Positions 1 to 64,000 of a DNA stretch of 64,000 nucleotides are shown here, piece by piece (position 1 is the stretch's first letter; every line of letters starts with the position of its first letter). The stretch is from assembly GCF_006345805.1 (NCBI RefSeq), contig NC_043001.1, positions 64,356,001 to 64,420,000 of the forward strand, read 5' to 3'. The notes beneath the pieces are model-generated. The model was given only the letters and a program-made list of their open reading frames with translations. It was not told the DNA's origin and searched no databases. Position numbers and translations under genes: made by a program. Source of the stretch: Octopus sinensis. Taxonomy: Eukaryota.

Positions 1-429
1 ACTTACTATTCGTGTTCAAAGTTTTCTACTACACGTGTTTCATGAGGTTGTATACTATGTTCCTGAGACACACAGTCTCTTACAAAACCTCCCCTTATAT
101 ACAACCCCAATCTTCAGGTCCACCTATCTCCTGTTTATAATTTTATCTATCATTTTATATTCCAACGTAAAAGTATATCAAACTAAACAGATGTATAAAT
201 AAATTCCTAGTATGTCAAAACATATAAATGAGTAAATAAATTCATTGAACCCTGCAGTTTAAGCAAGTATTGCTAAAATATGTATAAATTAGTTTTCTGA
301 ATGAACTCTTATTTCACATAATATCTATCTCTCATTGAATGTGTTCCTGTAATTTCATTAGCATATCATATTTGAAGCAAAGTACAAATACATAAACAAC
401 ATATCTAAATTAGCCAAAATAGAGTAAAA

Positions 430-1230
430 TCTATTTGCCAACATAAAGCATCGGTTTTCCTGGGCATTTGATAGCCTTTTGTAATTGCCTCAGCATTAAT
501 GATGTGAATCTTTTGAAGATGCTCAAGAAACACAATGCCTTTTGCATCCCAAAAAACTGAGGCCATCACCTTCCCTGCTGATGAAATGGCCTTCGCCTTC
601 CTTGGGGCAAATGCAGAGGGGTGTTTCAACTGTGTGGATTATCTCTGTCTCTGACTCAAAGTGACGAACCCCACACTCATTCTAGGTTAGGAAATGTTCA
701 AGGAAACCAGCTGGATCTACCTCAATCAATGTCAGATTTTCCTATGTTGTGATTAGCCTGATGTGCTTTTAATCAGGTGTCAGAAGACATGGCACCCACT
801 GAGCAGAAAGCTTCATCGTGCCAAGTTCATTGTGCAGAATATTCTCAGTTTTCTCATGGGATATGTTAATAGCATTGGCTATTTGATTTATAGTCAATCA
901 TCTGTCATCAATCACCATGTAGTGAACATGATCAATGTTTTCCTCAGTGGCAGCAGTTGCAGGGCATCCAGATGTTGGGTCATCTCCAAAATTCTCCCTT
1001 CCCCTCAAAAATTCAGCTACCCTTTTTGCTCTGTTGATAAAGCTAGTGTCATCCCCTAATGTAGCAACTATGTCAGCATGAATGTCCTTGGAGACTAAAC
1101 CCTTTTTCTGCAAGTACATGATAACATCACAATGCCAAGTGTTGTTGATTTTCAAGAGAAATCACTACTAGTCACTTTTGAAGTGTTCTTTAAACAGTCA
1201 GATGTCAGTTTAGCTGGAAAGAAACAATGC
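430..1230 (-). mobile_element. Degenerate mariner (Tc1/mariner) transposase remnant
   Basis: Broken ORFs give the mariner HTH region (KKGLVSKDIHADIVATLGDD...GRENFGDDPTSGCPATAATEENIDHVHYMVIDDR) and the catalytic-domain start GKVMASVFWDAKGIVF. Confidence 0.85.
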
Positions 1231-1329
1231 AGTTATTCATAAGAAGAGTTGAAATTAATGCATGTAACATTTTACAACTCTCACATCACTCTTTCGTAGT
1301 CACCCTATCAGCTTTTCAGCCCACCCTCA

Positions 1330-1870
1330 TACAAGGTGCATTCCAGAAGTTTTGATACTTTTTATGTGAGACACTTATAACTGCCCTAGATTATTGTAAT
1401 TTTAGTACACCATTATTAAACATCTAATAATCTGACCTGCCAACTTTTGTTATTCTTGATTGAAGGAGATGGCTGTAACAGCCTACTAAAAACTGCTTGT
1501 CACAGCTGACGAGTTTTCAGAATACAGTTGGGATGTGAAGACTATTTAGAAGCTCGTTATGTCAAAATTTTGTGTTAAACTGGGCAAAAATGATACAGAA
1601 ACTTATGAAATGCTCCAGACTGCTTATGGACTGAGCTTCTGTTTTTTGCTGGTACAGGAAGCCAAGCAATGCAAGTCCACCAGGAAGCTCATGATGATCC
1701 CCTTTTTCAGCCACAAGGGCATCATCTACTGAGTTCCTGCTGGTCAGCCAGTCAACAAAGAGCACTTTGTAGAAAAGGTCAGGGTATCTGCACCAAGATA
1801 ATTTATCAGTCCACATTTCCATTCTGGTAACCACCTATTTGACAGAGATGATCATCAAAACTGTCCTTCA
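1330..1870 (+). mobile_element. Second mariner remnant (5' end with TIR-like start)
   Basis: TA followed by CAAGGTGCATTCC, then the N-terminal peptide KFCVKLGKNDTETYEMLQTAYG typical of mariner transposases; the rest is rearranged. Confidence 0.6.
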
Positions 1871-3281
1871 CACTGATTTCCAGAAAATGATTCTAATTTT
1901 GAATAATGCTTGGAGGTTAAAAGTTCTCTTGTGTTAATGCTGAATCATCATATGAAAAAATTTGTTTACACTTATGTATTCTTAAATCACATTTACATCT
2001 ATTTTCTCTCCTACCACCATCATTCCTTTCTGTTTCTTCCTCATTCTTTGTATTATTTGACTAAACTTTTGTCATTATTGTTGGATATATAAGCTACAAT
2101 TCTAGTATTTTGATGTGATTGCTGGATTTGCTTGTATTGAAAAGCTATGATATTAAAGAAATATAGAGAGATAATCTTATTTCTTCTTCATCTGTTTCCA
2201 CAACTCATCTTTATCAATGTCTCTTGTTTGCCTTTCACAAGTTAAGAAGTATGACTCCTTTCAGAAACAACTTGATGTATTGATGAACAGTCAATGGTGT
2301 TGAAGTGCATAAGGGTTAAAGCTGTAGTTGAGAGATGTTAGCTGACATAGAGAACAGGAAGCCATCTGAATATTGGAAAAGATGGCTATGTGAAGTTGCT
2401 GGAGACTGTGATCAATCTCTGGTTGAGAGGGTTGCTGCTGGAAGGCTATATGTATTGCTGTTTCCTCCAGAATGAACCAAAGTGGTTGTCAGAGAATTTC
2501 TACAACTTCACCAGCCCCAATTTCTGGCATCCTAATTCCCATTATTGTAATCCAGTGATATTAATCCCATGGTGCACAGTGAAAAATGTATATGCCAGGT
2601 TCTAGAGCTGTCTTGAGGTCATGGTTGAAGCTGTTATCTTATAGCCATAATCTGTTTGATGTTTTTGTGTTTTCTTACCCTGTAAAAGAAGAAGCTTAAA
2701 CTAATGGTGGTTCTGCTTAGATTGTTAAGTTCCATGTTGGATATTACACCAACCAATCTCTGTGGACATATTAGGCTCAGGTGGTTCATTGCTTATATAA
2801 ATATATTAAAGCTGATTTTAGACAAAGATTAATATCTTGCTGGAATGTGTGAGAAAAGGAAAGTTTTAAATATTGGTGCTTTGTAATTACACATATAAAT
2901 AACTTTTGTGCTAACATACAATCAAATGCTTCATATAACATGTTCTTCACAGTACGAGGGAGGGAAGTGTTACCTTTCTTTGTTTGGATCCTCACTGCAT
3001 CATGATGGATATACAAGCATTCTAACAAAATTATTCAAGTGTTTTTTTTTATGAAAAAATTATTAATATTATATATGTTGATTTATGTTAGATAAACAGA
3101 AACCATTTATATTGTGCTAACGTTATTTGTTTATTTACTCATTATTTCAGAAAATATAGTATGCTTTACAATTAGCACTATCACTTCTAACAACGACTAC
3201 TGCCATTTTTGTCATTGTTGCTTTCATTGCCATTCATATATATTTGATTATTTAACTATTTATTGTATTTTGATATTTCAG

Positions 3282-3426
3282 TGGGCCTCTATGTTTCCAA
3301 ATGATCAAGTGAGTGAGCAACAATCTGCATTATTTGTCAAAAAATTGCTTGCAATCGCTGTTTCAAACATTGTCTATTTAAGAGCCATGTTTCCAGAACA
3401 AGCATTTGGAGATAGATGCCTTGAGG
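3282..3426 (+). CDS. HORMAD1: HORMA-domain meiotic protein (HORMAD1/2, Hop1-like), coding exon (145 nt)
   Basis: tttcag|TGG GCC TCT ATG TTT CCA...GAG G|gtaag. Encodes WASMFPNDQVSEQQSALFVKKLLAIAVSNIVYLRAMFPEQAFGDRCLE, matching the HORMA N-terminus (FPN...QQS...VKRLLAVSVSCITYLRGIFPE.AYG.RYL). The 1-versus-2 paralogue cannot be resolved. The upstream start exon was not found. Confidence 0.93.
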
Positions 3427-3941
3427 GTAAGAATTTCCTTATTGATACCAAGTGAAGAACTTTAAACTACTTAACAGTAAAACATTTTTAAAGAAAAATT
3501 ATCTTTTAAAAAGATCCATTATATAGATATTTATTTCCAAAATATATCAAAGCAATCATTATAATAATTTAATTCATATTTTGAAATGTTTTAGAGATAA
3601 GATGTTTTCAAAAATTTTGTGAAGTAGAATAACAGTAGCCAAATGCATAATGAAAGCCAAAATAATAAGACAAGAATGAATTTAACAGTGAACATGTGCT
3701 TTTGATGGCTATGATGACTTTACCACAATGTAATTGTTTTAGTACTAAAACACAAACACAGATCAAATCCCTTGCTAAGCAACTGTAGCTCAGGAACAAT
3801 TGTTTTTTAATTCTTTATTTTATTTCGTATTGCATTTATATTTCATTTGGATTGTTACCTATATGAATAATATAAGTCTGAAATTCTAACTTCTTTTAAA
3901 TTATTTTTTAGAAACTTTTGAATATTTTTTTTTCATTACAG

Positions 3942-4042
3942 AATTAAATTTAAAGATTCTCCGAGAAGATACCTCCTGTCCTGGTGCCTGCCAAGTTATA
4001 AAATGGATGAAAGCATGTTTTGATGCTGTTGATAAAAAATAT
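3942..4042 (+). CDS. HORMAD1: HORMAD coding exon (101 nt)
   Basis: ttacag|AA TTA AAT...AAA TAT|gtaatt. Phase-1 join with the previous exon gives ELNLKILREDTSCPGACQVIKWMKACFDAVDKKY, matching [34 protein letters not shown]. Confidence 0.93.
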
Positions 4043-4494
4043 GTAATTTAACATTAATTTTTTTAATAACTGAAAAACATTCCCTTGAAAAATGTGGTAT
4101 TATGCATCTTGTTAAATCTAAAATGTGATATTGATTTACAGGACCAGATACAATATTGGATACAACCTTCAAACACTGGTTCTGAGTCATAGAAAGAATC
4201 AAAATCTTATGTTAATGCATTCTACTTCTACCAACAAAGTTCCCATCACAGCATAAGTACCACCCTATATTTCATAAATCATCTGTTTGAGATCCATAAT
4301 CACCTCTTCTAACAGATGCAAATTACAACGCCAATCCTTGGAACCTGAAATTTGTCCCACTCTAACCCACCTAGTGGCAATCATACAACCCACAGTAACT
4401 CTCCTCAGCTAAATAATAACAGACTCACAGCGTCTTTCCACAATACTACCCATGTGAGCACATATACTAGCAACAATACTCCCTCCTAATGGTG

Positions 4495-5460
4495 ACTGGA
4501 CAATTTGCTGTAGGACAATTGGCCATAGTATTATTCACCATAAGACAATTTGCCATATGGATATTTCACTGCAAGGACATTTTGCCATAAAGCTTAGAAA
4601 CTTGAAATTGCATTGTTAATTAAATAAGGTAGATAAAGGAATAGTATTTACAGCAGTCATTTTCGGTAATTGCTGAAATGATAATTTGAAAACATAAAGA
4701 TCGTTTAAATTGAAACTGCATTGTTAATTACTGAAATGAGAATTTAAAAGCAGAAAGGTTGTTTAACCCTTTCATTACCGCATTTATTTTGAGATACTCT
4801 GTGTTTCTTTCAATTAATTTTAAATATAACAAAAATTTAGTAAATTAACTTAGTTATCATTAAGCTAATGTTAAGAACATAAATTGTGAGTAAGGTCTGT
4901 TGGAAGATTTTGATTCAAAATTTATGAAAACAAGACATTTGTACTACAGAGCTAGAGGTGGTTTCAGCCAGGTTGGTATCAACAGGGTTAAATTTGAAAC
5001 TGCATCATTAATTACTGAAATGAGAATTTAAAAGTAGAAAGGTTGTTTTACATTTATTTAAAAATAACAATCTAACCTTGAAAATTCAAAGCAAAAAGCT
5101 TGTTTTGAGAGGTTGCCGCAACCATTTACATTCTTTTTCTTTCAGTTGAACCTTAAACCCTTATGATGCTGTACACTATTGTCAGTGGTTGCGATAAGCT
5201 CATAGATGATTCTAACTTTATTTATAGGCAAGAAATAAAATATGGAGGCAAGGTCTATTGGAAGTGTGTTAATACAAACTGTAAAGCAAGAGTTTATACA
5301 AAACTGAATAGTGAAGTGATTTGTATTTGTAAAGTTGTAAGTGAGCATACACATCCATCTAATCCTAGCCAACCAAAAATGCAAGAAGCAATAGCAATTA
5401 TGAAAGAAAAGGCATTTAAATCCCAGTTAGCTTCAAGATCTTTGATTGGTGCTACATCCA
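4495..5460 (+). mobile_element. MULE/Mutator-like DNA transposon 5' part with FLYWCH zinc finger
   Basis: Subterminal GGACAATT repeats and ~50-bp tandem repeats. ORF 5163-5522 has the FLYWCH pattern (FIYRQEIKYGGKVYWKCVNTNCKARVYT...VSEHTHP). Interrupted at ~5460 by an RTE fragment. Confidence 0.75.
4767..4987. mobile_element. piggyBac-type MITE
   Basis: TTAA|CCCTTTCATTACC ... GGTATCAACAGGG|TTAA. It interrupts one unit of the MULE subterminal repeat at a TTAA site. Confidence 0.75.
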
Positions 5461-5870
5461 TCTTCTTCCAACTATTCCTGGAAGGGCTATCAGGGTACAG
5501 TCTTCAGGCACCTCACTCATAGGTTCTTTTCAGAAGCAATTCTCATACATGTTCCTGTTGGATTCTCAAGCATGACTAGCTGAGACTATGGATATTATCC
5601 AGCCATCTCATTTTTGGTCTACCCCTAGGTCTCCTTGCTGATTGGCTTGGCTCAACATATACGTCTTGTGATTTTTTTCATGCAATATTCTTATCACATG
5701 TCCATAGTACCAGCACTGCAGAAAAGTAGCAGCTTGACCCAGAGTGACTCTTTGATCTCCAAGCACCCTATTGATTCACCTTATTCTAGAGACCCTTCAG
5801 AGAAACCCCATTTTGGCTGCTTGTATTCATAATTACTAGCTGGACCTGTGGAAAATTCACTGAAAACATA
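5461..5870 (-). mobile_element. RTE LINE 3' fragment
   Basis: The reverse strand carries a degenerate RTE C-terminal region (RPRGRP-type motif). Confidence 0.5.
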
Positions 5871-6824
5871 AAAAATGTATGCATCTGTAAATTGTGTGCT
5901 GGTGCCATGAGAAATGTTTCTGTATTGTGACAGTTACAGAATATAGAAAGATATGTAAAACTGATAACTATGTAATCCAACTAAAATATCTCACTTATGC
6001 AAACGTAAACAGAATTACTATTTAGCCTTAAAGTACATTATACATATTAAAAAAACCTTGGTTTAGTGGTACGGAACGTTCTTCTGGTATTCTTTTACTT
6101 GTTTCTGTCATTTGATGGTGGACATGCTGGAGCACCAGTCTTTAGTCAACTTATTCCCAGCAAGCTTTGTGCTTATTCTATCAGTCTCTTCTGCTGAACA
6201 GCTAAGTTACAGGGACGCAAACACTCCAACATCAGTTGTCGAACAATGGTGGTGGGTGGACACAGACACAAATACATACACACATAAAAATATGGCCCAA
6301 GGTTATTGTAGAAGACACTCTTTAAAATATAGATTTCAATTTTGTGTAGTCACCTGTTGGCAACTTTTCCTCCCACCCATTTTGTAGGGGGTATTACCCA
6401 TTTTTCTGGGCTCTTTTCAGAGCTATACCCTGTTCGAAATTTGCATTAGTCTTTGTATGAAAAAAAAAAAGGAAGGGAGGGGTTCTTGTTTGTAGTTTGT
6501 AGTTAAACGTACCTGAAGAAAAAACATGATCTCCTCCTTACCCCTCATTAAAAGACATGAAGAGATATGAAAGATGGTGAATAAATACTGGGGGTAGAGA
6601 GAAAGAAGAGAGAGCTAACTGTTAGTCATTCTAGAACTCCCAGAATAAAAACGTAAACACCTGAAAGATTTTCCATCTATTCATTACTAAATGTCTTTCC
6701 CTCTTCTTCATTGTTGAAAGTAAAGAAGCTAGATCAATCGTATTTCAGTCTGTCATTGTAAATGACTGAGGCTTTCCTTTCTCTGTCCCTATCACTTCAT
6801 TCTTTTATTCTATGGTTAAGAGAG

Positions 6825-7110
6825 TGAAGGTACATGGCTAAGTGGTTAGGGGTATTTGGCCCACGATCGTAAAGTCATGAGTACGATTCTCTGCAGCATG
6901 CTGTGTTTTTGAGCAAGGTACTGTACTTGGTCTTGCTGCAGTCCACTCAGCTGGCAAAAATGAGTTGTTGCTGTAATTCAAAGGGGCCAGCCTTGTTGCA
7001 TTCTATGTGAGGCTGAATCTCCCTGAGAACTACCTTATGTATGCATGTCTATAGAGTACTCAGCCACTTGTTGATCAGATAAACAGGAACCTCGTTGTTA
7101 TAACCGACAG
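6825..7110 (+). mobile_element. tRNA-derived SINE, degenerate
   Basis: Head TGGCTAAGTGGTTAGGG...GTACGATTC with A/B-box-like motifs, then ttgagcaagg and body. A body fragment recurs at ~7410-7520. Confidence 0.6.
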
Positions 7111-7710
7111 AGTGCCATTTTTTAAAAAGAGTGAAAGAAAAGGAAATGTTCCATATCATAAGGCAAAAATCTCATGTGTTTAGTATAAGCCGTGAAAGCT
7201 AAGACGAAATAATTGCTATGCCATCGTGTATTCGCCCTTGACTTACCCTCAGTCTGATAACAACAATCTGCGGGGTTTGGCCTCCAGATCTGTGAGACCC
7301 ACAAATGCTGCTGTTAGGACTGGATTAACACCCATAGTGACCCCAACAACTAAAAAGATTTTACTCCCTCTCTATAGGATCTTTTTTCGTTTTCTTTCAA
7401 CCACACAAAGAGCCCAGCCTTGTCATATTCTGTGTGAGGTTGAATCTCCCTGAGAACTACATTAATGATATCCATGTCTGGAGTACTTAGCCACTTCCAA
7501 GTTAATTTTATCTTGGTGTGGTAATGAAAAGTGAAAGTGACATCCAATATTTGCTGTGTCTATGAATCTATGTATCACCTTTTCTTTGGATCTATGTATC
7601 TACTGTCTCTCTCTCTTTCTCTTTTACTTCCACTGTGTCCCTCCTCTCTCCTGCTTTTAATTTAACAATGTGTGTATGTATCTATGTATCTACTTCTCTT
7701 GTGATGTGAT

Positions 7711-7990
7711 AAACATTTAAAAACACAAAACAAATGCCATCGCCATTCACTGTCTCTTTCATTCTCTCTCTCATTCTCTCTTTTTCTCCTACTTCCTCTC
7801 TGAAACATTTAAAACACAAAATGAATGCCATCACCACTCACTGTCTCTCTCATTCTCTCTCTCATTCTCTCTTTTTCTCCTACTTCCTCTCTGAAACATT
7901 TAAAACACAAAATGAATGCCATCACCACTCACTGTCTCTTTCACTCTCTTTCTTTTTTTCTCTCTCTCTCTCTCTTACTTCCTCTCTGTC
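7711..7990. repeat. Three tandem ~91-bp copies (minisatellite with CT-rich tail)
   Basis: aaacatttaaaacacaaaatgaatgccatcaccactcactgtctctc... starts at 7711, 7803 and 7894. Confidence 0.9.
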
Positions 7991-8489
7991 CTCCTCTCTC
8001 TTGTAAATGTGACACATATGAAAGGTACATACAAAAAGAGCAAATTGGCATATTAATATTATTGATACTTTTTTATTGTTACCAAACATTTATGACTATA
8101 GGTGATGATAGCAAGTTTAGCTTTTTTACCCATCCTCTTTTGCATAAGAAAGACAAAGAAAAACAAACAGTGACACTGTAAAATAAGAGTTGTCTACTAT
8201 ATCTGTTCAATAAAAGGCTCAAATTTTCTGACGATACATTTTTCATATTTGATAATATTTTTAAAAACAAAAAATATTCTTGATATGCAATGGCTGCTAG
8301 CTTAAGGTTATTGGCAACACCCCCCTTCCCCACACCATTATCACCACTCCCACCACTTGTCATTTTAATGCCCACTTTTCCTTACTTGCATAGATCAGAT
8401 GGAATTCACTGAGTCAGGTTTTCTATGGCCAGATGCCCTTCTTGTCACTAACACTCACTTGTTTGCAAGCAAGGTAATATTCCTCCAGA

Positions 8490-8770
8490 GGGAACCTGTG
8501 GTAGAGGTAGACCCAAGAAGACATGGGGTGAGGTGATGAAGCATGATCTTCAAACTTTGGGCTTGACAGAAGCAATGACTAGCGACCAAGACCTTTGGCA
8601 ATATCCTGTGCTTGAGAAGACCTGTCATGCCAAGTGAAATTGTAGTCATGGCTGATGCTGGTATTACATAACTGGCATGTAAAAAGCACCTTTCAAGCAT
8701 TGGGCCTTGCAGAGGCAAAGTGGCTGAGCTCCTTTCGAATGTTAGGCCTCACAGAGGCAATGACTGAGAT
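8490..8770 (+). mobile_element. RTE 3'-end fragments (same family as 57228-60970)
   Basis: gagggaacctgtggtagaggtagacccaagaagacatgg...gacctttgg (EGTCGRGRPKKTW...DLW). Confidence 0.75.
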
Positions 8771-9600
8771 CATTGGCATTGTCATGCTTGATCAGAAGAC
8801 CTATCAAGCCAAGCAAAATCACAGTTGTGGCAGATATTGGTGTCACACTTCATAGTCTTGTGCCAGTTGGAAAGTGCATTAGCCAAGGAGAAGCAGTGCA
8901 AGTTGCAGCTTCCCACACCCCACTTTCCCAGAATTCCCATCCAGAGGTCATTAGCTTGTCTACTCTTGTTGTTGAAATTTTCCAACATGAGGAGTTTGTC
9001 TCTTCTTGGAACAACCTGGAAATCAGAGAAGAAAAAATCCTTAATCTCATCTCCAGAATCAAGCTGAAATCAACATAAAGAGACAGCTATTGAGAAGAAG
9101 GGGTGGGACATGAGCTGTTGACTGATATAAGTGGTAGCCAGATTGTATTGTTCACCAGGGAGGTCTTCACTGCAAAGCCAACACTGGATTCACTGATTTG
9201 TAAGATGTTTGCACCACCTTTTCTAGGGGCTTTCCCATATGGGGTGGGCTGTGGTGATCCTGAATAGGCCATCTCAGTCACATCCTACAGCTACCAAACA
9301 GCCACAACACCACATTTAATGGATAGGACAATCTTCATGTGAGAGTTGCCGGCATGTGACTCTAGACTAAAGGTTTCCAGCTGACCAAGCCTGCCCTCAT
9401 CACCCAGTTTACCATCACTACTAGACTTATGGAAAGGAGCAGCGCGGCCTGTTGTTCAAACCAGAGATGGCCTTCATGTGATTTTGTTTAGGGTGGACCA
9501 TGTGTTGCGATCACAAGGCCTATGCACTTGGTTACCATTGGGATTGGTAACATGAATGATCTGTTTAGAGTGGTTGCAGTGGGCTGCTGGATGTCTCTGA
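8770..9600 (-). mobile_element. Degenerate RTE (BovB-like) C-terminal fragment
   Basis: Frame-shifted RTE C-terminal-like sequence around 9090-9300. Confidence 0.45.
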
Positions 9601-9739
9601 TATAATTGAGGTCCACCTTGTCTGGTCCAGTCTATATGGTAGTTTTATATCAGTTTCATTCTTTTAGAAGGAGACTAATATAAAACTGTATTTCTATACT
9701 TAGAGCAGCTATAAAGGAGTTTAATTTACTATTTGTGCC

Positions 9740-10530
9740 ATTTTGTAGAACTCTACATCATCTCCCTTGAAATCAGTTAAAATTTGCTGCTATTCTTAAA
9801 GTAGATCTGCAAACTGTTGAGAAATGGAGCAAGAAGTGGCTAATAACTTTCAACTCTGGCAAGACCAACTCATGTCTTTCAGTAGGATCCCTATCTTCCT
9901 TCCATTTATAGGTCTGAGGTATATGGTGTGACAGTCAAACCACTTGAAGAAAAGTCTTCTTTGAAATTACTTGGTCTTACTTTCTCATCTGATCTTTCTT
10001 AGGGTCTTTATGTACAGTCAGTTGGTGGGCCTGCTTCCTGTAAGTTTGGATCATTGTATAGGTCAAAGGATTATCTCATATCCAAGATCATTTTGTATCT
10101 TACAAGTCCATAAGTAGTCCTTGTATGGAATATTGTTGTCACATATGGGCAGGTACTTCATCTTGTAATTTGGACATGACATAGCCAGTCTGAGTCCTTT
10201 CTATTATTATTACCACAGGAAGTGCTCTGACAGACTCTCTCTTTTCATTCCATCTCACCTGTCTCAAAACTCACATCTTCATCCAAATGTTGTACTTTCA
10301 TGAATTAAGGAAGTCTTTCTATGATCACAGCTTTTTCCCTCAAACTGTCAGACTGTGGAACTCTTTCTATTTTCATTGTTTTCTCATAACCTGAACTCTT
10401 TCAAGTCTAAATTAAATTCATACCTTTCTTCTTAATTTCTCCTTCTTCATAGTGCCTTACACTAAGTGGCTTCTCATCAAGTTAGCTTGTTCATAAATCC
10501 CATTTTTATTTCATACAGAAAATCTTTCAA
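9740..10530 (+). mobile_element. Degenerate CR1/L2-group LINE 3' part
   Basis: Translates with stops and shifts to LGLTFSSDLS...LY...CMEYCCHIWAG, typical of the CR1/L2 RT C-terminus. Confidence 0.7.
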
Positions 10531-11084
10531 AACCGATCTCATAGTGATACTAATATGTAATTGTTTCTTTTATAGAAGCCAATTGTATTTAATTGGTTTT
10601 CTTGTAATGACATTTGTAAATTATCAGCTGTTCTGGAATGTTCAAATTGTTTTAATCCTTCTTAGCTTTGTTTGGTTTAAAAAGTGTTTTGGTCTTAGAA
10701 GTCTCATAGTGAATTTTATGCTTATGCTTTCTTGCTACTAGATGGGCACTGTTTTTTTTTTTGTTTCTTTTCCCTCTTTGGGTTAATTTTTTGTCAAAGC
10801 AGCATCACGTCTTATGACACTCTTGTAATGATTAACTAGAGTTTGGCATGAATTTACTATTTTTTAGACAGTAGTTAATCACATCACTTTCAATCTGGAA
10901 GTTTTGGCCATGCTTATCATGTGAATTGCATTTTGTAAAGCACATTAGGTAGGGAAAAGAATTCAATGAAATATGAGGACGTTAGCAGAATATATCAATC
11001 TTAGTTTCAGCAAACATTGGACATGATCTGAATTAAATAGACCATCAGAGGACCAGATTACTGTGATAAAGGTAAGAGGAGAGG

Positions 11085-12365
11085 AAGCAAATCTTTAATG
11101 AAAGAGTGTAGAAATTACAGTGGGAATTTTATGCATAGTATTAGTAATTGGTAGTGATTTTACTCTTTTAAAATTTTGTGATAGGTATTTAGTATTCCTT
11201 CTGTGTGATTTGACTTATTGGGTGGCAAAATTTCTGCAGTGCTTCAACTCTGTAACCTTTTACACATGTTAACCCTTTCGTTACCAAACCGCCCAAAAAA
11301 TTTTGGTTAATGTGACCAAACCGCCCAAAGCCGCCCGAATTTACCTATTCATATTTAAATGAGAATATCAGAGCAAATCTCTTTAGTACATTCGTGAAAA
11401 TACGTATTATACTTCGTAAAGAGTTCAACTACAGTTTTGTACAACAATCGAAGTGTAATTTTAATTCCGTGAATTTTGGGAGATTTTTTTCCGAAATTTG
11501 TTCCTATTGTGTTTTCAAAATTTGTAATTCTGACAAAAAATGGATACGAATTTCATTATATCAAGCAGTGAGTCAGAATTCGAAGGATTTTCTACTGAAG
11601 ACCTTGATAAATCTAACTCTATGACTGAAAAAAAAAAAGCATGTGGTATTTGATAATGAATCTGATGTTTCATTTTCCGAAAGTGAAAACAGTGAATCCG
11701 AGAGCTCCGACAGCGATAAAGAAAATGAATTGGCACCTGAATGGAGTGAAAATTTAAAAGCTGTTTCTTTCGGTGATTTTTCTGAAGAAACTGGACCAAG
11801 CCACAGACTTTCCCAGAAGAGTAAAGCCTTAGACTATTTCTTTTTACTTTTTCGAATGAGCCTATTTGAAATCATTACGGCGGAAACGAACCATTACGCT
11901 AAATGTAAACAAAACGAAAGAAAAGGATAGTTAGTGGTTTCCCATAACCTTAAATGAAATTAAGACTATTTTGCCATAAATATTATTATGGGTATCAGAA
12001 AGTTACCCAGAATAACAAATTCTATCGTAAAATTTTGTTGAGAACATTTCATTAAATTATCTTCCAAAATTCACGTTAATATATTGATAAATAAAAAAGT
12101 TATAGTTGTTTAATGAAACCAGACTAAATTTATGATTATGTTAAAAATTAATTGAAACACATAAGGGGTGTATTTTGGTCAGAAATATAGTAACGAAAAG
12201 GTTAATATCTCAGCTCATTGCTAAAAGGGCCAGGTTGCAGGCTTTTTGAAAATGTGTCAAATTTTAGTATACTTTAGTATATTTGAGTGTTGTTATTTAG
12301 AAAGTGTTAAAATGTGGTGAAATTGTATATAGAATTTGCTTTATTATAATAAAGCCTTGCAATGC
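11085..12365 (+). repeat. Unclassified interspersed repeat, copy A (host of a piggyBac insertion)
   Basis: Its flanks match the reverse complement of 27795-27822 plus 29460-29772. Confidence 0.8.
11273..12201 (+). mobile_element. Internally deleted piggyBac element
   Basis: TTAA|CCCTTTCGTTAC ... GTAACGAAAAGG|TTAA. Holds the acidic PGBD N-terminus (11643-11930: ...FSEETGP...ALDYFFLLF...IITAETNHYA) and continues degenerately (ITLNEIK...IIMGI.KLP). Confidence 0.9.
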
Positions 12366-14351
12366 ATTTACAGCTGCTATGCTAATTCTATATTTTGTGT
12401 GTCCTCTTATATCTTCAACATTAACACAGGATCAAAATAAAATGATCAAAATCATGCTGTTTGTTGTATTAATTCTGTCAACAACTTTGCGAGCACTTTT
12501 TAAAAATTTGCATGTATAAATGATTAAATCATAAGGCAATATCATCAATAAAATGTAAGCTGTTTGTATTTTCATTTCACATACTTTTTTACAATGTGTT
12601 TTTCACAAAAATATCTGCTATTAGTAGACACAGAAGTAGAGCTAATGTAAAACTATTTTGGCACCAGAATCTGTTTTCACTCAGGAGTTAGTATTATGAT
12701 GAATTTTTAAAAAAACTACTTATGTACTGTTGTAAATCACAAGTATGATATTGTAAAATGCCTTCTTAAAGAATATGTAAAATGGATATCATAAAATTCC
12801 TTCTTAAATTGAATTTCATTAATTGAATTGTGGGTTTAGACATAAATTACTTAAATATAAGTAAATCTCTAACAGTTGTACTAAGTTATAGGCTTCCTAT
12901 CTAATGAAATTATTCATCGTTATAAGCACAGAGGACTATCAGAAAGTTATACAAGATGCCATTGCATTATCATAATAAAATTTCATACAAATAATGTACA
13001 GCTGCTTAATGTAACAATTGACAATGAGGATGATCACTGGGAAATATATGAATCTTGCTAATATAAAAGAAGCCAAAGAACTGCCGTTAGAATCAAAACT
13101 TATGTGTGAGGACATTTTAAACTTTTTAAAAATGTGTTTCTTTTAACCTGTTGAGTTGTGATGAAAGAAGAATAAATAAATAAACATATTAACTTTGAAC
13201 AAATGTCAATCTCAAAGGGGGAGATGTTGCGGCCAGAGTCATTGGCACCCCTGGGGGATTGGTAGAATGGATGATAGGTGTTATATCATCAGATTATTCT
13301 CTTGTCAGGTCCTTCTGAAAAAAAGAGATGAGTCTTTTTATAAGAGCACTGATTACCAGCCACATTTAAATTCACAGGCATGTACACAACAAGCTTCTAC
13401 ACTTTCCATCTACCAAATTCACTCACAATGTAGTAGGTGACCTGTGACCATAATGGAAGACACTTATCTAAAGTACCATGTTGTGGGACTGAACCTAAAA
13501 CCATGTAATTGTGAAGCAAACTTCTTAATCACACAGCCATGCCTTCAAATAGTTACAAATGTAGAAAAGAAGGATATTTTGCAAGATTTTGTCAATTGAA
13601 GTTTTGTCATAATGTTAATGAGGTTTTAAATGATATTGATTCTACTGAGTGTTAAAAACAAATGCTAAAAATAAAGAACAATTGTGTAGATAACTCAAGA
13701 TTTCGCAAACGCAATAGAAATATTGATTTAAAGGTGAATGCTAGGGTGTCATGTGCAATAATCCTATTTTCAATTGCTTCATTTCACGATATCATATAAA
13801 GATTTTTCTACACGGTGATGAATGTTGATATATTGGAGGTTAGCTGGTGTAGCATTCATGTTTTGCTGACAGCCAGGTTGTCAAAAGAAAATCAGCTAAA
13901 ATTATTTGCATAACATAAGTTCTGGTGGTCTTTTGGTGGTAGTATCTGTTAGAGTTAGTCTAAGAATTTTGTTTGCTGTCATGCTTTATCACTATGATTC
14001 TACCTATTACTTTCAAGTGTCTTTACTTGTCAATTGCATCATGTTTCCCAGTATCAGCTTGCTGTTTCCTGACTGCTGACCCAATCAAGTTTGTTTCTGT
14101 GTTCCTCCAACTCTGATCCATTACCTGTAGTTTGCTAGTTTTTTGATTAGCATAATCAAAGCTTGACTGATTTTCAATCAACAACTTTTGATTTGTTAGA
14201 AATTCTGCTGCCATTAGTCAAAGAGTACAATGTATAGTTGTTGAGAATTGTTGGTTACACTTTTCTTGATGCCGTCACACCCACACGTTGTTGTGTCCAG
14301 GTTCTAAAAATTCCTACAAAATGATAAGATTTTTGCTGACATGCTGACATA

Positions 14352-14522
14352 GGCGCAGGAGTGGCTGTGTGGTAAGTAGCTTGCTAACCAACAACATGGT
14401 TCCGGGTTCAGTCCCACTGCGTGGCACTTTGGGCAAGTGTCTTCTACTATAGCCTTGGGCCGGCCAAAGCCTTGTGAGTGGATTTGGTAGACGGAAACTG
14501 AAAAAAGCCCATCGTATATATG

Positions 14523-14603
<81 letters not shown>

Positions 14604-14805
14604 TTGTGTGCCTGTGTTTGTCCCCCTAGCATTGCTTGGCAACCGATGCGGGTGTGTTCATGTCCCCATCACTTAGCTGTTCGACAAAAGAGACCGATAG
14701 AATAAGTACTGGGCTTACAAAGAATAAGTCCTAGGGTCGAGTTGCTCGATTAAAGGTGGTGCTCCAGCATGGCCGCAGTCAAATGACTGAAACAAGTAAA
14801 AGAGT
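14352..14805 (+). mobile_element. Composite tRNA-derived SINE with central (TA)n(TG)n
   Basis: GGCGCAGGAGTGGCTGTGTGG...GGTTCAGTCCC head, ttgggcaagtg core-like motif, and tail ending aaatgactgaaacaagtaaaaga. Related copies at 47086-47485, 22903-23100 and (minus strand) 13380-13550. Confidence 0.85.
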
Positions 14806-14959
14806 ATGCCAAAATCCTGGTTAGAACACTATTTTGAAACCAAAAGTTCCAAGTTTGAATTGCAGTAGAGATCTGCTACAGCCCTTTCACTTTGGGATTG
14901 ACCATAAAAGATATAATTAAAGTTAATGGTTTTCAAGCTCATATTGACTTGTCATGATA

Positions 14960-15880
14960 CAAACTATTGTGTGATTAATTCAATAAGACATATTCCATTT
15001 CACTTAGATGATGAAGTTTATGATAAGTTGCAAAGATTAGAAATGATAGGTGTTATATCATCAGATTATTCTCTTGTCAGGTCCTTCTGAAAAAAAGAGA
15101 TGAGTCTTTTTATAAGAGCACTGATTACCAGCCACATTTAAATTCACATATTAAAAGCATAAACTTTTTTGATGCTATCAATTGATATAATTTTTTGGGG
15201 TATGACAGAACATTTTTCTCAACACTTGATTCACAGCAAGCATATCAACAAATATGGTTAGCTAAATATCCAGTGTATTTGTGTTATTAATACAACCAAT
15301 AATCAGTACTTAGTGAACATACTTCAAATGGGTTTTCAGAATTCAAATGACTTGTTTCAGAACTGTATGGAGGCTGTATTAAAAGGGATCAAAGGAGTCA
15401 GAGTATATCCTTATCTGTGCTACCACTGAACCAAAGTTAATGAGCAGAGAGAATGTTGTTGCTAGATTAACTAAGGCAAAATTCTCAGTCAATAAAGAAA
15501 AGTCATTCTCCTGAAGAACAAGTCTGATTTCTCTTGGCTTGAATATATGTGAAAAGAGGATTACTCTTGAAAAAATATAGGCTCTGAAATCAAATAAAGA
15601 GAATGGTAATTTAGAATTCCTATCATTTGTCTTACCGAAGCATAAATTTTATAGCTATTTTCAATGGAAAACCTGAGCACTCATACTGTGAATGTATCAA
15701 AACTTGCAATAACTAGAGTTATCTCACACCTTTCTCCAGTCACAATGGAATTAATCAAACGATGAAAGGTAGGCTTACGGAGTAGTATTGTGTGTATATA
15801 GATTGCAACACTTTCTCTTAGGAAAGCAATCATTAAGGATCTAGATATGTTTCAACAAGCTTCACCAAATATACCTAAAT
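14960..15880 (+). mobile_element. Degenerate Gypsy RT/RNase H fragment
   Basis: RHIPFHLDDEVYDKLQRLEMIGVI...DYQPHLN...FFSTLDSQQAYQQI...INT...FQNCMEAVLKGIKGVRVY. Confidence 0.7.
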
Positions 15881-16759
15881 GGCTTAATTCTTTCACAACA
15901 TTATTTCAACATTAAGCACATTTTTAGAAAGAATATTTCAGATTTTGGTGCACTTTCATGTTTGACACATAACAGCAATAAGAATTGTCATATAATTTTC
16001 TTAGCATCATCTTTGAAGAAATATACTAATCATTGAAAACATTCTCAAACAATTGAATACTTATAGATTTAAAAAAGAAAAAAAAAAACAGGAAGAAAGA
16101 ATAATGCTGTAAAGTATTCCAACAATATTTGGAATCACTTTCAAATTTGGAGTTTTCATTTGCTAAAGAGGAATTTTTTAATCTGAGAACAGTTTGATGA
16201 ACATCTTATAGAGCCACAGTATTAACTAGAATACATGGCACTTATATGAGTAGTTAGTAAATGATTAAAAAAGTACAACTCTGTGTTTGGTGGTCAGGTT
16301 TGGCTCCATTGGAAAATTTTAAAAATTCTCTGATAATTATCAAAAGTTAAGACTGCATCTAATAAAAGTTAATGATACATTGTCGGTTTGTGGGCCCTGG
16401 AAATGTGTTCGAATGGATTGAGCAGAATATTGGTAACATTTTAATCATTGTTTATTTATACTCAACATAAATTAAAACATTTTGTATGCCCACATCATAC
16501 AACTGCAGTAGTGCAAAGCAAGTTGATTGAAGTCTGCTCTTTTCCTTCAAATTGGAATAAAGGCATCATGCCTGAGGAAAGATCACCATGTAATAGAGTG
16601 GCTGATGCAGTAAATATTGTTCACTGTTCTTCATAGCTTTTGCCATTTTATGTACAAGGTGTCAGTGAGAAAATTATTCAATAGGAAATGTAGAATTTGT
16701 TTATTTCAATAAATTTTACATTGTTTATGATATTAATTTTTGTACATTGTTATTCTTAA

Positions 16760-18060
16760 GATCTTCTTTATCACCCTTCTTGTACAGCAGGATCATATTT
16801 GACTCATTCCATTACGAAGGTATTGACCCTTCCTCTAGGTAGTGGTTGAAGTGTAAAGCAAGGATTTTCCATAGCTGCTCTCCATCATCCTGCAGCATTT
16901 CATTTGTTATACCATCCTTGCCTGGTACTTTTCCTTTCATCAGTTTGAGAGCTCTCTTGATTTCACTGATCAGAATAGATGGTACTTTCTCTCCTTCACT
17001 TTCCACCAATGGAGGCGTGACCACTGCTCTCGATTTCAAGAGGTTTGTGTATGAGGTTTTGCAGACTTCTTCCTCACCTCTTCTGTCAGTCACTGTATTA
17101 CTGTTCTGGTTCTTCAGTATCGTTACTTCTGTTCTATAAAGCATCATCTTCCTTTCACATTTCTTGAAGCTTTTCCTTTCTTGTGTGGTCTTCAGGAGTT
17201 GAAGTCATTCTCAAGACATCATCTTATTGCCTTGCAGAGAACAATATTCTACCAGATGTTTTCCATCTCTATTCATGTTTCTCTGCTTTTCCAGCAGCTT
17301 CTTTGCTCTGAGATCCTTCTTATCTCCTACAAAACTACAACCAAGCTTTTCTTCAACTTCTGGATCAGTGTCTCATAATTTTCATCTATTTTCTCAAGCT
17401 GATCTCAGGATTCATTCCTGATGGCTTCCCTCAGCTGTTCTTCCTTCATGACCTTCACATGTTGTTCCCTTGATGCTAACTGCAGTACTTTTTTCTCCCT
17501 TCTCTCATCCAACACAATCTTTGGCCGCACATATATATCTCAGTCAAGAAGTGACTATTAGGTGAGAGATGGAGAAGCGTAAGAGCAGGATGGAGAGCAC
17601 TCAACTTGGTAAAGGATGTGCTGAAGGTGAACTTAGACAAGGCAATTTGTGCCAATTTATTCAACAGCATAGGCTTCCCTGCAATGTTATATGCATGTGT
17701 GACTTGGGCCTTGATGAAAAGAGAACATCTGCTTATGACAAGAGAGCCATGGAAAGGTTGACGCTGGGAATCTTGCTAAGAGATCACATCCAGAACAAGG
17801 AGATCAGGGAATGTAGGATGTTGTTGCAGAATACCACCATGCAAAGCTACAATGGGCCAGTCATGTTGCAAGGTTCATAGACAATTGGTGGATCGGTGCA
17901 GTTGTTGAGTGGTACCTGCATGACTAGAAGAGACCATTCGGAAGACCTCCAATCAAGTGGGATGATGATTTAAGAAAGATGTTTGGAATAATGTGGAGAA
18001 GAATGGTAAGAGCATGAGGCGAATAGAGCAAATGCTGTGACCAGCGGAGCCGACTTGGCA
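16760..18060. mobile_element. Rearranged RTE (BovB-like): inverted 5' segment joined to a forward 3' segment
   Basis: Minus strand 16760-17500 gives GKVPGKDGITNEML...IP and ILLYKKGDKEDLKN. Plus strand 17600-18060 gives RAMERLTLGILLRDHIQN...GRPPIKWDDDL. Confidence 0.7.
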
Positions 18061-18384
18061 CCAGACAGCCTGGCCAATCCAGGTGCCATTGTTATTATTT
18101 TATTTTCATAAAATTTCTTATATCTTATGTCTTTCATTTAAAAAAAATGTTTATTTAACATTCAGAAACAATTGCAAGAAATAAATATTTACAGTTCTTT
18201 CCAATCTACAAATGCGTGCACATGTACACTCTCTCACATGCATACATACACATGTTCTAGATGATTACTGATCAATAATACATTTGATTTATGAGAACAT
18301 CTCTTAAAGCTCAATCAGTATCTATACAGAATGATTTGAAGTGTATGTTGAACATTAATTCATCTATTTATTATATTTTCATAG

Positions 18385-18405
18385 CTTGAACAACTAATAA
18401 TTGGT
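18385..18405 (+). CDS. HORMAD1: HORMAD 21-nt microexon (LEQLIIG)
   Basis: ttttcatag|CTT GAA CAA CTA ATA ATT GGT|gtaagt. Phase 0, and it aligns with LRMVVLA following KKY. Confidence 0.85.
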
Positions 18406-18999
18406 GTAAGTATGATTTACTTCTTAATGCAATATTTCTGTGATTAATTTTATAATTTATATTTTCATTTATTTTCTATTTACATTATTTTTTTTGTTGA
18501 TATTTATAATTAATAAATCTCTTTCACTAACTTTCTGTTTCCATTTTCCTCTTACTAACTACCTCTTTGTCTTTCTTATGCCAGCTTTTTCATAGCTGGA
18601 TCCTGAAGATAATTACAATTTTAGTAGTTGCAACACTCATATTCCAAGAAGTTTATATGGCTGGTTAAAAAGTTCACTTTGCAATCGTGTAGTTCTGGAT
18701 TCAATCCTCACTCCACGGCACCCTGGGAAAGTATCTGCTATTGTAACTTCAGCTTGTGAGTGGAATTCCATTGATGGAAACTGTGCTTATGACACACACT
18801 TACGTACACGTACACACACACGCACACATGCACACACACACGCTCACAAAGTTGTCCCTCAATCTACATTACTCACTCCGCACATTTGGGGGAGATTGAA
18901 GTTTTGTTTTTTCTCTTTATATATACAGAAGCACAACTTTCTCATTTCTGTCTTGTTTTTTTATATTTTCTTTTTTACTTTTGTTTCATTTCTTTGATT

Positions 19000-21900
19000 T
19001 TAATTCCTTCAACTGTTTGGGAGTGGCACTTCTTCACACATGTCTCCTCATCCATCCATAGTACATGTCCATACCAGCACAGATGTCTTTCTTGCACGCC
19101 ACATCCAATGCTTCTTATGTCCAGCATTTCTCTCAGGGCACTTACACTCTGTCGTGTATGCACACTGACATTACACATCCAGCGGATCATGCTAGCTTCA
19201 TTTATTTCAAGCCTACGCATGTCCTCTGCAGTCACAGCCCATGTTTCACTACCGTGAAGCATGGCAGTTCGCACACATGCATCGTACAATCTACCTTTCA
19301 CTCTGAGAGAGAGACCCTTTGTCACCAGTAGGGGTAGGAGCTTTCTAAACTTTGCCCAGGCTATTCTTATTCTAGTGGTAACACTCACTGAGCATCCACC
19401 TCCGCTACTAACTTGGTCACCTAGGTAGCGGAAACTATCAATTATTTCTAGTTTCTCCGCCGGGAGTGTAATGGAATCTGTTTTCTGAGTATTTGTGGTG
19501 TCCCTGTGCATCTGCCACACATGAAAGCTATCTTATCAGTTAATTTCCCTTTGATGTTGCTGTACCTCTTATGTGTCCATAGCTTACACTGGGTACATCT
19601 TATGGAGTTTCTACCTACACGTTTTCTACAAATTGAGCAGGGCCACCTACCTGAAGGGGTGTGTGGTGTGTTTGCCTTCCTACTTACTATAACTTTGGTC
19701 TTTGCTACATTGACTCTAAAGCCTTTTGATTCTAAACCTAGCTTCCACACCCGAAATTTCTTTTCTAGTTCTGGTAGTGATTCTGCTATGAGGGCCAGGT
19801 CATCAGCATAGAGGAGCTCTCAGGGGCAACCTGTCTTGAATTCCTCTGTTATTGCCTGGAGGACTATGATGAATAAAAGGGGACTGAGGGTTGAACCTTG
19901 GTGGATGCCAACTTCTACCCAGAATTCTTCACTATACTCATTGCCAATACTAACCTTGCTGACGGCCTCTCTGTATAGGGCCTGTACAGCCCTTATTAAC
20001 CATTCGTCAATCTCTAATTTCCGCATCACCCAGCAGATAAGAGATCGGGGGACCCTGTCAAAGGCTTTCTCCAAGTCCACGAAAGCTATGTAGAGGGGTT
20101 TATCTTTAGCTAGGTATTTTTCCTGCAGTTGTTGAACCAGGAATATGGCATCAGTGGTGCTTCTACCCAGCACAAAACCAAACTGCATCTCATCTAAGCA
20201 GACTCTCTCCCTAATGAGATGGGCTATGACCCTCTCTGTGACCTTTGTCATCTGATCCAACAGTTTAATACCCTGTAGTTATTTCTATTTAGAGCATCAC
20301 CTTTACCCTTGAAGCAGTTGACTATGGTCCTGCTACGCCAGTCATTGGGTATGACTCCATTATGAACTACCTGGTTTACAATGCGTGTGACTAGGCCATA
20401 GCCCACGCCACCAGGTATTTTAAGCATCTCAGCAGTGATTCCTGATGGGCCAGGGGCTTTTTCTGGCTTCATACCCTTAATTGCTTTATCTACTATTGGG
20501 ATAGCTGGTCCCTCTACTGGATCAACATTTGGCAGGCTCTCCTCCTCCCATTCATTCTCCACATTCAGCAGTCTCTCATAATGGCTTTTCCAAGCCTCTT
20601 TCTTTTCAGAAACATTGAAAGCAAGTGCACCATCATCCATGCGGACACATTTCTCTTCTGTGACATCTCAATTTTCTCTCATACACTGTCTAGCAACCCA
20701 AAATACCTCAGTTCTTTGGTCCTCACATCGCTGGGCATTGGCAAACTTATTCTTTTCTGCTTCACCCTTGGCTATGTATACCTGCTGCCCAGCCTACCTT
20801 CTGGCTACCTGGTACAGTTCCCTGCTACCCCCATCCCTCCAGGCTTTCCAGGCCTGTTTCTTTGCTCTAATGGCTTTGTCTACTGTACTATTCCACCATC
20901 ACGTAACTCTAGGTCTGGAAGGGACTTTGCACCATCCACAGACTTGGTCTGTGGCACTCAGCAAGCTGTCCTGTAGGAATTTCCAGCTACCTTCTATGTC
21001 CGACGTCTGTAGCTCCTCCTCCCTCTCATCAAATTTCTTGATGAGGATGTCCCTAAATCTCTGACCATGTGAAGGGTTCTTTAGCTTCCAAATCCTTCTT
21101 TTCTGGATTGGTCTGCTTCTTGGTATCCTTCTGGCCTCGAGCCTAAAGTCACTAATGACTAGCTTATGCTGGGGGGTACATTCTTCACCCGGGAGGATCT
21201 TTGTATTTAAGAGCAACCCTGCATCCTACTGTCTGGTGAGGATGAAATCAATCTGGTTAGCAGAGTCCCCTGACTGATAGGTTATAAGGTGGCTGTCTGG
21301 CTCCCTGAAGTTAGTGTTGCAGATTAAAAGGTTACATGCATCACAGAATTCCAGTAGTCTAGTTCCCTCATCATTTTGGGTGCCAATACCATGGCCACCG
21401 TGTACCCCAGTGAAGATACCATATTCCCGCCGAACATGCCCATTAAAGTCTCCAGCCACAAAGATGAGGTCATTGCCACTCATCTTTGAGGTAGCCTGTA
21501 GAAGGGCATCATAAAAGTGGTCCTTCTGATCATTTGGTAGCCCCGCATGTGGGGCATAGGCGGAGATAATTGTAGCTGTGCCGTTCTGTAGGACTAGCCT
21601 GAGCTCAAGCACCCTATCACATACCCTGACAACCTCTATGACCTTATCCACCCATTTCTCCACAAGGAGTATGCCTACACCATCCATGTTACCTTGCCAG
21701 AAGACTTTATACCTATGTGCCTTGCTGAAGCACCTCTCCATTTTACCTCTTGTATGCAGCATACATCAACCCGTCTCCTTTCAAACATCTCTACAATCTC
21801 ACTAGACCTACCTTTCAGTGTACCAACATTGACAGTGCCAACTCTGAAAACTGGGAAGGTAATGTGGGGTGAGGTTTGGGGAGGAGGGATGTAATTCAGT

Positions 21901-22650
21901 GCCTGAAAAGAAGAGGGTTGTTGTGGTGATCGTTTTTTAGGCATGCTTCATCTGATCTCTCTTCCGACCTGACAACATTCAAGCATTTAGGCATGTAAAG
22001 ATTGTTCCCCCTGCTGGAGGTAGGAGCTGGTGTTAGCAGCATTGTGAGCATAAGCATTAAGGTCATCGATGATGTAAATTCAAGCGGTGTGGCCGAAATA
22101 TGGATATTCCAGGTGTTAGCATCGTTGTAAGCATAAACATTATGGTCATTGAATGATGTAGATTTAAGTGGTGTAGCAGAAATATGGACATTCCAATGTT
22201 AAGTTAGGAGGGGGTCAGCTGAAAACTGGTTGCATTTGTGGCAGGGAAGGGTTCAGGCAGAGAGAGGGAGAGAAAGAGAAGAAGGGATAGAAGAGAGTGA
22301 GTGCAGGTAATATAGGGAACAGCACCGGTGAGGAGGGGGAGTTGGGAGAAGTGATAACTGGTAGGGGTGGTGACAAGTTCGAGACAGAACGAAACGTAAG
22401 ATAGTACCAGTAAGCAGGGAGAATTGGAAGAGGAGATAACTGGTTGAAGTGGTGACAGATTTCTAGTCAGAACGAAACGTAAGATAACTGAGACAAATGG
22501 TTGTGTGTCAGGTGAGAGGTTGGAGGGACAGGGATAGCTGTCTTGCTACAGAAATACTTGGCTATTCTAGTAGGACAAGGAAGGAGAGGGAGATGGGAGA
22601 GTGTTAGAGAGAAAGGCTAAACACAGAGATATGGGTAGGCCCTGAAAGAG
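19000..22650 (-). mobile_element. Near-full-length degenerate RTE LINE (APE endonuclease + RT with PHD-finger insertion), 3' UTR missing
   Basis: ORF pieces: GTVNVGTL, AGDFNGHV, QIDFIL (APE); KAPGPSG, QFGF, FVDLEKAFDRVP, HQGSTLSPLLF, YADD (gatgacctg at ~19800 read on the minus strand); LHGSETW. Confidence 0.92.
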
Positions 22651-22902
22651 AGAGGACCTACCCATAGGTAACAGTGGATGGAGTATTAGTAGTACAGAAG
22701 TGATAGAGATGTTCCATAAGAGTGTGAGGGGAGATAGCTAGTGATGGTGAAAGGAATTGGAGTGGCTGGGAGGTGGGTATGGTAGATATGTAAAGGCATG
22801 GAAAGTTTGCAGATAGGCACATGAAGGAGAGTGGAACATCCTGCTGTAGGGAAGGAGGGAGAATACATACATATGCATACATACGTACATATATCTGTGG
22901 TG

Positions 22903-23100
22903 CCGGCATGGCACTATGGTTAAGAAGTTTGCTTCCCAACCACATGATTTCAGGTTCAATCACACTTTGTGGTATTTTGAGCAAATGTCTTCAACTATAG
23001 CCATGGCCTAACCAAAGCCTTGTGAGAGGATTTGATAGACAGAAACTGAAAGAAGACTCTCATGTGCATGTATGTGTGTGTGTGTGTGTGTGTGTTCTCT
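22903..23100 (+). mobile_element. SINE 5' half
   Basis: ggcatggcactatggttaagaagtttgcttcccaaccacatg...gaaactgaaagaag, same family as 14352. Confidence 0.75.
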
Positions 23101-24789
23101 TGATATTGTGTCACTATCATACAAACAGGATCATTCAATTCCAATGAATAAATATTACCTTGCTTGGAAATAAATGAAGATTGGCAACAAGAAGGGCAAC
23201 AGCTGCCTAAAGAAGGCTCACCTTGAATCTAAGGTAATATCTACTTTACCATCTGATCAAGCCAATTCACCAATATGAATACAATTTTTTCCACTTCTGG
23301 AGGTAATATATTGGCCATCGTGCTATGTACAGTGTTGCAATTTGCAATGTTAAAAAATTAAAAAATGGAATGTATGAATTCTATAACATTTTTCATGCCC
23401 CTCAAATTCCCAGCAATGGACTGTTTCTACATATAAATTGTTTGTCTTGTTCCACTTGTTTATATATATTTTTTCATTTTGCATGCCTTTTTGTGTTGTT
23501 TTTCTAATGTTCATGCATGCACACACTCACATTTCTTTTTGATAGATACATGCTGCCTTTCATGCATACACCAACACAAAAATTAATTTTTCTATACCTT
23601 TTTATGCATTCTATTTCGTATGCATTTCATCTGCACATTTCAAATGCACATTTGCAGATGTAACAACAGCTGAATTTTGTTTTGTTGACAATAAATGTTT
23701 GTCTTCCGGACTACATATTAATCATGTGGTAGTATACTTATAACCTTGCAACATAATTATGTTCAACATCTCATTCATAAACCACATTTGATTTTTTTTT
23801 CCTGTTATTTACTTGTACACACACTCTACCCCATCCATCATATCTACAAATCACATAGTTATCTTGCTTTACAGTAGTTTATGCATGAATGTTTTCTTTT
23901 TCTTAGAGATCTCAACCTTTTCTGAATTTTTGCTTTTAGCTTGAACAACATTACGACAAACATGCATGCACACATTCAGTTACATACACGCATCCTACTA
24001 TTTGTGCCTCTTCAATTCGTTTCCAGTTCTGTGTCAACTCTAACCTGTAATTTCACTACTGTATCTGTTGGATCCTGCACCTAGTGTCAGTTCACTTTGC
24101 ACTGTTTTACTTTTCATCTGTGATTGAATTTGCTTCACAGCTTAACTTGAATTTTCTCCTGGCATTTTCAAAAGAGAACACAGACTATGTTTTCTGTGCT
24201 CAGGTAATGATTTATATAGAGGAAATTTACTCAGCGCAACACATTCAACATGTCTTTTTCAGTTTGTCATACTTGATTTACTTGCAGCACTTATTCATGA
24301 CCTCAGTACCTGACCCACTTGGCCTCTGCACTTCGTTCAAGGCATCTATCAGTGTGTACAGCACATCTCCAGAAATCTTTCTGTTACATTATGGATTGAG
24401 GATATGTGGCTTTAATTTTTCTCAGTTCCTTGCAGTGCAAATTGGCAGCTGCACTATATTCAAACCCACCTGAATATTATACTGTACTATATTCAGAATC
24501 ACTTGAATATCACACTCATACTTATATGCAATCTGGTACTTCACTGTTCAAACTTACTCAAATACATACACATTCCTGTACAATCTGCTGTGTCCTTCAG
24601 GATCCTATTTTCTGGATGCATGATCCCACTATATGGTTCATTATCAAGGCACAATTAAATTTTCACTGGATGTTGATGGATAGCATGCATGTTTCACACA
24701 CAATTAGTGTTATGCCTCTGGAGATAATTAAAAAAATTAGGATTTGCTGAGAAATCCATTGGGGATTGTCACATCCTACCATCTACTCC

Positions 24790-26880
24790 AATGTAAAGTA
24801 ACAAGGAGCTGTTAACCATTTCCCAGTTGCAACTTTTGGAGAGAAATTGCTTACCTGGGATCTTTGTCTTAGAAGAGGGTTTCAGTGAGTCTTCATTACT
24901 GATCTGCCAATGCCTATTCTTGGAGCTGACTTTTTGCATCATTTCGATGTTCTAGTGAATGTTAATCACCACAGACTTGTTGGTTTCACCACTAATCTAA
25001 ATGTTTATGACTTTAGCATTAGGTTTTTTTCTCCCTCAGTTCTGACTTCTTGGCCTCTTCTTGTCCAAGCAGATATGATGCTATTTTGTGTAAGTACCTC
25101 AACATCTCTTGCCCTCATTTCAAAACCTGTCCTGTAACTCATTTTGTAATTCACCATATCATTACTGAAAAACCTTCATTGGTTTCTCATCCCTAACAAC
25201 TTGCTCCTGGTAGTGCTTAGATTGCCAAAGCAGAGTTCAAGAACATGCTGGAACTGAGCAAAGTTCATCCATCCAGCAGCAATTCACTTCAGATGTTTCC
25301 CCCCAAATCTGCTGATGACTGATGGCCTTATGGCAACTATTGAGATCTTAGCAAATGTATATGACCTAACAAGTACCTCATGCCTCAAGTACAGGACTTT
25401 TCTTCTACTCTGCATGGAGCTGACTGGTGGTCTTATGGCAACTATTGAGATCTTAGCATATGTATGTGACCTAACAAGTACCTCATGCCTCATGTACAGG
25501 ACTTTTCTTCTACTCTGCATGGAGCTAAAGTGTTTTTAAAAATTGATCTCATTCATGGTTATAATCAATACCCACTGAACCCAACAGTATTTCTAAATTG
25601 GTTATTACAACAGCTTTTGGTTTCTTTTTGAACTTTTCAGATGCTATTTGGTTTACATAATTCTTCATCAACCTTCTAGCATTTTATCAAAAATGTAATT
25701 CAAAGATTACTGTTCATCTATGCATAAACTGATGATCTGCTCATTCCAGTGCAACTAAAAATGAATATTAGAAGCATCTTCAGTTACTTTTTATCATCTT
25801 TCTCGGTATGATCACTTCAACACCAGTAAATGATTTTTTTTTGTGTTTCCTTTTTAGATTTCCTGGGACTGTCCTCTTAACAATAAGGTCAAATCTTAGA
25901 GATTTCCCTGCTCCTACTTCATTGAGAAAACTAAGAGATTTTCTTGACTTGATGAATTTCTGTTGATGACTTACTCTGTTCATTTTTTTTTTGTGGAACT
26001 CCTTCAAATCCTCATGGATATCTTATGCAATCATACGTATAAGAGCCAGTTCATTATTCTCAAGGATGCAGAGTCTTCTGGCTTTCTTAAAATCAAGAAG
26101 TTCTTATCTTACTCTACTCTGTTGGTTTGTCAAAAATCCTGATGTACCACCATGTTTGTTAGCTGATGCATCTGATGCTGGTGCTGGTGACATCCTTCAG
26201 CAAAACATTATGTGAATGGGGCAGTTAGTTTCTTTTCTAAATACCTTTTACCAGCTGAAATAAAGTAAAATCATTTTGGTTGGAAACTACTTGCAGCATA
26301 CCTCAGTGTTAAACATTTCCAGCACATGCTAAAAAGTTCTGTTTTCTCCATCTACACTGATCATAAACTTTTCATATATGCTTTGAATTACAAGCCTGAC
26401 TGCCACTCACCTAGGGAAGTTTGTCACCTCAACTTCATATCCCTATTTACATCACATTAAAGGTTTCAACAGTTCTTCTGCTGATACCCTTTCTTATATC
26501 CATGTAAGTGCACTGCACATTCTTGTTTCCATCAATCTCCAGGAGTTAGCTGCTGATCAAGAGCAAAATAAAGAGCTCTTCAAACTTCGAAATTCTTCTT
26601 CTTCTTTAACTTTCAAACTTCTTCCTCTATCGTCTTCTTTGGGTCATATTTAGTGTAACATCTCCATTGGGTCGCAAACATTCCAGAAACACAGATGTTT
26701 GGTTTTCTTGGCTTTCCACAATTTATCTCATACCTTGGTGCCAATCCACCATGATACTAATGTTAGTCCATTTTGTGTACACTGTTATCAACAAAAACAT
26801 TAGGGAATGGGTCAGGAATTGCATTCATTGTTAGACAGCAAAAATTTATCATGTTAAAACACCTTTGGGCACTTTCTTAA
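24790..26880 (+). mobile_element. Degenerate Gypsy pol (protease end, RT, RNase H, integrase zinc finger)
   Basis: PILGADFLHHF; AKAEFKNMLEL; RT start duplicated in tandem (25316-25525); LLADASDAGAGDILQQ; IYTDHK; HSPREVCHLNFI. Confidence 0.8.
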
Positions 26881-26899
26881 CACCAGATACTTATTTTCA

Positions 26900-27200
26900 T
26901 CATGTGCATATTGACATTGTAGGGCCATTGCCTTGTTTTCAAAAACTGTATGCTTCTTTTGACCAACATGAACCAATTTTCATGCTGGCCTGAAGGCATC
27001 TCTCTCCCAGACACCACAGTGTCTAAAGTACTTGTTTTACATTGCATTTTGTGTTTTGACATGTATGCCAATATCACAACAAATAGAGGAAATAGGTTGG
27101 TGAGAGTGAGCAGAGCATTTACGGAGATGCAGTCAGCAAAGAAAAGGTTTGCAATGAATTGAGTAAAAGTTTTAGAGTGCAAGCAGTTCTCTACTTTTAA
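26900..27200 (-). mobile_element. Possible mariner N-terminal remnant
   Basis: Frame-shifted resemblance to the mariner HTH (...QHENWF...). Confidence 0.35.
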
Positions 27201-27794
27201 GAAGGCATTTTACAATATTGTATTTATGATTTATGACAGTACATAAATATTCTTTCAAAACTTCATCATATTACTAACTCCTGAGTGAAAACAGACCCTG
27301 GTGCCATGATAGTTTTACAGTAGCTCTGCTTCTGTGTTTACTAATACTAGATATTTTTGTGAAAAACACTAGTAAAAATGAAAGTGAAATGAGGATACCA
27401 ACAGCTCACATTTTATTGATGACATTGCTTTATGATTTAATCATTTATAAATGCAGAATTGGCACAATAAACAACTTGATTTTGATCATTTTATTTTGAT
27501 CCAGTGCTAATAGTGAAGATATAAGAGGACACACAAAATATAGAATTAGCATAGCAGCTGTAATATTACAGTAAATGCATTAATACAATATATTTTTAAC
27601 AAATATAGACAACAAAAACAATCACTGTTGCTATATAGATTTTCCTATATCATGCTCATTGTGTTATTGCACTCTAAACCAATTGACATAGCTGGATAGT
27701 TTGATTCATGCAGAAACTAAATGTTTTTAATGACTGATGTGCAGAATACACTGTCTCACTGAATAGATTCTTTTGACGAAAATGCGATGAAAAA

Positions 27795-28276
27795 TTGCAA
27801 GGCTTTATTATAATAAAGCAAATCTGTAAATATATAAGGCAGGATGTGTGTGTGTGTGTACGTGATTGTAGTTTATGCACATCCACAAATGTCGCTCAAA
27901 TTTTAGGAGGACATTCGTCACGACCCTAGCTGTATTTTCGTCAAATTATTTTCCCCTGAGGCACCTGCGAATAGTGGTAAATAATTTTGAGCCATAACTT
28001 TAATTTTCACGGTGGAGAGATCCACTGTAGTGAAGCCATTATTATTTACAAAACATGAGTTAAGTCCCCTTCTAGCGACGGTGTAAAGAGAGAGAGAGAG
28101 ATATAACAGATTTTTAAAATTTCTTTTTAGTGAGTGATTGACAGACAAAAACAGACAGACAGTTGTTGTTATGTATGTATGTATGTGTGAATGGCTTCAG
28201 TCACATACACATACATGCACGAGCATGTATGCGTACAAAACACATGCATGCAATGTGTTTATGTGTGTGTTGACCG

Positions 28277-28307
<31 letters not shown>

Positions 28308-29772
28308 TATATAAACGATATTCTCTGTTTCTCCACAACTAATTTCCAAATTAGCTGTGAATCCATTGCTCTACTCATAGCGATATATTGCTGGTCGTGC
28401 GTGAACATGGGGGATAGCAGAGGTTACCAGAGCAAAAGACCTACGTGTTGACTGTAGACATGCTCCTTCGCAAACGATCAGCTATTATCTTGTAAACAAT
28501 GTTTCGAAACTGTTCATGTTTTCGAATGGAGAGATCTGACTCTCACATCTCTGCAGGAGAAGGTAGGTTTCTCTATTCCTGTTACAAAACTTACATCCGG
28601 GTGCCAAATTTGCTTCAATTGATGGTATTACTTGGGTAGGAGGTGGTGGTGGGACAGGGGCAGGGGCAAAGGCATGCAAAAACATGTATGCAATAGGTGT
28701 ATGTACGTATATATTTCTGTGTGTGTTGCCCATATATATACTTAGTTATGATCTGAACATAACCGCTTCTCACACAGAGGATTGGGGGCCCTTTTGGGTG
28801 TTCTATTTTCCTTGCTGGAAGAGTTCTTAACCCATGGGCAAAGTGGGGTTACATGATGGGTTGGCATATGCAACCTGATCACCTCTGCCGATCAAACTCC
28901 CAACCCATGCGCTCCTGTTGTGACACTGATTCTACAGAACTGGGTTGGGTATGAAAGCCAACTTTAAAGTATAAATATAGATGTTTTTGAATCAGCAAAG
29001 TTTGGTTAAGTCCCATTTAGGGTGAAAAATCAATAAACTGATTCCTTATGGGTTTTTCCATTTAATCAGAATTTTAAAAATTGATAAACCGATTCCTTAT
29101 AGGACTTCCCACTAAAATTGGCTACACCCCATTTTCAACAATAGCGTCTACCAATTTTGATGTATTTTGTTCAAACTTGATGCCAGCATTAACTTAGGAC
29201 TCATGGGATCTTTGAATGCTTTAAGTTCTCCAAAATCGAAAAAAAAAAAGCAATCGATCAGTGGAAAAAAATTAATAAACTGATTCCTTATGGGATTTCC
29301 TAATCAAATTTTCTGCAAAATTTCAGCCTAAAGTTTACCAATTTCAATGAATTTCACTCAAATTTGACGTCGATGTTACTTAGTTTGCTTTGAAATAAAG
29401 AGCTTGATTAGCTTAATAATCTTAACTTAATCCCGAGGAAAGCTGGGCTATACTGCTAGTTCTATATACAATTTGACCACATTTTAACACTTTCTAAATA
29501 ACTAACCCTCAACTATAACGACTGAAAAGTATACTAAAATTTGACACATTTTCAAAAAGCCTGCAACCTGGCCCTGTTAGAAATAAGCTGAGAGTATTAA
29601 CATTAATCTGAAGTACTGCAGAAGTTTTGTCACCCAATAAGTCAAATCACACAGAAGGAATACTAAATACTTATCACAAAATTTTAAAAGAGTAAAACCG
29701 CTACCAATTACTAATACTATGCATAAAACTCCCACTGTAATTTCTACACTCTTTTATTAGAGATTTGCTTCT
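27795..29772 (-). repeat. Unclassified interspersed repeat, copy B (host of a Helitron insertion)
   Basis: Reverse-complement match to 11085-11270 and 12206-12365. Confidence 0.8.
27823..29459 (+). mobile_element. Non-autonomous Helitron (1637 bp)
   Basis: 5' TC, 3' CTAG preceded by a CCC...GGG subterminal hairpin, inserted between A and T with no TSD. The empty site aaagcaaa|ttctatataca is seen on the opposite strand at ~12316-12334. Confidence 0.85.
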
Positions 29773-32700
29773 TTTCCTCATACCTTCAGGAACATTTAAA
29801 AGACAATGCTATAAAAGATGTTAACCCAGAGCTGATAGCAGGCAAACTAATCATTAGCCCAGCAGCCACACCAACCCAGAGCCTGGTGAAAAGCCCAGCA
29901 GCTATGGGGAGTGTTGGGGAAGCAGGCAGATAAAAATTGTCATCCTCTCCCTCTTTCTCAACGTTAAGTAGAATATTTTTCTTTCATCAATGATTAAGTT
30001 AGGCTGTGTAAATGTGCGTGGAATGGAGTCGAAATGGAAACAGGTTTGTTTCCTGGACGACCTCAGGACACAGAATAGATGTGGCTATTGCATTTGAGTC
30101 CAATATGAGCAGACCTCAAGCATTCTCACCTCTTCTGGAAAATTATGAGAAATTTATTTTTTCTAGCCAGGGAAGAGGAGCAGGTATGGCAGTCCTTACC
30201 AGGAAGAGCTTGGACTTACTGGTAAGTACTGTCTTTCTGGACCCAGAAGGTAGGCTGGTCATCCTGGATGTGACCCACATGAGTAAGCAGTCCTTCAGGT
30301 TGGTAGCTGTGTATGCTCCTAACGAGCTTGGGTAGTCGTTTTTTTTCCGAAACCTGGAGCACTTTCTAGTGATGTCAAAAATGGTAGTTCTGGTAGGGGA
30401 TTTTAACACTATCTTCGATACGTGGGTCGATAGTGTTGGCTCAACTGATAGGAAAAGGAATCCTAGCCTCAAGAGTCTACTAGACAGTTTTAATCTAGTA
30501 GACCGTTACCGACTGGATGAGCTGAGCGTTCCACAGTGGACGTGGAGTAAAAACGACGGCTCACACAGATTGTACTTAGGTAGAGTATTCATTAGGGAAA
30601 GAGATAACAATACTTTTAATCATCCACAGTTTTGTATTGTGCCTTACACAGATCACAAACTTGTGATATGTGAGGTACATGTAGATAAATGCCAGAGAAA
30701 GGGACCAGGGTATTGGAAAATGAACAAGTCTATTTTGACATATGAAGCCTTCCGTACCTGGATTAAGGTGTTAGTACAGAAGGCAATATGTGGCCCTATC
30801 ATTAATAATAGTTGGTGGCATGCCCTCAAAAGAGCCATCTGTTTGGTGTCCATCAGATTTAGCAAGCAGCTAAGTTGAGATAGGACTAGATAAGAGGGCG
30901 ATTTAGTTAAGAACTTAGATGAAGCAATAGAATCTGGCTCTGCATCTAGAGTGCAGGTGGCAAGAACAGTCTTGTACCATCACCTCAACTCCAAGCACAA
31001 AGGTTGCAGAGCTAGAGCTAAGCTACATGCAGGGAAACGAGATGGTATTAATGTTGCCGGATGGGCACGTGTGGAGAGTTAGAGAGGTAAAAAGGCCTCT
31101 ATAAAGTCTTTAACTAATGAACAGGGGCACAAGATCTATGGACAGGAGGAGATGCAGAAAGTCTTTCACCAGCATTTCGCCTGGTTGTTTGGTGGGGGCG
31201 GTTCACTTGAGTGTGGGGAGGCCTTAAAGGACATCCTAGCTGGTGGGCTGCGACTCTTGGCATATGAGGCGGAGTGCTGTGAAGGACCGATCACTCCTGT
31301 GGACGTAAGAGAGGTGTTGGCTGAGTGCGCCAGGAAAAAGTTGCCAGGGTTGGATGGTCTGCCCTATGAGTTTTATCGTTGTATGCCGGACTTGTTCGGG
31401 GATATACAGGCAGGCATCTATACAAACTGGCAACAGAATGGGAGGACTCCCAGTTCTGTGAACTGGGGAGTGGTAACCCGAGCATGGGGGATAGTATTAG
31501 CAATTACAGGCCCATAACTCTACTTAATGTAGAGTTAAGGATTTTGGCCAAGGTGTTAGCGAAAAGGTTGACGGCTGTTGTGGAGAAACTTGTAGGGAAA
31601 ACACAGACATGATCAACCCCAGGCAGGTCAATCCAGAATAATCTTCACCTTCTCTGCTACACCTTAAACAGGGTTGGGAAATTAACCGGCAAAAGAAGGG
31701 CAATAATCCATTTAGACCAAAGTAAAGCATTTGATAGGGTAGACCATTGGTACCTGGGAGCAGTCCTCAAAGGGGCTGAGGTGGGCCCTGGGTTTCGAGG
31801 GTGGATCCCCGCTATGTACAGCGGCATCAAGTCCAGTCCAGATAACTGGTTACCTGAAGGAGCCGTTTTCGATCAAGCGCTCAGTTCATCAAGGGTGTCC
31901 CTTGTCTCCGCTTCTGTACGTGTTGGCTCTAGAGTCATTGCTGCGGAAGTTGGGAGGCAATCCTAATGAAATTGGATGTGGTAAGTCTGTTTCTGCTTAT
32001 GTAGATGATGTCACCTTCATCGTGTCCGATGAAGCACAGCTACCTTGTGTAGAAAATGCTCTCCGAGGATATGAAGCAGTGGCAGGGCAAAAGTTAACAA
32101 GGACAAGTCCATTGGTTTGCGCCTTGGCACCTGGAGGAACAAGCCGATATCGTCTAGTGTTGTGGATCACTGGACAGATGGTCCTGTTAAGTTGCTTGGA
32201 GTTTGGTTTGGCCCAGACTCTCTGACAGAGAAGAATTGGAGTGAGGTGGCAGACAAAGTAGAGGCCATAGTATGGAAGTGGTCCGGAAGGGCTATGTCCT
32301 TGAAAGGAAGAAAGGAAGGACAGAGATGGTACAGGTATTTACGGCATCTGTAATTACCGCCTGACCGTTGTCCCTTGCCCCTATGGAATAAGGGCAAGGG
32401 ACAGATGGAAGGGAGGAAAGGCACTCCATTTGCTGCCAGGAACTGTTAAAGAGCAGGTTGGGAATGCCTTAGCTAATGATGCACAGACATGTTGAGGCTG
32501 AGACATCTCTGGTGCCACCTGGAGGGTGATAAGGTGTGGAGTCCACTGGCAGAGGAATTCTTCCCTCGACTGGCTTGTATGGAGAGATTTAAACCCAGCT
32601 TCATAAAAATACAGAATCTGACTTTATGGCAGAAGGAGTGCCGTCAGGCACTGTGGCTGATCCACAAGGCTGGCAGCTGGAATACTACCTCGGTGTTCTA

Positions 32701-33410
32701 TAGAGGGCTGGTAGAGGCAAAAAATAATGACATCCTAGGAGGGGCTCTGGGGTTCAACGAGAACCAACTTGCCAACCTGTTTAAAAAATCTTTCAGGCCT
32801 GGGTACTTGGACAACTACCAAAAATCCCTGACCTGGAAGTGCTACAGGAACGCTTTACCTGTTTGCAATAAGTTATCTAGGCATGGAATGTCAGTGCCAC
32901 CGACGTGTCCAAGATGTGAGCTGGACAATGAAACCGTTCAGCACACTTTTTCACAATGTCGGGAACTGTCAAGCTTGATAAGTTACGTAGAACACATGTT
33001 GTTGCATCTGGGACGAGTACAGCTGTTGGCTGGATCTATAGTAAAGATGATATCACCAACTGGACTCTCAAAGGAAGGTGAGGCTTGTTTTTACTGTACA
33101 GTGGCAGTATTGAAAGAGTGTATGGAGAACTAGAATAGAAGATTTCGTGACAGGGTCCTTCGTCTCTGGCCCGGGTTTGTTAACCTACTTCAGATACCAT
33201 CTGAAGAGCTAGATGGGGTTGGAGAGGAAGACCCTGCTGCTGAGAGAGTATGAAAAATGTTGGAAGGATGTGATGAGAAAGGTGGGTGTCAGTAACCCAG
33301 CTTAATTATTGACGAAAGGAAAAAGTTAGTTGCTGGGCCTTACAGGCTGTCAGGTGTGAAGTTTAAACTGGTTTCTTTTATTTCTTTTATTTTAAAAAAA
33401 AAAGGATTTT
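29770..33410 (+). mobile_element. Degenerate Tx1/L1-clade LINE (ORF1 tail + ORF2 APE-RT-zinc finger)
   Basis: ATG at 29990: MIKLGCVNVRG; VVLVGDFN; GPGYWKMN; PGLDGLPYEFY; NYRPITLLN; LDQSKAFDRV; SPLLYVLALE; AYVDDVT; CPRC...ETVQHTFSQC. Many stops and frameshifts. Confidence 0.9.
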
Positions 33411-33566
33411 GTAAAAGTCAATTAAATCATATATATTATACTAAAATTTTTAAACGTCCATTCGAACTCATCATAACATTTTTGTAATTGTTTTGTCCTG
33501 TAATGTTCCATCCGTGTACTGATTGTATAATCATAATAAAGAATTTACCTCTAGCCAAATAATTAT

Positions 33567-33611
33567 TCTGTGCTGATGAAGGGAAATAACCTGGAAATCC
33601 TGATATGCAGA
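33567..33611 (+). ncRNA. Degenerate minimal type I hammerhead ribozyme motif
   Basis: UCUGUG-CUGAUGA-AGG(GAAAUAA)CCU-G-GAAA-UCCUGA-UA-UGCAGA. Stems I and II are present, with one extra G before GAAA. Confidence 0.45.
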
Positions 33612-33689
33612 TATTGTTTTGATTTGAGTGGGGGTGCTTGTTTGAAAATATAAGGACACAAATCATGTCATTTAGCCAGCTGGAGACAA

Positions 33690-35030
33690 TGTCTCATGGG
33701 GTTAAATTACAATAGGACTGCCATGTTATGTTGGCAAGCAATCTATACTCCTAGAGTAAATTTTGATGAAGCATTGTATGATATTACTCTTGGGCAGAGG
33801 TGAGTATCAGGATGTCATCAATATATCTGGAGATGAAGAAGTCATTGACATGTGCTAAAGATTCAGCAATGTTAACAAGCATACTGAATTTGAAATAGAA
33901 TACCTGGATGAATCTGGAATTGTTCTGACTCCTTGATTTCCAAATCAAGATCACAGAAGAGGATTCCGTCAATACTAACTTTTACAGGAAAGCTGCCAGT
34001 AAGAGCTTTTTTTTACACAATGAGTCAGTCTTACTCACCAGTGCCAAAGCTGCATATGTGTGAAATGAAATCACACCTATAAGTGACATATAGTGACACA
34101 ACTGATAAAGCTTCCAAACTGACAAAGTTTCTTAAGGAATCAAATGATTCTTTAAGAACTTAACACATAAGGCTATCCACCATCTTTAGCCAAATGACTG
34201 CATCTATAAAACACAAAAGTGAGTAAACCACATAAGAGGGCCCATAATCCCAAGTCTAACATATGCTTCCTTAAACTACACTATTTTGATGACAGAACCA
34301 CTACTGCCAAACAATGTGATCTGCAAGAAGGGACTCAACATACAGAGGTGAAACCATCTTTAGCCAGATGACTGCATCTATAAAACATGAAAGTGAGTAA
34401 ACCACATAAGGGGGCCTACAATCCCAAGTCTGATATGTGCTTCCTTAAACTGCCCTATTTTGATGACAGAATTACTACTGCTGTACATTGTGATCTGCAT
34501 GGAGGAACTCAACATAGAGAGATGCACACCAGTCCATCTCTGAGAAAATTTCTGTCAAGGAATAATGCCACAGATAGCATTGTGGGATGCACACTATCCA
34601 ATTTCTCCATCAACAACTTCAAAATGTGCTTGAGGACTTGTGTAGTATATGAGGTTGTCTACAGTAAATGTAGGACATCATGCATTAGGAGCACTACCAG
34701 GAAATTGCACATTTGCATAAAAGGAGATATGCACACAGAAACTTCAATCAAAAAACACCTAAAGAAGTGCGAGATCCAAGATTTCAAAGTAGCCATTAGG
34801 GACTGATTGATGATTCTTTGGGCCTGTAATTAGGTGGTGAAGCCGATACCTATTAGAATTGACTATTATAGATCCCAGGTTAGGAGTGGTTGAGTATGAA
34901 ATTTCAATGGAGGATTTATTAAAAATAAGAGCACTTCCCTGAACTCTCCTGAGGTCAATACAGGGATGATGCTCTTCTTGGGGCCATGACAACATCAAGA
35001 TCATCTATTGAGCATTTCCTGAAAACCCTC
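33690..35030 (+). mobile_element. Degenerate Penelope-like element (RT C-terminal half + GIY-YIG)
   Basis: FEIEYLDE...LLDFQIKI...FYRKAA; LKLPYFDD; CLRTCVVYEVVYSKCRTSCIRSTTRKLHI (eroded GIY-YIG). The YIDD motif lies in an inverted 71-bp block, and there is a 174-bp tandem duplication. Confidence 0.8.
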
Positions 35031-35414
35031 TACAAGTTCTTCAAAAACTATAATTTTCAAAATCTTATCTTGTGATGATTCTTGTACCATTCACTTGAAC
35101 TTTCATTGTTTTCTTTTTGATTATTCTTTTCTTCTTTCTTTTTTTTTTTTTGCATGGAACAATTTATAATAATAGGCAGAAGATTAGGACCATTGATGTA
35201 TTGCTTTTGGTTCTATTTAAAATGAAACTGATCATTGTTTTATAATTCCTAAAACAATTAAAGTAAAAATTATTTGTTTATTAATACCAATAAGAGCAGT
35301 TCTGAAAATATGATATTTGGTAAAACTATTAATTTAAGTTATTTTTTAATTATAAATTAAGAAATTAAAAATACATGAGTGATAACTCAGTTTATATAAT
35401 TTTCATACTTTCAG

Positions 35415-35441
35415 ATCTACATGGATCCAAAAGATTTAAGT
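35415..35441 (+). CDS. HORMAD1: HORMAD 27-nt microexon (IYMDPKDLS)
   Basis: tttcatactttcag|ATC TAC ATG GAT CCA AAA GAT TTA AGT|gtaagt. Phase 0, and it aligns with VYTNPEDPQ. Confidence 0.88.
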
Positions 35442-36719
35442 GTAAGTAAATTTAACTATGATGGAATTTTATAGTTTTTTAATTTACTTTTGCATATTGT
35501 TAATTAATATTTAAGTGTAAGTAGATTTAAGGTATCAAATTGGCAGCCTTATTAGAGTGATGACTAGAATGTTTTACAGCATTTTGTACAATACTTCTCT
35601 TTATGCTTTGAGTTCAAATTCCACCAACATTACCTTTCATACTTTCCACCAAACCACTACCAAGTTGGTTAATGGAATTATATGAGTACCAGATAAAACA
35701 CCTTTTAGTATCTGCTCCAGCTTTTTGATTTTTTAGTTCAAATTTTCCACCTTACTCCAGTAGTAAGGGTACCATGAAGTGCCAACATCTAGTCCATTGT
35801 GAAAGAAGAGACTGCTTTATTGAAACCCAACAAACTCACAAAATTAATTTGGCATAATTTCATGAGCACTCTATGCATCAGGAGGCCGTAGTATGATTTT
35901 TATATTGGTTGTTTTTCAGACAGCATATATATTTATAAATACTTTTTATTTCTTTTAAAATATTGACTTCAAACAAAGACACAATGCCTCAGATTTTTAG
36001 GAATGGATATAATGGATTAGATGGAAACTAGATATGTGCTTATTAAACATGGACAGAGTTCCATATGTATCTTTATTTATAACCCACTTTGTGTTGGTAC
36101 TCCTAACTTGTATGATAATGTAAATTACATTGCACTACTTACAATCTTGTTTATATTTTCTATAAGTAGCTTTAGGCTTCTTAACTTTGTTAGGAGTGAA
36201 TGATCCCTGATGGGTTTTTAATGAAAATTAAATTAGTTGGTTAATTCCTCATTCAAAGCTGCATAGAGCCCCATGGTTTGTGTGATACTTTTCTCAGCAA
36301 CACTGAATATATATTTATTAAATATATGGGCTTGATTCTTTATATAAATTTATTCATAACATATACTGTAGCAACACTTTAGTTTTAAAATATAACTTAA
36401 AAGTTATTCAATAAAAAAATGTTTATGCATAAATGTGTGTGTGTATATATTTTCATGTTATACATAGAAATATTTATGATATCAGAATTTTCAACTCAAG
36501 TAAAATAGAACAAACTACCCAAATCCTTGTTAGAGTATCCCTGTAAATGGAGTCAAGACAGACTAGTTTGTACTGACATCAAGTCATATAAGTTATAATA
36601 ATTAAGTCAAACTTAATAAAAATACTTTGAAAGCATTTGATATTTACATTTAAGGTCTTTGCATAAAGGAAATATGTTTCAAAATATAAAACAACTAATG
36701 GAATTTGTTATAGATCATC

Positions 36720-38200
36720 ATTGTCATCATCATTGTTTAACTCTGCAGAGTGGACTCAGTGCTTTTTACATGGCACTAGCACAGGTGACGTTAGGTTTGG
36801 CATGATTTTTGCAGCTGGATGCCTTTCCAAATGCCAACCACTTTACAGTGTGGACTGGATGCTTTTTACGTGGCACTAGCACTGACAGGGTCACCAAGTA
36901 ATTTGCAAGACTAGGAATTATGAGAGGGCCAGGGGCATTTGAGGAGGGGAACTTGTGTCAAATGATGAAAGGTTAGAGTGTAACAGAGAGGCAGAAATAG
37001 GTGTCTTGCTACAAATGAGGTACATGGTTACCCAGTGAGAGAAAGAAGAGGAAGAGAGAGGGAAGGAGAGAAAGGTACAAGAAAGAGGACTAACAGGTGT
37101 GCTAATGTAAAGGAGAAACTTAGTTACCTAGTCAGAGGAAAAACAAAAGAAGGAGAGAGGGTGATCAAGAATGAGGGCAGAAATAAGGTGTGCTGCTGTA
37201 GAGGGGATACATGGTTTCCCAGCCAGAGGGAAGAAGTAGGGAAAGAGAGAGAGGGGGAGTAGGAAACAGCAAAAGTGTAAGAGAGAGCAGGAAGGAGTTG
37301 GTGAAATGCCAGGGTATACTTACAAGTAACAAGGATCAGAGCATAGATGTGATGGTAATGTAAGGAAGAGAGAGAGAAAAAGGTGGTCAGGTATTGCCAA
37401 GAAGGTGCAAGTAGGGAGTGGGGATTGCAGTGATTGACGAAAACTTGGGTAGAAAAATGGGGTGGGGGAAATAGTGATACAGTGAGCAGGGCAGGAAAGG
37501 GGATTGGTAGACAAATCATAGTTTATAAAGAGGAAATGTGAGGAAGAGAAAGATGCAGTTTAGAAGAGATGTAGTTCAGTTTCTTTGGGTAGGGTGTATG
37601 AAAAGATTGTTGTTGCATGTGGGTGGGACACAACACTTCTAGCTCTCAGTTTTGCTGGCGGGTTTTCTTAGAACCTCATATTGCCAAACATCTCGGTCTA
37701 TTGTCATTTTCCCTGCGAGCTCCAACATCCTGAGATCGATCCTCACCACTTCATCCCATGTCTTCCTGGGTCTCCCTCTTCCACAGTGATTGGTACTCCT
37801 TTATACATCTGTCTTTACTCATACACATCACATGTCCAAACCAATGCATTCTCCTCTCCTGAATGCTATATTTAATCCTTTTTATGCTTATCTTTTCTCT
37901 CAACACAGTTGTGCTTTGTCGGTCATGCATTCTGATGTTGTAAATCCAATGGAGCATACTACCTTCATTCCTCTCCAGTCTGTGCATGTCCTCTGCAGTC
38001 AGAGCCTATGTTGCACTATCATGTAATACAGCTGTTCTCACACAAGCATCATACAATTTACTTTTCACTCTGAGGGAGAGTACTTTTGTTCCTCCATCTT
38101 ATTCTTATTCTAGAAACAATACTTTCAGAGCATTCACCACCATTACTAATTTGGTCACCTAAATAGCAGAAACTATCTACTACCTCAAGAGAGCCTCCTG
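36720..38200 (-). mobile_element. 5'-truncated RTE copy with long 3' UTR
   Basis: MHRLERNEGSMLHWIYNIRMHDRQS...QERRMHWFGHV. UTR motifs are shared with the other RTE tails. Confidence 0.75.
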
Positions 38201-38599
38201 GGCATTTTTGAGAGAGTTTAAGACCCTTGTGCTCTTAGTACTTATTATATATATGTATGTATGGTCAGGGCAGTAGATGTGAGCTAAGTTAGGAGGAGGA
38301 ATAAGTATAGAGAGGGAGAAGGAAGGGCAGAAGAGAGAAGAGGTAAGAAAGGGGATTAGTTGTGTTGGCATGTGTGCATAGAAAAACATGAGAGATAATG
38401 GACTACAGGGAAGAGAATTGAAAGAGTCAAGCAGAAATTGGTTGAGGGAATGGGGAGAAAGAGAATCACATGTCAGATTGTGGTTAGGAATGTTAGTAGT
38501 GAATAGGCTAAAAGGTTGATGTGTATTTGACTTTAAGATATTAGTGGTGTCAAGGTACCATAAACTAAATTCATAATAATAGTGGTAATAATAATTTTG

Positions 38600-40190
38600 G
38601 TGCTTTTTACATGGCACCAACACTAGTAAGGTCTGCTTTGGCATGGCTTTTAATACTGGATACCCTTCTTTATACCAGCTGCTTTTCACATGGAACTAGC
38701 ACCAATGAGGTCTGCTTCTGGCATGGCTTTTTTACAGCTGGATGTCCTTAACACTATCCACTTTACAGAGTAGACTGGGTGCTTTTAATGTGGCACCTAC
38801 TCTGGCAAGGTATGCTTTGACATAGTTTTTATGGCTGGATGCCCTTCCAAATGCCAATCACTTTACAGAGTGGACTGGACGTTTTTACATGCACCAACAC
38901 TGGTGAGGTCACCAAGTAACTTGCAAGACAACAATTCATCCTTTAAGAGAGGGAATGATTTTGAAGGAGGTAGCTTTGTGCCAGGTGATGAGAGGTTAGA
39001 GTATGACAGAAGGATAGGTGTCTTGCTGTAGAGGAGATACATAGTTATCCCAATCACAGTGGAAGAGCAAGAGTGATAGTTGCTGTGTCAGGGTATGCTC
39101 TCAAAGTATGAAGATGTGAATACAAATGGGTCTGTAGAGAATTACCCACAGTGCATGAGTAGGGAGTTCATGTGAATGCAATAAGCGGAGAAGGGTGAAA
39201 TGCAGTGACTTGGTAAAACCTGGGTATAGAGGGGGTACAACAAGATAGCAATGACACAGTTGGCAGGGTAGTGATGATAGGCTTAGGCTGCAGAAGTGGG
39301 AGAGATAAGCATAGAGCATGAAGAGGAGAGATGTAGTTTGGTTTATTGGAGTAGGTTGGAACACAGCATTTTCAAAAGTCAGTTTTGCTGAGGTGGATGG
39401 GTCTTCTCAAGAACCTTGTATCACCAGAAATTTTGGTTCATTGTCATTTGTTCCATGAGACCAAATCTTGAGATTGGCCTTCCTAGTTCATCCCATGTCT
39501 TTACCAGCCAGTTTAAGCAGTTGGCATTTCTTTATACAACAGTCTTCATTCATTGTCATCACATGTCTAAACTAATGTAGTTTTCTCTTTTGTAAGCTGC
39601 ATCTGATTCTACTTTTGCTCAACTTTTCTCTCAGCACATTTGCACTTTGCTATACATACTCACTAATGTTGCATATCCATAGGAATATACTAGCTCCATT
39701 CCTCTCTAGTTTATGCATATCTTCTCCATTCAGGGCCCACATCTCACTACCATTGAGTACAGTAGTTTGTACACAAGCAGCATACAATTTTCCTTTCACT
39801 CTGAGAGAGTCCTTTTGTTGCCAACAGAGGTAAAAACTCTAAACTTTCTCCTGCCTATTCTTATTTTAACAACAATACTTCACCACTGGTAATTTGGTCA
39901 TATAAGTAACAGAAACTATTGACAACCTTGAGGCAGCATCCTGGGCATTTAAGAAAGTCTAATTCATGTGTGTCCTTAGTGCTTATTCTTCCTGGCATCT
40001 GCCAGATACAAAGACGATTTTCTCTGTTAATCTTCATGTGATTCCACTGTACCTCTTATATGTCCATAGCTTATACTGGATGCAATGAATAGATTTTCTT
40101 CCAACACTTTGCCTGGATACCATTGGTTTTATGTTGAAAGAAATAACATTTATCAAACCTTCCACTTGGGATTTTGGTGTTTGTCTCCAT
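38600..40190 (-). mobile_element. 5'-truncated RTE copy (includes an eroded PHD segment)
   Basis: RKSIHCIQYKLWTYKRYSGIT at ~40034-40110; RTE 3' coding region and UTR downstream. Confidence 0.75.
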
Positions 40191-40239
40191 CTTGGATAAA
40201 AACATGACAGAGTCACATGAGAGTGAGCAAGATTTTGGA

Positions 40240-43200
40240 ATAAACAAATAAATATAAAAATAATAATAATGAAATTATTGTATACAGTGCTCAGGTGCAC
40301 TACAACTTGTCAAAAGTGCATATAAAGCATATGCAGTAATGTACAAATGTCTGGAAAATGAACAGTGTATGAGTCAGTTACATGCTTGTGCGTGTATGGA
40401 GGAGAGAAATCAGGTGTAGTGTTGGTGAATCTCAGGAAGCATGGAAGTTTTGAAGGATGCAGTGCTCTGATAACTAACAACTGATGCCGGCAGTTTGTTC
40501 CATGCTTCAGCAACTCTTAGCATGAAAAAATGTTTCTGAAAGTCATGGGAGCTGTGCTGTTTTCTGACTTTGTAAATATGTCCATGGGTGTTAGACAGGT
40601 GGAGTTTGAAAAGATGCTCAGAGTTGTTGTTTGTAAGATGGTTAATAATTTTATGGGTGTCTGCCAAGTCAGCTGCCAGATGTCGGAGTGAGTTTCAATG
40701 TGTCCATGCCCAGGGAAGTAAGGTGTTCAGAATATGGCAAATGCCTGATGGAGGGTATTCTTTTGGTTGCATGTCGCTGAACGGCTTCCAGACAATTTTA
40801 TATCCTGGGCAAGATAGGGGTTCCAGACCGGTGATGCAAATTCCAGGTGAGGTCGTACCATAGCTATATAAAACCGCAGAGAAATAGCCGGAGAGCGGCT
40901 CACAAAAGACTTGGTGAGTGATTTCAAGACACCCTCTGCCTTCTTGGCAATTTTAGCGATGTGTTTTGTCCAACACAAATCGCTGTCAACAATAACACCC
41001 AGGTCACGTTCACACGAAGACTGTTTGAGATTAGTGTTGTGGAGGGAGTAAGTAGATGCTGGGTTTTCCTCCCAAAATGCATGGTGGTACATTTGTCCAC
41101 AGCCAGCCTGAGTTGCCAGTCCATGATCCACTGCTGCATTGTGTCCAGGTCTGATTGCAATAGAGATCTATAGTGTACAGGATCTGACCTCTTTATTTCG
41201 AGGTACAGCTTGATGTCATCTGCATATTTCAGCACTGTGGCATTCTTTAAGTTGGCATCTATATCATTAACATATGCAACAAATAAAAGGGGGCCAAAAA
41301 CAGATCCCTGTGGTACACAAGATGTCATCTCATAGGGTGGAGAGTGCTGTCCTAGAACAGTGACAACCACTTTTCGGCCGAAAATAAAGGACTTCAACCA
41401 CTTATAGAGATCGTCTCTTACGCCCAACGCAGAGAGTTTCACCATAAGTCTTTTGTGTGGCACAGAGTTAAAAGCCTTAGCAAAGTCCAGGTAAACAACA
41501 TCCACCCAGGATCCGCGATCAGTGATTTGGGTAACGTCCTCAAGAAACTCGATGAGTTGATTACAGCAGCTGGAGTTAGGAATAAATCCAAATTGTGACG
41601 GCTGGATGAGGCTGTGAGACTTCCAGAAGTTCCAGAGGGTTTCCCTGACACAGGATTCCATCAGTTTGGCAATGCAGCTAGTAAGACTAACAGGGCGATA
41701 GTTGACAGGCGATGTGTGGTCACCTTTTTTGAACAGAGGGATAACACTGGCAGTTTTCCACTGCTCTGGAGTAACACCATTGTCAAGACAGAATTGGAAG
41801 AATAGCAAAAGTTGGCTTAGAAGAAAGTACTCACCGCGTTTGAGAAGTAGATATGTAACACCATCGAGACCAGGAGAGGCATAGTTGTGTTTATTCTTAA
41901 GGTGGCATTGTAGCATTGCTGGTGTAAATTTCATAGTAGATATAGAGTCTGGTGTCAGAGGTGATGAAGATGGAACATTTTGGTCTTTGACAGTAAAGAT
42001 GCCTGCATAGCATCCAGCAATGATTTCTGCACATTCTTTGAGATTGCCAGTAATCTGCCCTGTGTGGGGATTGCGAAGGGGACCAACTGGAGAGTGAGGT
42101 CTCTGCTTTGAGTGTACATACTTCCAGAACACTTTGCTGCCAGGGTTGGTTGCTATGCATTGTTTGAATTCAAGCACTGCCTTTTTTGTCACCTGCTTGA
42201 GGTGACTGGCTGATCTATTGCGCTTTTTCCTGTTGAAGTCTGGTTTGTGCAATTTGTATTCCTGTTCAGCCTTACGGTGTCCTTTCCTGGCAAGTCGGAC
42301 TGCTGCAGTCTCCCAAATTGCACTATTGTGTGGTTTTTTGTGCTTGCGTGGTACTGATGCTGCACATGCTGCCCATATTGAATTCAGAATGTTCTGAAGT
42401 ATAGTGTTCACATCTCCAGATGCATAAAATTTGAGCCAGTTTGGGCATTGCAGCTCAGTACAATAAGAGCTCCAGTCTGCTTTATTCCAGTCAAAGCGGG
42501 CAGTCTGAAGATGGTTGTGGTTTTTGTTACAACCAATCAGAGACAAGTTGGCCATGATCATGGAATGATGAGAGTCACTTAAAGGTTCTTCAGTAGTGAC
42601 ACTAATAATTGTTTCAGGAGAAGTGGTAAGTAGCAGATCCAAAGTGTTGTTACCCCTTGTGGGGGAGGTAACGACTTGGGACCAATTTGAATCCAGCACC
42701 AGTTCAAGAAAATCACCTGCACTTTGCGGCCAATGGAAGGCCTCCCAGTCAATCCCAGGGAAATTGAAGTGCCCCACAATATAAACATAAGTGGCTGTTT
42801 TCATGACGGCAGCTCTGAGGATATCAAAAAGTTGTGTGTCTTGACGATAATTTGGGTGGCGGTAAACAACTCCAAGCAGAAGTGTTGACATGGTCACATG
42901 TATATTGCAGAAAAATACTTCCTGCTGAGATTGGTTCAAATCATCACAAGGAATTGCCGATAGATTTGATCGAACATAGACCATTACACCCCCTCCAAGG
43001 CGATTAATGCGGCCTTTGCGGAACAGGTTGTAGCCAGCTATGCTGAAAACTCCATCACAGAGTGCAGAATGTGCCCATGTTTCCGTGACTGTGATGAAAT
43101 CTGGGTTGATACTTTTGACGTAAGAGTCAAAAAGATGTACCTTGTTGCATAAACTATGGGCATTCAAAGACAGCAGTTTGTATCTGGATTTCAGATGGCG

Positions 43201-43845
43201 ATGATATACAGGGGATGGCTTATTGTTCTTGGTTAGTTTCCCAAGGTTTTGTATTGCCAGTTGTTGTTGTGGGTGCAGTTTGCTCAGTCCAACTGGTATC
43301 CCTTATCCACGATCACCAGACTTGATAAATTTCCATATTTGCCCATCTTTGCGTAGGCTAAAGCTTTCCTGTGGCACAGAGTTGCGATTTAGGGAAGCTA
43401 CAGATCTTAACTTTGGGCGTACATCAGGTGGTAGGCCAGGACGTGTCCTAAAGGTGATTCTGTTTTCGTGCCGAGCCCTATCAGCAGCCAGATGGTATGC
43501 CCGCACCTCAGTAAAGTTTGAAAACATCAGCCTGATCAGTCTGGGTTTGGATCCTGGTTGGCCAAGGTGGAAAGCACTTTTTGGAGGAACACAGCTGAGG
43601 TCCTTAGATGTGTTTCCAGTGAATGCCTGCAGATCTACCACATCTTCCGGCACTCCAATGGCAATTACCTCATGAGCGGTTGATTCAGCAACTTCCTCGA
43701 TGCGTCGAGGTTCCGTACGAGCTACAGGTAAGTTGCTGAGAAAGGCACTCCAATACGACCCCTCGCTGTGAGGTTTTGCACAGATGCTGGTTTTGATTCC
43801 TGCTATTTCGCGACTTAAAGCGACATAGATATCAACTCCCAATTA
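40240..43845 (-). mobile_element. CR1-group LINE, 5'-truncated in ORF1, ORF2 largely intact (APE + RT)
   Basis: 747-aa frame: LNAHSL, ITVTETW, GGGVM, NNTLDLL, PGLDG, NYRPVSLTS, YLDFAKAFNSVPH, VPQGSVFGPLLF, YADD. Frameshift near 41050; tail ending in (ATT)n at ~40250-40270. Confidence 0.93.
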
Positions 43846-44829
43846 TTATCTCACTTACATTAATTTGAATTAAAAAATATGCACATATGTATGTCCATGC
43901 ATAGTAAATGTGTGTCCATGCACACACACACACACACTGACCCACATGACCACACCTGCGTTATGCATTTTGAGTGTGTGTACTTAATGAATGTGAAGTT
44001 TTACATATCTTTACATATTCTGGTATCAAATACATATGAATATATGCATGTGTGTATGACACTGCATATGCATATATACACAAACAAACTTCTGGAAGCA
44101 AAAAGTGTGTGTGTTTGTGTGTATATATATATATATAGGTGGATGTAATTATTCAAATGGATTCCTCACTCAATTTATCTTCTCACATCACCCTACTACC
44201 AACATTCCTCCCACTGCTGCTCTCCCCCTCGACCGCTTCTGATACCACTTTTCTTTCTTGCTATTCAAAACCATTTCATTTGTTATCTATTAATATTATT
44301 CCATAGACCCACATGTTACACTGGTCATTCCACCCCAGCTCCTTTATCCCCACTGGATCACCAAATTATCTCTCTCATGCACTTTGCCTCTCTTTCTCTT
44401 CCCCCACTCCCTCCTGCAACCTATCCAAACATATGTCGTCTTTCACTTGTCCTTCTCCTGTCTGTTGTATCATTACTATTCTGTTACTAGCATCCATCTA
44501 CCTTTCCCAACTCATGAATCACTGGCTCTCTACCATCCCCGTGTCCATCACCCCTCCATTCACCCTTCAACCCTACAGCTGTTTCCTCCTCCCCTCTCCC
44601 ATTTCCCCTGTCTTTTGCTTCACTCCATACTTTCTTGCAAACCCTAACACACTCCTAGCTTATCTGTCCCCACTCACTACTGCTCACCTCATAACCCCTA
44701 ATTGTCTCTTCAGAGATACTAGTGGTTCATTCTCACTTTCCCCTAAATGTAAGTAGTCATGTAGCTCCTCTACAACTAGAAGCAACCCTTTCTTTCATAA
44801 TTCCTACCTAGCATAAAGAAGCACTCCTA

Positions 44830-45066
44830 CCTATTGTTTTATAGACTTGTGAGCTGCATGGTGACTTCGCTAGTACCAATGGCATGAAAGAGCAACCAGT
44901 ACACACTTTGGTGGTTGGTATTAGGAAGACCATCTAGCTGTAGAAACCATGCCAGATTAGACACTAGAACACAATGTAGTCCTTGGACTCATCTGATCTT
45001 GTCAAACCATCCTACTCATGCCAACATGGAACATGGATGTTAAATGATGATGATGATGATGATGAT
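44830..45066 (+). mobile_element. RTE-related 3' tail ending in (GAT)n
   Basis: gtggttggtattaggaagaccatctagctgtagaaac...gttaaatgatgatgatg matches the tail at 60820-60980. Confidence 0.7.
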
Positions 45067-45078
45067 GTGTGTGTATAT

Positions 45079-45122
<44 letters not shown>

Positions 45123-45275
45123 TGGATTAAGTTAGAGGTTATAACAACCATCTAAGGGATACTTGTATCCAATGAATCCACTAGTGTATTACCTATATTT
45201 AATCATGTGCATTAGTAGTAATGATCATAAATGATAGGTAATGACAAAAATAAACTTAATTTTATCAATATTCAT

Positions 45276-45463
45276 GGAAAGCAGAAAATGGAGATATAAT
45301 TGATGAATAACAATTGATTTACATCAATTATCATTTATTAATTTATTACAAAAGACAGAATCTCAACTCTTAGTTGAGATTCTGTCTTTTTGTAATTAAT
45401 TAATAAATGATAATTGATGTAAATCAATTGTTATTCATCAATTATATCTCCATTTTCTGCTTT

Positions 45464-45465
<2 letters not shown>
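45276..45465. repeat. Near-perfect palindrome, 93/94-bp arms, 3-nt loop
   Basis: ggaaagcagaaaatgg...atctcaact-ctt-agttgagat...ccattttctgctttcc; one mismatch and one indel. Confidence 0.95.
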
Positions 45466-45500
<35 letters not shown>

Positions 45501-45502
<2 letters not shown>

Positions 45503-46735
45503 GGGTATTTAAAAAAATTTGGTATCATCTGAGATTTAATGTTGAGCAAAATTTGAATGAGAAATTCAAAGGTATGTGGATTCCACGAACGATTTCACAA
45601 ATGTTCAATATGTGCACTGCCTGAGACACAGAACATGTCAAGTCGGTTGTCCAGCTCTTCCCAAACATGTTGCAGCATGCCTTCGGTAACAGTCTCCAGT
45701 GCAGTAGTGATTCTCTGCTCGAGTTCATCTAGGTTTGCAGGAAGAGTGGGGACGTAGACCAGGCCCTTCACATAGCCCCAGAAAAAAAAAATCACAAGGT
45801 GAACTTGGTGGCCATTTCAACAGCATATTGTCTTCTTCACCAACATGCCTGATCCATCTCCCTAGCAGATTGTCATTGAGATAAGCCCACACAGTGAGCT
45901 CCCAGTGAAGTGGAGCCCCATCCTGTTGAAAAATGAAGTCTTCATGTTCATTTGCAATGAGCTCATCCATTAGCCAGTTCTGAAGTATTTACAGATAAAC
46001 ATCACCAGTCACATTTCCCTCAAATAAAAACAGGCCATTAAGATGCTTTTTGGAGGTGGCGCAGGACACATTCACTTTTGGTGAATCCCTCTCATGCTCA
46101 ACTGTGGCATGGGGATTTTCTTCACCCCAAATGTGAACATTATGTTTATTGACTTTGCCATTCGTATGAAATGTGGCCTCACCACTGAAAACAAGACATT
46201 CCTTGAACTTGGCTTCTTCAAGTTTCTCTTGAATATCAACACAATTGTTTGCTCTTTCACTTGTCATCTGCCGTTATGGACTGAACAAGCTGCAGCTTGT
46301 AAGGTTTCATTAGCATGCATTTCCAAAGGATGCACCAAACTGTTGTTGGAGGAATCTGGGTTTCCAGCTTTGTTCTTCTTATGGACTTCTTGGGGCTTCA
46401 CAAGAGTTTTTGGTGAACCCGCTTGAATGTCTCTTCTGATGTTAGTGATCGCCCAGATCCTTTTGCCCTGCACAGACAGCTTTCCTCTTTGAACTTTTTG
46501 TGCCATGTCCAAATCTGCATTGCCATTGGTGATTTAGGGAACTCTCTCACAAATGCACATTACACAGTCTTGTTAGGAAGTGTTCAAACATACTCCAATA
46601 CACAAAATGCCTTTATCAAACATTAACCATAACATTTTGACCTGTTTATACACATGCTGTTATAATTTGAAGTCATTTGAACAAGAACTGGATTATTAGA
46701 TCGCGAAAGGATATCAAATTTTTTGAAACACCCTG
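45501..46735 (-). mobile_element. Tc1/mariner-superfamily transposon with both TIRs (DD41D-like spacing inferred), defective
   Basis: TIRs CAGGGTATTTAAAAAAATTTGGTATC and GATATCAAATTTTTTGAAACACCCTG|TA. Motifs: FSGEATFH, WGEENPH, FQQDGAP, WPP..SPCDFF. The DL part of WPPRSPDL is deleted. Confidence 0.88.
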
Positions 46736-47085
46736 TATATATATATTTATATATATTATAAAGGAGAACGCTGCTTATTAATTAGGTATGTAACAGTTAC
46801 TAAAATAAAGGCTTGATCGCCTGGAAATTTTTTTATAAATTCATGTTCCAAGAAATTTTGTATAATTTCAATTTCTGAAGTTTATTGAATTTTTGAACTC
46901 CAACTTTTCACAAATTTGAGTATTCGTTGCTCTCACTGCAGAGTATTCCATTTTCATTTGCAAAGTCTTTCACTCTTTATTTCAATATTTTCATTTCAAG
47001 TTTTAATTCACTATTTGGAAAACCCACAGTTTATTCTATATACATAATGTAAAAACATTATTTATTGAATGAAAATTTTTTAATA

Positions 47086-47256
47086 GGTGTAGGAGTGGGT
47101 GTGTGGTAAGTAGCTTGCTTACGAACCACATGGTTCCTGGTTCAGTCCCACTACGTGTCAATTTCGGCAAGTGTCTTCTACTATAGCATCGGGCCGACCA
47201 AAGCCTAGTGAGTGGATTTGGTAGACGGAAACAGAAAGAAGCTCGTCGTATATATG

Positions 47257-47287
<31 letters not shown>

Positions 47288-47485
47288 TTGTCCCCCCTAA
47301 CATCACTTGACAACCGACGGTGGTGTGTATACGTCCCCGTAACTTAGCGGTTTGGCAAAAGAGACTGATAGAATAAGTAGTAGGCTTACAAAGAATAAGT
47401 TCTGGGGTCGATTTGCTCGACTAAAGGCAGTGCTTCAGCATGGCCACTGTCAAATGACTGAAACAAGTAAAGGAGTAAAGGAGTA
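47086..47485 (+). mobile_element. Composite tRNA-derived SINE
   Basis: Same head, microsatellite and tail as 14352-14805. Confidence 0.85.
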
Positions 47486-47489
47486 ATAT

Positions 47490-49938
47490 ATCAGTATAAT
47501 TTTTCAAAAAAGATAAAGAAGTGATTTTGTTGTTATGGCTGATTGGAGCACTTACAATATTAACTATCTGAACTGATTTTGGCCATGATTTTTTGGAAGA
47601 ATTAGGTAGATGCACCAAGACAAAAGTAAAATTTCAAGTAAAAGAAAACGCCATACCAGTGTTTAAAACGAAGCGAGCTTTACCTTTCGTGGCATTGAAT
47701 CAAGTCAGCGAGAAATTAGATAGGTTAGAAAAGCTGGGAGTTACAGAAAAAAGTTGATTATTCAAAATGGGCAGCACCAACTGTTTATGTAAAGAAGAAC
47801 AATAACAAAATACAAGTATGCGTGGACTTTTCAACAAGTTTGAACAAATGTTTAAGGACATACAATTATCCACTACCAAGCCCAGAGGAAATTTTTGCAA
47901 AATTCAATGGAGGAAAATTTTTCTCAAAATTGGACTTGTTGGAGGCATATTTACAGTTACAAGTCAAGGAAGAATGTTTGAAATTATTAACGATAAACTC
48001 TCATAAAGGTTTATATAAATTCAATCAACTTCCTTTCAGGATAAAGGTGGCACCTAGTATTTTCCAACAGGTGACGGACATGATGCTTGTGGATAGGAAT
48101 TCCACTATAGCGTATTTGGATGACATACTCATAAAAAGTGAGTCTAGAGGCCAGTATGAAGAACATGTTAAAATGTTTTTTGTGAAGATAAAAGGAGTAC
48201 GGATTCAAATTCATTGAGGAAAAAGGTGAATTTTGCATGCCAGAAATAAAGTATCTAGGGCAAGTTATCAATAAAAATGGTCACAAGCTAGATCCTTCAA
48301 GATCGACTGCAATAAAAAATATGCCTACCCTGAAAAATATTACAACATTACAAGCATTCTTAGGGCTTGTGAACAATTACCAAACATACATGAGCTAAGA
48401 GCACCCCTAAACAACCTATCGAAAAAATGCATAAAATGGTATTGGTCAGACAGGTGTCAAAAGGTGTTCGAAGAAATTAAAAAAGTTTTAACATTGGAAC
48501 TGTCAATATCACACTTTGATCCTAATTTAGAAGTAGTAGTAGCATCAGATGCTACTGAAAGTGGTATAGGAGCAGTAATTTTACACAAGTATGAAAATGG
48601 TAGTGTAAAACCCATTTCTCATGCTTCACATTCATTGTTGGCAGCTGAAAAAACTACAGCCAAATTGAGAAGACAGCACTAGCCATTATTTTGCTGTGAA
48701 AAAATTTCACAAATTCATACATGAAAGGAAATTTAGTCTGCAAACAGATCACTGCCCATTGTTATCAATTTACAGATTGAAAAAGGGTGTCCCCACACAT
48801 TCAGAACCAATTGCAGCATTGGGGGACAAGCATGCTAAATTATGATTTTAAGGTAGAATTTCTACCATCAAAAATACAATGAACCATTTGAGGACATGGT
48901 AATAGCAGCATTAAAAGCCAAAATCAAAATAGAAAATATACTCTGCAACATAGTATATGAACTACTTGTCACCTTAGAAGAAATAAAAATTAAAGCAAAG
49001 AAGTGTGCATTCATAATAAAAATGAAAAAATAGTGAAGTTTGAAACAAATACAAAATCTCATGTAACCGAGCGTAACAATTTCAAGATAGTATTCCATAT
49101 GTGATGACATACTTATGTATGCTCAGAGGGTTGTAATACCTGTTTCTTTGCAAAACCATATGTTAAAAGAATTCCACATGGGACACCCAGGACTTGCAAG
49201 AATAAAGGCATTGATGAGAAGCTATGTTTACTGGCCAACTATGGATCAGGATATTGAAAAATTGGTGAAAGCCTGCAGGAGTTGTGTCCTGGCAGCAAAG
49301 GCATTGAAAATAAGGTGAAATACTTCAAAATCAGTGACATGGTTCTTTTCAAAAATATACAGAAACGGAAAAGAAAGTTGGGAAGAAGGTATAATAAGTA
49401 AACATTTAGGAAGAGTAATGTACACAGTAAAAGGTCATACATGGGAATGCAAGAGACACCTAAACCAACTGAACAAAAAGTTTATGGAAGAAAGAATAAG
49501 ACATGAAGAGCCAATGGAATTTGTTTATGCCATTTTTGTCATACTGCTACCCCAAGGAATAATTGAACCAACGAGTATAGTGATTAGTAAAAAAAAAGCA
49601 AACAGAACTTTTGCAAGTAGACCCAAAATGAAAAAAATATTCCAGTTTCTTCCTGGAAAATTTTTTTTAAAAAAGGTTGGGGAGGTGGTAATAAAGATAA
49701 TAAATAAAAGAAAAATATTGGCTTCCAACGAAAGTCAAACTCAAAAAGGGGAGATGTAGTGAAATCCTGACACCCTTGTTGGATAGCAATTCAACTGTCC
49801 TAAACTGTATCAAGGTGCATGCACATTGTAAGTGAGAGACAATGTGGTGTGTGCAGGCGCTTTGTGAAGACAGTTGTAGAAGTCGTTGAGAAGAGATATT
49901 GTTTGTTACGTGTTGTTTCTGATTAATATTTGTATTGT
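47490..49938 (+). mobile_element. Gypsy LTR retrotransposon remnant (RT, RNase H, integrase zinc finger, PPT, start of 3' LTR)
   Basis: YPLPSPEEIF, FSKLDL, YLDDIL, ASDATESGIGAV, HMGHPG...YWP...CRSC; integrase core deleted. PPT AAAAAGGGGAGA is followed by TG at 49755; the LTR-like sequence is cut off at ~49939 by the tandem array. Confidence 0.88.
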
Positions 49939-50103
49939 ACGTAAAGTGTACTAGCCATTTCATTGTGGCTAGCCACTGGGGGTGGGTGTTACTGAAGCTT
50001 TTAGCCCCAGGAGGTCATCGTCTCCAGCTGGCTTTAGACACACTTTCTGTGCCCTTCTGATATTCGCAAAGGGAGGTCATCCCCTCTCGAAAACCTAAGT
50101 GAT

Positions 50104-50150
50104 ACGCACAGACTATAGTTTCGAGGTTTTTGCCTCTCGTCAACGTACGC
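50104..50150 (-). ncRNA. Type I hammerhead ribozyme (U3 core variant), unit 1
   Basis: GCGUACG-UUGACGA-GAGG(CAAAAA)CCUC-GAAA-CUAUAG-UC^-UGUGCGU. Predicted cleavage between 50111 and 50110. Confidence 0.8.
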
Positions 50151-50347
50151 TAATCACCGGTTTTCGATTGGATTTATCTTTATTATAGGCACGATGACCC
50201 AAATTAAGAGGGGACATCACAATCAGGACATGGGGTACATATAATAAAAAAAAATTGAAAAATATGAAGTGAAATGAATATAATGGATTAGATGGAATGG
50301 CTTACGAGCCCCCCAAAACTCGCAGCTTCATTTAAAACACAGTTCTG

Positions 50348-51672
50348 CTATACTGGTCGTTCATCTGTCAGGTATTCTATCAACCTCTCCTGATCCACAA
50401 TAGCTGGCAAAGGGTCATAACGTACATATAACCATTCACATACACTATAATCATCTCTCATTTTCTCCAATGTCTCTCTCTCCACGATTACCGCCTTCCA
50501 CTGGTCATCATATATTTCTGGGTTCAACTTTACTCTAATTAAACCTTTCCTACCTGCCAACATCTTTTCCGTATTTTTGTCCTTGAAATATAACATTACC
50601 ATTCTGTGTTTCTTTCCTTTGGGTCTTCCTCTTCTCTTACAAACTTTCAACTGCTCTTCCATTCTTCTGTCCCATTCTTCCTCTGCTGTTAATTTTGCTG
50701 GTTCACTTGCTTTTGCTTCTGCATCACTCCCTTCGCACGTTCGGTCTTTCCTCTCGTCAGTAATATTGTTTTTCGCTTTTTTCTTCTTTTTTTTTGTTCT
50801 TTGGGTGGTGATTCCGCCCGCGTTCTTTTTCTATTTTCTTTCTCCAACTCTTCACCACTTTCCACATTATCTGTAGTGATGATTTCCTCCTTCACACACG
50901 CATCTTTCCACTCCTTCGTTAAAGCCTCCAGTGCTATCGTTTTTTCCTGCACTTCTCCCAGCGGACACACATCCTTCATGTGGCCTCTTATTTTGCAATT
51001 GTAACACACTGGGGGTCTCCCCTCCACCACGACTCTAAGACGTGTCTCATCAGGGAACACCAACTCCTCTGGGATGTTGTACAGGTCTGGCACGGTTATA
51101 TGTACCAGAACCTGCACCGCATATCCCCACCACTTTACTTCTGTTGACCTTTCCACCTTCAACACCTCAGCTCTTTCCTTGCAGTTGAAAACCACTGCCG
51201 CTAGAATCCTTTCCATATTAAGTTCCAGTGAAATCCTACCGATTCTTATTCTTACTGCCCTCTTTCCGCAGTAACTTGGTAATAATGTCCATCTTTCAGA
51301 TTTCAAAATTTTCGTGGCATTCCTTCTCACTTCATTTTCATTTTTAAAATGGACAACCACTGTAGCGTATTTTCTTCCTCTATTGTAAAAGGTAGGTTCT
51401 CCCTCAATTCCCTGCAGACATTTCTCTATTTCCTCCGTCTCTGCCACTTCTATTTTCTTTGAAGCCACGCTCCAAGTTCTGTATGTTATCATACGTTTTT
51501 CCGCTTCTTTTGCTTCTTCTTCAGACGGTGTGACTCTCACACAATCACCTTCCTTCTTCAAGCTGTCGAAATATTTTTCTAAAGTCTCTTTCTCGACTAC
51601 CACTTCTTCCAGCTCTAGTTCACTTGCAGTCAGGCCTCTGCCTGCCGCTCCCACATACGTCTGGGCTTACAT
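50348..51672 (-). pseudogene. LINE ORF1/Gag-like protein, unit 1 (disrupted)
   Basis: ATG at 51672-51670 is immediately followed by TAA (CAA in unit 2), and there is a frameshift in an A-run near 50790. The knuckle CYNCKIRGHMKDVC is intact. Confidence 0.85.
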
Positions 51673-52092
51673 TTTCGAAAAATCTCCAAAATAAATTCAC
51701 CACGTCTCAATGGCCTCCACCAACGAACTCGAACTCACAACCTCGACACACCAATAACGCAATCAAAAATTCCGACACCAAAAAAAAAAGCGGTTTTCGA
51801 TCGGAGAGACCTGTTTGCGAATATTTATTTAATGTTTTTCCCAGCAACCACTGTCACTGATTTCAAAAAACTGTCTGAAAGCATTAATAAATCTCCGAAC
51901 GAGATGTAAGCAGTAACCGCTCGACAACGTAAAGTGTACTAGCCATCTCAATGTGGCTAGCCACTGGGGGGCGGGTGTTACTGAAGCTTTTAGCCCCAGG
52001 AGTTCATCATCTGCAGCTGGCTTTAGACACACTTTCTGTGCCTTCTGATATTTGCAAAGGGAGGTCATCCCCTCTCGGAAACCTAAGTGATA

Positions 52093-52137
52093 CGCACGGA
52101 CTATAGTTTCGAGGTTTTTGCCTCTCGTCAACATACG
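52093..52137 (-). ncRNA. Type I hammerhead ribozyme (U3 core variant), unit 2
   Basis: CGUAUG-UUGACGA-GAGG(CAAAAA)CCUC-GAAA-CUAUAG-UC^-CGUGCG. Predicted cleavage between 52099 and 52098. Confidence 0.8.
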
Positions 52138-52381
52138 GTAATCACCGGTTTTTGATTAGATTTATCTTTATTATAGGCACGATGGCCTGAATTAAGAGGG
52201 GACATTATAAAACAGGACGTGGGGTACATAAATTAAAAAAATCGAAAAATATGAAGTGAAATGAATATTTATAATGGATTAGATGGAACGGCTTACGAGC
52301 CCCCCAAAACTCGCAGTTTCATTTAAAATACAATTTTACAATTTTCAATTTTACAATTTTACAATTACATATACAATTCTG

Positions 52382-53704
52382 CTACGTCGGGCGTTCATCT
52401 GTAATGTATTCTATTAAATGCTTTCGGTCTACAACAGCTGGTAAAATGTCATAACGTATATAATACAATTCATATACAGCGAAAAACACACTTTTCAATT
52501 TCATCAATGTCTCTTTCTCTACGACCGCCGACTTCACTTGGTCATCAATTTTTGGGTTCAACCTAACCCTGATTAAATCTTTCTTACCTGCCAGCCTCTT
52601 TTCGATTTCTTTGTTTTTCATATACAATATTACCACTTTAAGATTTTTTCCTTCGGGTCTTCCTCCTTCGTTACATAGATTTAACTGCTTTTCCACTCTT
52701 CTATCCCATTCTTCCTCCGCTGTTAATTTTGCCGGTTCACTTGCTTTCGCTTCTGCATCTCTCTCTTCGCACGTTCGATCTTCCATTTCGTCTGTTGTCT
52801 TTTTTTTGTTTTTTTTCTTTTTTTGAACTTTAGGTGGTGATTCCACCCTCGTTCTCTTTCTATCTTCTGTTCTTTCCTTTTCTTCACCACTTTCCACATC
52901 CTCTGCATTCACACATTCCTCCTCCACATCCGCCATTTGCAACTCCTCCGTCCGAGCCTCCAATGCTATCGTCTCCTCTTGTACTCTTTTTCTCAGACAC
53001 ACATCCTTTATGTGGCCTCTAATTTTATATATGTAACACACTGGGGGTCTCCCCTCCACCACGACTCTGAGATGTGTCTCGTCGGGGAACACCAACTCCT
53101 CCGGGATGTTATACAGGTCAGGCATGGTAATGTGGACTAAAGCCTGCACCGCATAACCCCACCACTTTACTTCTTTTGACCTTTCCACTTTCAATATATC
53201 AACGCCTTCCTTGCAGTTGAATACCACTGCCGCTAGAATTCTTTCCATATTCAGCTCCGGCGAAATCTTACTGATTCGTATCCTTACTGCCCTTTTTCCG
53301 CAATAACTTGGTAATAACACCCATCTTTCTGTTTTCAAAATTTTCGTTGCATTCCTTTTCGCTTCGTCTTCGTTTTTAAATTGCACGACCACTGTTGTGA
53401 ATTTTCTACCCCTGTTGTAGTAGGTAGCTTCTCCTTCAATTCCATCCAGACAGTACTCAATTTCCTCTATCGGTGCCACTTCTATTTTCTTTGAAGCCAC
53501 GCTCCACGTTCTGTATGTTATGATACGTTTCTCTGCGTCTTTCGATTCTTCTTCAGGTGGTGTGACCCTCACACAGTCACCTTCTCTCTTCAAGCTGTCA
53601 AAATAATTCTTCAAAATCTCCTTCTCGACGGTAACTTCCTCCAACTGTAGTTTGCTCACAGCCAGGCCCCTGCCTGCTGCTCCCGCATACGTTTGGGTTT
53701 GCAT
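52382..53704 (-). CDS. 440-aa LINE ORF1/Gag-like nucleic-acid-binding protein, unit 2 (open frame)
   Basis: Uninterrupted ATG-to-stop frame: RRM-like region (VVVQF...LLPSYCGKRAVRIRI), RVVVEGRPPVC knuckle region (CYIYKIRGHIKDVC, second Cys lost), basic/acidic linker and a ~100-aa C-terminal domain. The resemblance to L1/Tx1 ORF1 is from memory, not from a search. Confidence 0.75.
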   Translation of the reverse strand: MQTQTYAGAAGRGLAVSKLQLEEVTVEKEILKNYFDSLKREGDCVRVTPPEEESKDAEKRIITYRTWSVASKKIEVAPIEEIEYCLDGIEGEATYYNRGRKFTTVVVQFKNEDEAKRNATKILKTERWVLLPSYCGKRAVRIRISKISPELNMERILAAVVFNCKEGVDILKVERSKEVKWWGYAVQALVHITMPDLYNIPEELVFPDETHLRVVVEGRPPVCYIYKIRGHIKDVCLRKRVQEETIALEARTEELQMADVEEECVNAEDVESGEEKERTEDRKRTRVESPPKVQKKKKNKKKTTDEMEDRTCEERDAEAKASEPAKLTAEEEWDRRVEKQLNLCNEGGRPEGKNLKVVILYMKNKEIEKRLAGKKDLIRVRLNPKIDDQVKSAVVEKETLMKLKSVFFAVYELYYIRYDILPAVVDRKHLIEYITDERPT

Positions 53705-54135
53705 TCTTGAGAAAAAATCTCAAAAAAATTTAAAACGCCGCAATCGCTTCCGCCAATGAACTCGATCTCGCAACCGCAACACAACAATAACGTAATCAAA
53801 ATTAACCGACACCAAAAAACAGCGACACACCAATAACGTAATCAAAAATTCCGACACCAAAACAAAAAAGGTTTTCGATTGGAGAGACCTGTTTGCGAAT
53901 ATTTATTTAATGTTTTTCCCAGCAACCACTGTCACTGATTTCGAAAAACTGTCCGAAAGCATTAATAAATCTCCGAACGAGATGTAAACAGTAACCGCTC
54001 GACAACGTAAAGTGTACTAGCCATCTCAATGTGGCTAGCCACTGGGGGTGGGTGTTACTGAAGCTTTCTTGTTCGGAGATTTATTAATGCTTTCAGACAG
54101 TTTTTCGAAATCAGTGACAGTGGTTGCTGGTAAAA

Positions 54136-54166
<31 letters not shown>

Positions 54167-54399
54167 TGCATATACACTAATGTGCAAATTCACACATACA
54201 TTTAGTCTTGGGTTGAAGTTCCAGATTCAGTAATATAGCGAATAAAGGGTTCAACGTTGGTTCTATGTCAGCGTGTGTATATAAGAAGTTTTTGCATAAT
54301 AAGATAAAAAACCAAGGCTGTATAGATATTAGAGCACTTATGGTCCTTCAGTTTTTCTAAGCTTTGTAAGAGAACTCAGAAGGCTGCTTGGAACTTTAC

Positions 54400-56325
54400 A
54401 GCATTCCCCTCGTTCATGGGCGAGTTCTACCATCAGATCTCGAGAGTGGCCATGGGAACGCGAATGGGCCCCAACTATGCGAACCTGTTCGTTGGCTATG
54501 TTGAGGCCCAAATATTCTCTAATTTCACTGGTCCCACTCCTGAACTATACGGTTGTTACGTTGACGACATTATCAGTGCCACCTCACTCTCCCGTGAACA
54601 TCTAGATTCCTTCCTCTCTTTTGTTCAATCTTTCCATCCAGCCCTCCACTTCACCTCCACTATCTCCAACACCTCTGTCTCCTTCCTCGACATTTCGGTC
54701 AGCATTCTTCACTCCACTCTTACCACCTCCATACACTACAAACACACAGACTAACACTCATACCTCAACTTCTCTTCCTCCCACCCAGAACACACCAAGC
54801 TTTCCATCCCCTATTCCCAATTCCTCTGTCTACGTAGGCTCTGTAGTGACGACCATGACTTTGAGACTCAGTCTCAACGTATGGCTCACCACTTCATCCT
54901 ACGTGGATACCCCCTCACCACTATCCACACCGCCCTTGCCAGAGCACGGTCCGTGGACCGTGTATCTGCTCTCTCTCCCCGAACCCGCCCTGTAGTCTCC
55001 CGCCTCCCTTTTCCCCTCACTTACCACCCCACGACCCTACCTCTCCAACGCACCATTCTTCGAGCTTTCCGGCATCTTCAGTCCAACCCGTCCACTTCAC
55101 ACCTCTTCCCTAATCGACCCCTCCCCTCTTTCAAACGAGCCCATAACCTACGAGACCTTTTGGTCCATAGCTCCTTCCCTGACCCTACCTCCCAACCTGG
55201 CTCATTCCCCTGCTCCCGCCCACGTTGCCGCACTTGCCCTTACCTCTCCAACACCACCCTCCTCACTGGCACTCATCATCGACCCTATCACATTCGCAAC
55301 TCCTTCACCTGCACCTCCAGCAATATCATCTATTGCGTCTCTTGCTCTCTCTGCCATTCCCTGTACATCGGACAAACGGGACGCCGCTTGGCTGACCGGT
55401 TCGCGGAACACCTCCTTGACATCCGCCTTGCCAATGACACACCGGTCTCACGCCATTTCCGCTCCACCGGTCACTCCTTGCAACACCTGTCTGTGTTCGG
55501 TTTGTCCTTGCATAGAGGCCATCGGATACCTGTTTGCGCCGTGAACAGGAATTAATCTTCTCTCTTCGCTCTTTTATGCCATTTGGTCTCAACTCTCCCC
55601 CTCCTCATCTAACCCCCCTCTCCCCCTCCTCATCTAACCTCCACCCGACCCCTACTTCTCTTCAGTCCTTCATCCTTTCACCCCTACTCCTCTTCCCTTC
55701 TTCCCTTTTTCTTCTTCCCTCTTCCCCTTCCCTCTCTCTCTCTCCCCCTCCCCCTCTATCCTCCCTCCTCCTCTCCCCTCCTCTTCTCCTCTCCTTCCTT
55801 CTCCCCTTCCCCTCCTCTTCTCCTCTTTCCTTCTCCCCCTCCCCCTCCCCCTCATCTCCTCTCTCTACACGATACCATACGACTTTACACATCACCCCTC
55901 CTCCTCCCCTCTCCCCCTCATCTCCTCTTTCTACACTACACCATACGACTTTACACATCACATCATATATACATACACACGTCCAGACCTCTCATACACA
56001 CACACTCTTATGTTGGGGCGAGGTCATTTAACCCTATTATCTCCCCTAATTTCACTCTTGCGTCTCACGTTTGATCTTTGACTTCTGGTCGAAATCAGAT
56101 CGCCATGTTGATTCGCTAGCTTCTGCACGCATTTTTTCTCTCTCCTTGTTTCTTTCTGTGTTTCTTTTCTGTGTATCTTTCTGTTGAAGAGCGTAGGCTC
56201 GAAACGTAAAAGACTTGTTTTATTTATATTCCTGAGCGCCATACTAATACAATTGTTTGTTTGTATTCCACCTGCCTTCGTCTTTTGTCTATTTTCATAA
56301 AGCTTCCTGTTATATATATATATAT
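54400..56325 (+). mobile_element. 5'-truncated Penelope-like element (RT + GIY-YIG + tail), defective
   Basis: VAMGTRMGPNYANLF, YVDD, SFLDI, YKHTD* (stop at 54752); C..PRC.TC, YCVSCSLCHSLYIGQTGRRLADRFAEH; CT-rich spacer; tail ending at (TA)n. Confidence 0.92.
56176..56213 (+). ncRNA. Minimal hammerhead-like motif (A6U variant) in the Penelope tail
   Basis: UCUUU-CUGUUGA-A-GAGC(GUAG)GCUC-GAAA-CG-UA^-AAAGA, with a palindromic ACGU stem III. Confidence 0.55.
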
Positions 56326-57227
56326 ATGGTTGGCGGCCTTCTGAGTTCTCTTACAAAGCTTAGAAAAACTGAAGGACCATTGCAATAAGTGTGTGAATCT
56401 GAGAAGGGGAATATGTTGAATAAAATCATAATTAACTGATCCTCTTGTATTTTCTTTTCCCCATAGCCAGAGACTTTTCAGCACCCCCTGATCATATATC
56501 ATATCGTATTTTTTATTATTTATTTATTTTCATTCTCTCTCTGGCTTTCATTCATTTATCTAATTATTTTCCCCCTCAAATATAGTATTCAAACTACTTG
56601 CTTCGATTTTCTCTCTCTCTCTCCCCTCGTGTCCCTGACTTCCCCCCCCCACACAAATCCCTAATTTCCTTATAAGACAGTGGGCGATCGTATTTCCTCC
56701 TCATTTACTCGCTTCACCTCCAGAGAAAACACGGATTTTCAAAAATGGCCAGCTATGTACTTAACTTACAACCTGCTGCCTTCATATTTTTAAGCGTTTG
56801 TTTAGATACCTTGATCTGTTCCCCTTTCGTTTCTCTATCTCTAAAACATGGCGTCTTCATGCATTTTTAAAGTTTATCTTTTCTTTCAGCACCATCTTCA
56901 TTGTTTATTCCATTCTCCTTATGCCCCCTCGTATCATATATCATATCGTATTTTTTATTATTTATTTATTTTCATTCTCTTTCTGGCTTTCATTCATTTA
57001 TCTAATTATTTTTCCCCTCAAATATAGTATTCAAACTAGTTGCCGATTTTCTCGACCGCCCTCCCACACCCTCCACCAATACCGGAAGTTTCTACCCAAA
57101 TACCAGAAGTTCTACCCCTGCCTTACTTAACTACCCCTCTCCCCCACTAGCACCTATGTAGGGTTTATCTGATCATATAGCGCAAAAAATTGTGAAATGT
57201 ATGCAGGTTGTAGTCTAGTGTTTCCAT

Positions 57228-60200
57228 ATGAAATCTGCCAAATGCAAGCTTTCTTTTCAGGTACATGACATGGCTGTCCCTCATCCCAGGGTCTCAGATG
57301 CCCACACCTCCCACACACTCAGAGTTGGCACACTCAATGTTGGCACATTGAAAGGTAGGTCTGGAGAGATTGTAGAGCTGCTTGAACGGAGACGTGTAGA
57401 TGTATGCTGTATCCAGGAAGTAAGGTGGAGAGGAGGTTCCGCTAGGCTCCTCACAGGCAAGGAACACAGGTACAAGATTTTCTGGGCAGGGAACACTGAC
57501 GGGGTCGGGGGCGTGGGTATACTTCTTGCGGAGAAATGGGTAGGTAAGGTAATCGAGGTAGTCAGAGTAAGTGACAGAGTAATTAAAATTAGATTAGTCC
57601 TTCACCATAGGACAGCTACCATCATCTCGGCATATGCCCCTCAACCAGGGCTACCGGAAGGACAAAAAGACCAATTCTATGACACCCTATTGCGGACTAC
57701 CTCGTTGACAAATGACAGTGACCTTCTCTTCGTGGCAGGTGATTTCAATGGACATGTTGGACGACATGTCGGGGGCTTCCATGGCGTCCATGGAGGCTAC
57801 GGTTTTGGCTCTCGTAATGAGGAAGGAACCAGGCTGCTGGAGTTCTGCGATGCAAATGACCTTATGGTCTGCAATACCAACTTCAGGAAACCCACCTCTC
57901 ACCTAGTCACCTACCGTTCTGGCAGACACACCAGCCAGATTGACTACATCCTTGCCAGAAAAAGGGAAAGAGGGCTGATTATAAATGCCAAAACCTTTCC
58001 AGGCGAAGAATGTACTCCTCAACATAGATTAGTAGTTAGTGACATCAGGGTCAGAGCTAAATGGTTGCCCAGAAGAAGACCAGCTTGGAGGAGAAGGGTC
58101 TGGAAGCTTAAAGATCCTGCAAATGGACAGAGATTTAGAGACATACTACTCGAAGCCTTTGACGACATAGAAGGGGATATAGCTTCACTTAACGTGGAAG
58201 ACAACTGGAGATTCCTACGAGACAATCTGCTGACAGCTACTGAACAGATCTGTGGATGGAGCAAAGTACCATCTCGACCCAGAGTAACATGGTGGTGGAA
58301 CACCGTGGTTGACAGGGCTATTAGACAAAAGAGACAGGCTTGGAAGGACTGGAAGAACGGTGGTAGCAGGGAATTGTATCAGACAGCCAGAAGGGAAGCT
58401 AGGAGACAGGTTTATTTAGCCAGAGGGGAAGCGGATAAGAAAAAATTTGCCAATGTTCTGAGCCGTGAGGATGAAAGACTTGAGGTATTTCGTGTTGCAA
58501 GACAGTGTGTGAGAGAGAATCGTGATGTGGTAGGAGAGAAGTGTGTTCGCATGGATGATGGTTCACTTGCGCTAAATGAGGATGCAAAGAGAGAGGTTTG
58601 GAGATGCCACTATGAAAGGTTGCTGAATAAAGAAAATGAATGGGATAAAGAGAGTCTGCCGAATGTTGACCCAACAGAGGGACCAGCTATCCGAGTTGAT
58701 AGTTCCGTGGTAGCTAAGGCAATTAGAAGCATGAAGACAGGGAAAGCCCCAGGCCCATCAGAATCACTGCAGAGATGCTCAAAATATCTGGCAGTGTCGG
58801 CTATAACCTAGTCACCCGTATAGTCAACCAGGTGATACACGAAGGAGTCATACCCAATGACTGGTGTAGCAGCATACTAGTCAACTGCTACAAAGGTAAG
58901 GTGATGCCCTAGATACAAATAATTACAGAGGTATCAAGCTGTTGGATCAGGTAATGAAGGTTACGGAGAGGGTCATAGCCCAACTAATTAGAGAGAGAGT
59001 TAGTTTAGATGAGATGCAGTTTGGATTCGTGCCAGGGAAAAGCACCACTGATGCTATATTCCTGGTAAGGCAGCTGCAGGAGAAATACCTAGCCGAAGAT
59101 AAGCCCCTGTACCTGGCTTTCGTTGACATGGAGAAAGCCCTTGATAGGGTCCCCCGATCCCTCATCTGGTGGTCAATGAGGAAACTAGGGATAGATGAAT
59201 GGCTGGTGAGGGCTGTGCAAGCCATGTACAGTGATGCCGTAAGTAAGGTTAGGGTTGGCAACATGTACACAGAAGAATTCCGGGTAGAGGTTGGGGTCCA
59301 CCAGGGTTCAGTACTCAGCCCCCTCCTATTTATCATAGTCCTCCAGGCAATTGTGGAGGGATTCAAGACAAGTTGCCCCTGGGAGCTCCTCTATGCTGAC
59401 GACCTCGCTCTAATTGCTGAGTCACTATCAGAACTGGAGGAGAAGTTCCAGGTGTGGAAGGAGAGTTTAGAATCGAGGGGCCTTAGAGTCAACCTAGCTA
59501 AAACCAAAGTACTAATAAGTAGAAAGGTAGACAATCCACAAATATCCTCAGGAAGATGGCCCTGCTCGATCTGTAGAAAAGGTGTAGGTAGAAACTCTAT
59601 AAGATGTACCCAGTGTAAGCTATGGACACGTAAGAGGTGCTGCAATGTCAAAGGTAGGCTAACTGGGAAGATAGTTTTTGTATGTGACAGATGCTCGGGA
59701 GCATTGACCTCCGAAAATCTGCAGAAAACAACTTCCGTCACTTTCCAGGGGGAAAAACTAGAAGTAGTTGCTAGCTTCTGTTATCTAGGTGACCAAGTCA
59801 GTAGTGGGGGTGGGTGCGCTGAAAGTGTAACTGCTAGAATAAGAATAGCCTGGGCAAAGTTTAGGGAGCTCTTACCTCTGCTGGTGACTAAAGGCCTCTC
59901 GCTCAGAGTAAAAGGCAGACTGTATGATGCATGTGTACGAACAGCCATGCTACATGGCAGTGAAACATGGGCCGTGACTGCTGCGGACATGTGTAAGCTC
60001 GTGAGGAATGTAGCCAGTATGCTCCGATGGATGTGTAATGTCAGCGTACTTACTCGACAGAGCGTTAGTACCTTGAGAGAAATGTTGTACCTAAGAAGCA
60101 TCAGTTGTGGTGTGCAAGAGAGACGATTGCACTGGTATGGTCATGTGGCGAGAATGGATGAAGATAGGTGTGTGAGAAAGTGCCAATCCCTAGCAGTTGA

Positions 60201-60980
60201 GGGAACCCATGGAAGAGGTAGACCCAAGAAAACCTGGGACGAGGTGGTGAAGCACGACCTTCGAACGTTAGGTCTCACCATGGAAATGACTAGAGACCGA
60301 GACCTATGGAAGTATGCTGTGCATGAGAAGACCCGGCAAGACTAGTGAAGCCATAACCCGTGGCCCCTACCTGGGACGTAGTCAGTCCACCTGTGCATAC
60401 CTTCCTTCTTGTGACACTTGTGAAGACCTGTTGAGGCAAGTGAAAATCAAATCAAATCAATCAAATCAAATCAAATCAAATCAAACCAAATCAAAATAGA
60501 TGAACATCAATGGAATTTGTATCCTTGTGGTACCGGTGCTGGTGGCACATAAGAAAACCATCCGAGCGTGACCGTAGCCAGTACCGCATCGACTGGCCTC
60601 CGTGCTGAGGGCACGTAACAAACACCATCCGAGCGTGGCCGTTCGCCAGCCTCGTCTGGCACCTGTGTCGGTGGCACATAAAAACACCATCCGAGCGTGG
60701 CCGTCTGCCAGCCTCGTCTGGCACCTGTGTCGGTGACACATAAAAACACCATCCGAGCGTGGCTGTCTGCCAGCCTCGCCTGGCACCTGTGTCGGTGGCA
60801 CATAAAATCACCCACTACACTCTCGGAGTGGTTGGCGTTAGGAAGGGCATCCAGCTGTAGAAACACTGCCAGATCTGACTGGCCTGGTGCAGCCTTCGAG
60901 CTTACCAGACCCCAGTTGAACCGTCGAACCCATGCTAGCATGGAAAGCGGACGTTAAACGATGATGATGATGATGATGAT
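57228..60980 (+). mobile_element. Full-length-looking RTE LINE (APE + RT + PHD insertion), long 3' UTR, (GAT)n tail
   Basis: 527-aa and 467-aa frames joined by two single-base deletions (~58760, ~58900). Motifs: GTLNVGTL, AGDFNGHV, QIDYIL, QFGF, HQGSVLSPLLF, YADD. UTR with (AAATC)n and 62-bp repeats. Confidence 0.95.
60553..60805 (+). repeat. 62-bp tandem repeats in the RTE 3' UTR
   Basis: aaacaccatccgagcgtgg... starts at 60620, 60682 and 60744, with a degenerate copy near 60553. Confidence 0.9.
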
Positions 60981-60983
60981 GAT

Positions 60984-61032
<49 letters not shown>

Positions 61033-61710
61033 ACCCCTGATGTATATATATATATATATATATTAATCCTTTACTCTCTCATTGCTCACACGTGATCATC
61101 CATCTTTTTTTTTCACACGTGTTCATCTTTCTTTTCTTCCAGTCTGTTGCACAGACCAGACGTATTCTTGTCTGTCTCCTCTCCTATCAAAGGATGTTCT
61201 CAGCATTTGCCGCCTTACCCTGTCTGGCTTAGCAGCCCTCGCTATTTGTTTCACTGTCCTGTTTTTGTTACCAACTTTGACCCTCCACAAAATTCCAAAT
61301 TTTATTTTGGTTTGTGGAAGCAGCTGTTTTCTCGAAGTCACATATTGTCGTGAATTGCTCTAAATGTGGAGTAGATAAACAGCTGACAACTGATGAAGGG
61401 TCATTCTTTATGTTACTTGTCTTGTTTTCCATTTGTTTCTCTTCACAAGGAAAAAGGTTGTCTTCGTATTTCATGTTGTTTTTCATGTTTCATGTTTATG
61501 TTTTGTGACATCCTGTACCCATATATGCATATATATATACATATATATGTCAGTATGTACATATATGTATGTATATATGCCTATACATATATTTTATTTA
61601 TATTATTATATGATTGAACGCCATGCATTAATTTCCAGGTATATATATATATATATATATGAAAAAACAAGTCAAAAATAGAAAATGCTAAGATGATTTT
61701 ATAGTGAATC

Positions 61711-61754
61711 TTTCAGTACCGGTTTCAGTCATTTTGAGACCTTTTCAACTGTAA
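61711..61754 (-). ncRNA. Hammerhead motif in the left arm (minus strand)
   Basis: CAG-UUGAAAA-GGUC(UCAAAAU)GACU-GAAA-CCGG-UA^-CUG. The stem II closing pair is G-U. Confidence 0.55.
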
Positions 61755-61981
61755 CGATTAAATAATTAAATTTAGAAAAATAAGAAGAAAAGTTTTTTTA
61801 AAAGAATATTTCTGTAGTAGTGTTCAGATATAAGTAGCATTCTGCCTTTCTCTGACTCCCTTGTTGTGCAAACAAGGGAGTCAGAGAAAGGCAGAATGCT
61901 ACTTATATCTGAACACTACTACAGAAATATTCTTTTAAAAAAACTTTTCTTCTAATTTTTCTAAATTTAATTATTTAATCG

Positions 61982-62025
61982 TTACAGTTGAAAAGGTCTC
62001 AAAATGACCGAAACCGGTACTGAAA
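61982..62025 (+). ncRNA. Minimal type I hammerhead with U3-A8 covariation (plus strand)
   Basis: CAG-UUGAAAA-GGUC(UCAAAAU)GACC-GAAA-CCGG-UA^-CUG. Confidence 0.65.
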
Positions 62026-62899
62026 GATTCACTATAAAATCATCTTAGCATTTTCTATTTTTGACTTGTTTTTTCATATATATCAACTTGTGTGTTCCTT
62101 TCCACCCTTATACATATATATATATATTGAAAAAGAGGTAGTCAGAATTTTGGCTAATTTTTTACTAGTGCTTTCATTTGTTTATTGAACTTGTCATGAC
62201 AAAATCAAAATGATATAATGTACTGTTCTGTGATGGTAAGATCAACAAAAAAAGTATTCCCTCTTGTTAGAGATAAATATTATTTTATATTATTTAATGT
62301 GTTTTTATGTACTACTATTAGTTTCATTTGCTAAAAACATGCCAAACATTGTTTTGTAATTGATGTCTCAGCACAATCATCAGACACTGCCCACACGACA
62401 TTGAACTAAAAATGGGACAAGAGAAGAAATGAGAAAAGATGAGAAGTATATATAAAAAATGGAAGGTTGAAAAACTGGAAAACGAAAAAGTAATCAGAAA
62501 GAAGCAAAAAGGGAAAAAGTGTTATTTCCATTAGACCATAAAGCTTGGAGCTTAGTGGCTTGGAGTTTATGATATAGATTTAATCCAGTGAGGGAAGTAT
62601 TTCCCAATTCTTCAAACTTAGGCATATGTTTACAACCGTTGAAAATTTTATATCTAGAATTCAGCAGTGATTTATATATGGTGCATGGCTTAGTGGTTAG
62701 GGCATTCATTCCCGGACCAGGCTCAAAATTTTGAACAAGACTTTATTTGTTTTGCAGTATCTTGATAGCACTTCTTTAGAGGTTCTGGTTCCTTTTCAGC
62801 AATATAGTTATTTGTTTTGGGCAAATCATCAAGAACTCTTAAATACATATTCCACATATTTAGTGGGAAGAGAGGTGGGTGTCATGCAATCCTTCTGTT

Positions 62900-63970
62900 A
62901 GGCCTTCCAATTCATGTATCCTCAGAATAATCAATGGTTTCTCGTGCTTCATCAGGGAAGGTGTTGTTATCACATAATAACTCAAATGCTCTTGTTACTG
63001 TGCCTACTGGGACAAATGCTAATGCTGGTAGCATCCTCATCACTAAAGCAAAATTAGGGTCTGTTTCATATTTTCGTTTTAAACCATTACTTTGATTTAC
63101 ATGAAAGATACATTGGCTGAAGTGGAAAAAGCAACCATTCTGTTCTGCACTGGGAAATTCTTTCAAGAGCGCTTTCATCATTGCTTTCTCAAAATCGAAC
63201 ATTATTGACAGTGGTGTACATGATGGTTCAAGATTCTTTATCTTGTGCAAAAAAGTTATATATGTTTCTTCTGTTTTGTCCAGCAATAGCACAAACACAA
63301 ACAGCAGTGAAACTTTCTCTTTTAATCCATGTAGGGTGAAATAACAAAGGGACTGTTTTAAATGTGTCAAGTGCATACCAGTGACTACTTAGTGATAAAC
63401 ACTGTAAATTGCGTCTTGTTGAAATGGCTACTTTTGCTGCAATTTCAGTGGCATCCAATATATGATTGTGGACATTGGAAGATTTCACAATTTCATCCTT
63501 TACAGTAATTATGCAAGCATTGAATTTTTATTTTTTGGATATTTTTTTCACTTACAATAAATACATTCACCATTTTCATCATTCTTATACTATATACATC
63601 CATTATCAACCAACTTCTTACGACCTTTTTGGATTCAGTAAATTCAGCAGACATGTTTGGCTATGGGTCTTTTCACTGTAAATAATTCCAAATAAGAATT
63701 TTTTTAGAGAACAACTAGTTTTTTTAGTACTTAACTAGTTTTATTCCACGTAATAGTAAACAACTAGTTTTATTCTATATTATCGCAAACAACTATTTAT
63801 CCTCTATTGAGTATAAATAAGTAAAGAACTGTTCCTTTCCACTTCCTATGAATTCATCAAAAAAGAAACAATTTTTATTTTTTGACAAGTTGTTTCAGAT
63901 TAATACTGTTTTAGACAAATTGCATTTAGATCAATTGTATTTTAGATGAATTGTCGTAGACAAACTCACC
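62900..63970 (-). mobile_element. MULE transposase remnant with terminal repeats
   Basis: SIMFDFEKAMMKAL...GCFFHFSQCI...LPALAFVP (MULE DDE domain); ACAATT-type subterminal repeats at 63880-63970. Confidence 0.85.
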
Positions 63971-64000
63971 AGCTACTGAAAAATAGGTGGGGACTGAGTA

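What the first reader, a model, noticed from the sequence alone, without database searches (positions are those of the whole stretch)
49939..54138. Candidate protein-coding retrozyme: tandem ~2-kb units, each a hammerhead ribozyme plus a Gag/ORF1-like gene, with no RT
Seen: head-to-tail units (1988 and 2078 bp). Each has a leader, a ~440-codon ORF with RRM-like and CCHC-knuckle features, a 3' UTR and a type I hammerhead on the same (minus) strand. A read-through transcript cut at both ribozymes would release a 1988-nt monomer (52098 to 50111) containing leader, ORF and UTR. Established: animal non-LTR retrozymes are tandem hammerhead repeats of a few hundred bp that are non-coding, yield circular RNAs and are thought to use Penelope-type RT. 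ORF1-only LINE derivatives (HAL1) exist but are not ribozyme-delimited. Inference: a hybrid, non-autonomous element that encodes its own RNA-binding/packaging protein and may propagate via a ~2-kb circular RNA. I do not know of such an element being described.
Basis: partly seen in the sequence, partly recalled or inferred. Interest (0 to 1): 0.93.

Follow-up and report, generated by a model that had tools for sequence, protein, structure and literature searches.

The report
ORF1-only octopus LINE copies with hammerhead
Two head-to-tail copies of an octopus jumping gene that has lost its reverse transcriptase but kept its RNA-binding protein gene, each ending in a small hammerhead ribozyme motif that full-length relatives with a reverse transcriptase also carry, so this is an unusual LINE derivative, not a new protein-coding "retrozyme".

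Summary
The sequence features are real. On the minus strand there are two head-to-tail units (2078 and 1987 bp), each with a leader, an ORF1-like gene, a 3'UTR with AATAAA, and a type I hammerhead fold.
- Only unit A has an intact 440-codon ORF, and its zinc knuckle is broken. Unit B, the one lying between the two ribozymes, has a stop at codon 2 and a frameshift.
- Both hammerheads have U instead of C at core position 3 and score below Rfam's cutoff.
- The two ORFs are only about 80% identical (dS 0.58, dN/dS 0.27), so the units are not copies of one RNA.

The protein is ORF1 of an octopod L1-type LINE. In Argonauta, Octopus vulgaris, O. sinensis and an ENA contig, homologues sit directly upstream of an endonuclease plus reverse-transcriptase ORF2. 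ORF1-only relatives, mostly in head-to-tail arrays, recur in Octopus genomes, usually without a hammerhead.

A decayed ORF2 copy of the same LINE 17 kb away in this window carries the same hammerhead tail, and the fold is kept by compensatory changes. Best reading: HAL1-like, ORF2-deleted LINE derivatives from a LINE lineage with a hammerhead in its 3' region. The circular-RNA and Penelope model is not supported here. Whether the ribozyme cleaves remains open.

The parts
54067..54138 (+). Inverted 72-nt copy of unit positions 22-93, at the upstream end of the array, next to a (TG)n microsatellite
   Evidence: blastn 95.8% identity in reverse orientation; sequence read; alignment
54004..54067 (-). 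Partial copy (63-64 nt) of the unit's 3' end, directly upstream of unit A
   Evidence: (family D6)
51926..54003 (-). Unit A (2078 bp): 5' segment, leader with a 46-nt internal duplication, ORF1, 3'UTR, hammerhead tail
52382..53704 (-). ORF1 of unit A. Intact at 440 aa: two RRM-like domains, a broken CCHC knuckle (CYIYKIRGHIKDVC), a K/E-rich linker and a C-terminal domain
52159..52172 (-). AATAAAGATAAATC, the conserved 3' end and poly(A)-signal motif of the LINE family (unit A). The same motif lies at 50171-50184 in unit B
   Evidence: the same motif ends the relatives in L001, L002, L004, L006 and L007
52082..52148 (-). Hammerhead, copy A. Type I, core UUGACGA...GAAA, helix III palindrome ACUAUAGU, predicted cleavage after C52099
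   Evidence: Rfam HH9 35.9 bits, E 2e-6, below the gathering score of 52
51926..52098 (-). Tail of about 172 nt between the cleavage site and the 3' end of unit A, ending in a stem-loop and ...TACACTTTACGT
   Evidence: positions ~12-128 are homologous to the tail of the ORF2 copy
49939..51925 (-). Unit B (1987 bp), with the same layout as unit A
50348..51672 (-). ORF1 of unit B, a pseudogene. It has ATG-TAA at codons 1-2 and a 5-nt insertion causing a frameshift near 50775. The CCHC knuckle is intact (CYNCKIRGHMKDVC)
50094..50160 (-). Hammerhead, copy B. Three substitutions relative to copy A, all preserving helix I. Predicted cleavage after C50111
   Evidence: not listed by Rfam cmscan
53870..53880 (-). 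One of four copies of the direct repeat (A/G)ATC(G/A)AAAACC(G). The others are at 52146-52157, 51791-51802 and 50158-50169. A pair brackets each leader+ORF1+3'UTR core
   Evidence: meaning unresolved (see the rival explanations)
29993..33284 (+). Decayed ORF2 (APE+RT) copy of the same LINE family, with no ORF1 upstream
   Evidence: tblastn 43-59% aa identity to the ORF2s of L003 and L001; an HMM scan finds no ORF1 there
33285..33723 (+). 3'UTR, AATAAAGAATTTACC, hammerhead (33556-33622, canonical CUGAUGA core) and tail of that ORF2 copy, homologous to the 3' part of units A and B
   Evidence: Smith-Waterman score 132 against shuffles 42±7; custom CM 34.7 bits, E 2e-8, full length; tail score 72 against 23±3.6; not called by Rfam

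Best explanation
The locus is a short head-to-tail array of two ORF2-deleted ('half-LINE', HAL1-like) members of an octopod L1-type LINE family.

Each unit has these parts, in order:
- a 5' segment and leader;
- ORF1, made of two RRM-like domains, a CCHC knuckle, a basic/acidic linker and a C-terminal domain;
- a 3'UTR ending in the family's AATAAAGA motif;
- a tail of about 240 nt holding a type I hammerhead with a short, palindromic helix III.

The hammerhead tail belongs to the LINE lineage, because an ORF2-bearing copy in the same window has it too.

Inferred mechanism:
- The units supply ORF1p for their own RNA and are copied by the ORF2p (endonuclease + RT) of full-length relatives, which recognises the shared 3' region.
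- Units from two diverged subfamilies were joined end to end, either by RT jumping from the 5' end of one RNA to the 3' end of another or by successive insertion. Other members of this family form such arrays too.
- The inverted 72-nt piece fits twin priming or hairpin priming at the 5' end of the insertion.
- The hammerhead, if active, would act as a dimer to cut read-through or multimeric transcripts about 70 nt past the poly(A) signal. This step is inferred and untested.

Both copies at this locus are now dead or damaged.
For: Shown:
- ORF1 has 352 homologues at E<=1e-3. All that were traced to an organism come from Octopus species or Argonauta.
- Homologues are followed directly by an APE+RT ORF2 in L001, L003, L007 and L008.
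- The L003 ORF2 matches human L1 ORF2p at E 2e-71 over the endonuclease and RT.
- ORF1-only relatives with the same 3'UTR end exist in L002, L004, L005 and L006.
- A and B show dN/dS = 0.27 with dS = 0.58, so ORF1 was kept by selection in ORF2-less lineages.
- The in-window ORF2 copy is followed by a homologous 3'UTR, hammerhead and tail. The unit's 5' segment does not lie upstream of it, so the tail travels with the LINE.
- The O. vulgaris ORF1-only element in L004 is followed by the best hammerhead hit among four loci (66.6 kb), exactly downstream of its AATAAA (18.8 bits, E 0.002-0.003).
- Across the four hammerhead copies 95.4% of cells are paired, and 8 of 17 pairs change on both sides. 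Slid controls give 19-52% paired. The alignment was fitted to the model's structure, which leans towards it.
- The AF2 model and Foldseek give a tandem-RRM fold.

From the literature:
- HAL1 is the known ORF1-only precedent, and L1 UTRs have repeatedly been replaced by unrelated sequences (PMC5753468).
Against: - The terminal segments of A and B differ only by private substitutions (3-5%). This includes the 63-nt partial copy and the inverted fragment. The ORFs differ by 20%. Plain joining of two diverged RNAs does not predict near-identical ends.
- A 12-nt direct repeat brackets each leader+ORF1+3'UTR core. This looks like a target-site duplication of a core inserted into a 344-nt hammerhead repeat.
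- The first 123 nt of the unit show no significant similarity to the 5'UTRs of full-length relatives.
- Most relatives examined lack the hammerhead tail.
- No intact autonomous partner with the same ends was seen.
- The hammerhead has U3 in both units, and no cleavage data exist.
- Only eight related loci could be examined, not the source genome.
Confidence: 0.55

Rival explanations
1. Nested insertion. A short array of a ~356-bp hammerhead-bearing repeat (retrozyme-like, or another short non-autonomous element) formed first. Two different ORF1-only LINE cores later inserted independently at the same site in each monomer, about 14 nt upstream of the hammerhead fold (26 nt upstream of its catalytic core), each making a 12-bp target-site duplication. 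The LINE family would then be site-specific for this repeat.
For: - The 12-nt direct repeat AATCGAAAACCG sits at both borders of each core.
- Copies of the flanking segments carry only private mutations, as if identical when the array formed, while the cores are 20% diverged with dN/dS 0.27.
- L004 also has a long direct repeat (TGCTGGGTTCG.CTA.CTCT) at both borders of its core, and a hammerhead just downstream.
- Hammerheads of the same type occur away from LINEs in L006 and L007.
- The unit's 5' segment is not LINE-5'UTR-like, while the part after the repeat is: z = 5.6 against L007.
Against: - The 5'-truncated ORF2 copy at 29993-33723 has the hammerhead tail downstream but no 5' segment upstream, which a site-specific insertion into the repeat would leave.
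- No empty repeat was found in the window or the loci.
- The unit start GTCGAGCGG resembles the 5' ends of L006, L001 (defined by its TSD) and L004.
- L002, L003, L005 and L006 form arrays with no such repeat between units.
- Identity falls gradually rather than in a sharp step at the repeat borders.
Confidence: 0.22
2. This is a composite, RT-less 'coding retrozyme': a read-through transcript is cut at two hammerheads, the 2-kb monomer is circularised, and a Penelope-type RT copies it into tandem arrays.
For: - A tandem layout with a hammerhead in each unit.
- An inverted 5' fragment plus a partial upstream copy, next to a microsatellite. These are typical of Penelope-type insertions (PMC8557442).
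- A Penelope-like remnant lies across the microsatellite.
- The hammerhead fold is conserved.
- Animal retrozymes are linked to PLEs (10.64898/2026.07.22.740005).
Against: - The units are 20% diverged in the ORF, so they do not come from one circle.
- Array ends and unit junctions are not at the cleavage site.
- The same tail follows a LINE ORF2.
- ORF1-only arrays exist without hammerheads.
- The neighbouring PLE remnant shares no sequence with the unit, and no hammerhead was found in the part of it that was scanned (55000-57400).
- Known animal retrozymes are 170-400 nt and non-coding (PMC7229834, PMC7761336).
Confidence: 0.1
3. The hammerhead is a dead passenger. A LINE master copy sat upstream of a hammerhead-bearing repeat and picked it up by 3' read-through (3' transduction). 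The motif has no role in the element's life cycle.
For: - Most relatives end right after AATAAAGA and do well without it.
- U3 in both units departs from the consensus core and scores below Rfam's cutoff.
- Helix II is imperfect in the ORF2 copy and in L004.
Against: - The fold is kept through compensatory changes in three diverged lineages.
- The 3-8 core pair reads C-G, U.G and U-A in different copies, as expected if the pair is maintained.
- A U3 core UGUUGACGA is a reported natural variant (PMC7151607).
- Caveat: there are only four sequences, and the alignment was fitted to the model.
Confidence: 0.3

Closest known systems
HAL1 ('half-L1'), the ORF1-only non-autonomous derivatives of mammalian L1 (PMC5753468, citing Bao & Jurka 2010)
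   Same: - Keeps ORF1, lacks ORF2, and shares its ends with an autonomous LINE.
- ORF1 is kept under purifying selection.
- Presumably mobilised in trans by ORF2p.
   Different: - It is found in an octopod.
- ORF1 is of the RRM+CCHC type, not the coiled-coil/RRM/CTD type.
- Units commonly lie in head-to-tail arrays.
- This lineage carries a hammerhead in its 3' tail.
Animal non-LTR retrozymes (PMC7229834, PMC7761336, 10.64898/2026.07.22.740005)
   Same: - A type I hammerhead in each unit of a tandem repeat.
- No RT within the unit.
- Short or palindromic helix III, as in dimer-dependent motifs.
   Different: - Retrozyme units are 170-400 nt, non-coding and near-identical within an array.
- Here the units are about 2 kb, carry a LINE ORF1 and are 20% diverged.
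- Here the ribozyme tail is shared with a LINE ORF2 copy.
LINEs with self-cleaving ribozymes: HDV-like ribozymes at the 5' end of R2, RTE, L1Tc and others (own knowledge: Eickbush and Luptak laboratories)
   Same: A non-LTR retrotransposon carrying a small self-cleaving RNA motif that could trim co-transcripts.
   Different: - Those are HDV-like ribozymes at the 5' end that cut upstream of themselves.
- This is a hammerhead in the 3' region, downstream of the poly(A) signal.
- I found no report of a hammerhead in a LINE. That is absence from the searched library only.
Penelope-like elements with hammerheads in pseudo-LTRs (PMC8557442)
   Same: - Minimal type I hammerhead near the 3' end.
- Partial tandem copy plus an inverted 5' fragment.
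- Insertion next to a microsatellite.
   Different: - No PLE-type RT or GIY-YIG domain in the unit or in its relatives.
- The relatives encode an APE+RT ORF2 of L1 type.

Membership tests
Hammerhead ribozyme, type I (Rfam clan CL00010, HH9-like) | Conserved core C3-U4-G5-A6-N7-G8-A9 ... G12-A13-A14 | tested here: inconclusive
   Units A and B read UUGACGA...GAAA (U3 for C3). The in-window LINE copy reads the canonical CUGAUGA. L004 and L007 read UUGAUAA, a U3-A8 pair. A U3 variant is reported in nature (PMC7151607).
Hammerhead ribozyme, type I (Rfam clan CL00010, HH9-like) | Three helices around the core with helix I open, and an A15.1-U16.1 pair followed by H17 | tested here: met
   Helix I has 6+5 bp and helix II 4 bp. 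Helix III has 2-3 bp, followed by GUC. Across 4 copies 95.4% of cells pair and 8 of 17 pairs show double changes.
Hammerhead ribozyme, type I (Rfam clan CL00010, HH9-like) | Reaches Rfam's curated gathering score | tested here: not met
   HH9 gives 35.9 bits against a cutoff of 52 for copy A. Copy B and the LINE copy are not listed.
Hammerhead ribozyme, type I (Rfam clan CL00010, HH9-like) | Self-cleavage | not testable with these tools
   Needs in vitro transcription of monomer and dimer constructs.
LINE ORF1 protein (RRM + CCHC type) | Encoded directly upstream of an endonuclease+RT ORF2 in the same element | tested here: met
   Met for homologues in L001, L003, L007 and L008. Those ORF2s carry APE and RT domains. 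Not met in the window units themselves, where ORF2 is deleted.
LINE ORF1 protein (RRM + CCHC type) | RRM fold(s) and a CX2CX4HX4C knuckle | tested here: met
   The AF2 model has pLDDT 80-90 over residues 25-225, and Foldseek matches tandem-RRM proteins at E~1e-4. The knuckle is intact in unit B and in relatives, but mutated in unit A.
HAL1-like ORF1-only LINE derivative | ORF1 kept, ORF2 absent, 3' end shared with an ORF2-bearing LINE | tested here: met
   ORF1 has dN/dS 0.27.
HAL1-like ORF1-only LINE derivative | Mobilised in trans by the LINE's ORF2p | not testable with these tools
   Inferred from the shared 3' region only.
Animal non-LTR retrozyme | Short (170-400 nt) non-coding tandem units, each with a hammerhead | tested here: not met
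   The units are 1987 and 2078 bp and carry a 440-codon ORF. Definition from PMC7229834.
Animal non-LTR retrozyme | Expressed as unit-length circular RNA | not testable with these tools
   No RNA data. The 20% divergence between neighbouring units argues against rolling-circle copying of one circle at this locus.
Penelope-like element | PLE-type RT with GIY-YIG endonuclease | tested here: not met
   No RT or GIY-YIG in the units. The relatives' ORF2 is of APE + L1-like RT type. The PLE-like remnant at 54416-55555 is a separate element on the other strand with no shared sequence.
Penelope-like element | Partial tandem copy, inverted 5' fragment and a hammerhead near the 3' end | tested here: met
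   description in PMC8557442. These features are not exclusive: L1 twin priming and RT template jumping can give similar structures (own knowledge).

The most novel reading that the evidence does not exclude
An L1-type LINE lineage in octopods has taken a functional, dimer-dependent hammerhead into its 3' region. Its ORF1-only tandem derivatives would then be processed by that ribozyme into unit-length RNAs, possibly circular, which the LINE's own RT copies. That would make them LINE-mobilised, protein-coding counterparts of retrozymes. It would also show that LINE RTs, not only Penelope RTs, can drive hammerhead-bearing repeats in animals.
Probability: 0.15. Interest if true: 0.85.

Novelty: new variant of a known kind. 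Interest (0 to 1): 0.55.

Why it matters
- Hammerheads in animal genomes are tied to Penelope-like elements and to small non-coding retrozymes. Which RT moves retrozymes is still argued: LINEs or PLEs in PMC7229834, PLEs in the 2026 preprint.
- A LINE family whose 3' region holds a structurally conserved hammerhead would be a second, independent link between hammerheads and retrotransposons. I did not find one described.
- It would also give a concrete place to test whether a LINE RT recognises a hammerhead-bearing tail.
- The locus shows that HAL1-like ORF1-only elements, known from mammals, also arose in cephalopods, stay under selection, and build head-to-tail arrays.
- If the motif proves to be an inactive passenger, the finding reduces to an ordinary pair of decayed LINE derivatives.

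Tried and rejected
- The word-indexed protein search with the full ORF found nothing, because the K/E-rich linker swamped the candidate list. Searches with alignments returned only 1 and 3 proteins. The exhaustive HMMER search was what worked.
- Four look-ups of UniRef-only Octopus proteins were not on record.
- Rfam found no hammerhead in L001-L004 or at the LINE copy, only microsatellite noise. A custom covariance model was needed.
- I considered an ordinary 3'-truncated LINE or PLE. This was rejected because the units have a complete family 3'UTR and tail, so ORF2 was lost by internal deletion.
- I considered a host tandem gene pair. This was rejected because of the transposon ends, the partial and inverted copies, and the broken ORFs.
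- The apparent hammerhead-like string at the L003 unit junction was not significant.
- Folding the 344-nt segment between the direct repeats gave z = -2.3 linear and -1.9 circular, which is not informative.
- No ORF1 lies upstream of the in-window ORF2 copy. No 5' segment lies there or after its tail.
- No free-standing copy of the 344-nt segment turned up around the hammerheads of L006 and L007.
- The species of the window was not determined. The closest proteins are from Octopus bimaculoides, at 45-52% identity.

Full report
**1. What is in the sequence**

On the minus strand, repeat finding gives start-to-start spacings of 1988 and 2078 bp. A self-BLAST defines two units:
- unit A, 54003->51926, 2078 bp;
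- unit B, 51925->49939, 1987 bp, 79.8% identical to A.

Two short extra pieces lie upstream of A:
- a 63-nt copy of the unit's 3' end (54067-54005);
- an inverted 72-nt copy of unit positions 22-93 (54067-54138), abutting a (TG)n microsatellite.

The array ends at ...TACACTTTACGT (49939). The A/B junction reads ACGT|TGTCGAGCGG.

The two ORFs are not equivalent:
- Unit A holds an intact 440-codon ORF (53704-52382). Its zinc knuckle has lost the second cysteine (CYIYK...).
- Unit B reads ATG-TAA at the start and has a frameshifting 5-nt insertion. Its knuckle is intact.

**2. The hammerhead**

- Rfam reports nothing in the window at gathering thresholds.
- In E-value mode it finds HH9 at 52149-52077 with 35.9 bits (cutoff 52), E 2e-6.
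- Copy B is not listed even in a 401-nt search, although it differs from A by only three substitutions (one in the internal loop, two in helix I that keep it paired).
- Both copies have core UUGACGA...GAAA, so U3 replaces C3.
- Helix II has 4 bp and a CAAAAA loop.
- Helix III has only 2-3 bp and lies inside the palindrome ACUAUAGU. This is the layout of hammerheads that cut as dimers (PMC7761336).
- A U3 core of exactly this form (UGUUGACGA) is listed as a rare natural variant (PMC7151607).
That monomer contains the broken ORF B. ORF A has no hammerhead upstream of it.

**3. What the protein is**

- Pfam gives only a sub-threshold zf-CCHC hit, in unit B.
- An exhaustive HMMER search finds 352 relatives at E<=1e-3. 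Those that could be traced are from Octopus bimaculoides, O. sinensis, O. vulgaris and Argonauta hians.
- An AlphaFold model built on ten sequences is confident over residues ~25-225. It matches tandem-RRM proteins such as SFPQ/NONO, Sxl and IMP3 RRM12.
- In four loci the homologue sits directly upstream of an ORF2 with an APE endonuclease and an RT:
  - L001, Argonauta, with a 16-bp target-site duplication;
  - L003, O. vulgaris, three tandem full-length 5.28-kb copies;
  - L007, O. sinensis;
  - L008, an ENA contig.
- The L003 ORF2 matches human L1 ORF2p at E 2e-71 over endonuclease and RT, far better than it matches R2 proteins.

The protein is therefore ORF1 of an L1-type LINE. The finer clade was not determined.

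**4. ORF1-only relatives are common and usually tandem**

| Locus | Source | Arrangement |
|---|---|---|
| L002 | O. bimaculoides | at least three ORF1-only units head to tail at ~1.5-1.8 kb spacing; the third is strongly diverged |
| L005 | a Logan contig | head-to-tail ORF1-only units |
| L006 | O. bimaculoides | head-to-tail ORF1-only units |
| L004 | O. vulgaris | a single ORF1-only element inside a (TA)n microsatellite |

- In L002, L005 and L006 the conserved 3'UTR end (...GTCCCCTC...AATAAAGA...) runs straight into the next unit's leader, with no hammerhead.
- Between the window's A and B, dN/dS is 0.27 with dS 0.58 (109 synonymous and 147 non-synonymous differences). ORF1 was therefore under purifying selection in ORF2-less lineages.
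- It also follows that A and B are members of two diverged subfamilies, not products of a local duplication or of a single RNA.
- This is the HAL1 situation known from mammals (PMC5753468).

**5. The hammerhead tail belongs to the LINE lineage**

- The window holds a decayed ORF2 copy of the same family at 29993-33284 on the plus strand, 43-59% amino-acid identity to the ORF2s of L003 and L001.
- Its downstream 440 nt align to the units' 3'UTR end, AATAAAGA, hammerhead and tail. The score is 132 against 42±7 for shuffles. The tail alone scores 72 against 23±3.6.
- A covariance model built from copies A and B finds this copy at 33556-33622 with 34.7 bits and E 2e-8, full length, with a canonical CUGAUGA core.
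- The same model's best hit in four loci (66.6 kb) is L004 11662-11714 (18.8 bits, E 0.002). This lies exactly downstream of that ORF1-only element's AATAAA.
- On the four-sequence alignment 95.4% of cells pair, and 8 of 17 pairs change on both sides. Slid controls give 19-52% pairing.
- Caveat: there are only four sequences, and the alignment was fitted to the model.
- The 3-8 core pair reads C-G, U.G and U-A in different copies. That pattern is what maintenance of the pair would give.
- Upstream of the 5'-truncated ORF2 copy there is neither ORF1 nor the unit's 5' segment. So the tail moved with the LINE, not as a pre-existing target.

**6. Most likely mechanism**

Shown:
- The units are ORF2-deleted derivatives of a LINE lineage whose 3' region contains a hammerhead fold.
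- They belong to two subfamilies.
- Both are now damaged.

Inferred:
- ORF1p acts on its own RNA, and a full-length relative's ORF2p copies it through the shared 3' region.
- Head-to-tail joining comes from RT template jumping or successive insertion, as in the family's other arrays.
- The inverted fragment comes from twin or hairpin priming.

Untested:
- The hammerhead dimerises through its palindromic helix III and cuts read-through or multimeric transcripts.

- the neighbouring units are diverged;
- the array ends and junctions are not at the cleavage site;
- ORF1-only arrays exist without hammerheads;
- the same tail follows a LINE ORF2.

**7. What remains unexplained**

- The copies of the terminal segments differ only by private substitutions, 3-5% pairwise. 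This covers A, B, the 63-nt partial copy and the inverted piece. It looks as if they were identical when the array formed. The ORF1 cores differ by 20%.
- A 12-nt direct repeat, AATCGAAAACCG, brackets each core.
- The unit's first 123 nt are not recognisably LINE 5'UTR, whereas the stretch after the repeat is (z 5.6 against L007).
- These points fit a rival in which two different cores inserted at the same site of a 356-bp hammerhead repeat.

Against that rival:
- the ORF2 copy lacks the 5' segment;
- no empty repeat was found;
- the unit start GTCGAGCGG resembles the 5' ends of L006, L001 and L004.

Exchange of ends between co-packaged RNAs by template switching could reconcile the data. Only the whole genome can decide.

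**8. Comparison with what is known, and verdict**

- The closest known kind is HAL1 (ORF1-only L1 derivatives).
- The hammerhead and array features recall retrozymes and Penelope-like elements.
- Ribozyme-bearing LINEs are known only with HDV-like ribozymes at the 5' end (own knowledge).
- Searches of the held literature found no hammerhead-bearing LINE and no protein-coding retrozyme.

I rate this a new variant of a known kind, of moderate interest. It does give a testable link between a LINE family and a conserved hammerhead motif.

Noticed in passing
window 54416-55555 (+): Remnant of a Penelope-like element: an RT fragment with YVDD (RVT_1 E 0.009), followed by a weak GIY-YIG match (E 0.014, below cutoff). 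It points away from the array across the (TG)n microsatellite at ~54140-54180. It shares no sequence with the units, and no hammerhead was found in the part scanned (55000-57400).
   Followed up: partly
L003 4445-20000 (O. vulgaris OX597840.1): Three head-to-tail full-length 5.28-kb LINE copies (ORF1 + ORF2), 99-100% identical, joined directly 3' end to 5' end. Tandem full-length LINEs are unusual and may reflect the family's mode of insertion.
   Followed up: partly
L007 16908-16955 (-) and L006 5487-5556 (-): Hammerhead-like motifs away from any LINE. L007 has core UUGAUAA (a U3-A8 pair), a CAAAAA loop and a perfect 6-bp helix I (15.5 bits). L006 has core CUGACGA and the palindromic helix III AUCAUGAU (13.1 bits). 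This suggests free-standing hammerhead elements in Octopus genomes.
   Followed up: partly
window 53870-53880, 52146-52157, 51791-51802, 50158-50169: The 12-nt direct repeat AATCGAAAACCG brackets each leader+ORF1+3'UTR core. It could be a target-site duplication, a recombination microhomology or chance.
   Followed up: partly
window 53772-53875 (-): Unit A's leader has a 46-nt tandem duplication (TTTTGGTGTCGGAATTTTTGATTACGTTATTGGTGTGTCG...) that unit B lacks. It recalls the monomer repeats of LINE 5'UTRs.
   Followed up: no
window 47822-49759 (+): Decayed LTR-retrotransposon remnant (RVT_1 E 2e-12, followed by an integrase-like ORF) just downstream of the array.
   Followed up: no
window 40924-43167 (-), 57228-60345 (+), 18975-21762 (-): Other LINE copies with APE and RT domains, only 24-26% identical to the ORF2 of the family studied. 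The window is very rich in transposons.
   Followed up: no
window 29000-29400 (+): A short tandem repeat with a period of roughly 190 nt (motif AATAAACTGATTCCTTATGGG...) upstream of the ORF2 copy.
   Followed up: no
L004 9688-9806: A long perfect hairpin (GCCAAGCTAACTTGGCAGTCCAGAAAAATAG...CTATTTTTCTGGACTGACAAGTTAGCTTGGC) in the 5' region of the O. vulgaris ORF1-only element. The element lies inside a (TA)n microsatellite.
   Followed up: no
proteins P0032, P0058, P0064: Public gene models that fuse fragments of this ORF1 to WD40 (P0032), LDL-receptor class A (P0058) or other host sequence (P0064). These are probably annotation chimeras caused by the repeat.
   Followed up: no
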